Below, one piece after another: positions 1 through 64,000 of a stretch of DNA of 64,000 nt. Both the position numbers and the translations under genes were made by a program. Below the pieces are notes generated by a model. The model ran no database searches and was not told where the DNA came from. It saw only the letters and a list, made by a program, of their open reading frames with translations. Source of the DNA: Candidatus Binatia bacterium. Lineage in GTDB: Bacteria > Desulfobacterota > Binatia > Bin18. Location of the stretch: positions 2,826,105-2,890,104 of the forward strand of contig OY729511.1 in the NCBI GenBank assembly GCA_963422435.1. Direction: 5' to 3'. Numbering within the stretch: the stretch's first letter is position 1; every line of letters begins with the position of its first letter.

Positions 1-104
1 GACCGCAGCCGACATTTGAGGCATTCTAGCTGTCTCGAACACGGGCCGCAAGGAAACGCGCGCGCCTTGCCCGGCGGCGCGGGCTGGCCTATAGTGGGGC
101 CACC

Positions 105-302
105 ATGTTTGGTCTCGGTGTTGGCGAACTCGTTATTATTCTCGTTATCGTCCTCGTCATATTTGGGGCGGGGAAATTGCCGGAAATCGGTGAGGGACTC
201 GGCAAGGGCATCCGCAGCTTTCGCAAAGCCGTGAAAACGCCCGACGAGATAGATGTCACACCCGAGCAGGGATCGGACAAGGGCACTGACGAACCGTCTT
301 AA
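105..302 (+). CDS. tatA: Sec-independent twin-arginine translocase subunit TatA/E
   Basis: 65 aa. N-terminal TM helix then amphipathic helix, [40 protein letters not shown], a classic TatA signature. Confidence 0.9.
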
Positions 303-1384
303 GAAGAGCGTCCGAATCGGGCCGCGACAACCCGGCTGCTGAATTCGGCCACCCGGTCGGGCGGATCGGTAAACGCAATCAGAAAATCGACCCCTTCTCC
401 TGACGCGACCCAGAACTGCTTGGGCGGCATGAGCCTCTGTAAGATATGGACCTGCCGGCGGGTGAGACTTTCGAGCACCTCCGGGGCGGTCTCAGTGCCA
501 CAGAAAATGAGCCGTTGTCCTAACACCGTACCACTGTCACTGAGCAGCCTGCCTTCGATTTGAATACGCTGGACGGGGGTATCGGCTTGATTCACCGCCC
601 TGCCTGCAATGGCAAAGACCCGGTTTCCGTCTTTTGTGCGCCAAAAACCCGCCCGCATCCGTGTGAGGGCAATGTGCCGCGCGGACGGGCGTTCCGCGTC
701 GAGTAAGGGGCCGAGTACCGGGAGGTGGGAGAACACTGTCGCGGTCTGCTCTATGTACGAAGATGCGACAAAGGTAAAGCCGGCATAGCCGGCGACGAGC
801 AGGCCGAGGAGCGCGATGGGCAGCCGGGATGAAAAAACTGTCCTGGGCGAGTCTGAAACCGGGCGAGGCGGTTGTTCAAGCCTGCCTCCGTCAGTGGGGT
901 CTGTGTCGGAGAGGGGGGCCGCGGCTGACGGAAGCGTATCCCGGTCTTGCGGCGCGGCTGGGGTGAGCGGAGCTGGTGCAACGTGGCTCGGACTTGCGGA
1001 ATCGGTTGAATCCGCGATTTCTGATGCTCCCTCCGGGGCCGGGTCAGGGGAGAGACTGTCCGACCAGTCTTGCTCTGTGGGCAAATCAGCCGCAGGTGTC
1101 GGAAGCGTGTCGGAAGAGGAGAAGGCGCTGGAAGAGGTAAAGACGGGGTCGTCGGCGGGAGCCTCGGATGCTGGCGCGCCTTGCGGATCTCTGTCTTGCG
1201 CTGGGTCTTGTTCTGGAAGATGATCTATTTGGACAAGAGGCGGGACAGATTGGAAAACATGTCCACAGTCTGGCCGCGAACATTCGAAAAACGTTGTCTC
1301 ATCAACCACCCCTGCCACGTCGGTCCGATAGCGAGTATGGCAGGAAGGGCATTCCACAATCACGCACCACCTCCTGCGAGCCAC
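299..1384 (-). CDS. Zinc-ribbon (MJ0042-type CPxC...C..C) membrane protein with a DUF3426-like C-terminal domain and a long Pro/Ala/Asp/Ser-rich linker
   Basis: N-terminal CPSCHTRY...[10 protein letters not shown] zinc ribbon, about 150 aa low-complexity acidic Pro-rich segment, one TM helix ([19 protein letters not shown]), then a globular C-terminal domain. This layout is typical of MJ0042 zinc-finger/DUF3426 proteins. Confidence 0.6.
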
Positions 1385-1421
1385 TGCGATTGTATGCCCC
1401 AGCGAAGAAAAATCAACTGCG

Positions 1422-2312
1422 TTGACGGCCAGTTGGAGAAGAAACTATAATGGAGGTGTAATCGGGGAGAGGGCAAATATAGAGGAGCGGTCTTTGATCA
1501 TTCGTGCCACACTACGCATGGCCTTCATTATCCTGCATACCGTGTTCTGGGGTGGTCCAGTTTATCTCTTCTCTTTTCTTGATCCGTATGCCGAGCGTGC
1601 GGCCCGCCTCATCCGATTCTGGGCAAAAGGCAATCTGTGGGCGTGCGGTGTGTCTGTCTGTATACAGGGTCTGGATCGTCTGAATTCCCGCTCGGCCTAT
1701 CTTTTTATGTCTAATCATCAGAGTCAGTTTGATATTCTGGCTCTCATAGTCGCCCTCGAAGATTTCCCCTTGCGTTGGGTGGCAAAGTACGAACTGCGCA
1801 AAGTGCCCATCTTGGGCGCGTGTATGCATCGGACCCATCAAATATTAGTCGACCGAGGAAGCCGGACCCAGGCCGTTGCCACCTTGCGTAAAGTCAAAGA
1901 ACTCCTTGGCGCTCAGATCTCCGTCCTGTTTTTCCCTGAAGGAACGCGTGGGGAGAACGGTCGTCTCTTGCCGTTCAAGCCCGGCGGTTTTATGGCTGCG
2001 GTGGAAGCGGGGGTGCCGGTCGTTCCTGTCACGATTAACGGCAGTCGGTCAATCCTTCCTCCTGGAGACTGGAAAGTCCGTTCTGGAGAAATTGAGATTA
2101 TCTTTGGGACACCGATTCCGATTCAGCGAAACGGCACCAGAAAGGCGGCCCGCAGCGCCCTGCTGGCGCAGGTTGAGGCAGCGATTGCCGCTCAGTTAAA
2201 AACCGCCGAGTCCTCACCTGTCGGGCATACGCCACCTCCGCCGCCAGCCGGACAACCGGAACGCCGGGGCGAACCAGACGGCCGTGAGACCGCATATCGG
2301 GTCACACCATGA
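1422..2312 (+). CDS. plsC: 1-acyl-sn-glycerol-3-phosphate acyltransferase (lysophosphatidic acid acyltransferase)
   Basis: HX4D motif (NHQSQFD) and FPEGTR motif. The more likely start is ATG 1518 (MAFIILHT...). Pro-rich C-terminal tail. The stop overlaps the rnj start (ATGA). Confidence 0.85.
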   Translation: MTASWRRNYNGGVIGERANIEERSLIIRATLRMAFIILHTVFWGGPVYLFSFLDPYAERAARLIRFWAKGNLWACGVSVCIQGLDRLNSRSAYLFMSNHQSQFDILALIVALEDFPLRWVAKYELRKVPILGACMHRTHQILVDRGSRTQAVATLRKVKELLGAQISVLFFPEGTRGENGRLLPFKPGGFMAAVEAGVPVVPVTINGSRSILPPGDWKVRSGEIEIIFGTPIPIQRNGTRKAARSALLAQVEAAIAAQLKTAESSPVGHTPPPPPAGQPERRGEPDGRETAYRVTP

Positions 2313-3976
2313 GTGACGGCCACCTGCGTATTGTGCCATTGGGCGGCCTGGGCGAGATTGGGCTTAATCTGATGTTGATTGAGTACTGTCCGGCCAGCTC
2401 TGCGGAAACCGTCGCGATCGCCATAGACTGCGGGCTGATGTTTCCAGAACAAGAGATGTTGGGGATAGATATCGTCATCCCTGATCTGAGCTATCTGCGC
2501 GAGCAGCACCATCTGCACGCGGTGGTGTTGACACACGGACACGAGGATCATATTGGCGCTCTGCCGCATCTGCTCAAAGAATTTCAGGTGCCGGTCTATG
2601 GAACGCCGTTCACCCTCGGCCTAGTGCGTGACAAACTGCGGGAACATCACCTTGCCGATGAGGTTCAACTGCACGAATTCCGGCCTCGGGAATCCTGGGA
2701 GATCGGTCCTTTTCGTCTTGAAGGGATTCATGTCACGCACAGTATTGTCGATGCCTCGGCGCTGGCCATTAGCACCCCGCTCGGGACCATCATTCACACC
2801 GGAGATTTCCGGTTCGACCAGACGCCGATAGATGGGCAGCGGTCCGACCTGAGCCGTTTTGCCGAATGGGGAGAGCAAGGTGTGCTGCTCTTGATGTCCG
2901 ACTCGACGAATGTCGAGCGCGCCGGCGCTACCCCGTCCGAACGCACGATCACCCGACCGCTTGAGGATATTATTGCCCACGCCCAGGGCAAAGTCCTGGT
3001 GGCAACCTTTGCCTCGCATATTCACCGCATCCGCCAAGTCGTTGACCTGTCGGTCAAACAGGGACGCCAGGTCGGCGTCGTGGGCAGACGGCTGGTGAGC
3101 AATATTGACATTGCTGAGGAGACCGGGCACTTGCCGCTGCCCCAGGAGGCGCTGATCGATATTGCGCGCGTGCCGGATCTCGCTCCGCACACCGTGACCT
3201 TGCTCACCACCGGATCACAAGGCGAGCCCCTGTCGGCCTTATCCCAGATTGCGGTCGGAGAGCACAAGCGGATACAGCTAGAGGCTGGGGATACCGTTAT
3301 CCTCTCGTCACGGGTTATTCCCGGCAACGAGCGCACCATTGCGCGGCTAATTGATCATCTCTCTCGACGGGGAGCCGAGGTGTATTATGAGGCCATTGCC
3401 TGTGTACATGTGTCCGGTCATGCGGCCCAGGACGAATTACGCTTGATGCTCAGCCTGGTGCGCCCGCAGTACTTTGTTCCCATACACGGGGAGTATCGTT
3501 TCCTGGCGCGGCACTGTGGGTTGGCCCGAGAGGTTGGAGTGGAGCCCGATAATGTCTTTCTGCTCGAAGATGGACAGGTCTTGGAGATACAGGCCGGGGA
3601 CGCTCATCTGACCGGGTCGGTTCCTGCCGGCCGGGTTTTTGTTGATGGGCTGGCCGGGATCGAAGAGGAAGTCTTGCGTGACCGCCGACACGTGGCCGAG
3701 GACGGCTTGGTTGTCGCTATCATCGGGCTGGAGCAACAGACCGGCGAACTCTTGAGCGGACCGGATCTGCTCTCGCGTGGCTTTCTGCTGTCAACAAACG
3801 GAGACGGATATGCTGCCGCCAAAGAAGCGGTCCGCGCCATGCTGGCTGAGCTGCCGGCCGAGTCTCGAACTGATAGTGGCGTCGTAAAGGAACAGGTTCG
3901 GCTGGCCTTGCGGCGTTATTTTCGTAAGACACTGGGGCGTCGGCCTGTCGTCTTGCCGTTTGTCATGGAGATGTAG
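2309..3976 (+). CDS. rnj: Ribonuclease J (metallo-beta-lactamase/beta-CASP RNase)
   Basis: 555 aa. HGHEDHIGALP metallo-beta-lactamase motif and a beta-CASP region; the length matches RNase J. Confidence 0.85.
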   Translation: MSDGHLRIVPLGGLGEIGLNLMLIEYCPASSAETVAIAIDCGLMFPEQEMLGIDIVIPDLSYLREQHHLHAVVLTHGHEDHIGALPHLLKEFQVPVYGTPFTLGLVRDKLREHHLADEVQLHEFRPRESWEIGPFRLEGIHVTHSIVDASALAISTPLGTIIHTGDFRFDQTPIDGQRSDLSRFAEWGEQGVLLLMSDSTNVERAGATPSERTITRPLEDIIAHAQGKVLVATFASHIHRIRQVVDLSVKQGRQVGVVGRRLVSNIDIAEETGHLPLPQEALIDIARVPDLAPHTVTLLTTGSQGEPLSALSQIAVGEHKRIQLEAGDTVILSSRVIPGNERTIARLIDHLSRRGAEVYYEAIACVHVSGHAAQDELRLMLSLVRPQYFVPIHGEYRFLARHCGLAREVGVEPDNVFLLEDGQVLEIQAGDAHLTGSVPAGRVFVDGLAGIEEEVLRDRRHVAEDGLVVAIIGLEQQTGELLSGPDLLSRGFLLSTNGDGYAAAKEAVRAMLAELPAESRTDSGVVKEQVRLALRRYFRKTLGRRPVVLPFVMEM

Positions 3977-3992
3977 AGGTGGGGAGGGTGGA

Positions 3993-6485
3993 ATGGCAGT
4001 CAGGAAAAACTTACGCCGGCAAGACAAAATCGCCGAGCAGGAGCGCGTCACTGTTCAAGAACACGCCGTTTCTCAAGAACGTTCCATCTTGGGCGAGGGA
4101 ATCGGCGTTCTGTGTGTGACGCTCACTATTTTTTTAGGGCTCGCCTTTTTTTCGTATCACCCTGGCGCCGCGGACAGTAATCAGGTCGGCCGGGCCGGTC
4201 ATGTGGTTGCCCATGTTTTGTGCCGGGCATTCGGCCTGACGGTGTATCTGTTCCCAGCTATCTTGCTGTACGCTATGGCACTCCGATTTCACTGGCTGCG
4301 GTGCACCGCCCCATTCATCCAGGGCATTTCGTTTGTTGTCTTTACCCTGGCAGCCTCCGCCTTTCTGGCTCTCTGGTTCGATGGCCGGCCGATTTTCCAG
4401 GCCGGAGGCTGGGTCGGAAGCTTCCTGGCTCTCCATCTGCGCCAAGCCGGGAATCTTGTCGGTGCCTACTTGCTTTTGTCTCCCGTTTTGCTGGTCTCGT
4501 TTATGGGTATAACTCAACTCTCATTGGCGAAAGTGGGGGGTCGGCTAGTGGCGGGCGGCCGCGAGATCGGACGGTTCGGCTGGGCTCGACTGCGGACGCT
4601 CTCAGGTCAGGTCGTGGCTCAGGTCTCAGGCTGGCTGGAACAGGGAGCGCTGGGCTGGCCTGCCCGGCGGACGGAGCGACAGACATCCCCGTCCGAACCG
4701 TTATTCTGTGGTGGAGAAGAGGCCGAAGTCTATACGCGCAAAAAAGAGGCGCGGCCGGCCCGTCCGCTGCCAAAGAAGAAAACGCGTCAGCCAGCACCAC
4801 AATCTGAAACTGTACCGCCAGACGCTCTCGATGAGCCGGAAGAGAGTAAGCCGCCCATTATTATCAGTCGCCCGCCCGCAGCGACGGACGAGGACGAGTC
4901 GGCTCCGTCGGCGTCGCCGCCAAGCCCGACCGGCGGCGCGGACAACAGACCGTATGCCGTACCCAGCCTGGCCCTGCTCGATCCGCCCGTCCGTTTAGCG
5001 GTCAAGGTCGATGAAGACGCGCTGCACGCCAGCTCTCAGATATTGGAAAGTAAGCTGAGCGATTTTGGTGTTTCCGGCAGCGTGGTTGCCGTCCGGCCCG
5101 GCCCGGTCATTACGACCTATGAGTTTGAACCGGCGCCGGGTGTCAAGGTCAATCGCGTCGTGTCATTAGCCGATGATTTGCAAATGGCCTTACGCGCCGT
5201 GTCCGTCCGCATCCTCGCCCCCATTCCGGGCAAAGCCGTCGTAGGGATCGAGGTCTCTAATGCCAAGCGTGAGAAGGTGTGTCTCCGCGAGATTCTGGAC
5301 AGTGTCGCCTGCCACCAGACCGAGTCGCCTCTGGCGCTGGCCTTAGGCAAGGATACGGTTGGCAGCCCTGTGGTGACGGATCTGGCGCGGATGCCCCACC
5401 TGCTGGTGGCAGGGGCAACCGGGACCGGGAAGTCAGTCTCGCTCAATGTGATGATTATGAGCATTCTGGCCCGGACGACGCCCCGCGACGTTCGCTTTAT
5501 TATGATTGATCCGAAAATGCTGGAACTCTCCTTATACGAGGGTCTGCCGCACCAACTGTCGCATGTCATTACCAATCCCAAGGAGGCCGGCGTGGCCCTC
5601 CATGAAGTCGTGCGGCGCATGGAATACCGCTATAAGCTGCTCAAGGATAAAGGCGTCCGAAATATTGCGGCCTATAACCGCGCCCTCGAAACCGGGGAAA
5701 CGGCCACCGACGGGATTATCAAGCTGACAGAGGTCGTCCACGATGACGAAGACGAGCGGACTGCCGGGCAACCGCAACCACAGTCCAAGGCCCAGCTTGA
5801 ACTCAACCATCAACGCTTACCCTATCTGATTGTCCTGGTGGATGAACTCGCCGATCTGATGCTGACGGTCGGTCGGGAAATCGAGGAGCCGATTACCCGG
5901 CTGGCCCAGATGGGGCGCGCGGCCGGTATTCATCTGATTCTGGCAACCCAGCGCCCATCTGTTGATGTGATTACGGGATTGATTAAAGCCAACTTTCCAG
6001 CTCGTATTTCCTTTCAAGTCTCCTCTCGTATCGACTCCCGGACGATCTTGGATGCCGTTGGTGCCGAGCGTCTATTGGGTGATGGCGATATGCTGTTCCT
6101 CCCGCCGGGCAGCGCCAAACCCCAGCGTATCCATGGTGCCTTTGTCTCGGAACCCGAGATCAGGAAGTTTGCCGTGGCGATTAAGAAGCAGGGCAAGCCG
6201 GTTTTCGATGAAGAACTGGTCGCTGCGCTCGAATCGGTCCGAACGCAGAAGGGGTCCAGTCCGCACGAGGAAGAGGATTATGACGAAATGTATGAGCAGG
6301 CGCGCGACCTGGTGCTGGAGAGTCGCCAGGCTTCCATCTCCTGGCTGCAACGTCGCTTGCGCGTCGGCTATAACCGGGCGGCGCGCATGATTGAACGGAT
6401 GGAGCGCGAGGGGCTTATCGCGCCTGCCGGCGAAGCCGGGAAACCGCGCGAGGTTCTGGTGCCGGCCCAGGCCGAGGCCGAGTAG
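3993..6485 (+). CDS. ftsK: DNA translocase FtsK/SpoIIIE
   Basis: N-terminal TM helices, Pro-rich linker, Walker A GATGTGKS, LIVLVDELADLM, and a C-terminal gamma wHTH domain (SISWLQRRLRVGYNRAARMIERME). The ORF track begins at 3960; ATG 3993 carries a GGGGAGGG Shine-Dalgarno sequence. Confidence 0.9.
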   Translation: MAVRKNLRRQDKIAEQERVTVQEHAVSQERSILGEGIGVLCVTLTIFLGLAFFSYHPGAADSNQVGRAGHVVAHVLCRAFGLTVYLFPAILLYAMALRFHWLRCTAPFIQGISFVVFTLAASAFLALWFDGRPIFQAGGWVGSFLALHLRQAGNLVGAYLLLSPVLLVSFMGITQLSLAKVGGRLVAGGREIGRFGWARLRTLSGQVVAQVSGWLEQGALGWPARRTERQTSPSEPLFCGGEEAEVYTRKKEARPARPLPKKKTRQPAPQSETVPPDALDEPEESKPPIIISRPPAATDEDESAPSASPPSPTGGADNRPYAVPSLALLDPPVRLAVKVDEDALHASSQILESKLSDFGVSGSVVAVRPGPVITTYEFEPAPGVKVNRVVSLADDLQMALRAVSVRILAPIPGKAVVGIEVSNAKREKVCLREILDSVACHQTESPLALALGKDTVGSPVVTDLARMPHLLVAGATGTGKSVSLNVMIMSILARTTPRDVRFIMIDPKMLELSLYEGLPHQLSHVITNPKEAGVALHEVVRRMEYRYKLLKDKGVRNIAAYNRALETGETATDGIIKLTEVVHDDEDERTAGQPQPQSKAQLELNHQRLPYLIVLVDELADLMLTVGREIEEPITRLAQMGRAAGIHLILATQRPSVDVITGLIKANFPARISFQVSSRIDSRTILDAVGAERLLGDGDMLFLPPGSAKPQRIHGAFVSEPEIRKFAVAIKKQGKPVFDEELVAALESVRTQKGSSPHEEEDYDEMYEQARDLVLESRQASISWLQRRLRVGYNRAARMIERMEREGLIAPAGEAGKPREVLVPAQAEAE

Positions 6486-6549
6486 GCCGGGAGAGTTGTC
6501 CTGACTAGTATTCTTTCCGCCAGCCAGTACCGCGCTCTATTCTCATACT

Positions 6550-7275
6550 GTGCGAAGACCATCTATGCACTCTTTTAGGACCGGCCTGCTATGCTTCCTG
6601 CTCGTCTGGCCTGAATGCCCTCTTCTTGCCGCTCCTCCGGCCGAGGAATCTCAGGGACAAGCTGCCGGCAAGAGCGCGCCGAGCGGAACAACCAGGTCTG
6701 AAACAATGGTCGCCCGTCTCCAGGCGCGTTACGACGAAACCGATGGTTTCCGGGCCGACTTTGTCCAGGAGGTCACCTCGGCCACGCTGGGACAGACCCT
6801 CACATCTCGCGGACAGGTGTTCTTCAAGAAACCGGGCCGTATGCGTTGGGAATTTGCAGAACCGCGGCAGCTCGTGGTCGCCGATGGCAGCGCCCTCTGG
6901 CTGTATCAGCCTTCGGAGCGGCAAGTGGTGAAGACGCCTTTTCAATACGCCTTCAACTCGCAGACGCCGATCTCGTTTCTCACCGGGGTCGGGCGCCTGG
7001 AAGAAGATTTCTCCGTCCTGCCTCAAGGGGAAACCCGTAGCGCGTATCAGCTCCGCCTCAGACCCAAACAGGCGGCTGAGGCCATCGGCCTGTTGGATAT
7101 CGAAGTCAGTAAAGAGACGTTCGATATCCTCCAAGCGCTGATTACTGATCCGCTGGGCAATACCACGCGGGTATCCTTTACAAATATCGACCGTAAAACG
7201 ACGCTGGGGGACGATCTGTTCAGGTTCGAGTTGCCGCCTGGGATTGATCTGGTTGAACCCCTGCCTGGTTCGTAA
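6550..7275 (+). CDS. lolA: Outer-membrane lipoprotein carrier protein LolA
   Basis: Signal peptide followed by a LolA-like fold signature (LQARYDETDGFRADFVQE...GQVFFKKPGRMRWEF). Alternative start at 6565. Confidence 0.75.
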   Translation: MRRPSMHSFRTGLLCFLLVWPECPLLAAPPAEESQGQAAGKSAPSGTTRSETMVARLQARYDETDGFRADFVQEVTSATLGQTLTSRGQVFFKKPGRMRWEFAEPRQLVVADGSALWLYQPSERQVVKTPFQYAFNSQTPISFLTGVGRLEEDFSVLPQGETRSAYQLRLRPKQAAEAIGLLDIEVSKETFDILQALITDPLGNTTRVSFTNIDRKTTLGDDLFRFELPPGIDLVEPLPGS

Positions 7276-7376
7276 GCGCGGCGTACCGGCCCAGTAATTT
7301 GCCTGGTGCCTTGTGCGCGGGGCGAGATAATGCCAGGAAAGAGAACGACGAAAATATACGCATACGGAGGAGAGCT

Positions 7377-8546
7377 ATGGAATCGCTCCGGGGAAAAGTC
7401 GCCATTGTGGGGGCAGCCGACACCGAGGTTGGCGTGGTGCCCCATTTGAGTGCCACCCAACTCTACGTCAAGGCGGCCAAGTCTGCGCTGGAAGACGCGG
7501 GCATCACCAAGGATGAAGTCGACGGGTTGATTACCTGCAATTCGTTTGTCGAGCCCTATATGTATCACGCGGAGATGATCGCCGAGTATATGCAGATCTT
7601 CCCGCGCTACTGTCTCAACGTTGCCACGGGCGGCGGGACGACCTTGGCAATTCTGCACCACGCCGCCGCGGCTATTGCCAGTGGTATGTGCCACACTGTG
7701 CTCATCACTATGGCGGACAATATGCTGTCCGGCCTCTCCCGGGATCGGGCGATTGAAGCCATGTCAACGGCCGGACACGCCCAGTTTGAACGACCCTACG
7801 GCCCCCCCATCCCGGCGTTTTATGCGCTGATTGCCCAGGCGCATATGCACGCCTATGGGACTACCAGCGAGCAATTGGCCGCGGTGGCGGTGGCCTGTCG
7901 GAGGCACGCCTCAATGAATCCGGCCGCGCAGATGCGCGACCCGATTACGGCTGACGATGTTATGAACTCAAAGATGATTGCCTCACCCTTGCACCTGCTG
8001 GACTGCTCGCTGGTGTCCGACGGTGGAGCCGCCCTTATTCTCACCTCAGCCGAACGCGCCAGAGATTTTCCCCATTCTCCCGTCTATATGCTGGGGGTCG
8101 GGGAGGGGCATTCGCACGAACACATCAGTCAAGCCCGCAGCCTCACCACATCGGCGGCAAAGGAGGCCGGCGAACGCGCCTATGCCATGGCCGGGCTAGG
8201 GCCCAAAGATGTTGACGTGGCTGAGCTGTACGACTGCTTTACCCCGGTGGTGGTCATTGAGTTAGAAGACCTGGGTTTTTGTCCCAAAGGGGAGGGGGGG
8301 CGTTTTGTTGAAGGGGGCCGGATTGAGTTAGAGGGTGAGCTCCCGGTGAATACGCATGGCGGGCTGATGTCGCACTGTCACCCTGGGCATCCCGGCTCGA
8401 TGTTTTCGGTAACGGAAGCGGTCTTCCAACTGCGCGGCACCTGCGGACCGCGTCAGGTCAAAGACGCCAACATCGCCTTTGTCCACGCGCAGGGGGGGAT
8501 CATGTCCACGCACTGTTCCATGATTCTGGGGAAGGAGGTTGGATGA
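7377..8546 (+). CDS. Thiolase-like protein (SCP-x/DUF35-partner type acetyl-CoA acetyltransferase family)
   Basis: Thiolase fold motifs (N-terminal KVAIVGAADT, C-terminal VNTHGG...GHPGS). Start placed at ATG 7377 with a GGAG Shine-Dalgarno sequence; the ORF track starts at 7299. Stop overlaps the next gene (ATGA). Confidence 0.7.
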   Translation: MESLRGKVAIVGAADTEVGVVPHLSATQLYVKAAKSALEDAGITKDEVDGLITCNSFVEPYMYHAEMIAEYMQIFPRYCLNVATGGGTTLAILHHAAAAIASGMCHTVLITMADNMLSGLSRDRAIEAMSTAGHAQFERPYGPPIPAFYALIAQAHMHAYGTTSEQLAAVAVACRRHASMNPAAQMRDPITADDVMNSKMIASPLHLLDCSLVSDGGAALILTSAERARDFPHSPVYMLGVGEGHSHEHISQARSLTTSAAKEAGERAYAMAGLGPKDVDVAELYDCFTPVVVIELEDLGFCPKGEGGRFVEGGRIELEGELPVNTHGGLMSHCHPGHPGSMFSVTEAVFQLRGTCGPRQVKDANIAFVHAQGGIMSTHCSMILGKEVG

Positions 8547-8968
8547 TGACAACGCCACTGGAAAAGGCCCTGCCCGTTCCGACCGGTGAAACGCAACCGT
8601 TCTGGGAGGGTTGTCGGAATCATGAGTTGCGCATCCAGCAGTGTCGCGCCTGTGGCCACTACCAGTTCTACCCGCGTCTCTACTGTACCGCCTGTATGAG
8701 CGGGCACGTCGAGTGGGTGAGGGCGTCCGGCCTCGGAACGGTCTTATCCTTTACCGTTGTCTATCGCCCGGTGACCAAAGCGTTTGCCGAGGAGGTGCCC
8801 TATGTCGTGGCGCTTGTCACCTTGGAGGAAGGTCCACAATTGATGAGTAATATTATCGAGTGTGACCCCGAACAGGTGACGATTGGCATGCCGGTTGAGA
8901 GTGTTTTTGAGGACTGGTCCGAGGACATCGCGGTGTTGAAGTTCCGACCGGTCCTGGCATCAGGGTAG
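8543..8968 (+). CDS. DUF35 Zn-ribbon/OB-fold protein (thiolase partner)
   Basis: CRACGHYQFYPRLYCTACMS rubredoxin-like zinc ribbon followed by an OB fold. Translationally coupled to the upstream thiolase-like gene. Confidence 0.7.
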   Translation: MMTTPLEKALPVPTGETQPFWEGCRNHELRIQQCRACGHYQFYPRLYCTACMSGHVEWVRASGLGTVLSFTVVYRPVTKAFAEEVPYVVALVTLEEGPQLMSNIIECDPEQVTIGMPVESVFEDWSEDIAVLKFRPVLASG

Positions 8969-8984
8969 AGTCGGCACCGGTGCC

Positions 8985-9566
8985 TCACGAGGGCATTTCT
9001 AGCATGTCTTCCGACACCGGCCGAAAACCTTCCAGTTCGGACAGGCGGCCCTGTCGTAAGACGTGCACCACCCACTGATGCCCTTCTTGGGCCTCCTGGT
9101 GTTCCCGCCATTGCAGCCCGTATACGGCCTGTGCCCCCTCGGCAACTTCCTGGTCCGTTGCGTAAACAGCATATACGGCCGTTCCAAACTGCATGCCTCC
9201 CTGCCGCTTCGCCTGGCGAACGAGATAGGGTGGGTAGGGCTGCGTTGACACCACATAATGATGATCGTCGTGGGTGACCTGCTCTTCCCACCCGGCCGGC
9301 CGCCACATGGGACTAAAACCGTAATACCAGCCCAAAAGGCCGCTGACGAACAGAAGCACGAGGCTGCCGAGAACCATGGCTGCCCCAAACGGGGAATGAT
9401 ACAGCCAGGCGAGGCCACCGAAAAATAAGCCGGCGAGTCCGGTGACCACACCGGTATGAGCAAGAATGGTAACGAGTCGCACCCGGAATGTCCTTTCCCC
9501 ACGGGAAGCATGTATCTGCGAGGTTTGGGTGTAGCGTGTTTTTTTGCCCCCGGCCACTCCCCTCAT
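8985..9566 (-). CDS. Hypothetical membrane protein (two predicted TM helices plus a soluble C-terminal domain)
   Basis: ORF with hydrophobic segments (LAGLFFGGLAWL, MVLGSLVLLFVSGLLGWYYGF). No recognisable family; the start is uncertain. Confidence 0.35.
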   Translation of the reverse strand: MRGVAGGKKTRYTQTSQIHASRGERTFRVRLVTILAHTGVVTGLAGLFFGGLAWLYHSPFGAAMVLGSLVLLFVSGLLGWYYGFSPMWRPAGWEEQVTHDDHHYVVSTQPYPPYLVRQAKRQGGMQFGTAVYAVYATDQEVAEGAQAVYGLQWREHQEAQEGHQWVVHVLRQGRLSELEGFRPVSEDMLEMPS

Positions 9567-9718
9567 GGCATCCGGCTGTAATGAGAAAAGCTGAAAGTCT
9601 AATTATTGCGGGACCTTACTGTATCAGAGCGGATACGCTAACAGGGCGCTCGTGCGTTTACTCGCCTCCGGAAATATGTTACCCTTACCCACAAGTCTGA
9701 CGCCGGGAGGAGACGGTC

Positions 9719-10471
9719 ATGTCCGGCCATTCCAAATGGAGCACAATTAAACATAAGAAGGCAGTCAAGGATGCCCGTCGGGGCAAGATGTTCACAAAAT
9801 TGATTAAAGACCTGTCTATTGCGGCTCGGATGGGCGGGAGCGACCCAGCCGCAAACCCACGCCTGCGCACGGCTATAGCCGTGGCAAAGGCGGCCAGTAT
9901 GCCGGGCGATACCATAGACCGGGCGGTGAAAAAAGGCGCCGGAGAGCTTGAGGGCGTCAGCTATGAAGAGGTGACCTACGAGGGGCATGCGCCAGGTGGG
10001 GCGGCCATTATGCTCCAAACGCTGACGGACAATAAAAATCGAACGGTTTCTGAAGTGCGCCATCTGTTCACCAAAAACGGGGGGAGCCTGGGCCAGCCTA
10101 ACTCCGTTGCCTGGATGTTCACCCACAAGGGCATTATCACCATAGAAAAGGATCAGGCTGAGGAAGATCAACTCATGGAAATCGCCCTTGACGCCGGGGC
10201 GGAAGATATCACAACGGGCGATGATCTGTTTGAGATTGTGACGGCTCCCGACGAGCTCGAAGACGTGCGACAGGCGCTCGAAAACGCTCATATCGGAACG
10301 GCGTCGGTTGAAGCGACGATGGTGCCCCAAAACACGGTCAGTCTCGCCGGCAAGGAAGCCGAACAAACCTTACGGCTGCTCGACGCCCTCCAGGATCTCG
10401 CCGATGTCCAAACCGTTTCCGCCAATGTGGAAATTGCTGAAGAGGAGATGGAACGGCTCAGTGCAGCCTAA
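9719..10471 (+). CDS. yebC: YebC/PmpR family DNA-binding transcriptional regulator
   Basis: MSGHSKWSTIKHKKAVKDARRGKMFTKL is a near-invariant YebC N-terminus. It sits in the conserved position upstream of ruvCAB. Confidence 0.9.
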   Translation: MSGHSKWSTIKHKKAVKDARRGKMFTKLIKDLSIAARMGGSDPAANPRLRTAIAVAKAASMPGDTIDRAVKKGAGELEGVSYEEVTYEGHAPGGAAIMLQTLTDNKNRTVSEVRHLFTKNGGSLGQPNSVAWMFTHKGIITIEKDQAEEDQLMEIALDAGAEDITTGDDLFEIVTAPDELEDVRQALENAHIGTASVEATMVPQNTVSLAGKEAEQTLRLLDALQDLADVQTVSANVEIAEEEMERLSAA

Positions 10472-10512
10472 GGAAGGGGAAGATCATCGACTCTCGCAAC
10501 GCTGCCCCTCCA

Positions 10513-11130
10513 TTGCGCGTGTTGGGGATAGACCCCGGCACGTTGCGGACCGGATGGGGTATCATTGAGAAAACGCGTCGGACGTTGACTTTTTGTGCCG
10601 GAGATGTCGTCTCCGTTAAAGGGCTCCGCTCCCTGCCTGAACGCCTGCGTCTCATATACGAGGAGCTTGTGGCGGTGATTGACCGCTGGACTCCCCATGT
10701 CTTGAGTCTTGAGAAAGCCTTTGTGGCCCATAACGCCCAGAGTGCTCTGCGCCTGGGCGAGGCGCGGGGCGTGGTGCTCCTGGCCGCGGCCCAAGCCGGT
10801 CTGCGGATTGCCGAGTATAATCCAACCGAAATCAAGGCGGCTGTGGCCGGTTATGGCCGGGCAGGAAAAATGCAGGTCCAAAAAGCGGTTTTTTCCCAAC
10901 TGCACCATCCAGACGGGGAGGCGGGTGTATTTCCGTCAAGCCAGGATGCGACGGATGCGCTCGCGGCGGCCATTTGCCACTGTAGTGCTGCCCGTATGCC
11001 CGATATGCTCCGCCAGGCCGGTGCTCAGCCGCGGCGTGCTGGGGGTAGGAAGGCCCGTTCTTTGCGCGACGTTTTTACGGAGCAGACGGTAGCCCAGATG
11101 CTCGCCGCAGACCAGAAAAAGCATAGGTAA
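10513..11130 (+). CDS. ruvC: Crossover junction endodeoxyribonuclease RuvC
   Basis: RVLGIDPGTLRTGWGII catalytic N-terminus. TTG start. About 40 aa basic C-terminal extension relative to typical RuvC. Confidence 0.85.
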   Translation: MRVLGIDPGTLRTGWGIIEKTRRTLTFCAGDVVSVKGLRSLPERLRLIYEELVAVIDRWTPHVLSLEKAFVAHNAQSALRLGEARGVVLLAAAQAGLRIAEYNPTEIKAAVAGYGRAGKMQVQKAVFSQLHHPDGEAGVFPSSQDATDALAAAICHCSAARMPDMLRQAGAQPRRAGGRKARSLRDVFTEQTVAQMLAADQKKHR

Positions 11131-11152
11131 TACGCTCACACGGCAACAGGTT

Positions 11153-11740
11153 ATGATTGCGCGCCTCCACGGAGTGCTCCACGAAAAGACCCCTGAGCAG
11201 CTCATTGTCGACGTTGGCGGAGTCGGCTATCAGGTGTTGGTGTCGTTACAAACCTTCTATCATCTGCCAGGGGTAGGGGAACGGGTCAGCTTGCTCATCC
11301 ACACGCATGCGCGAGAAGATGCCCTCCAACTGTTCGGTTTTCTGGAAGAAAAGGAAAAGTCCTATTTTCTGCTGCTTCGCAGCGTGAGTGGTATCGGCCC
11401 CCGCTTGGCCCTAAATATTCTGTCGGGCATTCCGGTTGATGAGTTGGAGAACGCGCTGCATACGCGCGATGTGACTCGCCTGGTTGCGACGCCGGGCGTT
11501 GGAAAGAAGACGGCTGAACGTTTGGTTGTCGAACTCCAGGAGAAAGTCGGCGTGAGTGAACAGGAGAATGGGATTCCTGCGGTAACCCCCAGTCCCCTCT
11601 CGACCGAAGCGACCTCTGCTCTGGTGAATCTGGGCTATCGGCAGGCGCAGGCCGAGAAGACGGTGCGCGCGGTTGTCCGCGATGGACACTCGCCCATTGC
11701 CGATGTGATCCGAGAATCGTTACGGAGGCTCAGCACATGA
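11153..11740 (+). CDS. ruvA: Holliday junction DNA helicase RuvA
   Basis: [29 protein letters not shown]-terminus, HhH domain, and C-terminal domain III. Confidence 0.9.
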
Positions 11741-12855
11741 GCCGCACCGAGAAAGACGTGCGAAAAGAGACGAACGACAATGCGGATAGCCCGGGGCACG
11801 GCCTGCTGAACCTCCATCCGTCGCCGGCTGACGGGGAGACTGCCTGGCCTGACGAGCCACATGTCGAGGGCTCGCTCCGCCCGCGCAGTCTTGAAGAATA
11901 CATCGGACAAGAGGGAACGAAACAGAATCTGGCGATAGCCATTGAGGCGGCCAAGCAGCGGGATGACGTTCTTGACCACCTGCTCTTCTGTGGTCCGCCC
12001 GGGTTAGGAAAAACGTCCCTGGCGCATATTATTGCGCGTGAAATGGATGGAACGATTCGGGCCACCACCGGCCCGGTGATTGAACGGCCCGGCGATCTGG
12101 CCGCTATTCTGACCAACCTGGAAGAAGGCGATGTACTCTTCATCGACGAGATACATCGACTCAATCACGTGGTTGAGGAATTTCTGTATCCGGCAATGGA
12201 AGATTTTGAACTTGACCTCGTCGTCGGCCAGGGCCCATCGGCGCGAACGGTCAAGCTGCCCCTGAAGCACTTCACCTTAATCGGCGCCACCACCCGCGCC
12301 GGGCTGTTGACCTCGCCGCTCCGCGATCGTTTTGGGTCAACGTTCCGATTGGATTTTTACCAGGTGTCCGAATTGGAACAGATCATTTGTCGGTCGGCCT
12401 CAATTCTTGCGGTTGAGACCGACGCGGGCGGAACCGCGGAAATTGCGCGCCGCGCACGGGGAACCCCCCGGATTGCCAATCGCTTACTCCGACGAGTGCG
12501 TGACTATGCCCAAGTAAAGAAGGAGCCGGTTGTCACGCAAGCAGTCGCCCATGCCGCCCTGACGCTGGTTGAAGTAGATGAGGCTGGATTTGACAAAATG
12601 GACCTGGCGATTCTGCGGACGATTATCGAGAAATTTGACGGAGGACCGGTCGGTGTCGAGACCATCGCCGCGGCTATTGGCGAAGAGAAGAGCACCATTG
12701 AAGACGTATACGAGCCGTACCTCTTGCAGGAGGGGTTTTTGCAGCGCACCCCGCGGGGACGTGTGGCCCCCCTCAAGGCCTATCGGCATCTGCATATTGA
12801 CCAACCTGGCAAAAAAGAGCAGGACGATTTGTTCTCACGAAAGCGACCAAAATAG
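11737..12855 (+). CDS. ruvB: Holliday junction DNA helicase RuvB
   Basis: AAA+ Walker [31 protein letters not shown], and a winged-helix C-terminus. ATGA overlap with ruvA. Confidence 0.9.
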
Positions 12856-12928
12856 ATAATGGTGGAACGCTGATTATGCTGGTATATCTCCATTGTCTTT
12901 GCTGCTGACATGGGCAGGATGAGAAAGT

Positions 12929-15208
12929 ATGGAAGCCCCAGTCCACGAAAATCGCTTGGAGGAGCACAAACGGCGCCAGTTCTGGGAGGTCGTTGTCATC
13001 TTCGCGGCAGCGCTAGGCGTCTTTTTATTTGCCTTTCTCCAGAGTCGCTCGCCACAACTCAGCGACGGCGAGAGTCTCATCAGCAACATTATTTTTATTC
13101 TGCTGATCAATCTCAATATCATTCTGCTCGTTTTGCTCGTTTTCCTTGTTGGCCGGAACCTGCTGAAGCTGCTTTACGAGCGCCGTCGCAAGCTGCTCGG
13201 TGCACACCTCCGCTCTCGACTCGTCCTCGCTTTTTTGGGCATTTCTCTTTTCCCGGCAGTCCTCCTGTTCTTTATCGGGGTCGGCTTTCTGACGAAGTCA
13301 ATCGAGAATTGGTTCGCCTTACGTGTTGAGGGCTCGTTAAGCAGCTCGCTTGAGGTGGTTGACAGCGTCTATGCACGGCTTGCTGATGAGACCCTCACCC
13401 ACGCGCGGGCAATTGCCCGGACGATTATCTCCCAAGAACTCCTTGAGCCGCCGCACTTCGAGCGGTTGCAATCTCGCATGAACAGCGAGCAGTACGAACG
13501 GGACCTGGCCCAGCTCGTCGTGTACTCTGCGGCGCTCACCCTTGTGGCTCACGCGCCGGAGACGAGTGGGACGTTGACAGCTCCCCAACTCGGCGAGGCC
13601 CTCTTGGAGCGGGTCCGGTCTGAGGTCGAAGAGGTCCAGCAAATCGTGCCGCTGGAGCAGGCCGAGTTGGTGTACGGCGGTGTTCCCGTCATCAGTGGCG
13701 GACACCTTGCCGGTGTTGTTGTGGCCAGCACCCAGGTTCCTGCGGACGTCGTCAGACAAGGGGCGCAGGTGGTCGAGGCGTTAGATGAATATCGCCAGCT
13801 CAGGATCCTGAAGCAGCCAATCAAAAATAATTATGTGATTACGATGTTCCTGGTCACCTTAGTCGTCATCTTCTCGGCGATCTGGGTGGGTCTCTATCTG
13901 GCGAAAAAAATTGCTGTTCCCCTCCAACAGTTATCGGCCGCGACACGGGAGGTGGCTCAGGGTCACTGGGCGCACCGGATCGAGGGGGAAGGGGAGGATG
14001 AGATCGGAACCCTCGTTTCCGCTTTCAATCGGATGACTGTCGACCTCCAGCAGAGTCACCAGGAACTTGAGGCCCGGCGTCGCTATATGGAGATCTTACT
14101 CGGGAATATCAACGCTGGTGTGGTCTCGTTTGATCGCGATGGTCGGCTCTCTACCCTGAACCGGGCGGCGGAGCAGTTGCTGCGTTTGCAGGCCGATAGC
14201 GTGATTGGGCAGGATTATCGTGATGTTTTCTCCGCCAGCGAGTTCCAAGAAGTGCAGCGTATCGTTCAGGAACTCCTTCTGGTGCAACACGGTAACGGGA
14301 ACGCTGTCAGTCAAGAACAGCGGGGCCAACTCCGTTTAGATCGCGACGGACACGTCTATTCCCTCCTGATAACAGGGACCCCTCTGCCTGACGACCGTGA
14401 GCATGCGCTCGGGGTGTTATGCTTTTTTGAGGATGTGACGCAGATCGTCCAGGTCGAACGGATGGAAGCCTGGCGCGAGGTCGCCCGTCGTATTGCGCAT
14501 GAAATTAAAAATCCGCTGACACCGATTCAGCTTGCGGCCCAGCGTCTCCAGCGCCGTTTTGGTCCCCAGATTGCGGACGGGAGCGAGGTGTTTGACGAGT
14601 GTGTGCAGAGCATCGCGCATGAAGTCGACGCGATTAAAAAACTCGTCAACGAATTTTCCACATTTGCTCGTCTGCCGGCCGGAAAGCAGAGTCTGCATGA
14701 CCTGAATGCGTTGGCACAGGAGACAATTGTGCTGATCGCTGAAGCCTACCGTGACCTGGATGTCGCCTTTGTGCCGGATCGTTCACTGCCGTTGTTCGAG
14801 CTTGATCGCGAGGGGATGCGACGTGTCCTGCGCAATCTGTTGGACAATGCGGTTGTCGCGTGTCGAGAAGGGACGGATGGGATGCAGGGACATATCGAAG
14901 TCGCGACTCGATATTTGCGTCCGCTTGGCATTGCCCGTATCGAAATCGCTGATAATGGCTGTGGGATCCCGCCAGATGTCAAGCAGCGACTGTTCGAGCC
15001 GTATTTTTCAACCAAAAAGGACGGGACCGGACTCGGTCTGGCCATTGTTGCAACCGTGGTGGCGGATCACCAGGCATTTATCCGAGTACGAGACAACACG
15101 CCACGAGGCAGCCGGTTCATTATTGAGATGCCTGTGCGCAGCAGTCCTCGTCAGACTGGTATGCTGGGTGAGAAGCCCTCGTCACCGTCTATTGAAAACG
15201 CAGCCTGA
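12929..15208 (+). CDS. ntrY: NtrY-like sensor histidine kinase (multi-TM, periplasmic domain, HAMP, PAS, HisKA, HATPase_c)
   Basis: Three N-terminal TM helices, about 180 aa extracytoplasmic segment, a fourth TM, HAMP, PAS, H-box IAHEIKNPLTPIQ, and N/G boxes (DNGCGIP, GTGLGLAIV). Confidence 0.8.
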   Translation: MEAPVHENRLEEHKRRQFWEVVVIFAAALGVFLFAFLQSRSPQLSDGESLISNIIFILLINLNIILLVLLVFLVGRNLLKLLYERRRKLLGAHLRSRLVLAFLGISLFPAVLLFFIGVGFLTKSIENWFALRVEGSLSSSLEVVDSVYARLADETLTHARAIARTIISQELLEPPHFERLQSRMNSEQYERDLAQLVVYSAALTLVAHAPETSGTLTAPQLGEALLERVRSEVEEVQQIVPLEQAELVYGGVPVISGGHLAGVVVASTQVPADVVRQGAQVVEALDEYRQLRILKQPIKNNYVITMFLVTLVVIFSAIWVGLYLAKKIAVPLQQLSAATREVAQGHWAHRIEGEGEDEIGTLVSAFNRMTVDLQQSHQELEARRRYMEILLGNINAGVVSFDRDGRLSTLNRAAEQLLRLQADSVIGQDYRDVFSASEFQEVQRIVQELLLVQHGNGNAVSQEQRGQLRLDRDGHVYSLLITGTPLPDDREHALGVLCFFEDVTQIVQVERMEAWREVARRIAHEIKNPLTPIQLAAQRLQRRFGPQIADGSEVFDECVQSIAHEVDAIKKLVNEFSTFARLPAGKQSLHDLNALAQETIVLIAEAYRDLDVAFVPDRSLPLFELDREGMRRVLRNLLDNAVVACREGTDGMQGHIEVATRYLRPLGIARIEIADNGCGIPPDVKQRLFEPYFSTKKDGTGLGLAIVATVVADHQAFIRVRDNTPRGSRFIIEMPVRSSPRQTGMLGEKPSSPSIENAA

Positions 15209-15226
15209 GGCCGGGGAGGGACGCCA

Positions 15227-16537
15227 ATGGAAGAGCCGCTCTTAATCGTGGATGACGAAGAAAAAATCCGGACGATGTTGCGTGGCGTTTTGCAAGATGA
15301 AGGGTTCCGTACGCTTGAGACGGACTCAGGTGACAGCGTTCTTGACTTAGTCGCCAAGTGGCATCCGCGTCTGGTCCTCCTCGATATCTGGATGCCGCAC
15401 ATTGATGGGATCGCTCTGCTCGAACAGCTCCAGGCTCGAGACCCTGAACTGCCGATTATTGTGATCTCCGGTCATGGGACGATCGAAACAGCCGTCCGTG
15501 CCACCAAACTGGGAGCCGCGGATTTCCTCGAAAAGCCTTTCTCGCTGTATACCCTACTCCGTTCGGTCCACCGGGCCCTGGGAACAGAGCCGAGCCATTC
15601 CACCGCTATGCAGATAGACACAGCCGCGGCTGATACAGACTCTCCAGCCGTACACACGACGCGAAAAATCCCGGCCCGGACCATTCGTCACAGTGTGGTT
15701 GTACACGGTCGGGGGCTCCACTCGGGGGTGCGCACGGGGATTATTTTACATCCCTTATCGCCGGGGAGCGGCATTGTGTTCGGTCCCTTGTCCTCGGACA
15801 TCATGATTCCGGCAACCGTCAAGTATGTCCAATCGACCGGCTACGCAACCAGCCTGTATCGGGAGGGGACGGGGGTAAAAACGGTTGAACACCTGCTCTC
15901 GGCGCTGCACGGGTATGGCATTACCAATCTGCTCATTAAAATGCAGGGGGAGGTCCCTATTCTCGATGGGTCGGCGCTGGAATTTTGTCAGTTGCTCGAC
16001 AGCGCCGGTATTGTTGAACAAGACGAAGAGGTAGAGGCAGTGAGCGTAGACCGGGCCTATCAGGTCGGCGACCATAATGCAGGAAAGTTCCTCCGCATCG
16101 AGCCCTCAGAGCAGCTTGAGATCGACTACTGCCTGGAATATCCAGAGCCAGTCGGGAGACAGGAGTTCTACTACGTCCAGCGTGATGCAGACAGCTATCG
16201 TGAGACGATCGCGCCGGCGCGGACTTTCGGCTTTCTCAAGGAGATTGAAGCGCTCGAAGAGATGGGTCTCGCCAATGGCGGCCGGCTGAATAACTGCCTC
16301 GTGATTGGCGAGCAAGGGATCATCAATCCGCCGCTCCGCTTTGAGAATGAGCTGGTCCGCCACAAGATTCTTGATCTGCTCGGCGATCTCTACCTCTTAG
16401 GCCAGCCCATCCGTGGCAAAGTGACGGCCTACCGGACAGGACATGGCGACAATATCGCTCTGCTGCGGGCCATCCGAGAAGAGCAGGCTCCGCGCGTGCC
16501 AGAGCCGGCGTCAAAGACAGCCCCGGCTCTCCAGTGA
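15227..16537 (+). CDS. lpxC: Fusion protein: NtrX/NtrC-type receiver (REC) domain fused to UDP-3-O-acyl-N-acetylglucosamine deacetylase LpxC
   Basis: Residues 1-120 are a CheY-like receiver (DDEE acidic pocket, phospho-acceptor Asp in LVLLDIWMPHIDG, ISGHG, FLEKPF). After about 35 aa of linker, a complete LpxC: TVEHLLSALHG (catalytic Glu/His pair), ARTFGFLKEIE, RFENELVRHKILDLLGDL, YRTGHGDN. It lies 18 nt downstream of the kinase. Confidence 0.8.
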   Translation: MEEPLLIVDDEEKIRTMLRGVLQDEGFRTLETDSGDSVLDLVAKWHPRLVLLDIWMPHIDGIALLEQLQARDPELPIIVISGHGTIETAVRATKLGAADFLEKPFSLYTLLRSVHRALGTEPSHSTAMQIDTAAADTDSPAVHTTRKIPARTIRHSVVVHGRGLHSGVRTGIILHPLSPGSGIVFGPLSSDIMIPATVKYVQSTGYATSLYREGTGVKTVEHLLSALHGYGITNLLIKMQGEVPILDGSALEFCQLLDSAGIVEQDEEVEAVSVDRAYQVGDHNAGKFLRIEPSEQLEIDYCLEYPEPVGRQEFYYVQRDADSYRETIAPARTFGFLKEIEALEEMGLANGGRLNNCLVIGEQGIINPPLRFENELVRHKILDLLGDLYLLGQPIRGKVTAYRTGHGDNIALLRAIREEQAPRVPEPASKTAPALQ

Positions 16538-16541
16538 CCGA

Positions 16542-17843
16542 CTACGGGGTCACCCGTTCTAACATTCTGGGAAATGGAATTGATTCTCGGACGTGGTGCA
16601 GACCGCACAGCCAGGTGACCATACGCTCAATGCCCATGCCGAAACCCGCATGAGGAACAGAGCCGTAGCGTCTCAGGTCAAGATACCAAGAGAAGGCTTC
16701 TGCGGACAGATCATGCGCTTCCAGTTTTCCTCGTAAGACGGACAGGTCGTCCTCACGTTGACCGCCCCCGATGATCTCGCCATAGCCTTCTGGCGCTAAG
16801 ACATCCATGCAGAGGGCAACTGTGGCATCCTGCGGGTCGGTCTTCATATAAAAGGCTTTGTTGTCTATCGGGTAGCGATGGACTATAACCGGGCGGTCAA
16901 ATTGTTCGGATAAGGTGGTCTCGTCATCGCCGCCAAAGTCGTTCCCCCACTGAATGTCAACGCCCTTGGCTTGGAGGCGTTCGATAGCCTCGCCGTAGCT
17001 GATACGCGGAAACGGCTTCTTCACCTGAGCGAGTTTGCTGATATCACGCTCGAGTGTCTGGAGTTCCGCCGGCCGGTTGGTCAGGACGCGCTGGACAACG
17101 GTCTCCAGAAAATCTTCGGCCAAGTCCATATCGCCATCCAGGTCGCAGTAGGCCACTTCGGGCTCAATCATCCAAAATTCAGTCAGATGGCGCCGCGTTT
17201 TGGATTTCTCGGCACGAAAGGTCGGCCCGCAGCAGTAGACCTTGCCGAACGCCATGGCCCCGGCTTCCATATAGAGCTGACCGCTCTGGGTGAGATAGAC
17301 GGTGTCATCGAAATAGGCGACTGGAAAGAGGGTGGTTGTGCCTTCACAGGCCGTCGGGGTGAAGATTGGGGCGTCGAGCAGGGTAAAGCCACGTGCATCG
17401 AAGTAGTCTCGACACGCTTTGATGATTTCACTGCGGACACGCAGCAGAGCCTGCTGGCGTGAGGACCGCAGCCACAGGTGACGGTGGTCGAGCAGAAAGG
17501 CGACTCCGTGTTCCTTGGGGGTAATCGGGTAGGCATGGGCCTGCTGGGTGAGGTGTAAGGCGCTCACGCCGAGTTCAAAGCCAATAGGCGAGCGCGTATC
17601 CGCCCGGACCGTGCCCTGGACAATAACGGACGATTCCTGGGTGAGGTCCTGTCCTAAGGCAAAGGTCTCGGCTGAGATGTCACCCTTGAACACCACACAC
17701 TGGATCGTACCGGTGCCGTCGCGAACTTGAAGAAAGTGCAGCTTCCCGCTGGAGCGCTTATTATACAACCAGCCGCGGAGCTCGACTTTTTGCCCTTCGT
17801 ATTGGGCAATATCCTTGACATACACCCACTCAGGCATAAGCAT
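16542..17843 (-). CDS. asnS: Asparagine--tRNA ligase (class IIb; archaeal-type AspRS not excluded)
   Basis: 433 aa. N-terminal OB anticodon-binding domain; class II motifs [10 protein letters not shown] and [27 protein letters not shown]. Confidence 0.65.
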
Positions 17844-17905
17844 TTCCTTCCTGGATTGCCGAACGCTGTTCAGAAGGGCACTATAGCATAAAGGAAGAGG
17901 AAGAC

Positions 17906-18904
17906 ATGAGGCCGAGTCGGAAAGTCGTCAGTTCCTCCCTGGTGCTCTTACTGTTCACGACAGGTGGAGCACCGATACGCGCGCGGGCGGCGGAGTGTGC
18001 CTCTTCGCAGGACTATCGCCGCTGTCAGTTGCATATTGTTCAAATAGATCGGGTTGCACGGCGTCTGCTTGAAGCTGTTCCTCGGCCGTATCCTGTCCAG
18101 TTTATACTGGCCGTCGGCGAGCCGACGATTAACGCTGGAGCAACCTTTGGTAAGGTCATACTCTCCTCTGGCATGATGGACTTCCTCCGCTCGGACGATG
18201 AACTGGCGATAATTCTAGGACACGAACTGGCGCATATTACCCGGGGACACGTTGCCCGAGGAGCGACGAACAAGGTCCTGTTGGATATCGGAAATGCCTT
18301 AGCCAGTGCTGTTTTTCCTGGTGCGGGCACGGCAACTAATGTGGTTGGCCGGCTTTTTCTGAATCATTTTAATCAAGAGCAGGAGTTGGAGGCCGATCGG
18401 GTGGGGCTCCAGTACGCGACTGATGCTGGCTATGATCCACGGGCGGGTGAGGCGGTGATGCGCCGCTTGGCCGAAGAGGTTCCCCAGAGTGCGACCGCGG
18501 GGTTTTTCTCTTCCCATCCGTCTTCCGGAGAACGGGCGAGCGCGCTGAAGAAGAGGGCGGATCAAATCACCCTCCGGTCGGACAGGGCGCGGCAGGAGGG
18601 GGGTGCGCCCCGATTCGGTCGGGATGAAGTGGCGTGTCGTCGGGCAAGGCCACACTTTTACCGCGCCCGGGCGCGTCCGAACTTAACCGAGAAAGCCGCG
18701 CTCTATCGGCGAGGCCTGCGCCAGTGCCCTGAGAGTCCGCGCGCACTTTTTGAGTTGGCCGAGACCTATATCCAGATGGGCCAGGACCAACGTGCTGCCG
18801 TAGAACTGCGTGCGGTGCTGCGCTATGACTCTGGATATCCACGCGCGCAACGTCGCCTGCGTGAAGTTGCGCGCCGTCTCTCGTCGGGGAAAAATAAAAA
18901 ATAA
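17906..18904 (+). CDS. M48 family zinc metallopeptidase with C-terminal TPR repeats (BepA/YcaL-like)
   Basis: Signal peptide, HEXXH ([13 protein letters not shown]), and a TPR-like C-terminus. Confidence 0.75.
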
Positions 18905-18938
18905 CAGGGCAAATCCCGAGGGCCTTGGGCAGTGATTG

Positions 18939-19589
18939 CTAGCGTTCCGGCTGAGTATGCCTCTGCCTTGGGAGGAATTCTTGCACCAGAGAGGACAACG
19001 ATTGGGTCGGCTTCTGAGCCGCCTGTGACGGTTGTGTCGTTGGGGACAGCAAGCGGTGAAAGAGGCTGGACTCGCGCCGAAAGAATCCCTCAGTATGGTA
19101 GGATTCTCGGAAGTAGAAATAAGTATAGTCTAAATGATGACAGACTTCATGTAACAGGGTTCTGAGAAAGGTTCGAAACGCAACGGTCTGTTTGCGCTTT
19201 GCCGTTCGCATCCAGACCTGGATCGAGTCATTTTTACTGCCTCCGCTGTATTGCGTATAGAGGCCGTGGAGTTCCCCCTGTCGGTTCGACGGACGAGTAC
19301 CGTGTACGCGGACCTGGACCGTGCGGACCCTGAGCTGCCAACAGATGTGATTGACAATGGTTTGGGAAAGCGCCGCGACACGAGTTTGCTCTTCTGCCGC
19401 GAGCGCGGTGGGCAGGGCTTTGACCGCCGCTCGAAGTCGTGCAGTTGGGTCAAATTCAATCGTTGTGACCGCGGTGCTCCGGTCAAAGATGCGCTGCTGA
19501 AAAGGGGTCAGTTTTGCACGCCAGTGTCGCCGCATTACACCCTCCTGCCCGTCCTCACGTATTGTGGCCTGAAAGGAGCGGAACGACAA
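18939..19589 (-). CDS. Zincin-like HExxH protein (DUF45/YgjP or SprT-like family)
   Basis: LLHEVCHHLD...SYHTEGFFRR resembles the HEL.HL...NHS..FW core of DUF45/SprT. Confidence 0.45.
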   Translation of the reverse strand: MSFRSFQATIREDGQEGVMRRHWRAKLTPFQQRIFDRSTAVTTIEFDPTARLRAAVKALPTALAAEEQTRVAALSQTIVNHICWQLRVRTVQVRVHGTRPSNRQGELHGLYTQYSGGSKNDSIQVWMRTAKRKQTVAFRTFLRTLLHEVCHHLDYTYFYFRESYHTEGFFRRESSLFHRLLSPTTQPSQAAQKPTQSLSSLVQEFLPRQRHTQPER

Positions 19590-19675
19590 GAGAGCGGCAC
19601 GGGCAGCAATCCTTTTCTTTTGTCCGGGAATTACATAGACTGCGGGCGGTAAGTTTCTGGCAAGAGGAGAAGGCG

Positions 19676-19957
19676 ATGCGGGTATGTCGCACAGCGACGC
19701 TCTCAGGTAAGGTTGAGTACGTGGAATACTATGGGATGACGATGCTTCCGACCTTGGTTGTCGGCAACGGCACCGTTGCCATGAAGGCGAGTATCATGGA
19801 CCGGATGCTGCTGTTCTATGCGGACCGGGATATTGTGAAAGATATCCCGCTCACGGGCGAGGCGTACTGGTACCGGGACGTTGATCGGCTATCAGTACGG
19901 GACGATGGGTATTACGCGGGGAATGGGTATTGGTGGGGATCCGTATATTTTACTTAG
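19676..19957 (+). CDS. Hypothetical small protein with an aromatic/Gly-rich C-terminus
   Basis: ATG preceded by a GGAGAAGG Shine-Dalgarno sequence. About 93 aa, ending DGYYAGNGYWWGSVYFT. No family recognised. Confidence 0.3.
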   Translation: MRVCRTATLSGKVEYVEYYGMTMLPTLVVGNGTVAMKASIMDRMLLFYADRDIVKDIPLTGEAYWYRDVDRLSVRDDGYYAGNGYWWGSVYFT

Positions 19958-20195
19958 GAGCGTCTCAGCCCCCCCGGAGACACTCGCTCTGCCACCCCAA
20001 AGGAAAGAAAAAGAAGACGCCAACTGAAAAGGCTCGGCGCGTTTGCCGTTGCCGTTGACCGCTCTAATCTAAGCCGTAACGCGACCATTCTTGAATGGAT
20101 CACCGGAGCTTGATAATGGAGGACCTGTAAGGTCTTCATTGGCATGAATTTCGTCGTCTCGAATGCATGAGATGCGACGCTGAGGAGGAGACTGG

Positions 20196-21284
20196 GTGGG
20201 CGAACAAAACACTCCTGACATCCACACTCGTATCACTGAACGACTCAGGCAAATTCAATATCCAGGCTCACAGCGGGATATTGTGAGCTTAGGACTCGTT
20301 GGTAAGGTTCAAGTGCAGGCAGATAGTGTGGTGGTGCATATTCGGGCAAGCAGTATCAAAGAAGATGTGCTTCGACACTTGCGTGGACGCATAACGCAAG
20401 AATTGACGACCTTCCCTGAGATTGCGCACGTCCATATCCACGCGTTCCCCGCTCAAGCCGGGCAACCAAACCAGGCTGGCACGGCGGGCAATCAAGCCGT
20501 GCGAGAGCGAGCGGATATTCCTGGTGTTCGGCGTATTCTGGCAGTGGCCAGTGGCAAAGGCGGAGTCGGAAAATCTACGGTTGCGGTCAACCTCGCCCTG
20601 GCCCTGGCGTCGTTAGGACATAAGGTTGGGCTGCTTGATGCCGATATTTATGGGCCCAGCGTGCCGCTGATGATGGGGACTGAGGCCACGCCGCAGGCCG
20701 GACAGGACAAAAAGATCTATCCGGTTGAAAAGTATGGGATCAGCCTCATCTCAATGGGCTTTTTTCTGGATGACCAGTCGCCAGTGATCTGGCGGGGCCC
20801 CATTGTGATGAGCATTATCCGCCAATTCCTGCGGGACGTGCTCTGGAGTGAATTGGATTACTTAGTTGTGGACCTGCCACCCGGCACCGGCGATATCGCT
20901 CTCACCTTGGCGCAGGAAGTGCCCTTGCACGGGGGCGTTGTGGTGACGACGCCGCAAGATGTCGCCCTGCTTGACGTCCAGCGCGGGATCAGTATGTTCA
21001 AACAGGTCAACGTGCCGCTTCTCGGGATCATCGAAAATATGAGTTTCTACGAATGCCCGGTCTGCCACGAAAAAGAAGAAGTCTTCGGCCATGGTGGCGC
21101 ACAGAAAACAGGATTGAAAGTGCTGGGGGAGGTCCCCCTGGTTGAAGAAGTCCGAGCGGGTGCCGACGCCGGCAAGCCGGTGGTTGTCTCGGCTCCTGAC
21201 CATCCGGTTGCCCAGGAGTTTTTCGGGATCGCCCGACAGGTCGTCGCAACAGAGGAAATGCAGTTACCCCAGTCGATCCACTAA
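20196..21284 (+). CDS. apbC: Mrp/ApbC/NBP35(Ind1-like) Fe-S cluster carrier ATPase with N-terminal DUF59/MIP18 domain
   Basis: GTG start with a GAGGAGGAG Shine-Dalgarno sequence. DUF59 segment (IQYPGSQRDIVSLGLV), deviant Walker A AVASGKGGVGKSTVAVNLALALA, and a CxxC region (CPVCHEKE). Confidence 0.85.
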   Translation: MGEQNTPDIHTRITERLRQIQYPGSQRDIVSLGLVGKVQVQADSVVVHIRASSIKEDVLRHLRGRITQELTTFPEIAHVHIHAFPAQAGQPNQAGTAGNQAVRERADIPGVRRILAVASGKGGVGKSTVAVNLALALASLGHKVGLLDADIYGPSVPLMMGTEATPQAGQDKKIYPVEKYGISLISMGFFLDDQSPVIWRGPIVMSIIRQFLRDVLWSELDYLVVDLPPGTGDIALTLAQEVPLHGGVVVTTPQDVALLDVQRGISMFKQVNVPLLGIIENMSFYECPVCHEKEEVFGHGGAQKTGLKVLGEVPLVEEVRAGADAGKPVVVSAPDHPVAQEFFGIARQVVATEEMQLPQSIH

Positions 21285-21298
21285 ATAACGAGGATGCC

Positions 21299-21625
21299 AT
21301 GCCGACTCCCCTTCTCCTCACGCCCATTCCGGAAGACCAACTCCTGCGTGTGCTGTGGGATGACGACACCCTGAATGACTATCCCTTTGCCTATCTTCGG
21401 GGCTGGTGCCCGTGCGCGGTCTGTCAAGGGCATGGGGGCGAACGCCACTTTGTTAAGGCGGAAAATCCTCAGCTTGTGAGTATCAATATGGTCGGCAATT
21501 ATGCCGTGAATCCAATCTGGGATGACGGCCACGAAACGGGTATTTACACCTATGTCTATCTGCGGAGTTTAGGCGAGAGCCGAGACAATCAGCACAGCCA
21601 CGATAATCCCGAGAGGACACTCTAA
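21299..21625 (+). CDS. DUF971 domain protein (HCF101/gamma-butyrobetaine-hydroxylase N-terminal-like)
   Basis: 108 aa with YLRGWCPCAVCQG and a DUF971-like core. The domain is fused C-terminally to Mrp in plant HCF101. Confidence 0.6.
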   Translation: MPTPLLLTPIPEDQLLRVLWDDDTLNDYPFAYLRGWCPCAVCQGHGGERHFVKAENPQLVSINMVGNYAVNPIWDDGHETGIYTYVYLRSLGESRDNQHSHDNPERTL

Positions 21626-21635
21626 AGGCGCACCC

Positions 21636-22703
21636 ATGTCAACACCACCAACACCCCAGGAATTATTAGAAGCGCTCAAACAAGTCAAATATCCTGGCTT
21701 TAGCCGAGATATTGTTGCCTTCGGCGTGGTCAAGGACATTGCAGTCGGCGGTGCCGCGGTGACGGTCGAACTCGCCCCTTCAACTGGCAATGCGGAGGTC
21801 ATCGCAAACATTCGACAGAGTGTGATTGAAACGCTGAGCCCGCTCGTCCAACTGCCCGTAGAGATTTCCATCCAGCAGCCGGCTACCCCAAAACCGCCGT
21901 CCAAGTCCAAGCCTGAGATTCCAGGGGTACGGCATGTGATCGCGGTGGCCAGTGGCAAGGGCGGAGTTGGAAAATCAACGGTTTCGGTGAACCTGGCAAG
22001 TGCGCTGGCTCGAACAGGCCAGCGGGTTGGGGTGATGGATGCCGATATCTACGGACCGAGTATCCCCCTCATGCTGGGCATTACCGAGAAGCCCAAGAGT
22101 ACGGAAGATAAGCGGCTGATCCCAGTTGCCAAATACGACATGCAGATCATGTCCATGGGCTTTCTGATCCCGGATGGCCATGCTGTCATTTGGCGTGGGC
22201 CGATGATTGATAAGCTGCTGACCGAGTTTATTACCAAGGTCGAGTGGGGGAAATTGGATGTGCTCGTTGTTGACCTGCCGCCCGGCACCGGTGATGCCCA
22301 GCTGACCTTGGTGCAAAAGGTCCCGCTCTCCGGCGGGGTCATCGTGACGACGCCCCAAGATGTGGCGCTACTCGATGCGCGGCGCGGCATCAAGATGTTT
22401 GAGGAAGTCGACGTTCCGGTCTTAGGCGTTATCGAGAATATGAGCTACCTGATCTGCCGTTCCTGTGGACATGAGGCGTATATTTTTTCTCATGGTAACG
22501 GGGTGAAAATGGCCGAGCAGTTTCATCTGCCGTTCCTCGGTCAGCTGCCCCTCGTCCACGAGATTGTCGCTGGAGGGGATGCGGGAATCCCGCTTGTGAT
22601 CGCCCAGCCTGACCACCCGCAGAGTCAGACCTTTCTTGAGATTGCCCAGCAAGTCCTGAGGCAAGTCGACACACCGTCCGTCCGCCCCGGGACTCTCCAA
22701 TAG
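21636..22703 (+). CDS. Second Mrp/ApbC/NBP35(Ind1-like) Fe-S cluster carrier ATPase with DUF59 domain
   Basis: VKYPGFSRDIVAFGVV, AVASGKGGVGKSTVSVNLASALA, and CRSCGHEA. Paralogous to the gene at 20196. Confidence 0.85.
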   Translation: MSTPPTPQELLEALKQVKYPGFSRDIVAFGVVKDIAVGGAAVTVELAPSTGNAEVIANIRQSVIETLSPLVQLPVEISIQQPATPKPPSKSKPEIPGVRHVIAVASGKGGVGKSTVSVNLASALARTGQRVGVMDADIYGPSIPLMLGITEKPKSTEDKRLIPVAKYDMQIMSMGFLIPDGHAVIWRGPMIDKLLTEFITKVEWGKLDVLVVDLPPGTGDAQLTLVQKVPLSGGVIVTTPQDVALLDARRGIKMFEEVDVPVLGVIENMSYLICRSCGHEAYIFSHGNGVKMAEQFHLPFLGQLPLVHEIVAGGDAGIPLVIAQPDHPQSQTFLEIAQQVLRQVDTPSVRPGTLQ

Positions 22704-22723
22704 ATCAATCTCCACCCCTCGGT

Positions 22724-23077
22724 ATGGCAAAGTTATACGTCTCGTTTGAAAACGGGAATCCTGAACAGGTGATTGAATTTGATCCGTCCCACGCGCCGTT
22801 TCACCATGATGGCGAGTCGGGTTCCCTCCTCGATATCTTACTCGGTCATGGCGTTGAACTCGAACACGCCTGCGGCGGTAATTGTGCCTGCACAACCTGC
22901 CACGTGATTGTCACCCAGGGGATGGCGTATTTGACTGAGAACGAAGAGGAAGAAGACGATATGCTCGACAAGGCACCTGGCTTAGTGTCAACGTCGCGGC
23001 TGGGCTGCCAAGCGGTTATGGCTGAGGGTGAAGTGAAAATCTTTATTCCTCGCCACACCATTAATCAACAGGTGTAA
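22724..23077 (+). CDS. fdx: 2Fe-2S ferredoxin (adrenodoxin/ISC Fdx type)
   Basis: CGGNCACTTCHV...SRLGCQAV cysteine pattern of vertebrate-type [2Fe-2S] ferredoxins. Confidence 0.8.
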   Translation: MAKLYVSFENGNPEQVIEFDPSHAPFHHDGESGSLLDILLGHGVELEHACGGNCACTTCHVIVTQGMAYLTENEEEEDDMLDKAPGLVSTSRLGCQAVMAEGEVKIFIPRHTINQQV

Positions 23078-23111
23078 TAATCAACAGGTGTAATGGAGAG
23101 CGGCCGCGCGC

Positions 23112-23831
23112 ATGTCTTCCTCACCGACCTTTACCGCAACTATCGAAAAGATTATTGAACGAGCCCCAGATACCCGCTCTTTTTTTCTCCGGGTTGCGAA
23201 TGGCCAGAAACTCCCATTTTTGCCGGGCCAATTCCTCTCGTTTTTGCTCCCGATTGGCGGACGGACGCTCACCCGGGCATACACGATTGCCTCCTTGCCC
23301 GAGGAAGAGGGATGCCTTGAGATTTGTTTGAATCAGGTTGGTGATAGTCCCGGTTCCTCCTATCTCTTCAGCCTGGAAGAAGCCGATGTCCTGTGCTTTA
23401 CCGGTCCGTGGGGAAACTTTGTCCTCGACCAGCCAACGGCCGCCGAATACATTTTTATTGCCGACCGGGTTGGCGTCGTGCCTTTTCGGCCTATGATTGC
23501 CCGCCTTCTGACTGCGGGCGGACAGCACGCCGCCCGCTTGCTGTATGCTGGGCCACGGTCAGGAGACTTGCTGTACGCTACTGAGTGGCAGAGGTGGGAG
23601 AGGCAGTGTGCTCATTTTTCCTTTCGGCCGCTCATCGCCGAATGCGAGCCGGAGGAGTATTCAATAGAGAAGGGACTGTTGCCTTACGTCGAGCAGCATT
23701 TTGTAAAAGAGGCGAGACAGCACAGCCGACGGTTTTATATCTGCGGGATAGGGCGACCCGTTCTGTTATTGAGAGACCTCCTCCGTGGAGCCGGATACGA
23801 GCGTCAGACTGTGAAATATGAAAAATGGTAG
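23112..23831 (+). CDS. FNR-family FAD/NAD(P)-binding oxidoreductase (ferredoxin--NADP+ reductase-like)
   Basis: RAYTIAS (RxYS FAD-binding motif), GPWGNF NAD-binding region, and a C-terminal CG motif. 239 aa. Confidence 0.65.
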   Translation: MSSSPTFTATIEKIIERAPDTRSFFLRVANGQKLPFLPGQFLSFLLPIGGRTLTRAYTIASLPEEEGCLEICLNQVGDSPGSSYLFSLEEADVLCFTGPWGNFVLDQPTAAEYIFIADRVGVVPFRPMIARLLTAGGQHAARLLYAGPRSGDLLYATEWQRWERQCAHFSFRPLIAECEPEEYSIEKGLLPYVEQHFVKEARQHSRRFYICGIGRPVLLLRDLLRGAGYERQTVKYEKW

Positions 23832-23983
23832 AGCCACAGCGTTGAACCATTGTCGGAAAAGAAGCTGTCCGGCACTCTTCTCATAGCGGAACGGTTGACA
23901 AGCTGGACTCTAGAACTCTATCATCAGAACGACCAATGAGTGAGGGATTTTCTGCATAACTTATTTATAAGGAGAAGCGAGCG

Positions 23984-24385
23984 ATGGCCTACACCGAGCG
24001 AGTCATAGAGCATTACGAGCGGCCGCGGAACGTGGGGAGTTTTGAGAGGGAGGACGCGCACGTGGGGACGGGCGTGGTGGGGGCCCCGGAGTGCGGGGAC
24101 GTGATGAAGTTACAGTTGAAGATCAACCCGCAGACCGAAGTGATTGAAGATGCGAAGTTCAAGACCTTTGGGTGTGGGTCGGCGATAGCGTCGTCGAGTT
24201 ATGTGACAGAGTTGGTAAAGGGGAAGACGGTGGCCGAGGCGGGGGAGATCAAGAACACGCAGATCGTGGAGGAGTTGGCGTTACCGCCGGTGAAGATTCA
24301 CTGTTCGGTATTGGCGGAGGATGCGATCAAGGCGGCGGTAGCGGACTGGCGGGGACAGGGCTCGGCCAAGAAAGATGCCGCCTAG
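23984..24385 (+). CDS. iscU: Fe-S cluster assembly scaffold IscU/NifU-like
   Basis: GAPECGDVMKLQLKI, FKTFGCGSAIASSS, and HCSVLAEDAIKAAV. All three conserved cysteines plus the LPPVK motif are present. Confidence 0.9.
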   Translation: MAYTERVIEHYERPRNVGSFEREDAHVGTGVVGAPECGDVMKLQLKINPQTEVIEDAKFKTFGCGSAIASSSYVTELVKGKTVAEAGEIKNTQIVEELALPPVKIHCSVLAEDAIKAAVADWRGQGSAKKDAA

Positions 24386-24424
24386 ACACCCGCGCAACGC
24401 GACTGGTATCGAGACCGGGAAGAT

Positions 24425-24955
24425 ATGGAAAACAACGCCACGCAAGTAACGGCCACCCGGCTACAGGGCGGAGAAGAAGCCTTGCTGGGTGATGCGGTTG
24501 TTCTGACCCAATTGGATAAAGCCATTGGTTGGGCGCGCAAGTATTCGATTTTTCCTTACCCATTTGCAACGGCGTGTTGCGCCATGGAGTATATGGCGCT
24601 GTCGATGACGCCGTATGATATCGATCGCTTTGGGGCTTTACTGCCCCGGTTTAGCCCCAGACAAGCTGATTTACTGATGGTGATCGGAACGGTGACGTGT
24701 CGCCAGGCTCCCATCCTGAAACGCGTACACGAGCAGATGGCAGAGCCGAACTGGGTGATGGCTTTTGGGGCCTGTGCTTCGACCGGCGGATTTTACGATA
24801 ACTACACCACCGTTGCGGGTATCGACCATATTGTCCCTGTTGACGTGTATGTGCCTGGCTGTCCGCCCCGTCCTGAGAATGTCTTGGACGCCCTGATGGC
24901 TTTGCAGCGAAAAATTCAGAGCCAAAAGCAAAAATTCCGCGGAGTTGGACTGTAG
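24425..24955 (+). CDS. nuoB: NADH-quinone oxidoreductase subunit B, extra copy outside the main operon
   Basis: CCAMEY, GACASTGGFYDNY, and [13 protein letters not shown] carry the N2 cluster ligands. Confidence 0.85.
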   Translation: MENNATQVTATRLQGGEEALLGDAVVLTQLDKAIGWARKYSIFPYPFATACCAMEYMALSMTPYDIDRFGALLPRFSPRQADLLMVIGTVTCRQAPILKRVHEQMAEPNWVMAFGACASTGGFYDNYTTVAGIDHIVPVDVYVPGCPPRPENVLDALMALQRKIQSQKQKFRGVGL

Positions 24956-25033
24956 AGGTCAAGGAATAACAGCACGGTCTCTCGTCGTATGGGTGCCGGA
25001 ATATCCACAAGGTCAACCGAGCGCAGCTCTCTG

Positions 25034-25522
25034 ATGAATATCGGACGGCGGGTAGACTACGCTGTTCGTGCGTTGACCTATCTTGCCGCCCAGCCCCAGG
25101 ACAGGGTTGTTCCAAGGCGGGAGATCCAGACAAAACAGGATATTCCCGCGCACTTCCTGTCGAAGATTATGAAACAGCTTGCAAGTGGGGGATTGGTTGA
25201 GTCCTATATGGGGGCGCGTGGCGGGTTCAGGCTCAAGAAGCCGGCGGCTGATATCAGCTTGCGCGTGGTGTATGAGTGTTTGGAGGGCCCGTTGTTGCTG
25301 ATGGAGTGTCTCGACGAAGACGGGAATGCCTGCTGCTATCATCCAGTGTGTAACCAGATTTCTGTGTGGGGTGAGGCACAACGATTGCTCGGGTCGTATC
25401 TGGCTGAGGTTTCCATCGGACAAATTGCCCACAAGGTGGGGTTGCGAGAGGAGCTTGCTCATCGCGAGCAGCGAGAGTATACAGAATCTACTCGACACCA
25501 TATTGCGGGGCCGTCGCTCTGA
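25034..25522 (+). CDS. Rrf2 family transcriptional regulator (IscR/NsrR-like, cysteine cluster present)
   Basis: wHTH N-terminus MNIGRRVDYAVRALTYLA. Cys cluster CLDEDGNACCYHPVC consistent with an Fe-S-binding Rrf2 regulator. Confidence 0.75.
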   Translation: MNIGRRVDYAVRALTYLAAQPQDRVVPRREIQTKQDIPAHFLSKIMKQLASGGLVESYMGARGGFRLKKPAADISLRVVYECLEGPLLLMECLDEDGNACCYHPVCNQISVWGEAQRLLGSYLAEVSIGQIAHKVGLREELAHREQREYTESTRHHIAGPSL

Positions 25523-25592
25523 AGGCGGACTACTTTCCAAATGGGAGAATGAAAACCTGGGAGAGCCCTGTTGAATAGAAGGAGCTTGTACG

Positions 25593-26033
25593 GTGCTGTT
25601 TAATCTCGGGAATGTGCTCGTTTTTTCCATCCTTGCCATTGCGTTCTGTGCCGTCCATCTCGCGCTGGGAAAGCTGTTGCGTCCGCATAATCCAGAGGCA
25701 AAGAAGTTGACCACGTATGAGTGCGGAGAGCCACCTACCGGGAGTGCCTGGATCAATTTTAATATTCGTTTCTACCTGATCGCTCTCGTGTTTGTGATAT
25801 TTGAAATCGAGGTTGCCTTTATTTTCCCGGTTGCCGTGGCCTTTCGCGACTGGTTGCTCAATGGGCAGGGACTCTTTGCGCTTACTGAAATCCTGATCTT
25901 TCTGGGTATTCTTGTTGTGGGACTGGTCTATGTCTGGGCCAAGCGGGACCTTGAATGGCTCAAGCGATTGCAACCAACCGCAACCGAGGCTCAGACCGCG
26001 ACGAAAGAATCCGAATTACCGAAAGCCGCCTGA
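25593..26033 (+). CDS. nuoA: NADH-quinone oxidoreductase subunit A
   Basis: YECGEPPTGSAWINFNIRFYLIALVFVIFEIEVAFIFP. GTG start with an AAGGAG Shine-Dalgarno sequence. Confidence 0.85.
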   Translation: MLFNLGNVLVFSILAIAFCAVHLALGKLLRPHNPEAKKLTTYECGEPPTGSAWINFNIRFYLIALVFVIFEIEVAFIFPVAVAFRDWLLNGQGLFALTEILIFLGILVVGLVYVWAKRDLEWLKRLQPTATEAQTATKESELPKAA

Positions 26034-26042
26034 GGAGGAAGC

Positions 26043-26543
26043 ATGTCCCTGATCAATAGTGTTCCGGAGATGGTGATCACCACCAAGCTTGATGAGGTGC
26101 TTAATTGGACGCGGAAATCATCGGTGTGGTACATGCTCTTCGGCCTTGCGTGTTGTGCTATTGAGCTCATGCAAACCGGTGGCCCCCGAGCGGACTTGGA
26201 GCGTTTCGGAGCGGCCCCGCGGGCGACCCCGCGTCAGTCCGATATGATGATTATCGCCGGGACGCTCACCTTGAAGATGGCGCTACGGACCAAAGTCCTT
26301 TACGATCAAATGCCTGATCCCAAATATGTGATTTCTATGGGGAGTTGTTCAAATTGTGGTGGGCTGTTTCAGTTGGCGTACTCGGTCTGCGATGGTGTTG
26401 ATAAAGTGATTCCCGTTGACGTATACGTTCCCGGCTGTCCACCCCGTCCCGAAGCCCTGACCGAGGGTCTGCTCAAACTCCAGGAAAAGATGATGCAGGA
26501 GCGCTGGCTGGTGAAGGGCTCTGCCGCGCAAGCTGCAGCATAG
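26043..26543 (+). CDS. nuoB: NADH-quinone oxidoreductase subunit B (operon copy)
   Basis: [14 protein letters not shown], and [13 protein letters not shown]. Confidence 0.9.
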
Positions 26544-26579
26544 TTTGCAGACGAAAGAGTCCGGCCCTGTGTGTGCACC

Positions 26580-27074
26580 ATGAGTCCCGCCGAGATCTAC
26601 AAAAATTTACAAGACCAGCACCCCGACGCGACTGCCGCCTTTGAGGCTGACGCCCTTGATCCTTTTGTGCTCGTCAAGCCGGACGCCATCGTGGAGGTGG
26701 GCCGCTTTCTTCACGACGACCCGGATTTGGCCTTTGACTGCTTGACGAATATGTCTGGTGTTGACTTCTTAAAAGAGGACTACATCCAAGTGGTTCTCCA
26801 CCTGTACTCCTACACCCATCGACATGCGATAGTGGTCAAGGCGAATGTGTCGCGCGAGGAGCCCAGCATGCCCTCCGTGGAAGCGGTCTGGAAAGCCGCC
26901 AATTGGTTGGAACGCGAGATCTACGACTTGCTTGGCGTCGTTTTTACCGGACACTCGGACTTACGGCGTTTGTTAATGCCGGAAGACTGGGTCGGGCATC
27001 CGCTTCGCAAGGATTTTGTCGAGCCTGAAGAGTACCATGGAATCAGCACGCGTCGAGAGAGCCTGCTGAAATAA
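26580..27074 (+). CDS. nuoC: NADH-quinone oxidoreductase subunit C
   Basis: 30 kDa subunit signature (ERE.YDLLGV.F.GH.DLRRLL). Confidence 0.85.
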   Translation: MSPAEIYKNLQDQHPDATAAFEADALDPFVLVKPDAIVEVGRFLHDDPDLAFDCLTNMSGVDFLKEDYIQVVLHLYSYTHRHAIVVKANVSREEPSMPSVEAVWKAANWLEREIYDLLGVVFTGHSDLRRLLMPEDWVGHPLRKDFVEPEEYHGISTRRESLLK

Positions 27075-27149
27075 TTTCACGCTCGTGTTCCACCCCACCT
27101 TCGTCTTTTCTATCGCTCCTCGTATTCAAACCCAAAGCGGGAGGCATAT

Positions 27150-28304
27150 ATGAGCTTGGCAGGGTATGAGTTTGAAGTCCAACGTGACGATGGTCTCGCA
27201 ACCGAAGAGATGACCCTGAATATGGGCCCCCAGCATCCGAGTACGCACGGGGTGTTGCGTTTTGTGGTCAAGGCCGACGGTGAAATCATGCGGACGGCCC
27301 TTCCTGACATTGGGTATCTACATCGCTCCATAGAGAAGATATCCGAGAAGGTCGGTTATCATGGCTTCATGCCCTATACGGACCGCGTCGATTATGTATC
27401 GGCCATGCAGTGTAACCAGGGCTGGGCCATGGTCTGCGAGCGCGCGGCCGGGATTGAGGTGCCTCGGCGGGGAGAGTTTTGTCGGGTCATTGCTTGCGAA
27501 TTGGGTCGAATCGCCAGTCACCTGCTCTCGGTTGGGACCATGGTCATGGATATTGGTGGGATGACACCGTTTACGCACGCGATTCGGGAGCGGGAAAAGG
27601 TGAATAACCTGCTTGAAGATCTGTGCGGTGCACGGCTGACCTTTAATTATATGCGTATTGGCGGCGTAGCCTGGGATTTACCGCCGGGGTATGCAGAACA
27701 AGTGACGGCCTTCCTGGATCAATTTGGACCCCTCATTGCCGAATACAACGACCTGATTTCCTATAATAAGATCTATGTCGAACGCTTAGCCAATGTTGCT
27801 GCGGTCAGCAAAGAAGAGGCGATTAACTACAACTTGGTTGGCCCCAATCTGCGCGGCTGTGGTTTTCAGTATGATGTGCGTCGGGATGAGCCTTATTCGA
27901 TTTACCCGGAATTAGACTTTGATGTCCCAGTTGGGACAGGCGAAGTCGGCACCCTGGGCGATTGCTTTGACCGCTACATAGTGCGGATTAAAGAATTAAA
28001 AGAATCGTGCAAAATCGTCCGCCAATGCCTGGATATGATCCCCGCCGGGCCGGTCCTGGCGAGAGTGGCCAAGAAGCTCAAACCGCCGGTTGGCGACGCG
28101 CATGTCCGTGTCGAAGCCTCTCGGGGGGATATGGGCTGGTATGTGGTCAGTGACGGGAGTGAGTTTCCCTATCGAACAAAAATTAGAACTGGCTCGTTTT
28201 CAGCGATGAGCATAGTGGACAAACTCAGTCGTGGGTTGATGATTGCCGACCTGATTGCGCTGATTGCCAGCCTCGATGTGGTGGCTCCTGAAGTTGACCG
28301 GTAA
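27150..28304 (+). CDS. nuoD: NADH-quinone oxidoreductase subunit D
   Basis: 49 kDa subunit motifs (MTLNMGPQHPSTHGVLR, C-terminal RGxMG). Confidence 0.9.
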   Translation: MSLAGYEFEVQRDDGLATEEMTLNMGPQHPSTHGVLRFVVKADGEIMRTALPDIGYLHRSIEKISEKVGYHGFMPYTDRVDYVSAMQCNQGWAMVCERAAGIEVPRRGEFCRVIACELGRIASHLLSVGTMVMDIGGMTPFTHAIREREKVNNLLEDLCGARLTFNYMRIGGVAWDLPPGYAEQVTAFLDQFGPLIAEYNDLISYNKIYVERLANVAAVSKEEAINYNLVGPNLRGCGFQYDVRRDEPYSIYPELDFDVPVGTGEVGTLGDCFDRYIVRIKELKESCKIVRQCLDMIPAGPVLARVAKKLKPPVGDAHVRVEASRGDMGWYVVSDGSEFPYRTKIRTGSFSAMSIVDKLSRGLMIADLIALIASLDVVAPEVDR

Positions 28305-28332
28305 AGGGAAATACGGTACGAGTGCGGCGCCT

Positions 28333-29523
28333 ATGCAGAGTTTTATTGACAGTTTAATTGCCAGCGGCATATTTGGCGGGCTCCCGGCGGAGGCAGTCTA
28401 TCCCGCCATGATGTTTCTGTTTGCCTCCCTCGTTGTCTTTGGCTTTGTTTTACCCCTGGTGACGATCACCATCTGGCTCGAGCGGCGGGTCTGGTCGCGC
28501 ATTCAGTCGAGGGTTGGGCCGAATCGGGTTGGGCCTCAAGGCGTCCTGCAAGGGTTGGCTGATGGGGTGAAAAATATTCTGAAGGAAGACGTGGTGCCTG
28601 ATGCCGCGGACCGTCCGCTGTTTGTGTTCGCACCCTATCTGTTGGTCTGGGGATTTCTGGCGACTTTTGTCGTTATCCCGTTCAGCAGTGCGCTTGTTAT
28701 TGCCGACCTCAATGTGGGGATTCTCTATATCACGGCAATCGTCGCGCTCTCCGCTGTCGGTGTCCTCATGGCGGGCTGGGCATCGAATAATAAATGGTCC
28801 CTGCTGGGCGGCATCCGATCCGCTGCTCAGGTCGTGAGTTATGAAATCCCCGCCGGACTGGCATTGCTGCCCGTCGTGCTCCTGACCGGAACCCTGAGCA
28901 CGCAAGGGATCATCCAAGCACAAGGCTGGGCACCTTGGGACTGGTTCCTTTTCCATAGCCCGTTTACGTTCATTGCCGCCTTTGCTTTCTATATTTCCGC
29001 CCTTGCGGAAACCAATCGAACGCCTTTTGACATTCCAGAAGCGGAATCGGAACTGGTGGCTGGATTTGCGACTGAGTACAGCGGGTTCCGGTTTGCGCTC
29101 TTCTTTTTGGCAGAGTGGGGCAGCTTGTACGTAACGGGTGCCATTATGGCCGTAGTATTCCTAGGGGGCTGGCAGATCCCGACCGGATGGACAAATAACA
29201 CGGTTGTGTTGAATATTGCGCAACTCGGGGTCTTTTTCCTCAAGGCGTATTTCTGGGTGTTCCTGGCCATGTGGATACGCGCCACCCTGCCTCGTATCCG
29301 GGTGGATCAGATGATGTCGCTGTGTTGGAAGTATTTGGTGCCGCTTGGATTTGTAAATTTGGTTGGGACAGCGGTCTGGATGGTGATTTGGCCTGAGGGC
29401 AATGCGTTCGTGCCGTATCTCATGGTTGTCGGTACGCTGGCTCTTACTGTCATCTTCTTCCGGCGCGTCCTATACCATTTACGTCGGGCGAAGCCTGAGC
29501 TCTATTTTAATCCGGCAATCTGA
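28333..29523 (+). CDS. nuoH: NADH-quinone oxidoreductase subunit H
   Basis: Polytopic NuoH/ND1 signature (ERRVWSRIQSRVGPNRVGP, GWASNNKWSLLGG..R). ATG 28333 is preferred over the ORF-track start 28264, which would overlap nuoD. Confidence 0.85.
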   Translation: MQSFIDSLIASGIFGGLPAEAVYPAMMFLFASLVVFGFVLPLVTITIWLERRVWSRIQSRVGPNRVGPQGVLQGLADGVKNILKEDVVPDAADRPLFVFAPYLLVWGFLATFVVIPFSSALVIADLNVGILYITAIVALSAVGVLMAGWASNNKWSLLGGIRSAAQVVSYEIPAGLALLPVVLLTGTLSTQGIIQAQGWAPWDWFLFHSPFTFIAAFAFYISALAETNRTPFDIPEAESELVAGFATEYSGFRFALFFLAEWGSLYVTGAIMAVVFLGGWQIPTGWTNNTVVLNIAQLGVFFLKAYFWVFLAMWIRATLPRIRVDQMMSLCWKYLVPLGFVNLVGTAVWMVIWPEGNAFVPYLMVVGTLALTVIFFRRVLYHLRRAKPELYFNPAI

Positions 29524-29546
29524 TGTGACGACTAGGGGAACGCTCT

Positions 29547-30128
29547 ATGGCGAGTAGTATTGGCCAATATCTGAAGCACGCGAAAGAGGCGGCGGCCACG
29601 ATTTTCGAAGGGATGAGTGTGACTATGTCTCACTTCGTCCGTAAGCCATATACTATTCAGTATCCAGACCGGACTGCGGTCCGCGTCCAAGATACGCTGC
29701 CCCTTCGTTATCGAGGCATCCTTGAAGTTGACCTGGAGATCTGCACCGGTTGTTTGGCATGTGAGCGGGCGTGTCCGATTGACTGTATTGTGATTGACGC
29801 GCCAAAGGACAAAGCGACTCGGGCGATGCTCCTGAGCCGGTTTGATATCGACATCGCCAAATGCATGTACTGTGGTCTGTGCAGCGAGGTCTGTCCCACC
29901 GGATCGATTCATCACACGACCGAATTTGAAGGGGCAGATTACTCACTGGAGAGCATGATCCGTCGTTTCGTGAAGGACCCCGTCTTGGCGTATAAGGCAA
30001 AGAAAGGGGAGGAGACTGACCCGTTGATTGCGCCGATCTTGGATCGCGGCCTGGAATTTCTTGCGGAATGGGCGGAGCCCGTTGATATGAAGAAATATAA
30101 AAAAGCGCAAGAAGAGGCCGCCTCATAA
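29547..30128 (+). CDS. nuoI: NADH-quinone oxidoreductase subunit I (2x[4Fe-4S])
   Basis: CTGCLACERACP and CMYCGLCSEVCP. Confidence 0.9.
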   Translation: MASSIGQYLKHAKEAAATIFEGMSVTMSHFVRKPYTIQYPDRTAVRVQDTLPLRYRGILEVDLEICTGCLACERACPIDCIVIDAPKDKATRAMLLSRFDIDIAKCMYCGLCSEVCPTGSIHHTTEFEGADYSLESMIRRFVKDPVLAYKAKKGEETDPLIAPILDRGLEFLAEWAEPVDMKKYKKAQEEAAS

Positions 30129-30145
30129 GTTGCGGATAAGGAGAT

Positions 30146-30667
30146 ATGGCAATGCCTTTGGAAGCGTTGGTTTTCTATCTGCTGGCCGCCTTGACCGTCG
30201 GGTCGGCGCTCATCGTCGCGCTCTCTCATAACTTGGTGTATTCGGCCTTTGCTCTGTTGGGAACGTTCATGGGGGTGGCCGGCTTGTACGCGCTGTTAGC
30301 CGCCGACTTTGTCGCAGTGATTCAGGTCATGCTCTACATTGGTGGCATCCTCGTCCTCATCCTTTTTGCGGTGATGCTCACCCATCGGATTGCTGATGTG
30401 GATGTCTCGAATCGGACGGTCGGACGTATTCCCGCTGCCTTGATTCTTGGCGTTGTCGGGACAGTCATGGGGGTCTGTATTGGGGCGGCTGAATGGGTAC
30501 AGCATGCCGAACCGGTGGTCGAGCCGACAACATTCGGTATTGGAGAGGCATTCCTTGGGCCGTATATTCTGCCATTCGAGCTCGCTTCAGTCGTGCTGCT
30601 CGTGGCGTTGATTGGGGCGGTTGTCGTGTCACGGAAGGAACTGCGTGGGCCCATGGCCGACGGATAA
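30146..30667 (+). CDS. nuoJ: NADH-quinone oxidoreductase subunit J
   Basis: Five TM helices, about 170 aa, position in the operon. Confidence 0.8.
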   Translation: MAMPLEALVFYLLAALTVGSALIVALSHNLVYSAFALLGTFMGVAGLYALLAADFVAVIQVMLYIGGILVLILFAVMLTHRIADVDVSNRTVGRIPAALILGVVGTVMGVCIGAAEWVQHAEPVVEPTTFGIGEAFLGPYILPFELASVVLLVALIGAVVVSRKELRGPMADG

Positions 30668-30762
30668 TGGTCGAGTCCAGGCTCTGCGCTCTCTCTTGAC
30701 GGCCTCCCTTGATTTTTTTCCTCCTCCCATTTAAGACGGGACAACCCTCCTCACCACTACGA

Positions 30763-31092
30763 ATGATTATGGATGGACTATTGCTCGATATAGGGCTACG
30801 GCACTTTCTGTCTGTCAGTCTGATCGTTTTTGTGCTCGGCCTCTATTGTGTTCTGACCCGGAAGAACGCCATCGGGATTCTTCTGGGCGTGGAGTTGATC
30901 CTGAACTCCGCAAACATTAACTATATTGCTTTTTCATATTTTTCTTCCGGCAATTACGATGGTCAGGTATTTGCGATTTTCGTAATTATGCTCGCTGCCG
31001 CCGAAGCGGTTATTGGGTTGGCCATCGTGCTTGGGATATACCAGAATTTTTCGTCGATCGACATTGAAGCCGTCGATAGCTTGCAAGGCTAG
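30763..31092 (+). CDS. nuoK: NADH-quinone oxidoreductase subunit K
   Basis: About 110 aa, three TM helices (GLYCVLTRKNAIGILLGVELILNSAN). Start chosen at an internal ATG. Confidence 0.75.
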   Translation: MIMDGLLLDIGLRHFLSVSLIVFVLGLYCVLTRKNAIGILLGVELILNSANINYIAFSYFSSGNYDGQVFAIFVIMLAAAEAVIGLAIVLGIYQNFSSIDIEAVDSLQG

Positions 31093-31095
31093 TCT

Positions 31096-33279
31096 ATGGA
31101 CCACCCGCTTCTCGTCTCCTCCCTGCGCTGGATCGTCCTCTTTCCCCTGCTCGGTGCCGTTATCAATGGTATTCTCGGAGCGAAGATCCAGGAGCGCTTC
31201 GGGAAGAACGGGATCAGCGTCGTTGCCTGCACGGCTGTCGGTCTGGCCTTTATCTTTGCGCTGCGGGCCTTTTTTCAGCTCACCAGTCTGGTGCCTGAAG
31301 AACGCTATTTGCTTGATACGCTCCTGCGCTGGATACATATCGGCGCTCTTCAGGTTGATATCGCGTTCGCTGTCGATCCCCTCTCCGGTCTGATGATCCT
31401 GATCGTCACCGGTATTGGCGGTCTGATTCATCTGTATTCGATCGGCTATATGCACGATGACGAAGCCTACTGGCGCTTTTTCGCCTATCTCAATCTTTTT
31501 ACCGCGGCGATGCTGACCCTGGTGCTGGCCGATAACTTGGTGTTGATGTTTGTGGGCTGGGAAGGCGTGGGCTTATGCTCCTACGGACTGATTGGATTTT
31601 GGTATAAGGAACATGCGAACACCACCGCCGGAAACAAGGCGTTTATTGTCAACCGGATTGGCGACGCCGGTTTTACGCTGGGTATTTTTATTATCTTCTG
31701 GAGTCTCTTCGAAGCGGGACACGGGACGACCGCGGTCTTTCGTGACCTGGGCCCTCTGATTCATCACCTGGAAGGGCAGATGGTCTGGGGTGTCCCGGCG
31801 GCGACGCTCGCGGCGCTATGTCTCTTTGTCGGAGCGACCGGGAAGTCCGCACAAATTCCACTCTATGTGTGGTTGCCGGATGCGATGGCCGGACCGACGC
31901 CGGTGAGTGCTTTGATCCACGCCGCGACCATGGTGACCGCCGGCGTGTACATGATGGCTCGGATGCACTTTCTCTTTTCCCTGTCGCCGGTTGCGCTCGG
32001 CGTGGTGGCGACGGTCGGTGCCCTCACTGCACTCGTTGCGGCAACCATTGGTCTCGCCCAGTTTGATATTAAGAAAGTGCTCGCGTATTCGACCGTCAGC
32101 CAGCTCGGCTATATGGTGCTGGGCGTCGGCGTGGGAGCGTATGGCGCTGCTGTTTTTCATCTGATGACGCATGCCTTCTTTAAGGCATGCCTGTTTCTTG
32201 GCTCGGGAAGCGTTATTCATGCCATGGGCGATGAGCAGGATATGCGTAAGATGGGCGGCCTCAGAGAAAAAATGCCGCTTACCTTCTGGACGTTTTTGAT
32301 CTCTACTATTGCTATTGCCGGCATTCCGCCACTGGCTGGATTTTTTTCAAAAGACGAAATTCTGTGGCTGACGTTTTCCGGTGGACATCCGCTACTGTGG
32401 TTGATCGGGTTCGCGGCTGCCGGGATGACCGCGTTCTATATGTTTCGTCAGGTCTTTATGGTTTTCTTTGGAGAGAATCGTGCCGATGAGCATACCAAAG
32501 AACATTTGCACGAATCCCCTCCAGTGATGACCTATCCCTTGATTGTTCTGGCCGTGGGGGCGGTCTTTGCCGGTTTTCTCGGGGTGCCACCTGCCCTCGG
32601 CGGGAGTAATATCCTGGAACACTGGTTGGAGCCCGTCTTTGCCGGCGGTCATGGCGGCGGCCACGCTGCACATCATCACGTTGAGGTGATCGAGTATGTC
32701 CTGATGGTGGCTTCTGTTGGCATTGCGGCTGTCGGGATATTCCTTGCGTATCTGATTTACTATCGGCAGTCCGTATCAGCCGGCACGTTTACGGCGGTCG
32801 GAGGCGGTGTCCCGTATCGAGCCGTGTTCAACAAATACTATGTTGATGAACTCTACCATGCGACCGCCGTCCGAGGGACCCTGGCTGTCAGCTGGCTCTG
32901 TTCCGTCTTTGATCGTAATGTCATCGACTTTATCGTGAATAACGTTGCCAAAGCCACCGGCGCGGTCGGCTGGGCGGTTGGTCGATTTGATCATTATATC
33001 ATTGATGGATTGGTGAACGGACTGGCCGATGTCATCTTTGGCATTGGCAATCGGTTGCGCCAAATCCAGACCGGCAACCTCAGTATTTATCTGTATGTCA
33101 TTGTTGGTGCGATTGCCGTCTCCCAATTCTTACCGCGAGTAGGGGCGGACATATTAGTCCCTGTCGTTATCGCGTTTCTCTCTCTGGTGATCGTGGTCGG
33201 AATAGCGCTGTGGCTCTCCACCAGACGAATCCAGTGGCGTCTGATGTTTACAAAAGAGGGAGTCTCGGAGCTCCGGTGA
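31096..33279 (+). CDS. nuoL: NADH-quinone oxidoreductase subunit L (antiporter-like, extended)
   Basis: 727 aa with WLPDAMAGPTPVSALIHAATMVTAG. Long C-terminal extension containing a His-rich segment GGHGGGHAAHHH. Confidence 0.85.
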   Translation: MDHPLLVSSLRWIVLFPLLGAVINGILGAKIQERFGKNGISVVACTAVGLAFIFALRAFFQLTSLVPEERYLLDTLLRWIHIGALQVDIAFAVDPLSGLMILIVTGIGGLIHLYSIGYMHDDEAYWRFFAYLNLFTAAMLTLVLADNLVLMFVGWEGVGLCSYGLIGFWYKEHANTTAGNKAFIVNRIGDAGFTLGIFIIFWSLFEAGHGTTAVFRDLGPLIHHLEGQMVWGVPAATLAALCLFVGATGKSAQIPLYVWLPDAMAGPTPVSALIHAATMVTAGVYMMARMHFLFSLSPVALGVVATVGALTALVAATIGLAQFDIKKVLAYSTVSQLGYMVLGVGVGAYGAAVFHLMTHAFFKACLFLGSGSVIHAMGDEQDMRKMGGLREKMPLTFWTFLISTIAIAGIPPLAGFFSKDEILWLTFSGGHPLLWLIGFAAAGMTAFYMFRQVFMVFFGENRADEHTKEHLHESPPVMTYPLIVLAVGAVFAGFLGVPPALGGSNILEHWLEPVFAGGHGGGHAAHHHVEVIEYVLMVASVGIAAVGIFLAYLIYYRQSVSAGTFTAVGGGVPYRAVFNKYYVDELYHATAVRGTLAVSWLCSVFDRNVIDFIVNNVAKATGAVGWAVGRFDHYIIDGLVNGLADVIFGIGNRLRQIQTGNLSIYLYVIVGAIAVSQFLPRVGADILVPVVIAFLSLVIVVGIALWLSTRRIQWRLMFTKEGVSELR

Positions 33280-33329
33280 ACCAGACCTTTTATCAAGCCC
33301 ATTGTGTGGATGTGTGGTAAGGAGCCGCT

Positions 33330-34901
33330 ATGGAGTCCTCTATTCTCACCTTAATGATTTTCTTTCCTCTGGCCGGCATGGTCACCGTCTTCTGCCTGCC
33401 GAGTCAAGCAAGAGATTTAATTCGATGGACTGCTTTTGCTTTTACCCTGCCGGCCTTCTTTTTGGGAATCTGGCTCTACCAGAACTTTGATACCACGACC
33501 ACAGCGCTTCAGTTTGTTGTGAATGTCCCGTGGATTGAATCCTTTAATATCCGCTACTTTGTTGGCGTCGATGGAGTCAGCATATCCATGATTTTGCTGA
33601 CCGCCGTTCTGTGCCCTATCTGCATTCTCGCTTCGTGGAATATTGAGCGGGCCGAGAAGGGCTATTTTGCCTTGTTCCTGCTGTTGGATACCGCCATGAC
33701 GGGCGTTTTTTGCGCCATGGACTTCTTCCTGTTTTTTATCTTCTGGGAGTTGATGCTGCTGCCGATGTATTTCCTGATTGGCATCTGGGGTGGGCCGCGG
33801 CGTGAATATGCGGCGATTAAATTCTTCCTGTATACCATGCTCGGCAGTGCGCTGATGCTGGTCTGTATGCTGGTCTTCTATTTTCAAGCCGGGGCTGTCG
33901 AAGGCGTTGGCTACACTTTTGATCTGACCCAACTCCCCGCCGTGGCGCAGCACTTTCAGACCGAGCCGCTCTTGTTTGGCTTTTCTTTGCCACAAATCAT
34001 GTGGCTCGCGCTCTTTATTAACTTTGCCGTGAAAATTCCCGCCTTTCCCTTCCACACCTGGCTGCCTGACGCCCATGTCGAAGCGCCCACCGCAATCTCC
34101 GTGATTCTGGCCGGGGTCCTGCTAAAAATGGGAACGTATGGGATTTTACGAGTCAATTATCCTCTTCTCCCGGAAGAAACCTTCCTGTTTGCACCGTACT
34201 GTCTGGCTGCCCTGGGAGCCTGGAACATCGTCTACGGGGCCTTCTGCGCCTTATCCCAGTGTTTTACCGAGCCAAAGGATCTGAAAAAACTCGTGGCCTA
34301 TTCCAGCATCAGTCACATGGGGTATGTCATGTTGGGGATGGCATCGTTTACCCCACAGGGAATCAACGGCGCGGTCTTGCAGATGTTCAATCATGGAACG
34401 ATTACCGCCATGCTCTTCCTCATTGTCGGAGTAATCTATGATCGGGCCCACCATCGACGCATCGATGGGTTTGGCGGCTTAGCCTCGGTGATGCCGGTCT
34501 ATACCGGCGTGATGGGACTCGCTTTTTTTGCCGCCATGGGGCTCCCGGGTTTGTCGGCTTTTATCTCTGAGGTCCTGTGTCTCCTCGGTGCCTGGCACAC
34601 GCATAAAATTCCGGCCTTGCTTGGCGCTCTGACCGTAATCATTACAGCGAGTTACCTGCTCTGGACGATCCAACAAATGTTTCTCGGAAAACCACGTGAG
34701 GAGTACGCAGACATGCACCTCTCAGAAATCAATACGAGAGAGCTGTGCATGTTAGCCCCGCTTGGGGTTATTGTTGTGGTCCTGGGATTTTATCCGCATG
34801 CCGTTCTGGACCTGCTCGATGTCTCGCTCCAGGGACTCAACGAAGTCGTGCTCTCTGCAAGCACAAATAGTCCTGATACCGCGGCAGTTGCGCTGCGCTA
34901 G
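33330..34901 (+). CDS. nuoM: NADH-quinone oxidoreductase subunit M
   Basis: Antiporter-like subunit, HTWLPDAHVEAPTAISVILAGVLLKMG. Confidence 0.85.
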   Translation: MESSILTLMIFFPLAGMVTVFCLPSQARDLIRWTAFAFTLPAFFLGIWLYQNFDTTTTALQFVVNVPWIESFNIRYFVGVDGVSISMILLTAVLCPICILASWNIERAEKGYFALFLLLDTAMTGVFCAMDFFLFFIFWELMLLPMYFLIGIWGGPRREYAAIKFFLYTMLGSALMLVCMLVFYFQAGAVEGVGYTFDLTQLPAVAQHFQTEPLLFGFSLPQIMWLALFINFAVKIPAFPFHTWLPDAHVEAPTAISVILAGVLLKMGTYGILRVNYPLLPEETFLFAPYCLAALGAWNIVYGAFCALSQCFTEPKDLKKLVAYSSISHMGYVMLGMASFTPQGINGAVLQMFNHGTITAMLFLIVGVIYDRAHHRRIDGFGGLASVMPVYTGVMGLAFFAAMGLPGLSAFISEVLCLLGAWHTHKIPALLGALTVIITASYLLWTIQQMFLGKPREEYADMHLSEINTRELCMLAPLGVIVVVLGFYPHAVLDLLDVSLQGLNEVVLSASTNSPDTAAVALR

Positions 34902-34928
34902 CGTATTGAACGAGATAGAAAGCATGCC

Positions 34929-36443
34929 ATGAACCTCGGCAGTATTGAAAGTCTGGCATATCTCTACCCTGAAGGGATTCTGCTTCTCTCCATTCTGACG
35001 ATCTTTATTGTGGACCTGTGTGTGGAGGATAAGGAGCGGCTCGGCAATATTGCCCTGGTTGGAGCCGCTTTGGCCCTGGTCTTTACTTCGGGCCTGTCCT
35101 TCTTTGGCATCCGCTTTATCGAAGGATTACAAGGAGCCGGGGAAGGGTGGCTGTTTCATCGCATGATTGCGCTGGATAGTTTTGCCATTTTCTTTAAGGT
35201 GATTCTTTCCTTGTCGGTAGTGGGGACCGTCTGGATGTCTCTTGGCTCACGGGAGATTAACGGACCGAATCAGGGCGAATATTATGGAATTTTACTGGCG
35301 AGTGGGCTCGGCATGTTTTTCATGGCCTCGGCAACGAATCTGCTCCTGGCCTACCTGTCTTTAGAGTTCGTCAGTCTGACATCGTATGTGCTGACAGGAT
35401 ATTTGACGCGCAATAGAAGATCTGGAGAAGCCGCGCTAAAATATCTCATTTACGGTGGGGTCGCATCGGGGACCATGATCTATGGTATGAGTTGGATTTT
35501 TGGTTTGACCGGAAGCCTGGATTATGCGGAAATTAACGCTGCCCTGCTGCAAAACGCCCCGGATCAACTCACCCTCTTTATCGCCCTTGTCCTCATGTTG
35601 GCTGGGTTCGGCTATAAAATTGCGGCCGTTCCCTTCCATATGTGGGCTCCCGATGTCTACCACGGGGCGCCCATTCCTGTGACGGCTTTTCTTTCGGTCG
35701 GCTCAAAGGCGGCGGGCTTCGCTCTCCTCATGAGATTTTTCTATCCCGCGCTCTCTCAAAGCGGAGACGCCGGCATGTGGCAATTCGTCCCCGGCGTCGA
35801 GTGGCCACAGCTCATGCTTATTGTGGCGATGGTGACCATGACGCTTGGGAACCTTGCCGCCCTGAACCAGCATAATGTGAAGCGTCTCTTAGCCTACTCC
35901 AGCATCGCCCACGCGGGCTACATCCTCATGGGGTTTGTTGTGCTCAGCGACGAAGGGCTGCGGGCGATGCTGTTCTACATCGTCGTCTATTATTTGATGA
36001 ACCTTGGAGCGTTTATCGTCGTCATGGTTGTGGCCAATAATACCGGTCGCGAAGACCTGGAAGGCTTTCGTGGGCTTGCCTGGAGAGGGGGGGCTTTGCC
36101 CGCGGCAGCGATGGCAATTTTCCTCTTTTCGCTCACGGGCCTTCCTCCGCTTGCTGGTTTTATTGGAAAATTTTATCTCTTTGCGGCGGTGGTGAAGGGC
36201 CAATTCTATTGGCTGGCCGTAGTTGGGATCTTGAATAGTGTCGTGTCCCTCTATTATTATGCCCGCATTGTAAAGACGATGTTCCTGGATGAGCCGTCCG
36301 ATTCGGAAGGTGAAGTCACTCTTGACCCGCACAATGGATCTTTACTGGCAATCTTGAGCGTTGCGACGGTTGTCCTCGGAGTGTACTGGGCACCTGTTTT
36401 CGATTTTGCCGACCGTTCGACCCATTTTTTCCTAGGCAGCTAG
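34929..36443 (+). CDS. nuoN: NADH-quinone oxidoreductase subunit N
   Basis: Antiporter-like subunit, last gene of the operon, FHMWAPDVYHGAPIPVTAF. Confidence 0.85.
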   Translation: MNLGSIESLAYLYPEGILLLSILTIFIVDLCVEDKERLGNIALVGAALALVFTSGLSFFGIRFIEGLQGAGEGWLFHRMIALDSFAIFFKVILSLSVVGTVWMSLGSREINGPNQGEYYGILLASGLGMFFMASATNLLLAYLSLEFVSLTSYVLTGYLTRNRRSGEAALKYLIYGGVASGTMIYGMSWIFGLTGSLDYAEINAALLQNAPDQLTLFIALVLMLAGFGYKIAAVPFHMWAPDVYHGAPIPVTAFLSVGSKAAGFALLMRFFYPALSQSGDAGMWQFVPGVEWPQLMLIVAMVTMTLGNLAALNQHNVKRLLAYSSIAHAGYILMGFVVLSDEGLRAMLFYIVVYYLMNLGAFIVVMVVANNTGREDLEGFRGLAWRGGALPAAAMAIFLFSLTGLPPLAGFIGKFYLFAAVVKGQFYWLAVVGILNSVVSLYYYARIVKTMFLDEPSDSEGEVTLDPHNGSLLAILSVATVVLGVYWAPVFDFADRSTHFFLGS

Positions 36444-36560
36444 CGAACGAGCATGCGTTGGAGCGAGAATAGGATGCGGTTTGTCCAGCGTTTGTCGGCA
36501 TGTTAGGGTAGGGAGGCGAGAACGTCGTAACCCTCACGTTGAACGGGAACTGAATCATGT

Positions 36561-36634
36561 CGGGGCGTAGCGCAGCCTGGTAGCGCACCTGCCTTGGGAG
36601 CAGGGGGTCGGCCGTTCAAATCGGCTCGCCCCGA
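36561..36634 (+). tRNA. tRNA-Pro (anticodon TGG)
   Basis: Cloverleaf with CGGGGCG/CGCCCCG acceptor stem and anticodon loop CTTGGGA. Confidence 0.8.
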
Positions 36635-36691
36635 TACGATGCCACTGTCAGGAGGAAAATTCCAAAGCTCCTGACCCGCGAGGCATTGAGG

Positions 36692-36765
<74 letters not shown>

Positions 36766-36768
36766 TAA

Positions 36769-36842
36769 GGTGGGTGTAGCTCAGTTGGTAGAGCACTGGG
36801 TTGTGGTCCCAGGAGTCGAGGGTTCAAGTCCCTTCACCCACC
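36769..36842 (+). tRNA. tRNA-His (anticodon GTG) with G-1
   Basis: Extra 5' G, anticodon loop TTGTGGT, GGTTCAAGTCC T-loop. Confidence 0.8.
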
Positions 36843-36934
36843 TTGTCCTCCTCACTCCAGAGCGTGATATTCTCCTGACAATCGCGGCCATGGCTCTAGT
36901 TGCCATCACTAGGAATAGTAGTTATGGTGCCCGT

Positions 36935-37007
<73 letters not shown>

Positions 37008-37028
37008 TCATTCACGGTGAGGACATAT

Positions 37029-37113
37029 GCGAGAGTGGCGAAATTGGCAGACGCGCTAGACTTAGGATCTAGTCCGCTTGAAGCGGATGGGGGTTCAAGT
37101 CCCCCCTCTCGCA
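37029..37113 (+). tRNA. tRNA-Leu (anticodon TAG), long variable arm
   Basis: GCGAGAG/CTCTCGC acceptor stem, anticodon loop CTTAGGA, extended variable arm. Confidence 0.8.
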
Positions 37114-37177
37114 CGCGCGTCCTATCCGGGTGGCATGGAGACCTCCGTTAATATCCGTAACAGGTTGTTGCTGTACT

Positions 37178-38500
37178 ATGAAGATTTCGATTGAGAGGCT
37201 GAGCCCGGTCCGGCAAAAAATTGCTTTCGAGATTCCTGCGGATCAAGTCCAAGCCAGACTGGAGGAGGCGTATCGAACCTATCAAAACCGTGTTCGGCTG
37301 AAAGGCTTTCGCGCTGGACGCGTGCCCAGGCAAGTGCTCGAACGTCGCTTTGGAGAAGAAATTGCCGCAGAAGTGAGTTCCTCTCTGGTTGAGGAGTCCC
37401 TTACCAAAGCAATAGAGGAACGCGAACTTGCCATTGTGACAAAGCCTCAGATTGTGACCGAGCGCTTGGTTGCGGGAAATCCTTTCTGTTATGCAGCGAC
37501 TATTGAGACGAAGCCTGAAGTCAAGCATGTTGATTGTGAGGGGATAGCGGTTGATAAAGTGCTCTCGTCAGTAGCGGAGAAGGAGGTTGACGAGTCCTTA
37601 GCTCGGCTGGCCGACTCCTTTGCTCAGCTTCACCCCGTAACGGATCGAGATCGGGTTGAATCGGGCGATGTTGTCACCCTGGACTACCAGGCCGTGCAGC
37701 ACGGGCGAGCCATTCCGGGGCTCGAAGGAAAGAGCCGATTGGTTGAGTTGGGCAGAGAGTCCCTTCTGCCCGGGTTTCAAGAGCAGCTCATTGGCATCAA
37801 GAAAGGACAGACGGCTGAATTTTCGCTGCCACTGCCCCAAGAGCCTCAAGAGACAGACTCTGCTCAGTCGGAGGCTCTTCCGACTGCTACCTTTCGCGTC
37901 ACCATACGTGATATCGCTCAAAAGGAAGTACCTCTTCTAGACGATGAGTTTGCGAAAGACCATGGGGAGTGTGATACCCTCGGGGAATTACGCGCCAAGA
38001 TTCGGGAGAATATGGAACAGATGGCGGAGCGGACAGCCGAAGGGCGGATGCATGATGCTGTGCTGAGCCAAATACTCAACAAAAATCCCTTTGATGTCCC
38101 CCCTGGCCTTATTCGTGAACAAGCTCAGCAGTTGTTCGTTGAGTCGGGCATGCAGAGGGGAGGCAACGTCAGCTTTGATGACCCGGCTATTCCTGAGGCG
38201 ATACGTGAGGATTTTTCCCAGCGGGCAAGGCGGCAAATTGAGACGACACTGCTCCTTGATGCCCTAGTGGAGCAACTCGATATCACAAGCACGGAGGAGG
38301 AGGTTGATCTGAAAATTGAAAACTTTGGAGCGGCGAGCGTCGAACAGCGACAGCAGGTTGAGACCTTCTACGCTGATCCGACGAATCGTCAGATGCTACA
38401 AGGGCGGCTGTGTAGAGAAAAGGCCCTTCAGGCAGTTGTGGGGAAGGCTCATATTCGAGTAGTCCAAGAGGACGTTGCTGGTGCCGAGGAAAATGATTAG
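37178..38500 (+). CDS. tig: Trigger factor (ribosome-associated PPIase chaperone)
   Basis: MKISIERLSPVRQKIAFEIPADQV N-terminal ribosome-binding domain; FKBP-like central domain. Confidence 0.9.
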   Translation: MKISIERLSPVRQKIAFEIPADQVQARLEEAYRTYQNRVRLKGFRAGRVPRQVLERRFGEEIAAEVSSSLVEESLTKAIEERELAIVTKPQIVTERLVAGNPFCYAATIETKPEVKHVDCEGIAVDKVLSSVAEKEVDESLARLADSFAQLHPVTDRDRVESGDVVTLDYQAVQHGRAIPGLEGKSRLVELGRESLLPGFQEQLIGIKKGQTAEFSLPLPQEPQETDSAQSEALPTATFRVTIRDIAQKEVPLLDDEFAKDHGECDTLGELRAKIRENMEQMAERTAEGRMHDAVLSQILNKNPFDVPPGLIREQAQQLFVESGMQRGGNVSFDDPAIPEAIREDFSQRARRQIETTLLLDALVEQLDITSTEEEVDLKIENFGAASVEQRQQVETFYADPTNRQMLQGRLCREKALQAVVGKAHIRVVQEDVAGAEEND

Positions 38501-38714
38501 TATGAACTCCTGGTGAAAAACCTTTTCCGCTCCCTGTGCGATTGGGCTGAAAGATGAATGCTTCTCTCCGTAACACTATCCATCGGGTAGTTACCTACCA
38601 CGAACAGGTGAGTTGGCATGGATACCGTTTTTTCTTCCGAGCGAAGGGACTTCGCGCTAACCCGGAGCGTACATCCCTATGCCGGACGGGATGAAAACGG
38701 TCCAAGGAGTACAT

Positions 38715-39968
38715 ATGCCCAGAAATGGCGATGATCGTCCCGGAAATTTGGTGTGCTCTTTTTGTGGCAAGAGTCAGGATGAGGTCCGCAAATTGATTGC
38801 GGGTCCTACGGTCTATATCTGTGACGAATGTATAGATCTGTGTAACGACATTATCGCGGAAGAGTGTGACCAAGAAGACACGTTGGCGGCCGCCTCAGCC
38901 GTCCCAAAACCGGCAGAGATAAAGCGTGTTTTGGACCAATACGTCATCGGACAAGAGCAAGCAAAGAAAATTCTCTCTGTTGCCGTCCACAATCACTACA
39001 AACGCGTTGATGCGCAGTTGATGACCAGCGAGGTGGAACTCCAAAAGTCTAATATTCTTCTTCTGGGTCCGACGGGATCAGGGAAAACCCTCTTGGCTCA
39101 GACTTTGGCTCGTTTCCTCCAGGTTCCTTTTACGATCGGAGATGCAACCAGCCTGACCGAGGCCGGGTATGTTGGAGAGGATGTCGAGAATATTGTTTTA
39201 AGCCTATTGCAAAATGCCGACTATGACGTCGAGAAATGTCAGAAGGGAATCGTCTATATCGATGAGATCGATAAGATTGCCCGAAAAGGTGATAATCCTT
39301 CGATTACGCGAGATGTCTCCGGTGAGGGCGTCCAACAAGCATTGCTAAAGATTATTGAGGGGACGGTCGCGAGCGTGCCTCCAAAAGGAGGCCGCAAACA
39401 CCCGCAACAAGAGTTCGTCCAGGTTGATACGACAAATATCCTCTTTATCTGTGGTGGTGCGTTTGTCGGTCTGGAAGACGTTATTCAACGACGGATCGGG
39501 GGAAAGAGTCTTGGGTTTGGGGCAGATGTTCGGAGCACCAACCAGAGGGGGAGCAGTCTGCTCACAGAAGTGCAACCAGAAGACCTCCTGAAATTTGGCA
39601 TGATTCCGGAATTCATTGGTCGTCTTCCCGTTCTCGCGACTCTCAAGGAACTGGACGATCAGGCCTTAGTCCGAATCTTGCGTGAGCCAAAAAATGCACT
39701 CGTTCGTCAATACCAGAAGCTCTTTGAACTGGAGAATGTCCACCTGCGTTTTACGGAAGGCGCGCTGACGGCGATTGCTCGTGAGGCATTGGCCAGAAAA
39801 ACCGGGGCTCGTGGGCTCCGCGCGATTATGGAAAACATCATGCTGGACATCATGTACGATATCCCCTCACAGCCGAATATCAAAGAAGTCCTTATTTCCG
39901 AAGAAGTGGTGTCACGCAATGTACAGCCTATTGTGATGTACCAAAAAGAGACGGCCGAGAGTGCCTGA
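38715..39968 (+). CDS. clpX: ATP-dependent Clp protease ATP-binding subunit ClpX
   Basis: Zinc-binding domain [17 protein letters not shown]...ICDECIDLC, Walker [25 protein letters not shown] Shine-Dalgarno sequence before ATG 38715. Confidence 0.9.
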
Positions 39969-40005
39969 CGACCCGACTCGGAAAGCAGCGGCATGGTATT
40001 CCAGA

Positions 40006-42450
40006 ATGACAAATAAAGAGAGCTCGGAAAAAGGAGGAGCCGTGCGTCTACCGCTTTTACCGTTACGAGACATTATTGTTTTTCCTCATATGGTCGTTCC
40101 CCTCTTTGTGGGACGGCAGAAGTCGATTAAGGCGCTCGAAGAATCAGTTGCCGGCGATAAACTGATTTTTCTCGCAACGCAGCGTGATGCGAAAGTCAAC
40201 GATCCGACCGCCAATGACATTTATGCCATGGGTACCATTGGGCATGTTGTGCAACTCCTCCGGTTGCCAGACGGGACAGTGAAGGTGCTGGTTGAGGGGA
40301 AGCAGCGCGGACAGGTCGTCCAGTATGTCGAGCAGAACGACTTCTTCTGGGCCGACGTTGAGGAAGTTGAAGAAGCGTCACAACGACAAGCCGAAATCGA
40401 CGCGTTGGTGAAAAGCGTTAATACGGTATTTGAGAACTATGTGCGTCTGAATAAGAAGATTCCTCCAGAGATGATAATGTCGGTCTCGGCGCTTGATGAC
40501 CCGTCCCGCCTCGCCGATACCATTATTGCCCACCTTGGGATTAAACTGGAGGATAAACAGACCCTGCTTGAAACGATCGATCCCGCTGACCGACTGGAGA
40601 AAGTGCTGAGCTTTACGCGTTCTGAGATTGAGATACTTGAAGTGGAACGCAGGATACGCAACCGGGTCAAAAAACAAATGGAAAAGACCCAGAAGGAGTA
40701 CTATCTCAACGAGCAAATGCGGGCCATTCAAAAAGAGCTCGGAGAAAAAGACGAATTCAAGAACGAGTTGCAAGAGCTTGAAGAAAAAATTCGACAAAAG
40801 AAATTGTCTCAAGAGGCTCGGGACAAAGTAGAAAAGGAGCTCAAGAAGCTCAAGATGATGTCGCCGATGTCCGCCGAGGCGACTGTTGTGCGAAACTATA
40901 TAGACTGGTTGCTCGTCCTTCCCTGGTATGAATACACCGAAGATAAACTGGACATTCAAGATGCAGAAAAGATTTTAGACGAGGACCACTGCGGTCTGGA
41001 AAAGGTCAAGGAACGAACCCTGGAATACCTTGCCGTCCAAAGCCTGGTCGGCGAGGTAAAAGGTCCGATTCTCTGTTTTGTTGGTCCTCCGGGGGTGGGG
41101 AAAACTTCTTTGGGAAAATCCATTGCCCGCTCGACGGACCGAAAGTTTGTTCGCATCTCTCTCGGTGGAGTACGCGACGAGGCAGAAATCCGGGGGCACC
41201 GACGGACCTATATCGGAGCAATGCCGGGGAAAATAATCCAAGGTATGAAAAAAGCGGGCTCAGGGAACCCGGTCTTTCTCCTTGATGAAATTGACAAGAT
41301 GTCAACCGATTTCCGAGGAGATCCGTCCGCCGCGTTGATGGAAGTTCTTGACCCAGAGCAGAATACGACCTTCAACGATCATTACCTTGATGTGGATTAC
41401 GATCTGTCAAAAATTCTTTTTATCTGTACGGCAAATACTCTTGAGCGGATTCCACGTCCCCTACAGGACCGCATGGAGATCATTCGAATCCCCGGTTATA
41501 CTGAGTGGGAAAAATTAAACATCGCGAAGCATTTTTTGTTTAAAAAGCAACGTGAGGCAAATGGGCTGACTGAGAAGAATATCACATGCTCTGACCGGAC
41601 CCTGTCTACCGTGGTACGCTCCTACACTCGAGAATCTGGAGTTAGAAATCTCGAGCGAGAGATTGCGACGCTGTGTCGAAAGGTTGCAGTAGAAGTTGTC
41701 AAAAAGGGCAAAGATATCCATGTGCGGTTAAATCAGAAACGCCTCGAAAAGTATTTGGGGCCGGTTCGATACCGGGTGAGTAAGACAGAGCAGGAAGACA
41801 AGGTTGGGGTCGTGACTGGATTGGCCTGGACAGATATGGGGGGTGAACTGCTTGCTACTGAGGTGACCATTGTCCCTGGTAAAGGCAAGTTAACTATTAC
41901 TGGAAAAATTGGCGACGTAATGCAAGAATCAGCCCAGGCGGCGATGAGCTACGTGCGCTCTCGTGCCGATGAGTTAGGGCTCGACAAGGATTTTTACCAG
42001 AACATTGATGTGCATATCCATATTCCAGAAGGCGCTATTCCGAAGGATGGTCCGTCGGCCGGCGTGACGATGGCAACCTGCCTGGTATCAGCGCTGACAA
42101 AGCTCCCGGTTCGACATGACACCGCTATGACCGGGGAAATTACCCTTCGTGGTCGCGTGCTCCCTATTGGTGGTCTCAAGGAGAAGATACTTGCTGCCCA
42201 TCGTGGAGGGATAACAAGAATACTCATCCCGGTCGAAAATGAAAAAGACCTACAGGAAGTTCCGGCGAATATCCTACGAGCAGTTCATGTCGCACCTGTT
42301 GACCATCTCGACGCAGTGCTCCGCAATGCTCTCGCCCTTGCCGAGCCCGATGAGTTTCTCGCAAAGAATGAGGCGGTGGTTGATGAGGAGCCTCTCTACT
42401 CTTCCGATACACCTGATCCGACTGAATCAACCGAGATCGTGACACATTAA
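40006..42450 (+). CDS. lon: ATP-dependent Lon protease
   Basis: LON N-domain, AAA+ module ([17 protein letters not shown]), and protease Ser-Lys dyad region [17 protein letters not shown]. Confidence 0.9.
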
Positions 42451-42545
42451 TGAACATGAGGGGATTGACTGGGAAAGGGAGCGGTGGTAGGGCTCAGAGC
42501 CTCGTTTAGAGTAAGGCTCGCCAGCCTCTTTCGTCCTTGTATGTA

Positions 42546-42617
42546 GGGCGGTTAGCTCAGAGGAAGAGCATCGGCCTTACAAGCCGAGGGCCATCCGTTC
42601 AAATCGGATACCGCCCA
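42546..42617 (+). tRNA. tRNA-Val (anticodon TAC)
   Basis: GGGCGGT/ACCGCCC acceptor stem, anticodon loop CTTACAA. Confidence 0.75.
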
Positions 42618-42623
42618 TATGGT

Positions 42624-42701
42624 GGGGTCGTAGTTCAGCTGGTTTAGAACGCCGGCCTGTCACGCCGGAGGTCGCGAGTTCGAGTCTCGTCGGCCCCGCC
42701 A
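42624..42701 (+). tRNA. tRNA-Asp (anticodon GTC), CCA encoded
   Basis: Anticodon loop CTGTCAC, GAGTTCGAGTCTC T-arm, 3' CCA present. Confidence 0.8.
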
Positions 42702-42735
42702 TCCCCCATACCTTTAGATGAAGGCGCTGTGATAC

Positions 42736-43170
42736 ATGAAGAAAGAGACTCAAATATTACCCCAGGAGCAAGCGCTCTCGACACGTCATTGGTATCTTGT
42801 AGACGCGAAAGACCAAATCGTTGGGCGTCTTGCAAGTACCATCGCGAGCGCCTTACGCGGTAAGGGAAATCCAGCCTTTTCTCCTCATACTGACAATGGA
42901 GACTTTATTGTTGTCATTAATGCACGCCATGTGAAACTGACGGGAAAGAAGCTTCAGGATAAACAATACTACCGGCATACGGGATACCCGGGCGGTATAC
43001 GACAGCGGTCTGCGGAACAACTGATCAAATCGTCTCCTGAACACATCCTGAAAAAGGCGGTGACGGGGATGTTGCCGAAGAATGCTCTCGGACGCAAGTT
43101 GGTAAGGAAATTAAAAATCTATCCTGACGCATCACACCCACACGCTGCCCAGATGCCAACCGCCAGATAG
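42736..43170 (+). CDS. rplM: 50S ribosomal protein L13
   Basis: STRHWYLVDAKDQIVGRLASTIA conserved N-terminus. Confidence 0.9.
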   Translation: MKKETQILPQEQALSTRHWYLVDAKDQIVGRLASTIASALRGKGNPAFSPHTDNGDFIVVINARHVKLTGKKLQDKQYYRHTGYPGGIRQRSAEQLIKSSPEHILKKAVTGMLPKNALGRKLVRKLKIYPDASHPHAAQMPTAR

Positions 43171-43210
43171 AGAGTAGGGATCAAGAAAGTAGAGAAGGAA
43201 AGCGTTTTGT

Positions 43211-43609
43211 ATGGCTGAGAATCAATCAGAATGTTGGGGAACTGGAAAACGAAAAACTGCGATTGCCAGAGTTCGCCTTCTTCCTGGAGAAGGGCGGTGC
43301 ACAGTCAACACAAAATCCCTTGACGAATATTTTGGTCGTGAAGCGATCCGTATGATTGCGCGGCAGCCACTCATTGTGACGCAAACGGAAGACCAATACG
43401 ATGTTAAGGCCAATGTCCAAGGGGGGGGGAACTCTGCTCAGGCTGCCGCTATTCGTCATGGGATTACCCGCGCCCTTCTCAAAGCTAACCCAGACTTTCG
43501 GACCCTCCTGAAAAAAGAAGGATTTATTACCCGTGACTCACGAGAAGTTGAGCGCAAGAAGTATGGCAGGCATAAGGCGCGGAAGCGTCCTCAGTATTCA
43601 AAGCGGTAA
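43211..43609 (+). CDS. rpsI: 30S ribosomal protein S9
   Basis: [12 protein letters not shown]...GGGNSAQA...C-terminal RKRPQYSKR. Confidence 0.9.
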
Positions 43610-43624
43610 GATTTTCCAGGCCAA

Positions 43625-44737
43625 TTAATCGATACCGAGAAGGAAATAGATACCGACTAAGCTGAGCGTCCCATTGGCGAGCCAAGCGGAGAGGGTCGGA
43701 GGAAGAATCCCACCGTTACCGAGAGAAACGGTGAGGGCGAGAAAGACCCAGTAACCAAACCCGACAAGGAGTGCCGAAGCGAGTGCTGTTGGCACGGTAA
43801 GCTGCTTTGCGCCCGGTATTGCAAGTGCCGCCCCTAACAGTGTCATCACGAATGCCGCAAAAGGGATCGCTCCCTTGAGTTTGAGGTCTACTTGATACTC
43901 TGTCGTATCGAGCCCCTTTTGCTGGAGGTCTACGATATAGGCTCTGAGTGCCTGTGACGAAAACTCTTCGGATTTCATGGCAATAAGGGAGAAGTCTTCT
44001 GGTGTTTCCTTGAGTAGAAGAGATGGCGGGGGCGAATGATGTGCACTTCCGCGCTCTAACCGGCTCTCCTGGACCCCTTCAAAATACCATTTTCCGTCTC
44101 GCCAAGAGGCTTGAGCAACCCTTGTCAAAGCCTGCACCTGAAAATTCTCACTGAGGGTATAAATAGTGAGACCGGAAAGGATATTGCGGCGCGAATCAAA
44201 ATGGCCGATATGGTAGAAGCTATTTGTCCCATGATACCAGAACCCTCGCGTCTGAAAGAGACCCTTAAAAGTCTTGCCTTTAATCTCCACGGTATTGATA
44301 TAGCGAGACTTGTGAAAGGCGTACGGAACGACATGTTCGTTCCACGCCCATCCACCAAGACTGAGTACACCGGCAGATAAGAGGAGGGGAGCCGCCATCT
44401 GCCAGGCACTCACACCACAGGCTTTGAGTGCCTGGAGTTCCTTATGGCGAGAGAGAATTCCGAGGCTCAGCAGCGATCCGGCGAGTGCCGCGGCGGGGAC
44501 AGCTTGGGTGACAAAGAGGGGTAATTTAAAGAGAAAATAACTGCCTATAGCAGACAGGGACGCTTTGTATTTCACGAAGCTGTTAAAACGGTCAAAAAAA
44601 TCAACCAGCAGCGAAAGCCCGAGAAAGAGGAGCAGGCAGAGCGCAAAGAGGCGAATAAATTCCTTGCACAAATAGGCTGCGATGAGTCGAGAAGGAAAAG
44701 GAAAGCCGGTTTGACCCATAACCCGCGTCAGACTCAT
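43625..44737 (-). CDS. lptG: LPS export ABC transporter permease LptG (YjgP/YjgQ family)
   Basis: Six-TM YjgP/YjgQ architecture with a periplasmic beta-jellyroll region. The start ATG overlaps the lptF stop (ATGA). Confidence 0.75.
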   Translation of the reverse strand: MSLTRVMGQTGFPFPSRLIAAYLCKEFIRLFALCLLLFLGLSLLVDFFDRFNSFVKYKASLSAIGSYFLFKLPLFVTQAVPAAALAGSLLSLGILSRHKELQALKACGVSAWQMAAPLLLSAGVLSLGGWAWNEHVVPYAFHKSRYINTVEIKGKTFKGLFQTRGFWYHGTNSFYHIGHFDSRRNILSGLTIYTLSENFQVQALTRVAQASWRDGKWYFEGVQESRLERGSAHHSPPPSLLLKETPEDFSLIAMKSEEFSSQALRAYIVDLQQKGLDTTEYQVDLKLKGAIPFAAFVMTLLGAALAIPGAKQLTVPTALASALLVGFGYWVFLALTVSLGNGGILPPTLSAWLANGTLSLVGIYFLLGID

Positions 44738-45912
44738 TGGGTGACCAAAGAGGACAATGGGCGCTTGGAAAAACACTGCGACAACCAAGTCAATAGGGGA
44801 AAAAGAGGTTTTTCTTGCGTCACCCGAGAGAAGAGATAGGCGCCGAGACCGCCTAAGACGCCATTCGGTATCCACAGGGCAATTGCAGGAGGGAGTACCC
44901 CTCTTTCTCCAAACGTCTCCCCGGCAGTAAGCAGAAGATAGTAGAGCAGGATAACACCGAGGCTGATGCCAAATCCGACCGAACGAAAGGCCCAAGTCGT
45001 TCGCACGCTGAGAGGAAGAGCGATCAGACTGAAGACTACACACGCGAACGGCAGGGCAAGGCGGCGATGAAATTCAACGAGTGCTTTATTGTGTTGTGAA
45101 GACGCTTCTTGGACTTGAGACAAACGGTGGAGGAGCTCCGCTAGAGTCATATCTTTGGGGCTATGGTTCGGCTCGCTCATGTGAGCGAGCAGTGCGGTAG
45201 TATCCAAAGTCACATCATAGACAGAAAAATGAGTGGTCTGATGACCTTTTTCTGTTTGTTGCCTGCTATGCACAGTCCCCTTGTTTAAGCGCAGGGTCAA
45301 CAGATTTCCTTCAGCACTGGGAACAATGAGGCCATCATGAGCAAAGATAGTATCTTTTCTGTGTGGAGTCCGGCTATCCGCGATCATGATCCCCTTGAGA
45401 ATCGTACCTGGCGGTTCAATTTCTTCCGCATAGATAACCAGACCTGAAAATTCACTATTGAACGTCTTTTCTTTTAAGCCTGCGGTTGCCCGTGTTTTCG
45501 AAACATCATAGAACACACGATCGAGGCTGGAATTACTCCACGGACGGACAGCGAGAGTGAGGAAAAAAGAGAGCCCCAAAAGAACCGCTGTCAGCAGATG
45601 CAGTGGCACGGCTATTTGAGAGAGGCTAATACCGCAACTTTTCAGCGCAATGATCTCTCTGTCTGTTGAGAGACGGCCAAATCCCCAGAGAATGGCAAGG
45701 AGGAAGGCCATCGGTACGGTCACTTCGAGAAAAGAAGGAAGAACAAAAAACAGCATCTTACTGACATGCAGGACTGATACGCCTCGACTGATGACTAAAT
45801 CAACGAGTTCCAGAATCCGAGCCGTGAACAAAATGCAGGTAAAGATGAGCAAACTGAGACAGAAGGGCAGAGCAATTTCGAAGAAGATATAGCGTATCAA
45901 AATTTTGCCCAT
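44734..45912 (-). CDS. lptF: LPS export ABC transporter permease LptF (YjgP/YjgQ family)
   Basis: MGKILIRYIFFEIALPF N-terminus typical of LptF. 392 aa. Confidence 0.8.
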   Translation of the reverse strand: MGKILIRYIFFEIALPFCLSLLIFTCILFTARILELVDLVISRGVSVLHVSKMLFFVLPSFLEVTVPMAFLLAILWGFGRLSTDREIIALKSCGISLSQIAVPLHLLTAVLLGLSFFLTLAVRPWSNSSLDRVFYDVSKTRATAGLKEKTFNSEFSGLVIYAEEIEPPGTILKGIMIADSRTPHRKDTIFAHDGLIVPSAEGNLLTLRLNKGTVHSRQQTEKGHQTTHFSVYDVTLDTTALLAHMSEPNHSPKDMTLAELLHRLSQVQEASSQHNKALVEFHRRLALPFACVVFSLIALPLSVRTTWAFRSVGFGISLGVILLYYLLLTAGETFGERGVLPPAIALWIPNGVLGGLGAYLFSRVTQEKPLFPLLTWLSQCFSKRPLSSLVTQ

Positions 45913-46663
45913 GAAACGAAATCCTAGAAGAAATATCGTACACTGTAAATCGCGTGTACTATACGGCCTCCGTTCTCTCAACGAGTACCTCCGGACACAG
46001 CCAGAAAAAATCGAGACCATATATGCTCTCCGATTGCAGAAAACGGAGGGCATCATTCAATATGCTCGACAGCTTCACATATCCATTCACTACCAATCCG
46101 CAGCTTTCCTCGATACCCTGACGTATGGGGGAAATCACCAAGGAATCGCCGCTCAGATGCGTCCGTTTCAGTATGCGGCCCTGACTGACCTCATACAGAG
46201 CTCGATAGACTGTATTCTGGTACTCGATGAGATAGTGGACCCGCGGAATCTTGGAGCGCTGCTGAGAACAGCAGAGTCAGCGAAAGTTGGAGGTGTGATA
46301 CTGACGAGGCGACGTTCTGCGCCACTCTCGGCGAGTGTTGAAAAAGCGGCCGCCGGGGCAACGGCGTATCTTCCTATCTGTCGAATTGGAAATTTGCAGC
46401 GTGCCCTCATGGCCTTAAAACAAGCGAATTTCTGGCTTGTCGGACTCAATCCGCAGGCAACCTCCACAGTGTATGATCTCGATATGCATGGAAAAGTCGC
46501 CCTCGTCCTGGGTGGCGAAGGTAAGGGAATTCGCCCACTCGTCCAGAACACCTGTGATTCCTTAGTATCAATACCGATGGAAGGACGGATTTCCTCTCTG
46601 AATGTTTCTGTTGCCGGTGCCGTCGTACTCTATGAACGTCTTCGTCAGATTCGTAAACCGTAG
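45911..46663 (+). CDS. rlmB: TrmH/SpoU family rRNA 2'-O-methyltransferase (RlmB-like)
   Basis: SpoU substrate-binding N-terminal domain plus SpoU methylase motifs (PRNLGALLRTAESAKVGGVIL, GLNVSVAGAVVLYE). Confidence 0.75.
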   Translation: MKRNPRRNIVHCKSRVLYGLRSLNEYLRTQPEKIETIYALRLQKTEGIIQYARQLHISIHYQSAAFLDTLTYGGNHQGIAAQMRPFQYAALTDLIQSSIDCILVLDEIVDPRNLGALLRTAESAKVGGVILTRRRSAPLSASVEKAAAGATAYLPICRIGNLQRALMALKQANFWLVGLNPQATSTVYDLDMHGKVALVLGGEGKGIRPLVQNTCDSLVSIPMEGRISSLNVSVAGAVVLYERLRQIRKP

Positions 46664-46795
46664 TACTATAAAGTCTCATGGGAGCGGACCTGCCCGTCGT
46701 CAGGTCGTTTTTTGCCAGGTATCCGTAACGTATAGAAATTGAATTGCTATTGACTGCCGGGATGAGCTAGGGTAGGATCGGCTGCTCTTCCGAGG

Positions 46796-46801
46796 TATAA
46801 T
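46796..46801 (+). promoter_or_regulatory. Candidate -10 hexamer TATAAT upstream of the thrU-tyrU-glyT-thrT-tuf tRNA operon
   Basis: Perfect TATAAT about 69 nt upstream of the first tRNA; no good -35 hexamer at 17 nt spacing. Confidence 0.25.
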
Positions 46802-46869
46802 AAGGTTTCTTTTGGAAAGACCCTGAAATCCACATAATTATTGAGCTACGGGAAACCATACTCTGGAGC

Positions 46870-46941
46870 GCTGGCGTAGCTCAACGGTAGAGCAACTGAT
46901 TTGTAATCAGTAGGTTGTAGGTTCAATTCCTATCGCCAGCC
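46870..46941 (+). tRNA. tRNA-Thr (anticodon TGT)
   Basis: GCTGGCG/CGCCAGC acceptor stem, anticodon loop TTTGTAA. Confidence 0.75.
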
Positions 46942-46967
46942 TTCTTCGATATGAAAACCGTGCACAT

Positions 46968-47053
46968 GGAGAGGTGCCCGAGCGGCCAAAGGGAGCAGAC
47001 TGTAAATCTGCCGGCATATGCCTTCGAAGGTTCGAATCCTTCCCTCTCCACCA
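46968..47053 (+). tRNA. tRNA-Tyr (anticodon GTA), long variable arm, CCA encoded
   Basis: GGAGAGG/CCTCTCC acceptor stem, anticodon loop CTGTAAA, long variable arm. Confidence 0.8.
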
Positions 47054-47073
47054 GAAAACAGGGAAGACTTTGG

Positions 47074-47150
47074 GCGGGAATAGCTCAGTTGGCTAGAGCG
47101 CGAGCCTTCCAAGCTCGGGGTCGCGGGTTCGAGTCCCGTTTCCCGCTCCA
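47074..47150 (+). tRNA. tRNA-Gly (anticodon TCC), CCA encoded
   Basis: GCGGGAA/TTCCCGC acceptor stem, anticodon loop CTTCCAA. Confidence 0.8.
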
Positions 47151-47254
47151 ATACTTTGTAAGAGGGAACGGTGTCTCCTACAATTCTTCTGGCATATTAT
47201 AGGATAGATGCCTCATTCTGTAGGTGATGATGAAGTGAGAAAATTGGTCCCAAT

Positions 47255-47327
47255 GCCCAGGTAGCTCAGCAGGTAGAGCACGTCCTTGGTAAGGACGAGG
47301 TCGGCGGTTCAAGCCCGCTCCTGGGCT
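47255..47327 (+). tRNA. tRNA-Thr (anticodon GGT)
   Basis: GCCCAGG/CCTGGGC acceptor stem, anticodon loop TTGGTAA. Confidence 0.8.
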
Positions 47328-47406
47328 TGTCCTATTTTCACGAAAGAAACGGATTATCAAAAGCTTGACTGTCGGGAAGGTTGGGACAAGTTTCTCACTG
47401 TCGAGC

Positions 47407-48615
<1,209 letters not shown>

Positions 48616-48634
48616 TAGATAGAGAGAATTCATC

Positions 48635-48787
48635 ATGAGAGACCTTGTGGGACTTTCCTGTGAGCGATGTAAAAATAAAAATTATACCGCAACTAAAAAT
48701 AAAAAACTCACTCCCGATAAACTTGTTCGACGGAAATTTTGCCCGGTCTGTCGCTCTCATACCTCACATAAAGAAGTAAAGGTATGA
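48635..48787 (+). CDS. rpmG: 50S ribosomal protein L33
   Basis: 50 aa: MRDLVGLSCERCKNKNYTATKNKKLTPDKLVRRKFCPVCRSHTSHKEVKV (C4 zinc-ribbon L33). Below the ORF-track size cutoff. Confidence 0.8.
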   Translation: MRDLVGLSCERCKNKNYTATKNKKLTPDKLVRRKFCPVCRSHTSHKEVKV

Positions 48788-48794
48788 GAGAGGA

Positions 48795-48869
48795 GGGTCA
48801 GTAGCTCGAATTGGATAGAGCACCGGACTCCAAATCCGGGGGTTGCAGGTTCGAGTCCTGCCTGACCCG
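48795..48869 (+). tRNA. tRNA-Trp (anticodon CCA)
   Basis: GGGTCAG/CTGACCC acceptor stem, anticodon loop CTCCAAA. Conserved position between rpmG and secE. Confidence 0.8.
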
Positions 48870-48917
48870 TCTCCTTTGGGTAGGTGCGTTTCTTCTGGCG
48901 AGAGAGGAGAGTACTAT

Positions 48918-49112
48918 ATGGGCGCGTTTGAGATAGCACGGGCATATTGCCAAGAGGCGTGGGCAGAGACCCAGAAGGTCTATTGGCCGAGCCGCAAAGA
49001 GGTTCGCTCTGCGACGCTGGTTGTCCTCCTCCTTGTTGCAATCGTTGCATTGTTCTTGTTCTCAGTCGATGCTGTACTGTCGTGGCTGTTTCGCTCATTC
49101 CTTGGCAATTAA
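48918..49112 (+). CDS. secE: Preprotein translocase subunit SecE
   Basis: 64 aa with a single C-terminal TM helix (ATLVVLLLVAIVALFLF). GAGAGGAGAG Shine-Dalgarno sequence before ATG 48918. The ORF-track N-terminal extension runs through tRNA-Trp and is rejected. Confidence 0.8.
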   Translation: MGAFEIARAYCQEAWAETQKVYWPSRKEVRSATLVVLLLVAIVALFLFSVDAVLSWLFRSFLGN

Positions 49113-49139
49113 CTATCGGCATAAAAGGGGCCTGAGGTC

Positions 49140-49679
49140 ATGGGCAAGCAATGGTATATCGTCCATACCTATTCCGGGTACGAACGCAAAGCGAAAGCCG
49201 CTTTAGAGGAACGTATTCGGACTTTGGGGAAGCAGGAAGCATTCGGAGACGTGCTGGTGCCAGAGGAGCAGGTCGTTGAGTTAGTGAAAGGGAAAAAACG
49301 CACATCGTCTCGGAAATTTTTTCCAGGCTATATCCTCGTTCAGATGGAGATGAATGATGAGACTTGGCATGTCGTCCGGTCAACGCCCAAAGTGACCGGC
49401 TTTGTTGGTGGAGCAAATGATCCTCAGACCATTCCGTCCGTGTCAGAAGCCGAGGTTTCCGAGATTCACCAGCAAGTCGAAGAGGGGGCTTTACGGCCTA
49501 AGCCAAAAATCTCATTTGTGACAGGAGAGGGCGTGAAAGTTGTTGATGGCCCCTTTCAGGATTTTACCGGCGTGGTTGAGGAAGTGAAACCGGATAAGGG
49601 GAAGTTGCGAGTCTTGATTAGTATATTTGGTCGAGCAACTCCGGTTGAGCTTGATCTTGTCCAAGTTGAAAAAGCATAG
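49140..49679 (+). CDS. nusG: Transcription termination/antitermination factor NusG
   Basis: NGN domain ([24 protein letters not shown]) and C-terminal KOW ([21 protein letters not shown]). Confidence 0.9.
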
Positions 49680-49696
49680 GCAATGGTGAGAAGCCG

Positions 49697-50122
49697 ATGG
49701 CAAAGAAAATAGACACAACAATCAAGCTTCAGATTCCGGCTGGCCACGCGAACCCCAGCCCGCCCGTCGGCCCTGCCCTTGGGCAAAGGGGGGTTAATAT
49801 CATGGAGTTCTGTAAAGCGTTCAATGCGAAAACACAGGACCAGCAAGGGTTGCTGATTCCGGTTGTGATTACCGTTTATGTAGACCGCTCTTTTTCCTTT
49901 ATCACCAAGACGCCGCCCGCCTCTACGCTCCTGAAAAAGGCCGCCGGACTGGAAAAAGCTTCCAGTGAACCGGCGAGGCAGATGACGGGCTCCGTGACCC
50001 AAAAACAGATTGAAGAGATTGCCACGACGAAGATGCCGGACCTGAATGCGAAAGACCTTGAGGGCGCAATGCGCATTATTGCAGGGACGGCGCGCAGCAT
50101 GGGAATAGAGGTAGTGAATTGA
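49697..50122 (+). CDS. rplK: 50S ribosomal protein L11
   Basis: [44 protein letters not shown]. Confidence 0.95.
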
Positions 50123-50123
50123 T

Positions 50124-50822
50124 ATGGCTCGAAAAAGCAAAAGTTATCGTTCCGCCCAGGAGAAGGTTGACCGGACTCAGCGCTACCCCTTAGAGGAAGC
50201 GCTCGCCCTTGCCAGCGAGACGAAACGTGCCAAGTTCGATGAGAGTGTCGAACTGGCGGTACGACTCGGTGTTGACCCGAGGAAGGCCGACCAGAACATC
50301 CGTGGGACAGTGCTCCTTCCGCACGGAACCGGTAAGTCCATATGTGTTGCCGTTTTCGCCAAAGGGGAGAAGGCCCAAGAGGCAGAGGAAGCGGGTGCTG
50401 ACGTTGTTGGCGGTGAAGACCTGGCAAAGCGCATTAGTGATGAAGGCTGGCTGGAGTTCGATAAGGCGGTTGCCACTCCAGACATGATGGGAGTCGTTGG
50501 CCGGCTCGGAAAGATTCTCGGGCCGCGAGGCCTGATGCCGAACCCGAAGGTGGGGACGGTGACCACAGATATTGCCCAGGCGGTTCAAGACCTGAAAGGG
50601 GGGAAGGTTGAGTATCGGGTTGACAAAGCGGGCAATGTGCATACGCCGATCGGTAAGGCATCATTTGAAAAAGCGCAGCTTGTTGACAATGCCCAGTCTC
50701 TTCTTGAGAGCCTGGTACGCGCGAAGCCTGCCTCGGCAAAGGGCACCTATCTCAAGAGTATTACGGTGAGTACCAGCATGGGGCCAGGAGTCCGAGTCGA
50801 CCCGGCTGGCTCCTTCCGTTAA
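50124..50822 (+). CDS. rplA: 50S ribosomal protein L1
   Basis: L1 signature ([33 protein letters not shown]). Confidence 0.95.
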
Positions 50823-50870
50823 GGCGAGGAAAAGCGACACCATTCCTCTCGGCAAGACGAAAGCGAAACA

Positions 50871-51392
50871 ATGGACCGACAAACAAAGGAAGAAACGGTT
50901 ATCGATCTGCAGAATCGATTTGCCAGTGCGACTGCCGCAGTGGTGACCGAATATAAAGGGTTGACAGTCGAAGATATCAACGTGCTACGCCGCACACTGC
51001 GCGAAGTGTCTGGAGAATATCGCGTCGCAAAGAATACGCTGGTAGCGCTCGCTATTGATGGCACTCCGTACCTGTCCTTGAAAGAACTCCTTGCCGGTCA
51101 AAATGGCTTGGTCCTTGGATATGGTGATGTCGTTGGGCTCACCAAGGTTGTTGCTCGCTATGCCTCTGAGAACGAGAAGTTCACTATTAAGGGAGGGGTA
51201 ACAGAGGGACAATTCCTGGAGACTGCGAGCATAGAGGAGATCGCGACACTGCCGAGTCGTGAGGCGCTCCAGGCGCAATTGCTCGGGACGCTCTCTCAAC
51301 CTGCTATCCGCCTAGTCGGGGCGTTATCCGCCCCCGGGAGCCAACTCGCCCGATTGCTGAATGAACGCATGTCCCAACTGAACTCGGACTAA
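50871..51392 (+). CDS. rplJ: 50S ribosomal protein L10
   Basis: N-terminus matches the L10 family; position between rplA and rplL. Confidence 0.9.
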   Translation: MDRQTKEETVIDLQNRFASATAAVVTEYKGLTVEDINVLRRTLREVSGEYRVAKNTLVALAIDGTPYLSLKELLAGQNGLVLGYGDVVGLTKVVARYASENEKFTIKGGVTEGQFLETASIEEIATLPSREALQAQLLGTLSQPAIRLVGALSAPGSQLARLLNERMSQLNSD

Positions 51393-51422
51393 CTGAAAAT
51401 TACTTCCCTGAAGGAGGAATGT

Positions 51423-51818
51423 ATGGCTCTGACAGAAGAGAAGATGGACGAACTCATTAGCACCCTGTCTGACCTCACGATTCTTGAGGCTTCCGATCTG
51501 GTAAAGAAGCTCGAAGAAAAATGGGGCGTCAGCGCTGCAGCTCCTGTGGTTGTTGCTGGAGGCGGAGCCGCTGGGGGTGATGCTGAGCCTGCTGCGGAAG
51601 CGGAGAAGGATGAATTCAACGTTGTGCTGACCGGTCCTGGGGAGAAAAAGATCCAGGTGATTAAGGTTGTCCGTGAGTTGACCGGGCTGGGGCTCAAAGA
51701 AGCCAAAGATCTGGTCGATAGCGCGCCAAAGGCGGTCAAAGAAGGAGCGCCCAAGGCGGAAGCGGAAGAGATCAAAAACAAGCTGGAAGAGGCTGGGGGG
51801 TTGGTTGAGTTGCAGTAG
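51423..51818 (+). CDS. rplL: 50S ribosomal protein L7/L12
   Basis: N-terminal dimerisation helix, Ala/Glu-rich hinge, C-terminal domain [21 protein letters not shown]. Confidence 0.95.
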
Positions 51819-51842
51819 AGACGGAGTGGCAGGAGGGCATGT

Positions 51843-54800
51843 ATGGCTGATATGAATGGAAAGCTAGCGCATAACTTCCGTATTCGACGGTCCTTTGGTC
51901 ATATCGAAAAAATCATCGAATTCCCGCATCTGTTGGACATTCAACGCCACTCCTACGACGAATTTCTGCAACGGTTGCTGACCGCTAACCAGAGGACCGG
52001 CGCCGGACTCCAAGGAGTTTTTCGGTCCGTTTTCCCGATCAAAGACTTCAACGAGACCGCCTCCCTTGAATTTGTGGATTATGCGCTTGGCGAGCCAAAA
52101 TACTCAGTCGAAGAGTGCCACCAGAGAGGGATGACCTATGCCGCTCCCCTCAAAGTCACCATTCAACTCGTCCTGTGGGATGTGGATTCCAGCAGCGGTG
52201 CGCGGACGATCAAAAACGTCAAAGAGCAGGAGGTCTATTTTGGCGAGGTCCCGTTAATGACCAATCATGGCACCTTTATGGTCAACGGGACTGAGCGGGT
52301 GATTGTGAGTCAACTCCACCGGTCTCCCGGAGTCTTTTTTGATCATGACAAGGGGAAAACGCATGCGAGTGGGAAATTACTCTACTCTGCGCGCGTCATT
52401 CCCTACCGCGGATCGTGGATCGACTTTGAGTTTGACCCCAAAGATATTCTCTATGTCCGGATTGACCGCCGCCGTAAGTTTCACGCAACCGTGCTCTTAC
52501 GAGCCTTGGGAATGTCAACCGAGGATCTGCTCAATTATTTCTATCGTAGGGATACTATCTTCCTCAACAGTACGGGCGACCAACAGGTAACCCGGGCTTT
52601 TGTGCCGGGCCATCTCTTCGGGCGGCGGGCAACGCAGGACGTTCGCAACCCTGAAACCGGCGATGTGTTGGTAAAGGAGGGGCGGAAGTTTACCCGCGGG
52701 GCATTGAGACAGTTAGAGGCGGCCGGTCTTGAGCAGATCCCCATCACGCCAGAAGACCTGCTTGGACGTGTGACGGCCCGCGATATCATCGATCCTGCGA
52801 CCCAAGAGGTCCTCGTGCAGTGTAATGAGGAAATCACACCGGAGTATCTCGACCTCCTCATTGAGCGTGGCGTATCCCAGTTTGAAGTCTTGTTCATTGA
52901 CGATGCGCATATAGGCTCTTCGTTCCGCAACACACTCCTCCAAGACAAGATCACTTCTCCAACAGAGGCAAAGATTGAGATATATCGCCGCCTCCGTCCC
53001 GGCGACCCACCGACCAACGAGGCGGCTACGTCGTTTTTTGACAACCTGTTCTTTAACCCCGAACGGTATAATCTCTCCCGAGTGGGGCGTCTGAAGCTCA
53101 ACCATAAGCTCGGACTCACCGCTCCGCTGGATCTCGGCACCCTCCGTCGTGAAGATATCTTGGAGGCCGTTCGATATCTCGTAGAACTCAAAAACGGTAA
53201 TAGCGTTGTGGATGATATTGACCACTTAGGCAATCGTCGCGTCCGCGCAGTCGGCGAGCTCGTCGAAAACCAGTTTCGTATCGGCTTGGTCCGGATGGAG
53301 CGGGCGGTGAAAGAACGGATGAGTCTCCAGGATGTCGAGACCCTCATGCCGCAAGAATTGGTCAATTATAAGCCGGTTTCAGCAGCGCTCAAGGAGTTTT
53401 TCGGGTCGAGTCAGCTCTCCCAGTTCATGGATCAAACGAATCCGCTGTCGGAGGTCACGCATAAGCGACGGCTTTCCGCGCTGGGACCTGGTGGGCTGAC
53501 ACGGGAGCGCGCCGGCTTTGAAGTGCGTGACGTTCACCCCACTCACTATGGTCGCGTCTGTCCGATTGAAACGCCGGAGGGGCCCAATATCGGGCTGATT
53601 TCGAGTCTTTCGACCTATGCTCGGGTCAATGAGTTTGGGTTCATTGAGACGCCCTACCGGACAGTAGAGGGTGGGCAGGTGACTGAGAATGTCCGCTATT
53701 TATCTGCCTTAGATGAAGAGGATAAAACCATCGCGCAGGCGAACGCGCCGGTTGATGCCACAGGCAATTTTGTCAACACCTTGGTTTCCGCCCGACTTGG
53801 AGGAGAGTTCGTGATGGTACCCCCCGATCAGGTTCAGTTGATGGATGTCTCTCCGACGCAGCTGGTGAGTGTGGCCGCCGCCCTGATCCCTTTCTTAGAA
53901 CATGACGATGCCAACCGGGCATTGATGGGGTCCAATATGCAGCGGCAAGCCGTCCCTCTGCTCCGGACGGAAGCTCCGCTTGTTGGCACTGGAATGGAGC
54001 AGGTCGTGGCTCGGGACTCTGGGGCTGCCCGTGTCGCTCAGCGTAACGGAATTGTCGAGAGTGTGGATTCCACTCGGGTTGTAGTCAAAGCTGAATCGCA
54101 GACCACACAGGGAGACGTTGGTGTTGATATCTATAGTCTCACGAAATATCAGCGCTCTAACCAAAATACGTGTATTAACCAGCGCCCTATCGTTCAGATT
54201 GGCGATCGGGTTGAGGTGGGAGATGTCATCGCCGATGGCCCAGCCACAGAAATGGGAGAACTCGCGCTGGGGAGAAATGTCCTGGTCGCCTTTATGATCT
54301 GGGGGGGGTATAACTTTGAGGATTCCATCCTGGTGAGTGAGCGACTCATTCGCGACGACGTCTTTACATCGGTCCATATCGAGGAATTCGAGTGTGTCGC
54401 CCGAGACACAAAACTCGGCCCGGAGGAAATCACTCAAGACATTCCGAATGTTGGGGAAGAAGCGCTCAAGGATCTTGACGAGAGTGGGATTGTCAGGATC
54501 GGTGCTGAAGTGCGGCCGGGTGATATCCTCGTCGGGAAAATCACGCCCAAAGGCGAGACGCAACTTTCTCCAGAAGAGAAACTGCTCCGAGCAATTTTTG
54601 GTGAAAAAGCCGGAGAGGTCCGCGATACCTCCCTTCGTGTTCCCCCTGGGGTCGAAGGGACGGTGATTGATGTCCGGGTGTTCTCACGCAAAGGCGAAAC
54701 CAAGGGCGAGCGCAGCCAGTATCTCGAAGAAGCTGAGATCCAACGGCTGCAACAAGACCGAGACGAGGAGAGCGGCATTATCCGAGACAGTACGCGTGGC

Positions 54801-55973
54801 AAGATCACGCACCTGTTGGTTGGGAAGACGGCAACGATGCGGGTCAGTGACGATGAGTCCCGACGCGTCGTGATCGCCAAAGGGCAGGAGATCACGGAAG
54901 AGCTTTTGGAGACGCTGCCAGAGCATTCATGGCGCAGGGTCCGAGTAGGGGATGAGGCGGTAGAGGAAGAGATACGGAAGACAGTAGATTCTCTTGCCAA
55001 CCATATTGGTGCTATCCGTGAGGAATGCGACAGAAAGATCGAGCGCCTGAAGAGTGGAGACGAGTTGCCCCCGGGGATTATCAAGATGGTGAAGGTCTTT
55101 ATCGCCATAAAACGCCGACTCCAAGTCGGTGACAAGATGGCCGGGCGCCACGGGAACAAAGGTGTGCTGTCCCGGATTCTCCCGGAAGAGGACATGCCAT
55201 ATCTTGAGGATGGGACTCCGGTCGATGTCGTTCTGAACCCCTTGGGCGTACCTTCTCGTATGAATGTCGGCCAAATCCTGGAAACCCATCTCGGTTGGGC
55301 GGTACAGTCCCTTGGTAAACAGGTTGGGAATGATGCGGAGAAAAAGGGGAAATCTGCGGCCGACAGCCTTCGTACTCGGCTTAAGGACCTCGCGCGTTCA
55401 ACAGAAGATGCTCGGCTTATTGATGGACTCTCGGAGGACGAGGTCAAGGAGGTGGCCAGGCGCTCGAAACACGGCTCTCACGTGGCGACTCCGGTCTTTG
55501 ACGGCGCCCCGGAAACAGCAATTTTCTCTTTGCTTGAGCAGGCCGGCCTGCCCGATACCGGGCAGACAACGCTCTACGATGGGCGAACAGGGGAACCATT
55601 CAGCCAGCCAGTGACCGTTGGGGTGATGTATATCCTGAAACTGCATCACCTTGTTGAAGACAAGATTCACGCGCGCTCAACCGGGCCCTACTCTCTTGTG
55701 ACGCAACAGCCTCTTGGTGGTAAAGCGCAGTTTGGGGGACAACGGCTCGGGGAAATGGAAGTGTGGGCGCTGGAAGCCTATGGTGCCGCGTACAGCCTGC
55801 AAGAGATGCTCACGGTCAAATCGGACGATGTTGCTGGCCGAACTCGGATGTATGAAACGATTGTCAAAGGTGAAAATGTCCTGGAACCTGGTCTGCCTGA
55901 GTCGTTCAATGTGATGATTCGCGAGCTCCAGAGCCTGGCGCTCAACGTCGAGCTGCTGGAAGAAAATCAATAA
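51843..55973 (+). CDS. rpoB: DNA-directed RNA polymerase subunit beta
   Basis: 1376 aa with conserved beta motifs ([47 protein letters not shown]). Confidence 0.95.
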
Positions 55974-55985
55974 GGTGAGGACGAA

Positions 55986-58900
55986 ATGGAAGATTTCCCA
56001 GGTCTTTTTGAAAAACCCCAAAATCCGCTCCGTTTTAATGCGATCCAGGTTTCGTTGGCGTCCAAAGAGATGGTCTGCTCTTGGTCCCATGGCGAAGTCA
56101 AGAAGCCTGAAACCATCAATTATCGCACGTTTAAGCCCGAGCGTGACGGACTTTTTTGTGCAAAGATATTTGGACCGACCAAAGACTATGAGTGTAATTG
56201 TGGCAAATACAAACGGATGCGTCATCGAGGCGTTGTCTGCGAGAAGTGCGGGGTCGAGGTCATTCAGTCGAAAGTCCGTCGCGAACGCATGGGCCATATT
56301 GACCTTGCCAGCCCAGTGGCACACATCTGGTTTTTGAAGAGTCTCCCCAGCCGGATCGGGACCCTCATGGATATGACGCTCAAAGAACTTGAGCGGGTGC
56401 TGTACTTCGAGTCCTATATCGTGCTTGATCCGGGCGAAACGCCACTCAAGCAAAAAGGCCTGCTGAGTGAGCCCCAGCATCGGAAAGCCGTAGAGGAATT
56501 TGGTCCGGGCAGCTTCCGAGCAGGGATGGGTGCGGAGGCGGTTCGTGAGTTGATGCAAGATTTTGACATGGAGGAGTTGGCTCGCGGACTACGGAAAGAA
56601 ATGAACGTTTCCTCGGGTTCGGTCTGCGGCAAATGCGATTATAGATATAATGGGCCTGAAACAAAATGCCCGGAATGCGGTGAAAGTCGCAAGCGGTCTG
56701 AAGCGCGTGTCAAGAAAACCGCGAAACGTTTGAAGGTCGTCAACGCCTTTCGGCAGTCAGGCAACCATCCGGAAGAGATGATTCTGGAAGTCATCCCCGT
56801 CATTCCACCGGACCTGCGCCCCCTCGTTCCGCTCGATGGGGGACGCTTTGCGACCTCAGATCTGAATGACCTGTATCGTCGTGTGATTAATCGCAACAAC
56901 CGCCTCAAGCGACTCGTGGAGCTGAGCGCACCGGATATCATTATTCGAAATGAGAAGCGCATGTTGCAAGAGGCGGTCGATGCTCTCTTTGATAACGGTC
57001 GTCGGAGCCGCCCCCTGACTGGCCCAAACAAGCGTCCTCTCAAGTCTCTGTCCGACATGCTGAAAGGCAAAAGCGGACGGTTTCGCCAGAACCTGCTCGG
57101 AAAGCGGGTCGATTATTCGGGCCGTTCGGTTATTGTGGTCGGACCGGAATTACGCCTGCATCAGTGCGGCCTGCCGAAGTATATGGCTTTGGAATTGTTC
57201 AAACCGTTCATCTACAACAAGCTTGAGGAACGGGGTCTCACCACCACGATCAAGAGTGCCAAGAAGATGGTGGAGAAGGAACGGCCAGAAGTCTGGGACA
57301 TCCTGGACGAGGTGATCAAGGAGCATCCGATTCTGCTCAACCGCGCCCCAACCCTGCATCGCCTCGGCATCCAGGCATTCGAACCCATCCTGATTGAAGG
57401 CAAGGCCATTCAACTGCACCCCCTCGTCTGTATGGCTTATAATGCCGACTTTGACGGCGACCAAATGGCGGTGCATGTCCCGCTGTCGGTCGAGGCCCAG
57501 GTTGAGGCCCGCAGCCTGATGATGTCAACCAATAATATTCTCTCACCTGCTCACGGCAAGGCGGTCATCGCCCCCACCCAGGACGTCGTCCTGGGACTGT
57601 ATAACGCGACCCGTGAGCGCGCCAGTGCGCTCGGTGAGGGGAAAGTTTTCAGTAGTCCAGGCGAGGTCCGGGTCGCCTACGACCAAGGCGCGGTTGACTT
57701 GCAGGCCAAGATCACTGTGCGCTTGGATGGTGACCGGGTCGAGACAACGGTTGGACGGATATTGCTGGCGGAAATTGTACCGCCGGAGATTCCTTTCTCG
57801 GACATCAACCGGGTGATGAAGAAAAAAGAACTCGGTGCCTTGATTGATGCGGCCTTTTTAAAAGCCGGCAACAAGGCCACCGTAATTTTTGCCGACCGTT
57901 TGAAAGACCTGGGCTTCGAGTATGCTACTCGGGCGGGTATCTCTATTGGCATTCAAGACATGAAGATCCCTGATACCAAAGAGAAGCTGCTTTCTAATGC
58001 GCAGGAGGAAATACAAAAAATCCAAGAGCAGTATACCAATGGGCTGATCACGGATGGCGAGCGTCAGAATAAGGTTGTTGATACCTGGGCCTCGGTCACC
58101 GATGAAGCGGCCGCCGATATGCTCAGAGGGCTCCAGGAAGACAAAGACGGATTTAGTCCCATCTATATGATGGCGGACTCTGGGGCGCGTGGCAGTGCGC
58201 AGCAGATCCGCCAGCTCGCGGGTATGCGCGGCTTAATGGCAAAGCCCACGGGAGAAATCATTGAAACGCCGATCACGGCCAACTTCCGTGAAGGACTCTC
58301 CGTGCTCCAGTACTTCATCTCGACGCACGGGGCGCGGAAGGGCTTAGCTGACACTGCTCTTAAAACAGCGAATTCTGGCTATCTGACCCGACGGCTTGTT
58401 GATGCCGCTCAGGACTCGGTCGTGAGCGAACAGGACTGCGGTACGATTGATGGTATCGAGATGGCCCCGCTGGTTGAGGGTGGGGAAATAATAGAGCGCC
58501 TTGGCGAGCGTGTCTTGGGGCGCGTTGCCCTTGAGGATATTCGTGACCCTCTTACCCAAGAAGTCCTTGTGCACGCAAACGAAGAAATTGACGAAGACCG
58601 CGTCGTCCGCATCGAAGAAGCCGGGATCGAGCGTGTCTCGATACGCTCTGCTCTGACCTGTGCGACCAAACGCGGCCTCTGTGCGCGCTGTTATGGACGT
58701 GACTTGGCCCGCGGCCGGCTGGTGCATCTTGGCGAGGCGGTCGGCATCATTGCTGCGCAGTCGATTGGTGAGCCAGGCACCCAACTGACCATGCGGACCT
58801 TCCACATTGGTGGGACGGCCAGTCGGCTGGCCGAGCAGACGACGCTGACGGTTCGGTATGAGGGCGTCCTCCGCTACATCAATCTCAAGACCGTGGTCGA

Positions 58901-60164
58901 CCGGGACGGGGCTCTGGTTGTGATGAACCGAAACGGAGAGGTCGCAGTAGTTGAGATGCTTGAGTCAGGACGGGAGCGTGAAAGGGAACGTTATTCTATA
59001 GTCTATGGGGCAAAGCTGAAAAAGAAAGATGGAGCAAAGGTCAAAACCAACGATTTAATCGCGGAATGGGATCCCTACACCGTCCCCATCCTGACTGAAG
59101 TCAGCGGTGAGGTAAGACTCGGTGATATCAACGATATGACTATGCAAGAGAAAGTGGATGAGCAGACGAACCTGTCCACACGGGTCATTATCGAATTCCG
59201 CGACCCGAATATGCGGCCGCGGATATCAATCAAAGATGACAGCGGTAAAACGGCGAAGCTGTCGAATGGATTGGATGCGCGCTATCTGTTGCCTGTTGGC
59301 TCCAATATGCATGTGGATACGGGTCAACGGGTTGAAGCCGGGGAGGTGCTCGCCAAAATTCCACGAGAGACCGCTAAGTCGAAGGATATTACCGGTGGCC
59401 TCTCTCGGGTAGTTGAACTCTTTGAGGCCCGCAAGCCCAAAGAGTTCGCCGTTATCAGCGAGATTGAAGGGACGGTCTCTTTTGGGAAAGATACCAAAGG
59501 GAAAAGGAAGGTGGTGATTACCCCTGAGGTTGGCGAAACAGGAGAGTATCTCATTCCTCGGGGAAAATACATCAGAGTGCGAGAGGGCGATTATGTCCGA
59601 TCGGGAGACCCGCTGATGGATGGCTCTGAAAACCCCCATGATATCCTTCGTGTTCGCGGAGATCGTGATCTCCAAAAGAGGATCGTGGACGCTATCCAGG
59701 AAGTCTATCGTCTTCAGGGAGTGCGCATCCATGATAAACACATCGAGGTGATCGTAAGACAAATGATGCGGCGCGTGCTCGTGAACAAGGTTGGCGATTC
59801 TGATTTCTTGGTTGGCGAGCAAGTAGAAAAATGGCGCTTCCAAGAAGAGGTTGAACGGGTGCTGGCTGATGGAGGCATCCCCCCGGAAGCGGAATCGCTC
59901 CTGATGGGAATTACAAAAGCGAGTCTCTCGACCGATAGTTTCATCTCAGCCGCCTCGTTCCAAGAAACCACTAAGGTGCTGACGGAAGCAGCCATTAATG
60001 GCAAAGTCGATCACTTGCTGGGACTCAAAGAGAATGTCATCATGGGGCGGCTTATTCCTGCCGGGACAGGCACCCCGAGTTATACGCAGCTCACCGCCGG
60101 AAGCCCAGAAGTTTCGCCCGAGGAAGAAGAACCTTTGCCCATTGCCCAAATACTCGAAGCATAG
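55986..60164 (+). CDS. rpoC: DNA-directed RNA polymerase subunit beta-prime
   Basis: 1392 aa. N-terminal Zn site [27 protein letters not shown] catalytic motif, [32 protein letters not shown]. Carries an additional CxxC-x11-CxxC insertion at aa 214-232. Confidence 0.95.
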
Positions 60165-60217
60165 AAAGAGGGAACGTGTCCAGCAGCAGCATGTGTTGGA
60201 GGACATGTTCCCTCTTT
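60165..60217 (+). terminator. Candidate intrinsic terminator/attenuator hairpin after rpoC
   Basis: 17-bp stem with one mismatch (AAAGAGGGAACgTGTCC...GGACAtGTTCCCTCTTT) immediately after the rpoC stop. The distal arm ends in TCTTT. Confidence 0.5.
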
Positions 60218-60251
60218 GAGAACGGCAGGTTGAGGCTCGCAAGGAGGATGA

Positions 60252-60623
60252 ATGCCTACAGTCCAGCAACTCGTACGAAAAGGAAGGGCGCAACAACGCA
60301 GAAAATTGACCGCCCCAGCTCTACAATCCTGCCCCCAACGGCGGGGGGTGTGCACTCGGGTCTATACGACGACTCCGAAAAAGCCGAACTCAGCTTTGAG
60401 AAAAGTCGCCCGCGTGCGCCTGACCAATGGTATTGAGGTGACAGCGTATATCCCTGGGATCGGACATAATCTGCAGGAACATTCGGTTGTGCTTATCCGT
60501 GGCGGTCGAGTCAAGGACTTGCCCGGCGTCCGATATCATATTATCCGTGGCACACTTGACTCCATCGGTGTCCAGGAACGAAAACAGGGCCGATCAAAAT
60601 ACGGTGCAAAGAAGCCTAAGTAA
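60252..60623 (+). CDS. rpsL: 30S ribosomal protein S12
   Basis: [12 protein letters not shown]...[19 protein letters not shown]. Confidence 0.95.
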
Positions 60624-60638
60624 ACAAGAGGGAAGAGC

Positions 60639-61109
60639 ATGCCACGTAAGGGACCTGCCGCGCGACGCGATATCCTACCAGACCCGAAATACCACGATAT
60701 GAGTGTCTCAAAATTCGCCAATATGATGATGCTCGATGGCGAAAAGGGAAAAGTTGAGAAGATCATATACGGTGCCATGGACCTGATCCAGCAGAGAACG
60801 GGAGAGAACGCGCTCGAGGTTTTTAAGCGTGCATTAGAAAATGTAAGACCTCTTGTTGAGGTTCGATCCCGCCGAGTTGGTGGCGCGACTTACCAGGTGC
60901 CGGTTGAAGTACGTCAAGTCCGGCGGAATTCTCTGGCCATGCGCTGGCTTGTCCAATACTCCAGGCAACGCTCGGAAAAGAGCATGGAAGAGAAGCTGGC
61001 TGGCGAACTTTTTGAGGCGTCTCAGAATCGAGGGGGTGCCGTGAAGAAACGTGAAGATACGCACCGCATGGCGGAAGCGAATAAAGCATTTGCCCATTAT
61101 CGCTGGTAA
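60639..61109 (+). CDS. rpsG: 30S ribosomal protein S7
   Basis: [20 protein letters not shown]...NKAFAHYRW. Confidence 0.95.
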
Positions 61110-61210
61110 TAGAGATACATAGTAGTCATCGGTGGTGTCTCGTATGACCTGAAGAAAAGACGAGGGCAGAGAAGAGAGGAATGGGTCTCAATATCCACTA
61201 CCGTAGGCGG

Positions 61211-61238
61211 TTGACTCTTCTGAAATAGCATCTAGAAT
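61211..61238 (+). promoter_or_regulatory. Candidate sigma70-type promoter for tuf copy 2 (TTGACT-16-TAGAAT)
   Basis: TTGACT at 61211 and TAGAAT at 61233 with a 16-nt spacer, about 140 nt upstream of the tuf ATG. Confidence 0.3.
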
Positions 61239-61352
61239 TGCAAACCTCAGAATAACGGAGCGGACCAGAACCTGGCCCGCTCCTCCGAAGACGAGATCCA
61301 ACGATGGAGGTGGTCGTACAGGCCCCCTCCGTTCGTAGTGAATATCTTTATT

Positions 61353-62561
<1,209 letters not shown>

Positions 62562-62567
62562 GGCCCT

Positions 62568-62888
62568 ATGACCACTATCACGAATGAAAAGATCCGTATC
62601 CGCCTCAAAGCCTACGACCACCGGGTACTCGATCAATCGGTCAGAGAGATTGTCGAAACAGTTAGGCGGACCGGGGGGCGGGTTGCTGGTCCTATCCCAC
62701 TTCCGACGCGGATCGAACGGTTTACGGTGAACCGCTCGCCCCATGTTGACAAAAAGTCACGGGAGCAGTTCGAGATACGAACCCACAAACGTTTGCTCGA
62801 TATCCTTGACCCAACTCAGCAAACCATTGATGCGCTTGGCAAACTGGAACTGGCCGCTGGAGTCGATGTCGAAATCAAGCTGGAGTAG
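62568..62888 (+). CDS. rpsJ: 30S ribosomal protein S10
   Basis: [16 protein letters not shown]...[39 protein letters not shown]. Confidence 0.95.
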
Positions 62889-62902
62889 CGGGAGAGGAGA
62901 CG

Positions 62903-63526
62903 ATGCACGGGTTAATAGGAAAGAAGCTTGGTATGACTCAGGTCTTTTCCGCTGAGGGGGATCTTGTCCCGGTCACGGTCATACAGACTGGACCCTGTAC
63001 CGTTGTGCAAAAGAAGACTCAGCAAAGAGACGGGTATACTGCGCTCCAACTGGGATTTGGCAGTCAAAAGCCACACCGTGTTTCTCGGCCTGTTTTCGGA
63101 CATACGCAGAAGTCTGGTGCCGGTCCCTTCGCCGTCCTCCGCGAGTTTCGGGTCGATGACACCGATGGCTACGAGGTCGGTGGTGAAATCACAGTCAGAC
63201 AGGTCTTCCAGGCTGGAGATCGGGTTAATGTTGTCGGTCGGACAAAAGGGCGGGGCTATGCCGGAGTGATGAAGCGACACGGCATGGGCGGGTTCCCAAA
63301 GAGTCATGGAACGCATGAGTACTTTCGCCATGGTGGGGCTATCGGAAACCGCTCCTACCCTGGAAAAATTTTCAAAGGGAAGAGAATGGCAGGCCATTAC
63401 GGGAATGAGCGGATGAAGGCGTTAAACCTGCAGGTCGTTGACGTCCAGCCAGATGAAAACATCCTCCTCCTGCGTGGGTCTATACCGGGTGCAAGAGGGC
63501 AGATTGTCCTCGTCCACAAGCCATAG
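62903..63526 (+). CDS. rplC: 50S ribosomal protein L3
   Basis: GLIGKKLGMTQVF...VTVIQTGPCTVVQ. Confidence 0.95.
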   Translation: MHGLIGKKLGMTQVFSAEGDLVPVTVIQTGPCTVVQKKTQQRDGYTALQLGFGSQKPHRVSRPVFGHTQKSGAGPFAVLREFRVDDTDGYEVGGEITVRQVFQAGDRVNVVGRTKGRGYAGVMKRHGMGGFPKSHGTHEYFRHGGAIGNRSYPGKIFKGKRMAGHYGNERMKALNLQVVDVQPDENILLLRGSIPGARGQIVLVHKP

Positions 63527-63540
63527 AGCAAGGATAATCA

Positions 63541-64000
63541 ATGGCCACCCAAGAAACGTCTATTAGCGTGCTCTCTGCTCAACGTGAGAAGGTTGGAGAG
63601 ATTCCTCTTCCCGCTGCAATCTCCGAGCAGCCGCGACGGGAGCACCTCTTGTTCGAAGCAGTGAGAATGCAGTTGGCCAATCGTCGCTCTGGGACGGCAG
63701 CGACAAAGACGCGGGCACAGGTGCGTGGTGGAGGAAGAAAACCGTGGCGACAGAAAGGGACGGGACGGGCACGGGCAGGAAGCAACCGGTCTCCGGTATG
63801 GGTCGGTGGAGCAACGGTGTTTGGTCCCCAGCCGCGTTCGTATGCGTACCGTCTGCCACGGTCAGCCCGGAAGACTGCCCTGCGAGCCGCACTCGCGCAG
63901 AAGCTGCGCCAGGACGAGGTGGTGGTCATCGACGTCATTCAGTTTGACGCGCCAAAAACAAAGCAGATGGTCACCCTGCTTGCGCAACTTGAGATGGGCG
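63541..64000 (+). CDS. rplD: 50S ribosomal protein L4 (3'-truncated by the window edge)
   Basis: Frame without a stop before the window end; translation includes RGGGRKPWRQKGTGRARAGS...GGATVFGPQPRSY, diagnostic of L4. Confidence 0.85.
   Translation, partial: MATQETSISVLSAQREKVGEIPLPAAISEQPRREHLLFEAVRMQLANRRSGTAATKTRAQVRGGGRKPWRQKGTGRARAGSNRSPVWVGGATVFGPQPRSYAYRLPRSARKTALRAALAQKLRQDEVVVIDVIQFDAPKTKQMVTLLAQLEMG

Follow-up and report, generated by a model that had tools for sequence, protein, structure and literature searches.

We identified, in a 64-kb stretch of DNA from a Candidatus Binatia bacterium (the window, meaning the whole stretch that was analyzed), a gene that joins an NtrX-type receiver (REC) domain to the deacetylase LpxC and lies directly downstream of the gene for an NtrY-type sensor histidine kinase (Table 1). 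Lipid A is the endotoxin of the outer membrane; LpxC catalyzes the committed step of its synthesis and is both the control point of this pathway and a major antibiotic target. The fusion and its adjacent kinase suggest that this step could be under direct signal control. Taken as a whole, we consider it probable that the locus encodes a two-component system in which LpxC itself is the response regulator, that lipid A synthesis is tuned post-translationally, and that the protein descends from an NtrX-LpxC fusion.

Table 1. Features of the kinase-fusion locus (positions in the window)
Feature	Position	Strand	Basis or remark
ruvA-ruvB	11153..12855	+	Immediately 5' of the kinase; context, outside the system
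NtrY-type sensor histidine kinase ORF, 759 aa	12929..15208	+	Pfam, motif and hydropathy script
NtrY_N with ~170-aa extracytoplasmic loop	12992-13861	+	Pfam, hydropathy
HAMP	13898-14050	+	Pfam
PAS	14096-14437	+	Pfam
HisKA, phospho-His524 at 14498-14500	14471-14683	+	Pfam, motif script
HATPase_c	14804-15139	+	Pfam
Intergenic spacer, 18 nt	15209..15226	+	Contains GGAGG ribosome-binding site
REC-LpxC fusion gene, 436 aa plus stop	15227..16537	+	Pfam, NCBIfam, AF2
REC, NtrX-type	15242..15568	+	Pfam, structure matches, AF2
Linker, aa ~119-149	15581..15673	+	Nonconserved, predicted disordered
LpxC deacetylase domain	15677..16474	+	Pfam/NCBIfam, A. aeolicus alignment, Foldseek

A receiver domain and an LpxC enzyme in one protein

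Both ORFs lie where the first-pass annotation had placed them, and a GGAGG Shine-Dalgarno sequence stands 8 nt upstream of the ATG of the fusion gene. Since a promoter and terminator scan found no terminator-like site on the + strand between the two genes, they are likely to be cotranscribed. Searching the window with Rfam returned only tRNAs, with no match within the kinase-fusion locus. The genes lptF/lptG, lolA, and plsC are in the window but away from the locus, as had been noted before.

The N-terminal part of the fusion matched Response_reg (PF00072) at residues 6 to 114 with 104.7 bits (cutoff, 30.2; E = 3.9e-30). This confirmed the receiver domain that had been read from the motifs LLDIWMPHIDG (with D53), ISGHG, and FLEKPF, all of which are present. 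The site comprises the acidic pocket D9/D10, the phospho-acceptor D53 (nt 15383 to 15385), S81, F100, and K103-P104. The AF2 model of this domain is a (beta-alpha)5 fold of five alternating strands and helices with a pLDDT of about 90, and the closest solved receiver is that of Brucella NtrX (4d6x/5m7n, E of about 1e-28). NtrX was also the nearest of the response regulator models in an NCBIfam comparison, with a match to the NtrX model NF051870 of 127 bits (cutoff, 600) confined to residues 5 to 127. Pfam found neither an AAA+ nor an HTH domain in the window fusion, which bears out the earlier claim that its output is not a sigma54 AAA+/HTH module. Because only the receiver matches NF051870 and both other domains are missing, the window protein is a derivative of NtrX that stands outside the NtrX family.

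The C-terminal part matched LpxC (PF03331) at residues 151 to 416 with 291 bits (E = 1.2e-86) and scored 269 bits on the lpxC equivalog model TIGR00325 (cutoff, 187.25). The domain begins at the natural N terminus of LpxC (ARTI/QRTL), and Foldseek matched it to A. aeolicus LpxC (1yh8/1p42) with a target-normalized TM score of 0.84 to 0.86 and an E of about 1e-28. The motifs TVEHL, VRHKILDLLGD, and YRTGHGDN, from which a complete enzyme had been proposed, are all there. Indeed, alignment with A. aeolicus LpxC located the zinc ligands (H222, H379, and D383), the general base (E221), the general acid H406 with its partner D387, and the substrate-contact residues T333, F334, and K380. The catalytic residues are kept in 37 of the 37 sequences compared (36 representatives of clusters at 50% identity plus the window protein). 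Judged by these residues, the LpxC domain is catalytically complete. The last 16 residues of the fusion vary within the family, and the model shows them as disordered.

For the linker between the two domains, the AF2 model gave a pLDDT below 50 at residues 124 to 144. The pTM of the full-length model (0.83) is nearly equal to that of LpxC alone (0.85), which hints at a defined arrangement of the two domains, at least in the model. An Insert II-like stretch of the enzyme was of low confidence in the full-length model as well as in the LpxC-only model; docking of REC was rejected as the cause, since the stretch stays low without REC.

The protein could in principle be two genes joined by a frameshift, a misassembly, or an annotation artifact. 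However, the same single ORF of about equal length occurs in all of the best 120 database clusters and at about 30 independent loci of species-level genomes, an identical ORF is found on an independent Logan contig, and the 37 sequences share the architecture. These findings rule out such an artifact, the chance of which we regard as practically nil, and the fusion is a single protein with no frameshift or join of the kind that the first-pass annotation had kept in view. Some long-read metagenome assemblies (L028, L029, and L055) carry frameshifted copies, but there the errors split the gene and do not fuse it. As to how widespread the fusion is, clusters at 50% identity that have the REC-LpxC architecture number at least 37 and span several phyla, with members from Binatia, Nitrospinota, Thermodesulfobacteriota, Entotheonellia, Spirochaetota, and other MAGs. 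Searches of the openly accessible literature turned up no description of this fusion or of its longer relatives, and it is apparently undescribed so far.

Probable descent from an NtrX-LpxC fusion

Its relatives place the window protein at the short end of an architecture series, with no member shorter. Long forms of about 665 to 735 residues, found in Nitrospinota, a Nitrospirae MAG, and Thermodesulfobacteriota, consist of REC, Sigma54_activat, AAA_lid, and LpxC, with or without an HTH. Their AAA+ domain is degenerate: the Walker B glutamate is lost in all of them, the GAFTGA loop is missing, and the HTH is lost in about half. Intermediates of about 490 to 505 residues (REC, HTH_8, and LpxC) occur in Nitrospinota and Entotheonellia. 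Only REC and LpxC are constant across the series, and the phospho-acceptor and the catalytic residues are conserved throughout. The long forms and intermediates share with the window protein the LpxC clade, the NtrX-type receiver, and often the same upstream NtrY-type kinase. Unlike the window protein, the long forms retain a decayed sigma54-type AAA+ domain and sometimes a Fis-type HTH. The linker of about 30 residues sits opposite this AAA+/HTH region in the alignment and is likely the scar of its deletion.

The fused LpxC domains formed one clade in an NJ tree, with 69 of the 72 nearest stand-alone LpxCs outside it (bootstrap, 129/200), and the distribution of this clade is roughly vertical, running through entire phyla. 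The rooted NJ topology agrees with a short form derived from the long form, with moderate to weak support (bootstrap, 104/200 and 83/200; competing topology, 75/200). Because of these low bootstrap values, the proposed direction relies mainly on the REC-HTH_8-LpxC intermediates and on the decayed AAA+ domain. Given that both long forms and intermediates exist, the most likely origin is the joining of a whole NtrX regulator to LpxC followed by loss of the middle: a full NtrX (REC-AAA+-HTH) would have been fused end to end to LpxC, and the AAA+/HTH part would have decayed and then been deleted. A place for the window protein at the reduced end of this NtrX-LpxC family would explain why LpxC carries an NtrX-type receiver here. 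Geobacteraceae have an unfused NtrY-like kinase with a canonical NtrC/NtrX-type response regulator. Moreover, orthologues of the Desulfovibrio vulgaris two-component system DVU2931/DVU2934 occur in Geobacter, and lpxC adjoins the orthologous operon in Syntrophobacter fumaroxidans (PMC3333781); both fit a gene-proximity stage in the proposed fusion scenario.

The tree also bears on whether the fusion is only an accessory, conditional LpxC paralogue, with a stand-alone LpxC elsewhere doing the housekeeping and the two-component system adding a boost. A tblastn search of the 64-kb window gave no further lpxC. The score above the equivalog cutoff, the invariance of all catalytic and substrate-contact residues, the roughly vertical pattern by phylum, and the position of the gene in a core housekeeping region give the profile expected of a resident enzyme, and we think an accessory role quite unlikely.

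Could the receiver be vestigial, or a purely structural remnant of NtrX such as a constitutive dimerization module without signaling? The other parts of the NtrX module show clear decay, the adjacent kinase is missing in some family members, and D53 is replaced by asparagine or serine in 2 of the 37 sequences. Nevertheless, D9/D10, D53, S81, K103, and P104 are near universal across lineages: the phospho-site residues were invariant among 78 family members and kept in 35 to 36 of the 37 sequences, down to an identity of about 34%. Retention of the phospho-site across lineages, while the neighboring AAA+ domain lost its catalytic residues, would be a signature of selection on phosphorylation, and kinase adjacency persists in three architectural classes. 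We therefore hold a silent receiver to be very improbable.

The adjacent kinase and a proposed route to LpxC

The kinase has the NtrY architecture that had been proposed for it, with NtrY_N, HAMP, PAS, HisKA, and HATPase_c all above their Pfam cutoffs. NtrY_N (residues 22 to 311) passed narrowly, with 27.7 bits against a cutoff of 23.2, and relatives score higher. A hydropathy script found four hydrophobic segments, and a motif script found the catalytic boxes complete (the H box with His524 and the N, G1, F, and G2 boxes).

All 30 short-form loci for which the upstream sequence is available have a kinase gene on the same strand directly before the fusion; so do 10 long-form loci and the REC-HTH-LpxC loci of Nitrospinota. 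Many long forms of Nitrospinaceae, and the short form of Spirochaetota, lack a kinase gene next to them. The arrangement further upstream, with 73 nt between ruvA-ruvB and the kinase in the window, is kept in about 20 short-form loci, and a DUF4390 gene precedes the kinase in Nitrospirae and Nitrospinota relatives.

Direct phospho-control would be the most economical reading of this conserved pairing. In line with it, the best-conserved surfaces of REC are the alpha1 face, for kinase docking, and the alpha4-beta5-alpha5 output face. From the architecture, residue conservation, kinase adjacency, and reduction series observed here, we infer a phosphotransfer and an effect on LpxC, which could be of either sign. 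The membrane-bound kinase would sense some envelope or redox signal and autophosphorylate on His524, and the phosphoryl group would pass to Asp53 of the receiver, which is tethered to LpxC by the flexible linker. Phosphorylation would alter the alpha4-beta5-alpha5 face and, by analogy with CheB, could change LpxC through receiver dimerization or through docking on and undocking from the enzyme, so that lipid A flux would be tuned post-translationally.

Phosphorylation might instead set the abundance or location of LpxC rather than its catalysis, either through regulated proteolysis, if REC offered a degron or adaptor site that can be switched, or through recruitment of the enzyme to the membrane kinase. 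Known control of LpxC works mainly through its level or localization (FtsH/LapB, Lon, and Ght; PMC12444477), a long flexible linker suits tethering, and a LON_substr_bdg gene lies immediately upstream of the orphan copy in Spirochaetota. On the other hand, no conserved C-terminal degron was found, since the tail is variable (judged from family variability and the model), and the neighborhood held no conserved protease or adaptor gene. We regard this possibility as unlikely, though it deserves more weight than an accessory or a silent role.

A bolder version of direct phospho-control, which we put forward as speculation with somewhat better prospects than these alternatives, is that the kinase monitors LPS or outer membrane status in the periplasm and throttles LpxC through the fused receiver, the ancestral core of NtrYX being lipid A and envelope homeostasis. 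If true, a two-protein feedback loop would do the job of PbgA/YejM-LapB-FtsH in E. coli, and the fusion would be a "Rosetta stone" for an ancestral NtrYX role other than nitrogen or redox control.

Relation to known systems

Response regulators with enzymatic outputs include CheB (REC and methylesterase), PleD/WspR (REC-GGDEF), and RpfG (REC-HD-GYP). Like these, the fusion has an N-terminal receiver, a flexible linker, and a catalytic domain, and by analogy, gating by phosphorylation would be expected. Unlike these, its output is not a signaling enzyme but a biosynthetic zinc deacetylase of an essential pathway. Another natural LpxC fusion, LpxC-FabZ (PRK13188), carries a metabolic enzyme at its C terminus, whereas the window protein has no FabZ (204 bits; cutoff, 465).

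The locus resembles the NtrY/NtrX system of alpha- and beta-proteobacteria in its kinase architecture, its NtrX-nearest receiver, its kinase-then-regulator order, and its link to lpxC and LPS (PMC7240162, PMC12444477); the DUF4390 gene of the Nitrospirae and Nitrospinota relatives is a further point of likeness. NtrYX represses lpxC transcription in Rhodobacter sphaeroides and Caulobacter crescentus (PMC7240162, PMC12444477), and its loss in R. sphaeroides raised lpxC mRNA 8.8-fold and increased LPS (PMC7240162). However, the NtrX regulators known so far control dozens of genes and reach lpxC only by an indirect route, while the window regulator, having neither AAA+ nor HTH, cannot act as a transcription factor, and its output is the enzyme itself. 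In D. vulgaris, lpxC is the sole target of the response regulator DVU2934 (PMC3333781). By description, DVU2931 (histidine kinase) and DVU2934 (NtrC family) are similar to the window pair as a two-component system with LpxC as the only identified output, but they work transcriptionally, through a regulator that binds the DNA in front of an unfused lpxC gene. LpxC proteolysis by FtsH-LapB-YejM(PbgA) in Enterobacteria and LpxC activation by the protein partner MurA in P. aeruginosa likewise differ from a fused phospho-receiver. The first-pass annotation had spoken of a different regulatory logic. This holds for the covalent, presumably post-translational link but not for two-component control of lpxC as such, which was already known at the transcriptional level.

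Since the system is minimal, consisting of two proteins with one easily assayed enzyme, the hypothesis is directly testable in vitro. How LpxC is regulated beyond Enterobacteria and Pseudomonas is an open question (2025 review, PMC12444477). A covalent link between a receiver and LpxC, which recurs in several phyla alongside an NtrY-type kinase, would bring a new, post-translational logic to the regulation of LPS synthesis and widen the range of response-regulator output domains to include a core biosynthetic enzyme. It would also give independent genomic support to the recently proposed role of NtrYX in the envelope.

Architecture of the kinase and the REC-LpxC fusion

[quoted passage not shown] Both ORFs lie exactly where it had placed them, separated by 18 nt, and a GGAGG ribosome-binding site precedes the fusion. 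The NtrY architecture of the kinase was borne out by its domain composition (see the table). This protein has a ~170-residue extracytoplasmic region flanked by hydrophobic segments (n = 4) and harbors the H-box (His524) as well as the N, G1, F and G2 boxes. In the fusion, all of the motifs quoted earlier were found, and profile searches assigned residues 6 to 114 to Response_reg (E 3.9e-30) and residues 151 to 416 to LpxC (E 1.2e-86). The fusion also passed the NCBIfam lpxC equivalog model, scoring 269 bits (cutoff 187). The top-scoring response-regulator model for the N terminus was NtrX, and the nearest solved receiver was that of Brucella NtrX (4d6x/5m7n; E ~1e-28). The nearest solved enzyme was Aquifex aeolicus LpxC, with which all catalytic positions align, suggesting that the LpxC domain is catalytically intact. 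This confirms the observation of a kinase paired with a REC-LpxC fusion.

Features of the window discussed in the text
Feature	Position	Strand	Description
NtrY-type kinase	12929-15208	+	759 aa; NtrY_N, HAMP, PAS, HisKA and HATPase_c, each scoring above its Pfam threshold
REC-LpxC fusion	15227-16537	+	436 aa; two Pfam domains, Response_reg + LpxC
Insert II-like stretch	16223-16315		fusion residues 335-363; MGLANGGRLNNC...
M48 metalloprotease	17906-18904	+	just past asnS
ApbC/Mrp-type ATPase, first copy	20196-21284	+	Fe-S cluster carrier
ApbC/Mrp-type ATPase, second copy	21636-22703	+	Fe-S cluster carrier
Negative AT skew	28000-36000		to -0.28; nuo membrane-subunit genes
tRNA cluster	36561-37113	+
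tRNA cluster	42546-42698	+
tRNA cluster	46870-47327	+
EF-Tu (tuf), first copy	47413-48615	+
tRNA cluster	48795-48869	+
EF-Tu (tuf), second copy	61359-62561	+

An AlphaFold2 model of the fusion (mean pLDDT 82, pTM 0.83) predicted a receiver of canonical (beta-alpha)5 fold, a disordered linker at residues 124 to 144 and an LpxC fold with a TM score of 0.86 against the solved A. aeolicus enzyme. Because the pTM of the full-length model nearly equals that of a model of LpxC only (0.85), AlphaFold hints at a defined mutual arrangement of the two domains. The Insert II-like stretch is near-invariant across the family, with usually an arginine or lysine in the fused clade (GG[RK]L) and usually a serine in stand-alone LpxCs (GGSL). 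Its pLDDT was 40 to 54 in the models both with and without REC. We therefore rejected this low confidence as a sign of REC docking.

Distribution, conservation and genomic context

The same protein is encoded, identically, on an independent Logan contig, and the best 120 clusters in a collection of 5.8 billion proteins all combined Response_reg and LpxC (407 to 449 aa, 65 to 96% identical); their source names, where given, were merely LpxC. The fusion is thus not a join artifact. At 50% identity, 36 distinct complete REC+LpxC representatives were recovered, and the named sources spread over several phyla: Binatia, "Deltaproteobacteria" and Thermodesulfobacteriota metagenome-assembled genomes (MAGs), Methylomirabilota, Nitrospinota, Candidatus Entotheonellia and, in a complete genome, Spirochaetota. 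Scanning a single genome for each species gave ~30 loci of the short architecture (REC, linker and LpxC), the best genome matches to the window being from Candidatus Binatia (OZ244620.1 at 88% and OZ241351.1 at 85%). The REC-LpxC fusion is neither an artifact nor a rarity.

Some of the fetched loci require caution. Four of them (L014, L016, L030 and L037) show a Binatia- or Thermodesulfobacteriota-type kinase/REC-LpxC synteny in MAGs labeled Margulisiibacteriota, Enterobacteriaceae or Promethearchaeota archaeon, and are probably mis-binned contigs or wrongly labeled. In some long-read "MFD" MAGs (L028, L029 and L055), the gene for the fusion, the kinase or RuvB is broken by frameshifts, which resemble assembly errors more than true pseudogenes.

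Among 78 aligned family members, REC residues D9, D10, D53, S81, F100, K103 and P104 and LpxC residues E221, H222, T333, F334, H379, K380, D383, D387 and H406 were invariant. In a more divergent set of 37 sequences, made up of the 36 representatives and the window protein and reaching down to ~34% identity, all 37 retained the LpxC catalytic residues, 36 retained K103 and 35 retained D53. The alpha1 and alpha4-beta5-alpha5 faces of REC were conserved across the family, and the linker showed zero conservation. The REC-to-LpxC spacer measured 23 to 60 aa in 19 sequences (18 representatives and the window protein), 69 to 114 aa in 3 clusters and 261 to 344 aa in 15.

We searched all fetched loci with the window proteins by tblastn. 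Each of the 30 short-form loci with any upstream sequence had an orthologous NtrY-type kinase encoded in the same direction and ending no more than ~100 nt before the fusion; in ~20 of them ruvA-ruvB precede this kinase, as in the window. Ten loci encoding a longer, AAA+-containing form also had an NtrY-type kinase directly upstream, and many Nitrospinaceae long-form copies had none adjacent. In Nitrospirae and Nitrospinota relatives, a DUF4390 gene directly precedes the kinase (L034:1542-2312; L083/L084:5176-5748), resulting in a DUF4390 - NtrY - [NtrX-LpxC] cluster. DUF4390, which is not found in the window, where ruvB occupies this place, may represent a third component of the system. The spirochaetal protein (AP019861.1; L082:7015-9284) is an orphan short REC-LpxC, 41% identical, that lacks a neighboring kinase. 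The gene directly upstream encodes a 265-aa protein with a LON_substr_bdg domain, perhaps pointing to a connection with proteolysis.

The fusion is surrounded by core genes (ruvCAB, asnS, ftsK, lolA, nuo, lptFG, rpoBC and tuf). One could argue that it is only an accessory paralog acting beside a stand-alone LpxC. We consider this quite unlikely, given the equivalog-level score, the invariant catalytic residues, the roughly vertical distribution and this core-gene setting; a tblastn search of the 64-kb window found no second lpxC.

The product of the M48 metalloprotease gene weakly resembles BepA, a protease that assists BAM, at a score below cutoff (83 bits). The position of the gene is kept in the closest Binatia loci (L003-L006), making it a second envelope-related gene syntenic with the kinase/LpxC pair. 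Elsewhere in the window, the two tuf genes flank the rpoB/rpoC region with identical Pfam scores and are probably near-identical duplicates. The ApbC/Mrp-type genes lie in tandem, and the four tRNA clusters comprise 12 genes, tRNA being the only Rfam family found in the window. The strongly negative AT skew fits the T-rich codons used for hydrophobic proteins rather than a replication feature.

Long forms, intermediates and probable evolutionary history

In Nitrospinota, a Nitrospirae MAG and Thermodesulfobacteriota-type MAGs, LpxCs of the same clade form the C terminus of a single 665- to 735-aa ORF with the architecture Response_reg + Sigma54_activat + AAA_lid + LpxC. In an alignment of 25 such long forms, Walker A was kept, the catalytic Glu of Walker B was substituted in every sequence, no GAFTGA loop was found, and a Fis-type HTH-like segment was present in about half and deleted from the others. 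Two intermediates, P0149 from Entotheonellia (491 aa) and P0151 from Nitrospinota (505 aa), combine REC, HTH_8 and LpxC without AAA+; the P0151 gene lies downstream of DUF4390 and an NtrY_N kinase. The unfused state is represented by a locus from Geobacteraceae, where the gene after an NtrY-like kinase encodes a canonical REC-AAA+-HTH regulator of 462 aa with an intact GAFAGA; the REC of this regulator is 53% identical to that of the window. The long forms and intermediates could not be seen from the window alone.

In a neighbor-joining tree, the LpxC domains of all fused forms grouped in one clade (bootstrap 129/200), outside which fell 69 of the 72 nearest stand-alone LpxCs, and most apparent exceptions were N-terminally truncated gene calls starting inside REC, AAA+ or HTH. 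Rooted on A. aeolicus LpxC, the tree placed the short forms in one clade (104/200), sister to the Thermodesulfobacteriota-type long forms (83/200), with Nitrospinota deeper; a competing topology, with all long forms monophyletic, reached 75/200. Since tree support is weak, the direction of change rests on the NtrX-type receiver, the REC-HTH_8-LpxC intermediates and the decaying central module. Most parsimoniously, a single fusion event would have joined an entire NtrX regulator to the adjacent lpxC, and the central part would then have decayed and been lost repeatedly: in Binatia and, as separate events, within Nitrospinota and Entotheonellia. Selection has retained REC and LpxC throughout, usually together with the kinase.

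Proposed mechanism and relation to known lpxC regulation

The kinase looks competent, the phosphorylation site of the receiver is intact, the tether is flexible and the LpxC is complete. Phosphotransfer from His524 to Asp53 would be expected to alter LpxC function, and the nearest mechanistic analogs are CheB-type enzymatic response regulators. That REC governs the stability or membrane recruitment of LpxC rather than its catalysis is a less likely alternative. An NtrY-type kinase paired with a putatively phospho-controlled LpxC is, judged from the sequences, the best-supported reading, to which the NtrX-LpxC ancestry adds further substance.

The earlier contrast, that LpxC is regulated by proteolysis and not by two-component systems, needs qualifying, since NtrYX, ChvGI and DVU2934 affect lpxC transcription. 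In Rhodobacter sphaeroides, ntrYX deletion raised lpxC mRNA 8.8-fold and increased LPS, although lpxC itself showed no NtrX site (PMC7240162). According to a 2025 JBC review, which makes no mention of a REC-LpxC or NtrX-LpxC fusion, lpxC is regulated transcriptionally by NtrYX and ChvGI (PMC12444477). In Desulfovibrio vulgaris, lpxC is the single target of the NtrC-family regulator DVU2934, and the authors of that study noted that lpxC adjoins the orthologous operon in Syntrophobacter fumaroxidans (PMC3333781). Since NtrYX lowers lpxC expression in alpha-proteobacteria (PMC7240162; PMC12444477), one may speculate, by analogy, that phosphorylation inhibits LpxC. No description of a covalent REC-LpxC or NtrX-LpxC protein was found in the openly accessible literature searched, and databases annotate the fusion-family proteins as LpxC alone. 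The family fits these regulatory data as the end of a series leading from regulon member to neighbor, to fusion and to minimal fusion. Overall, the fusion would belong to the enzymatic response regulators, adding to them an output that is both new and of biological importance.
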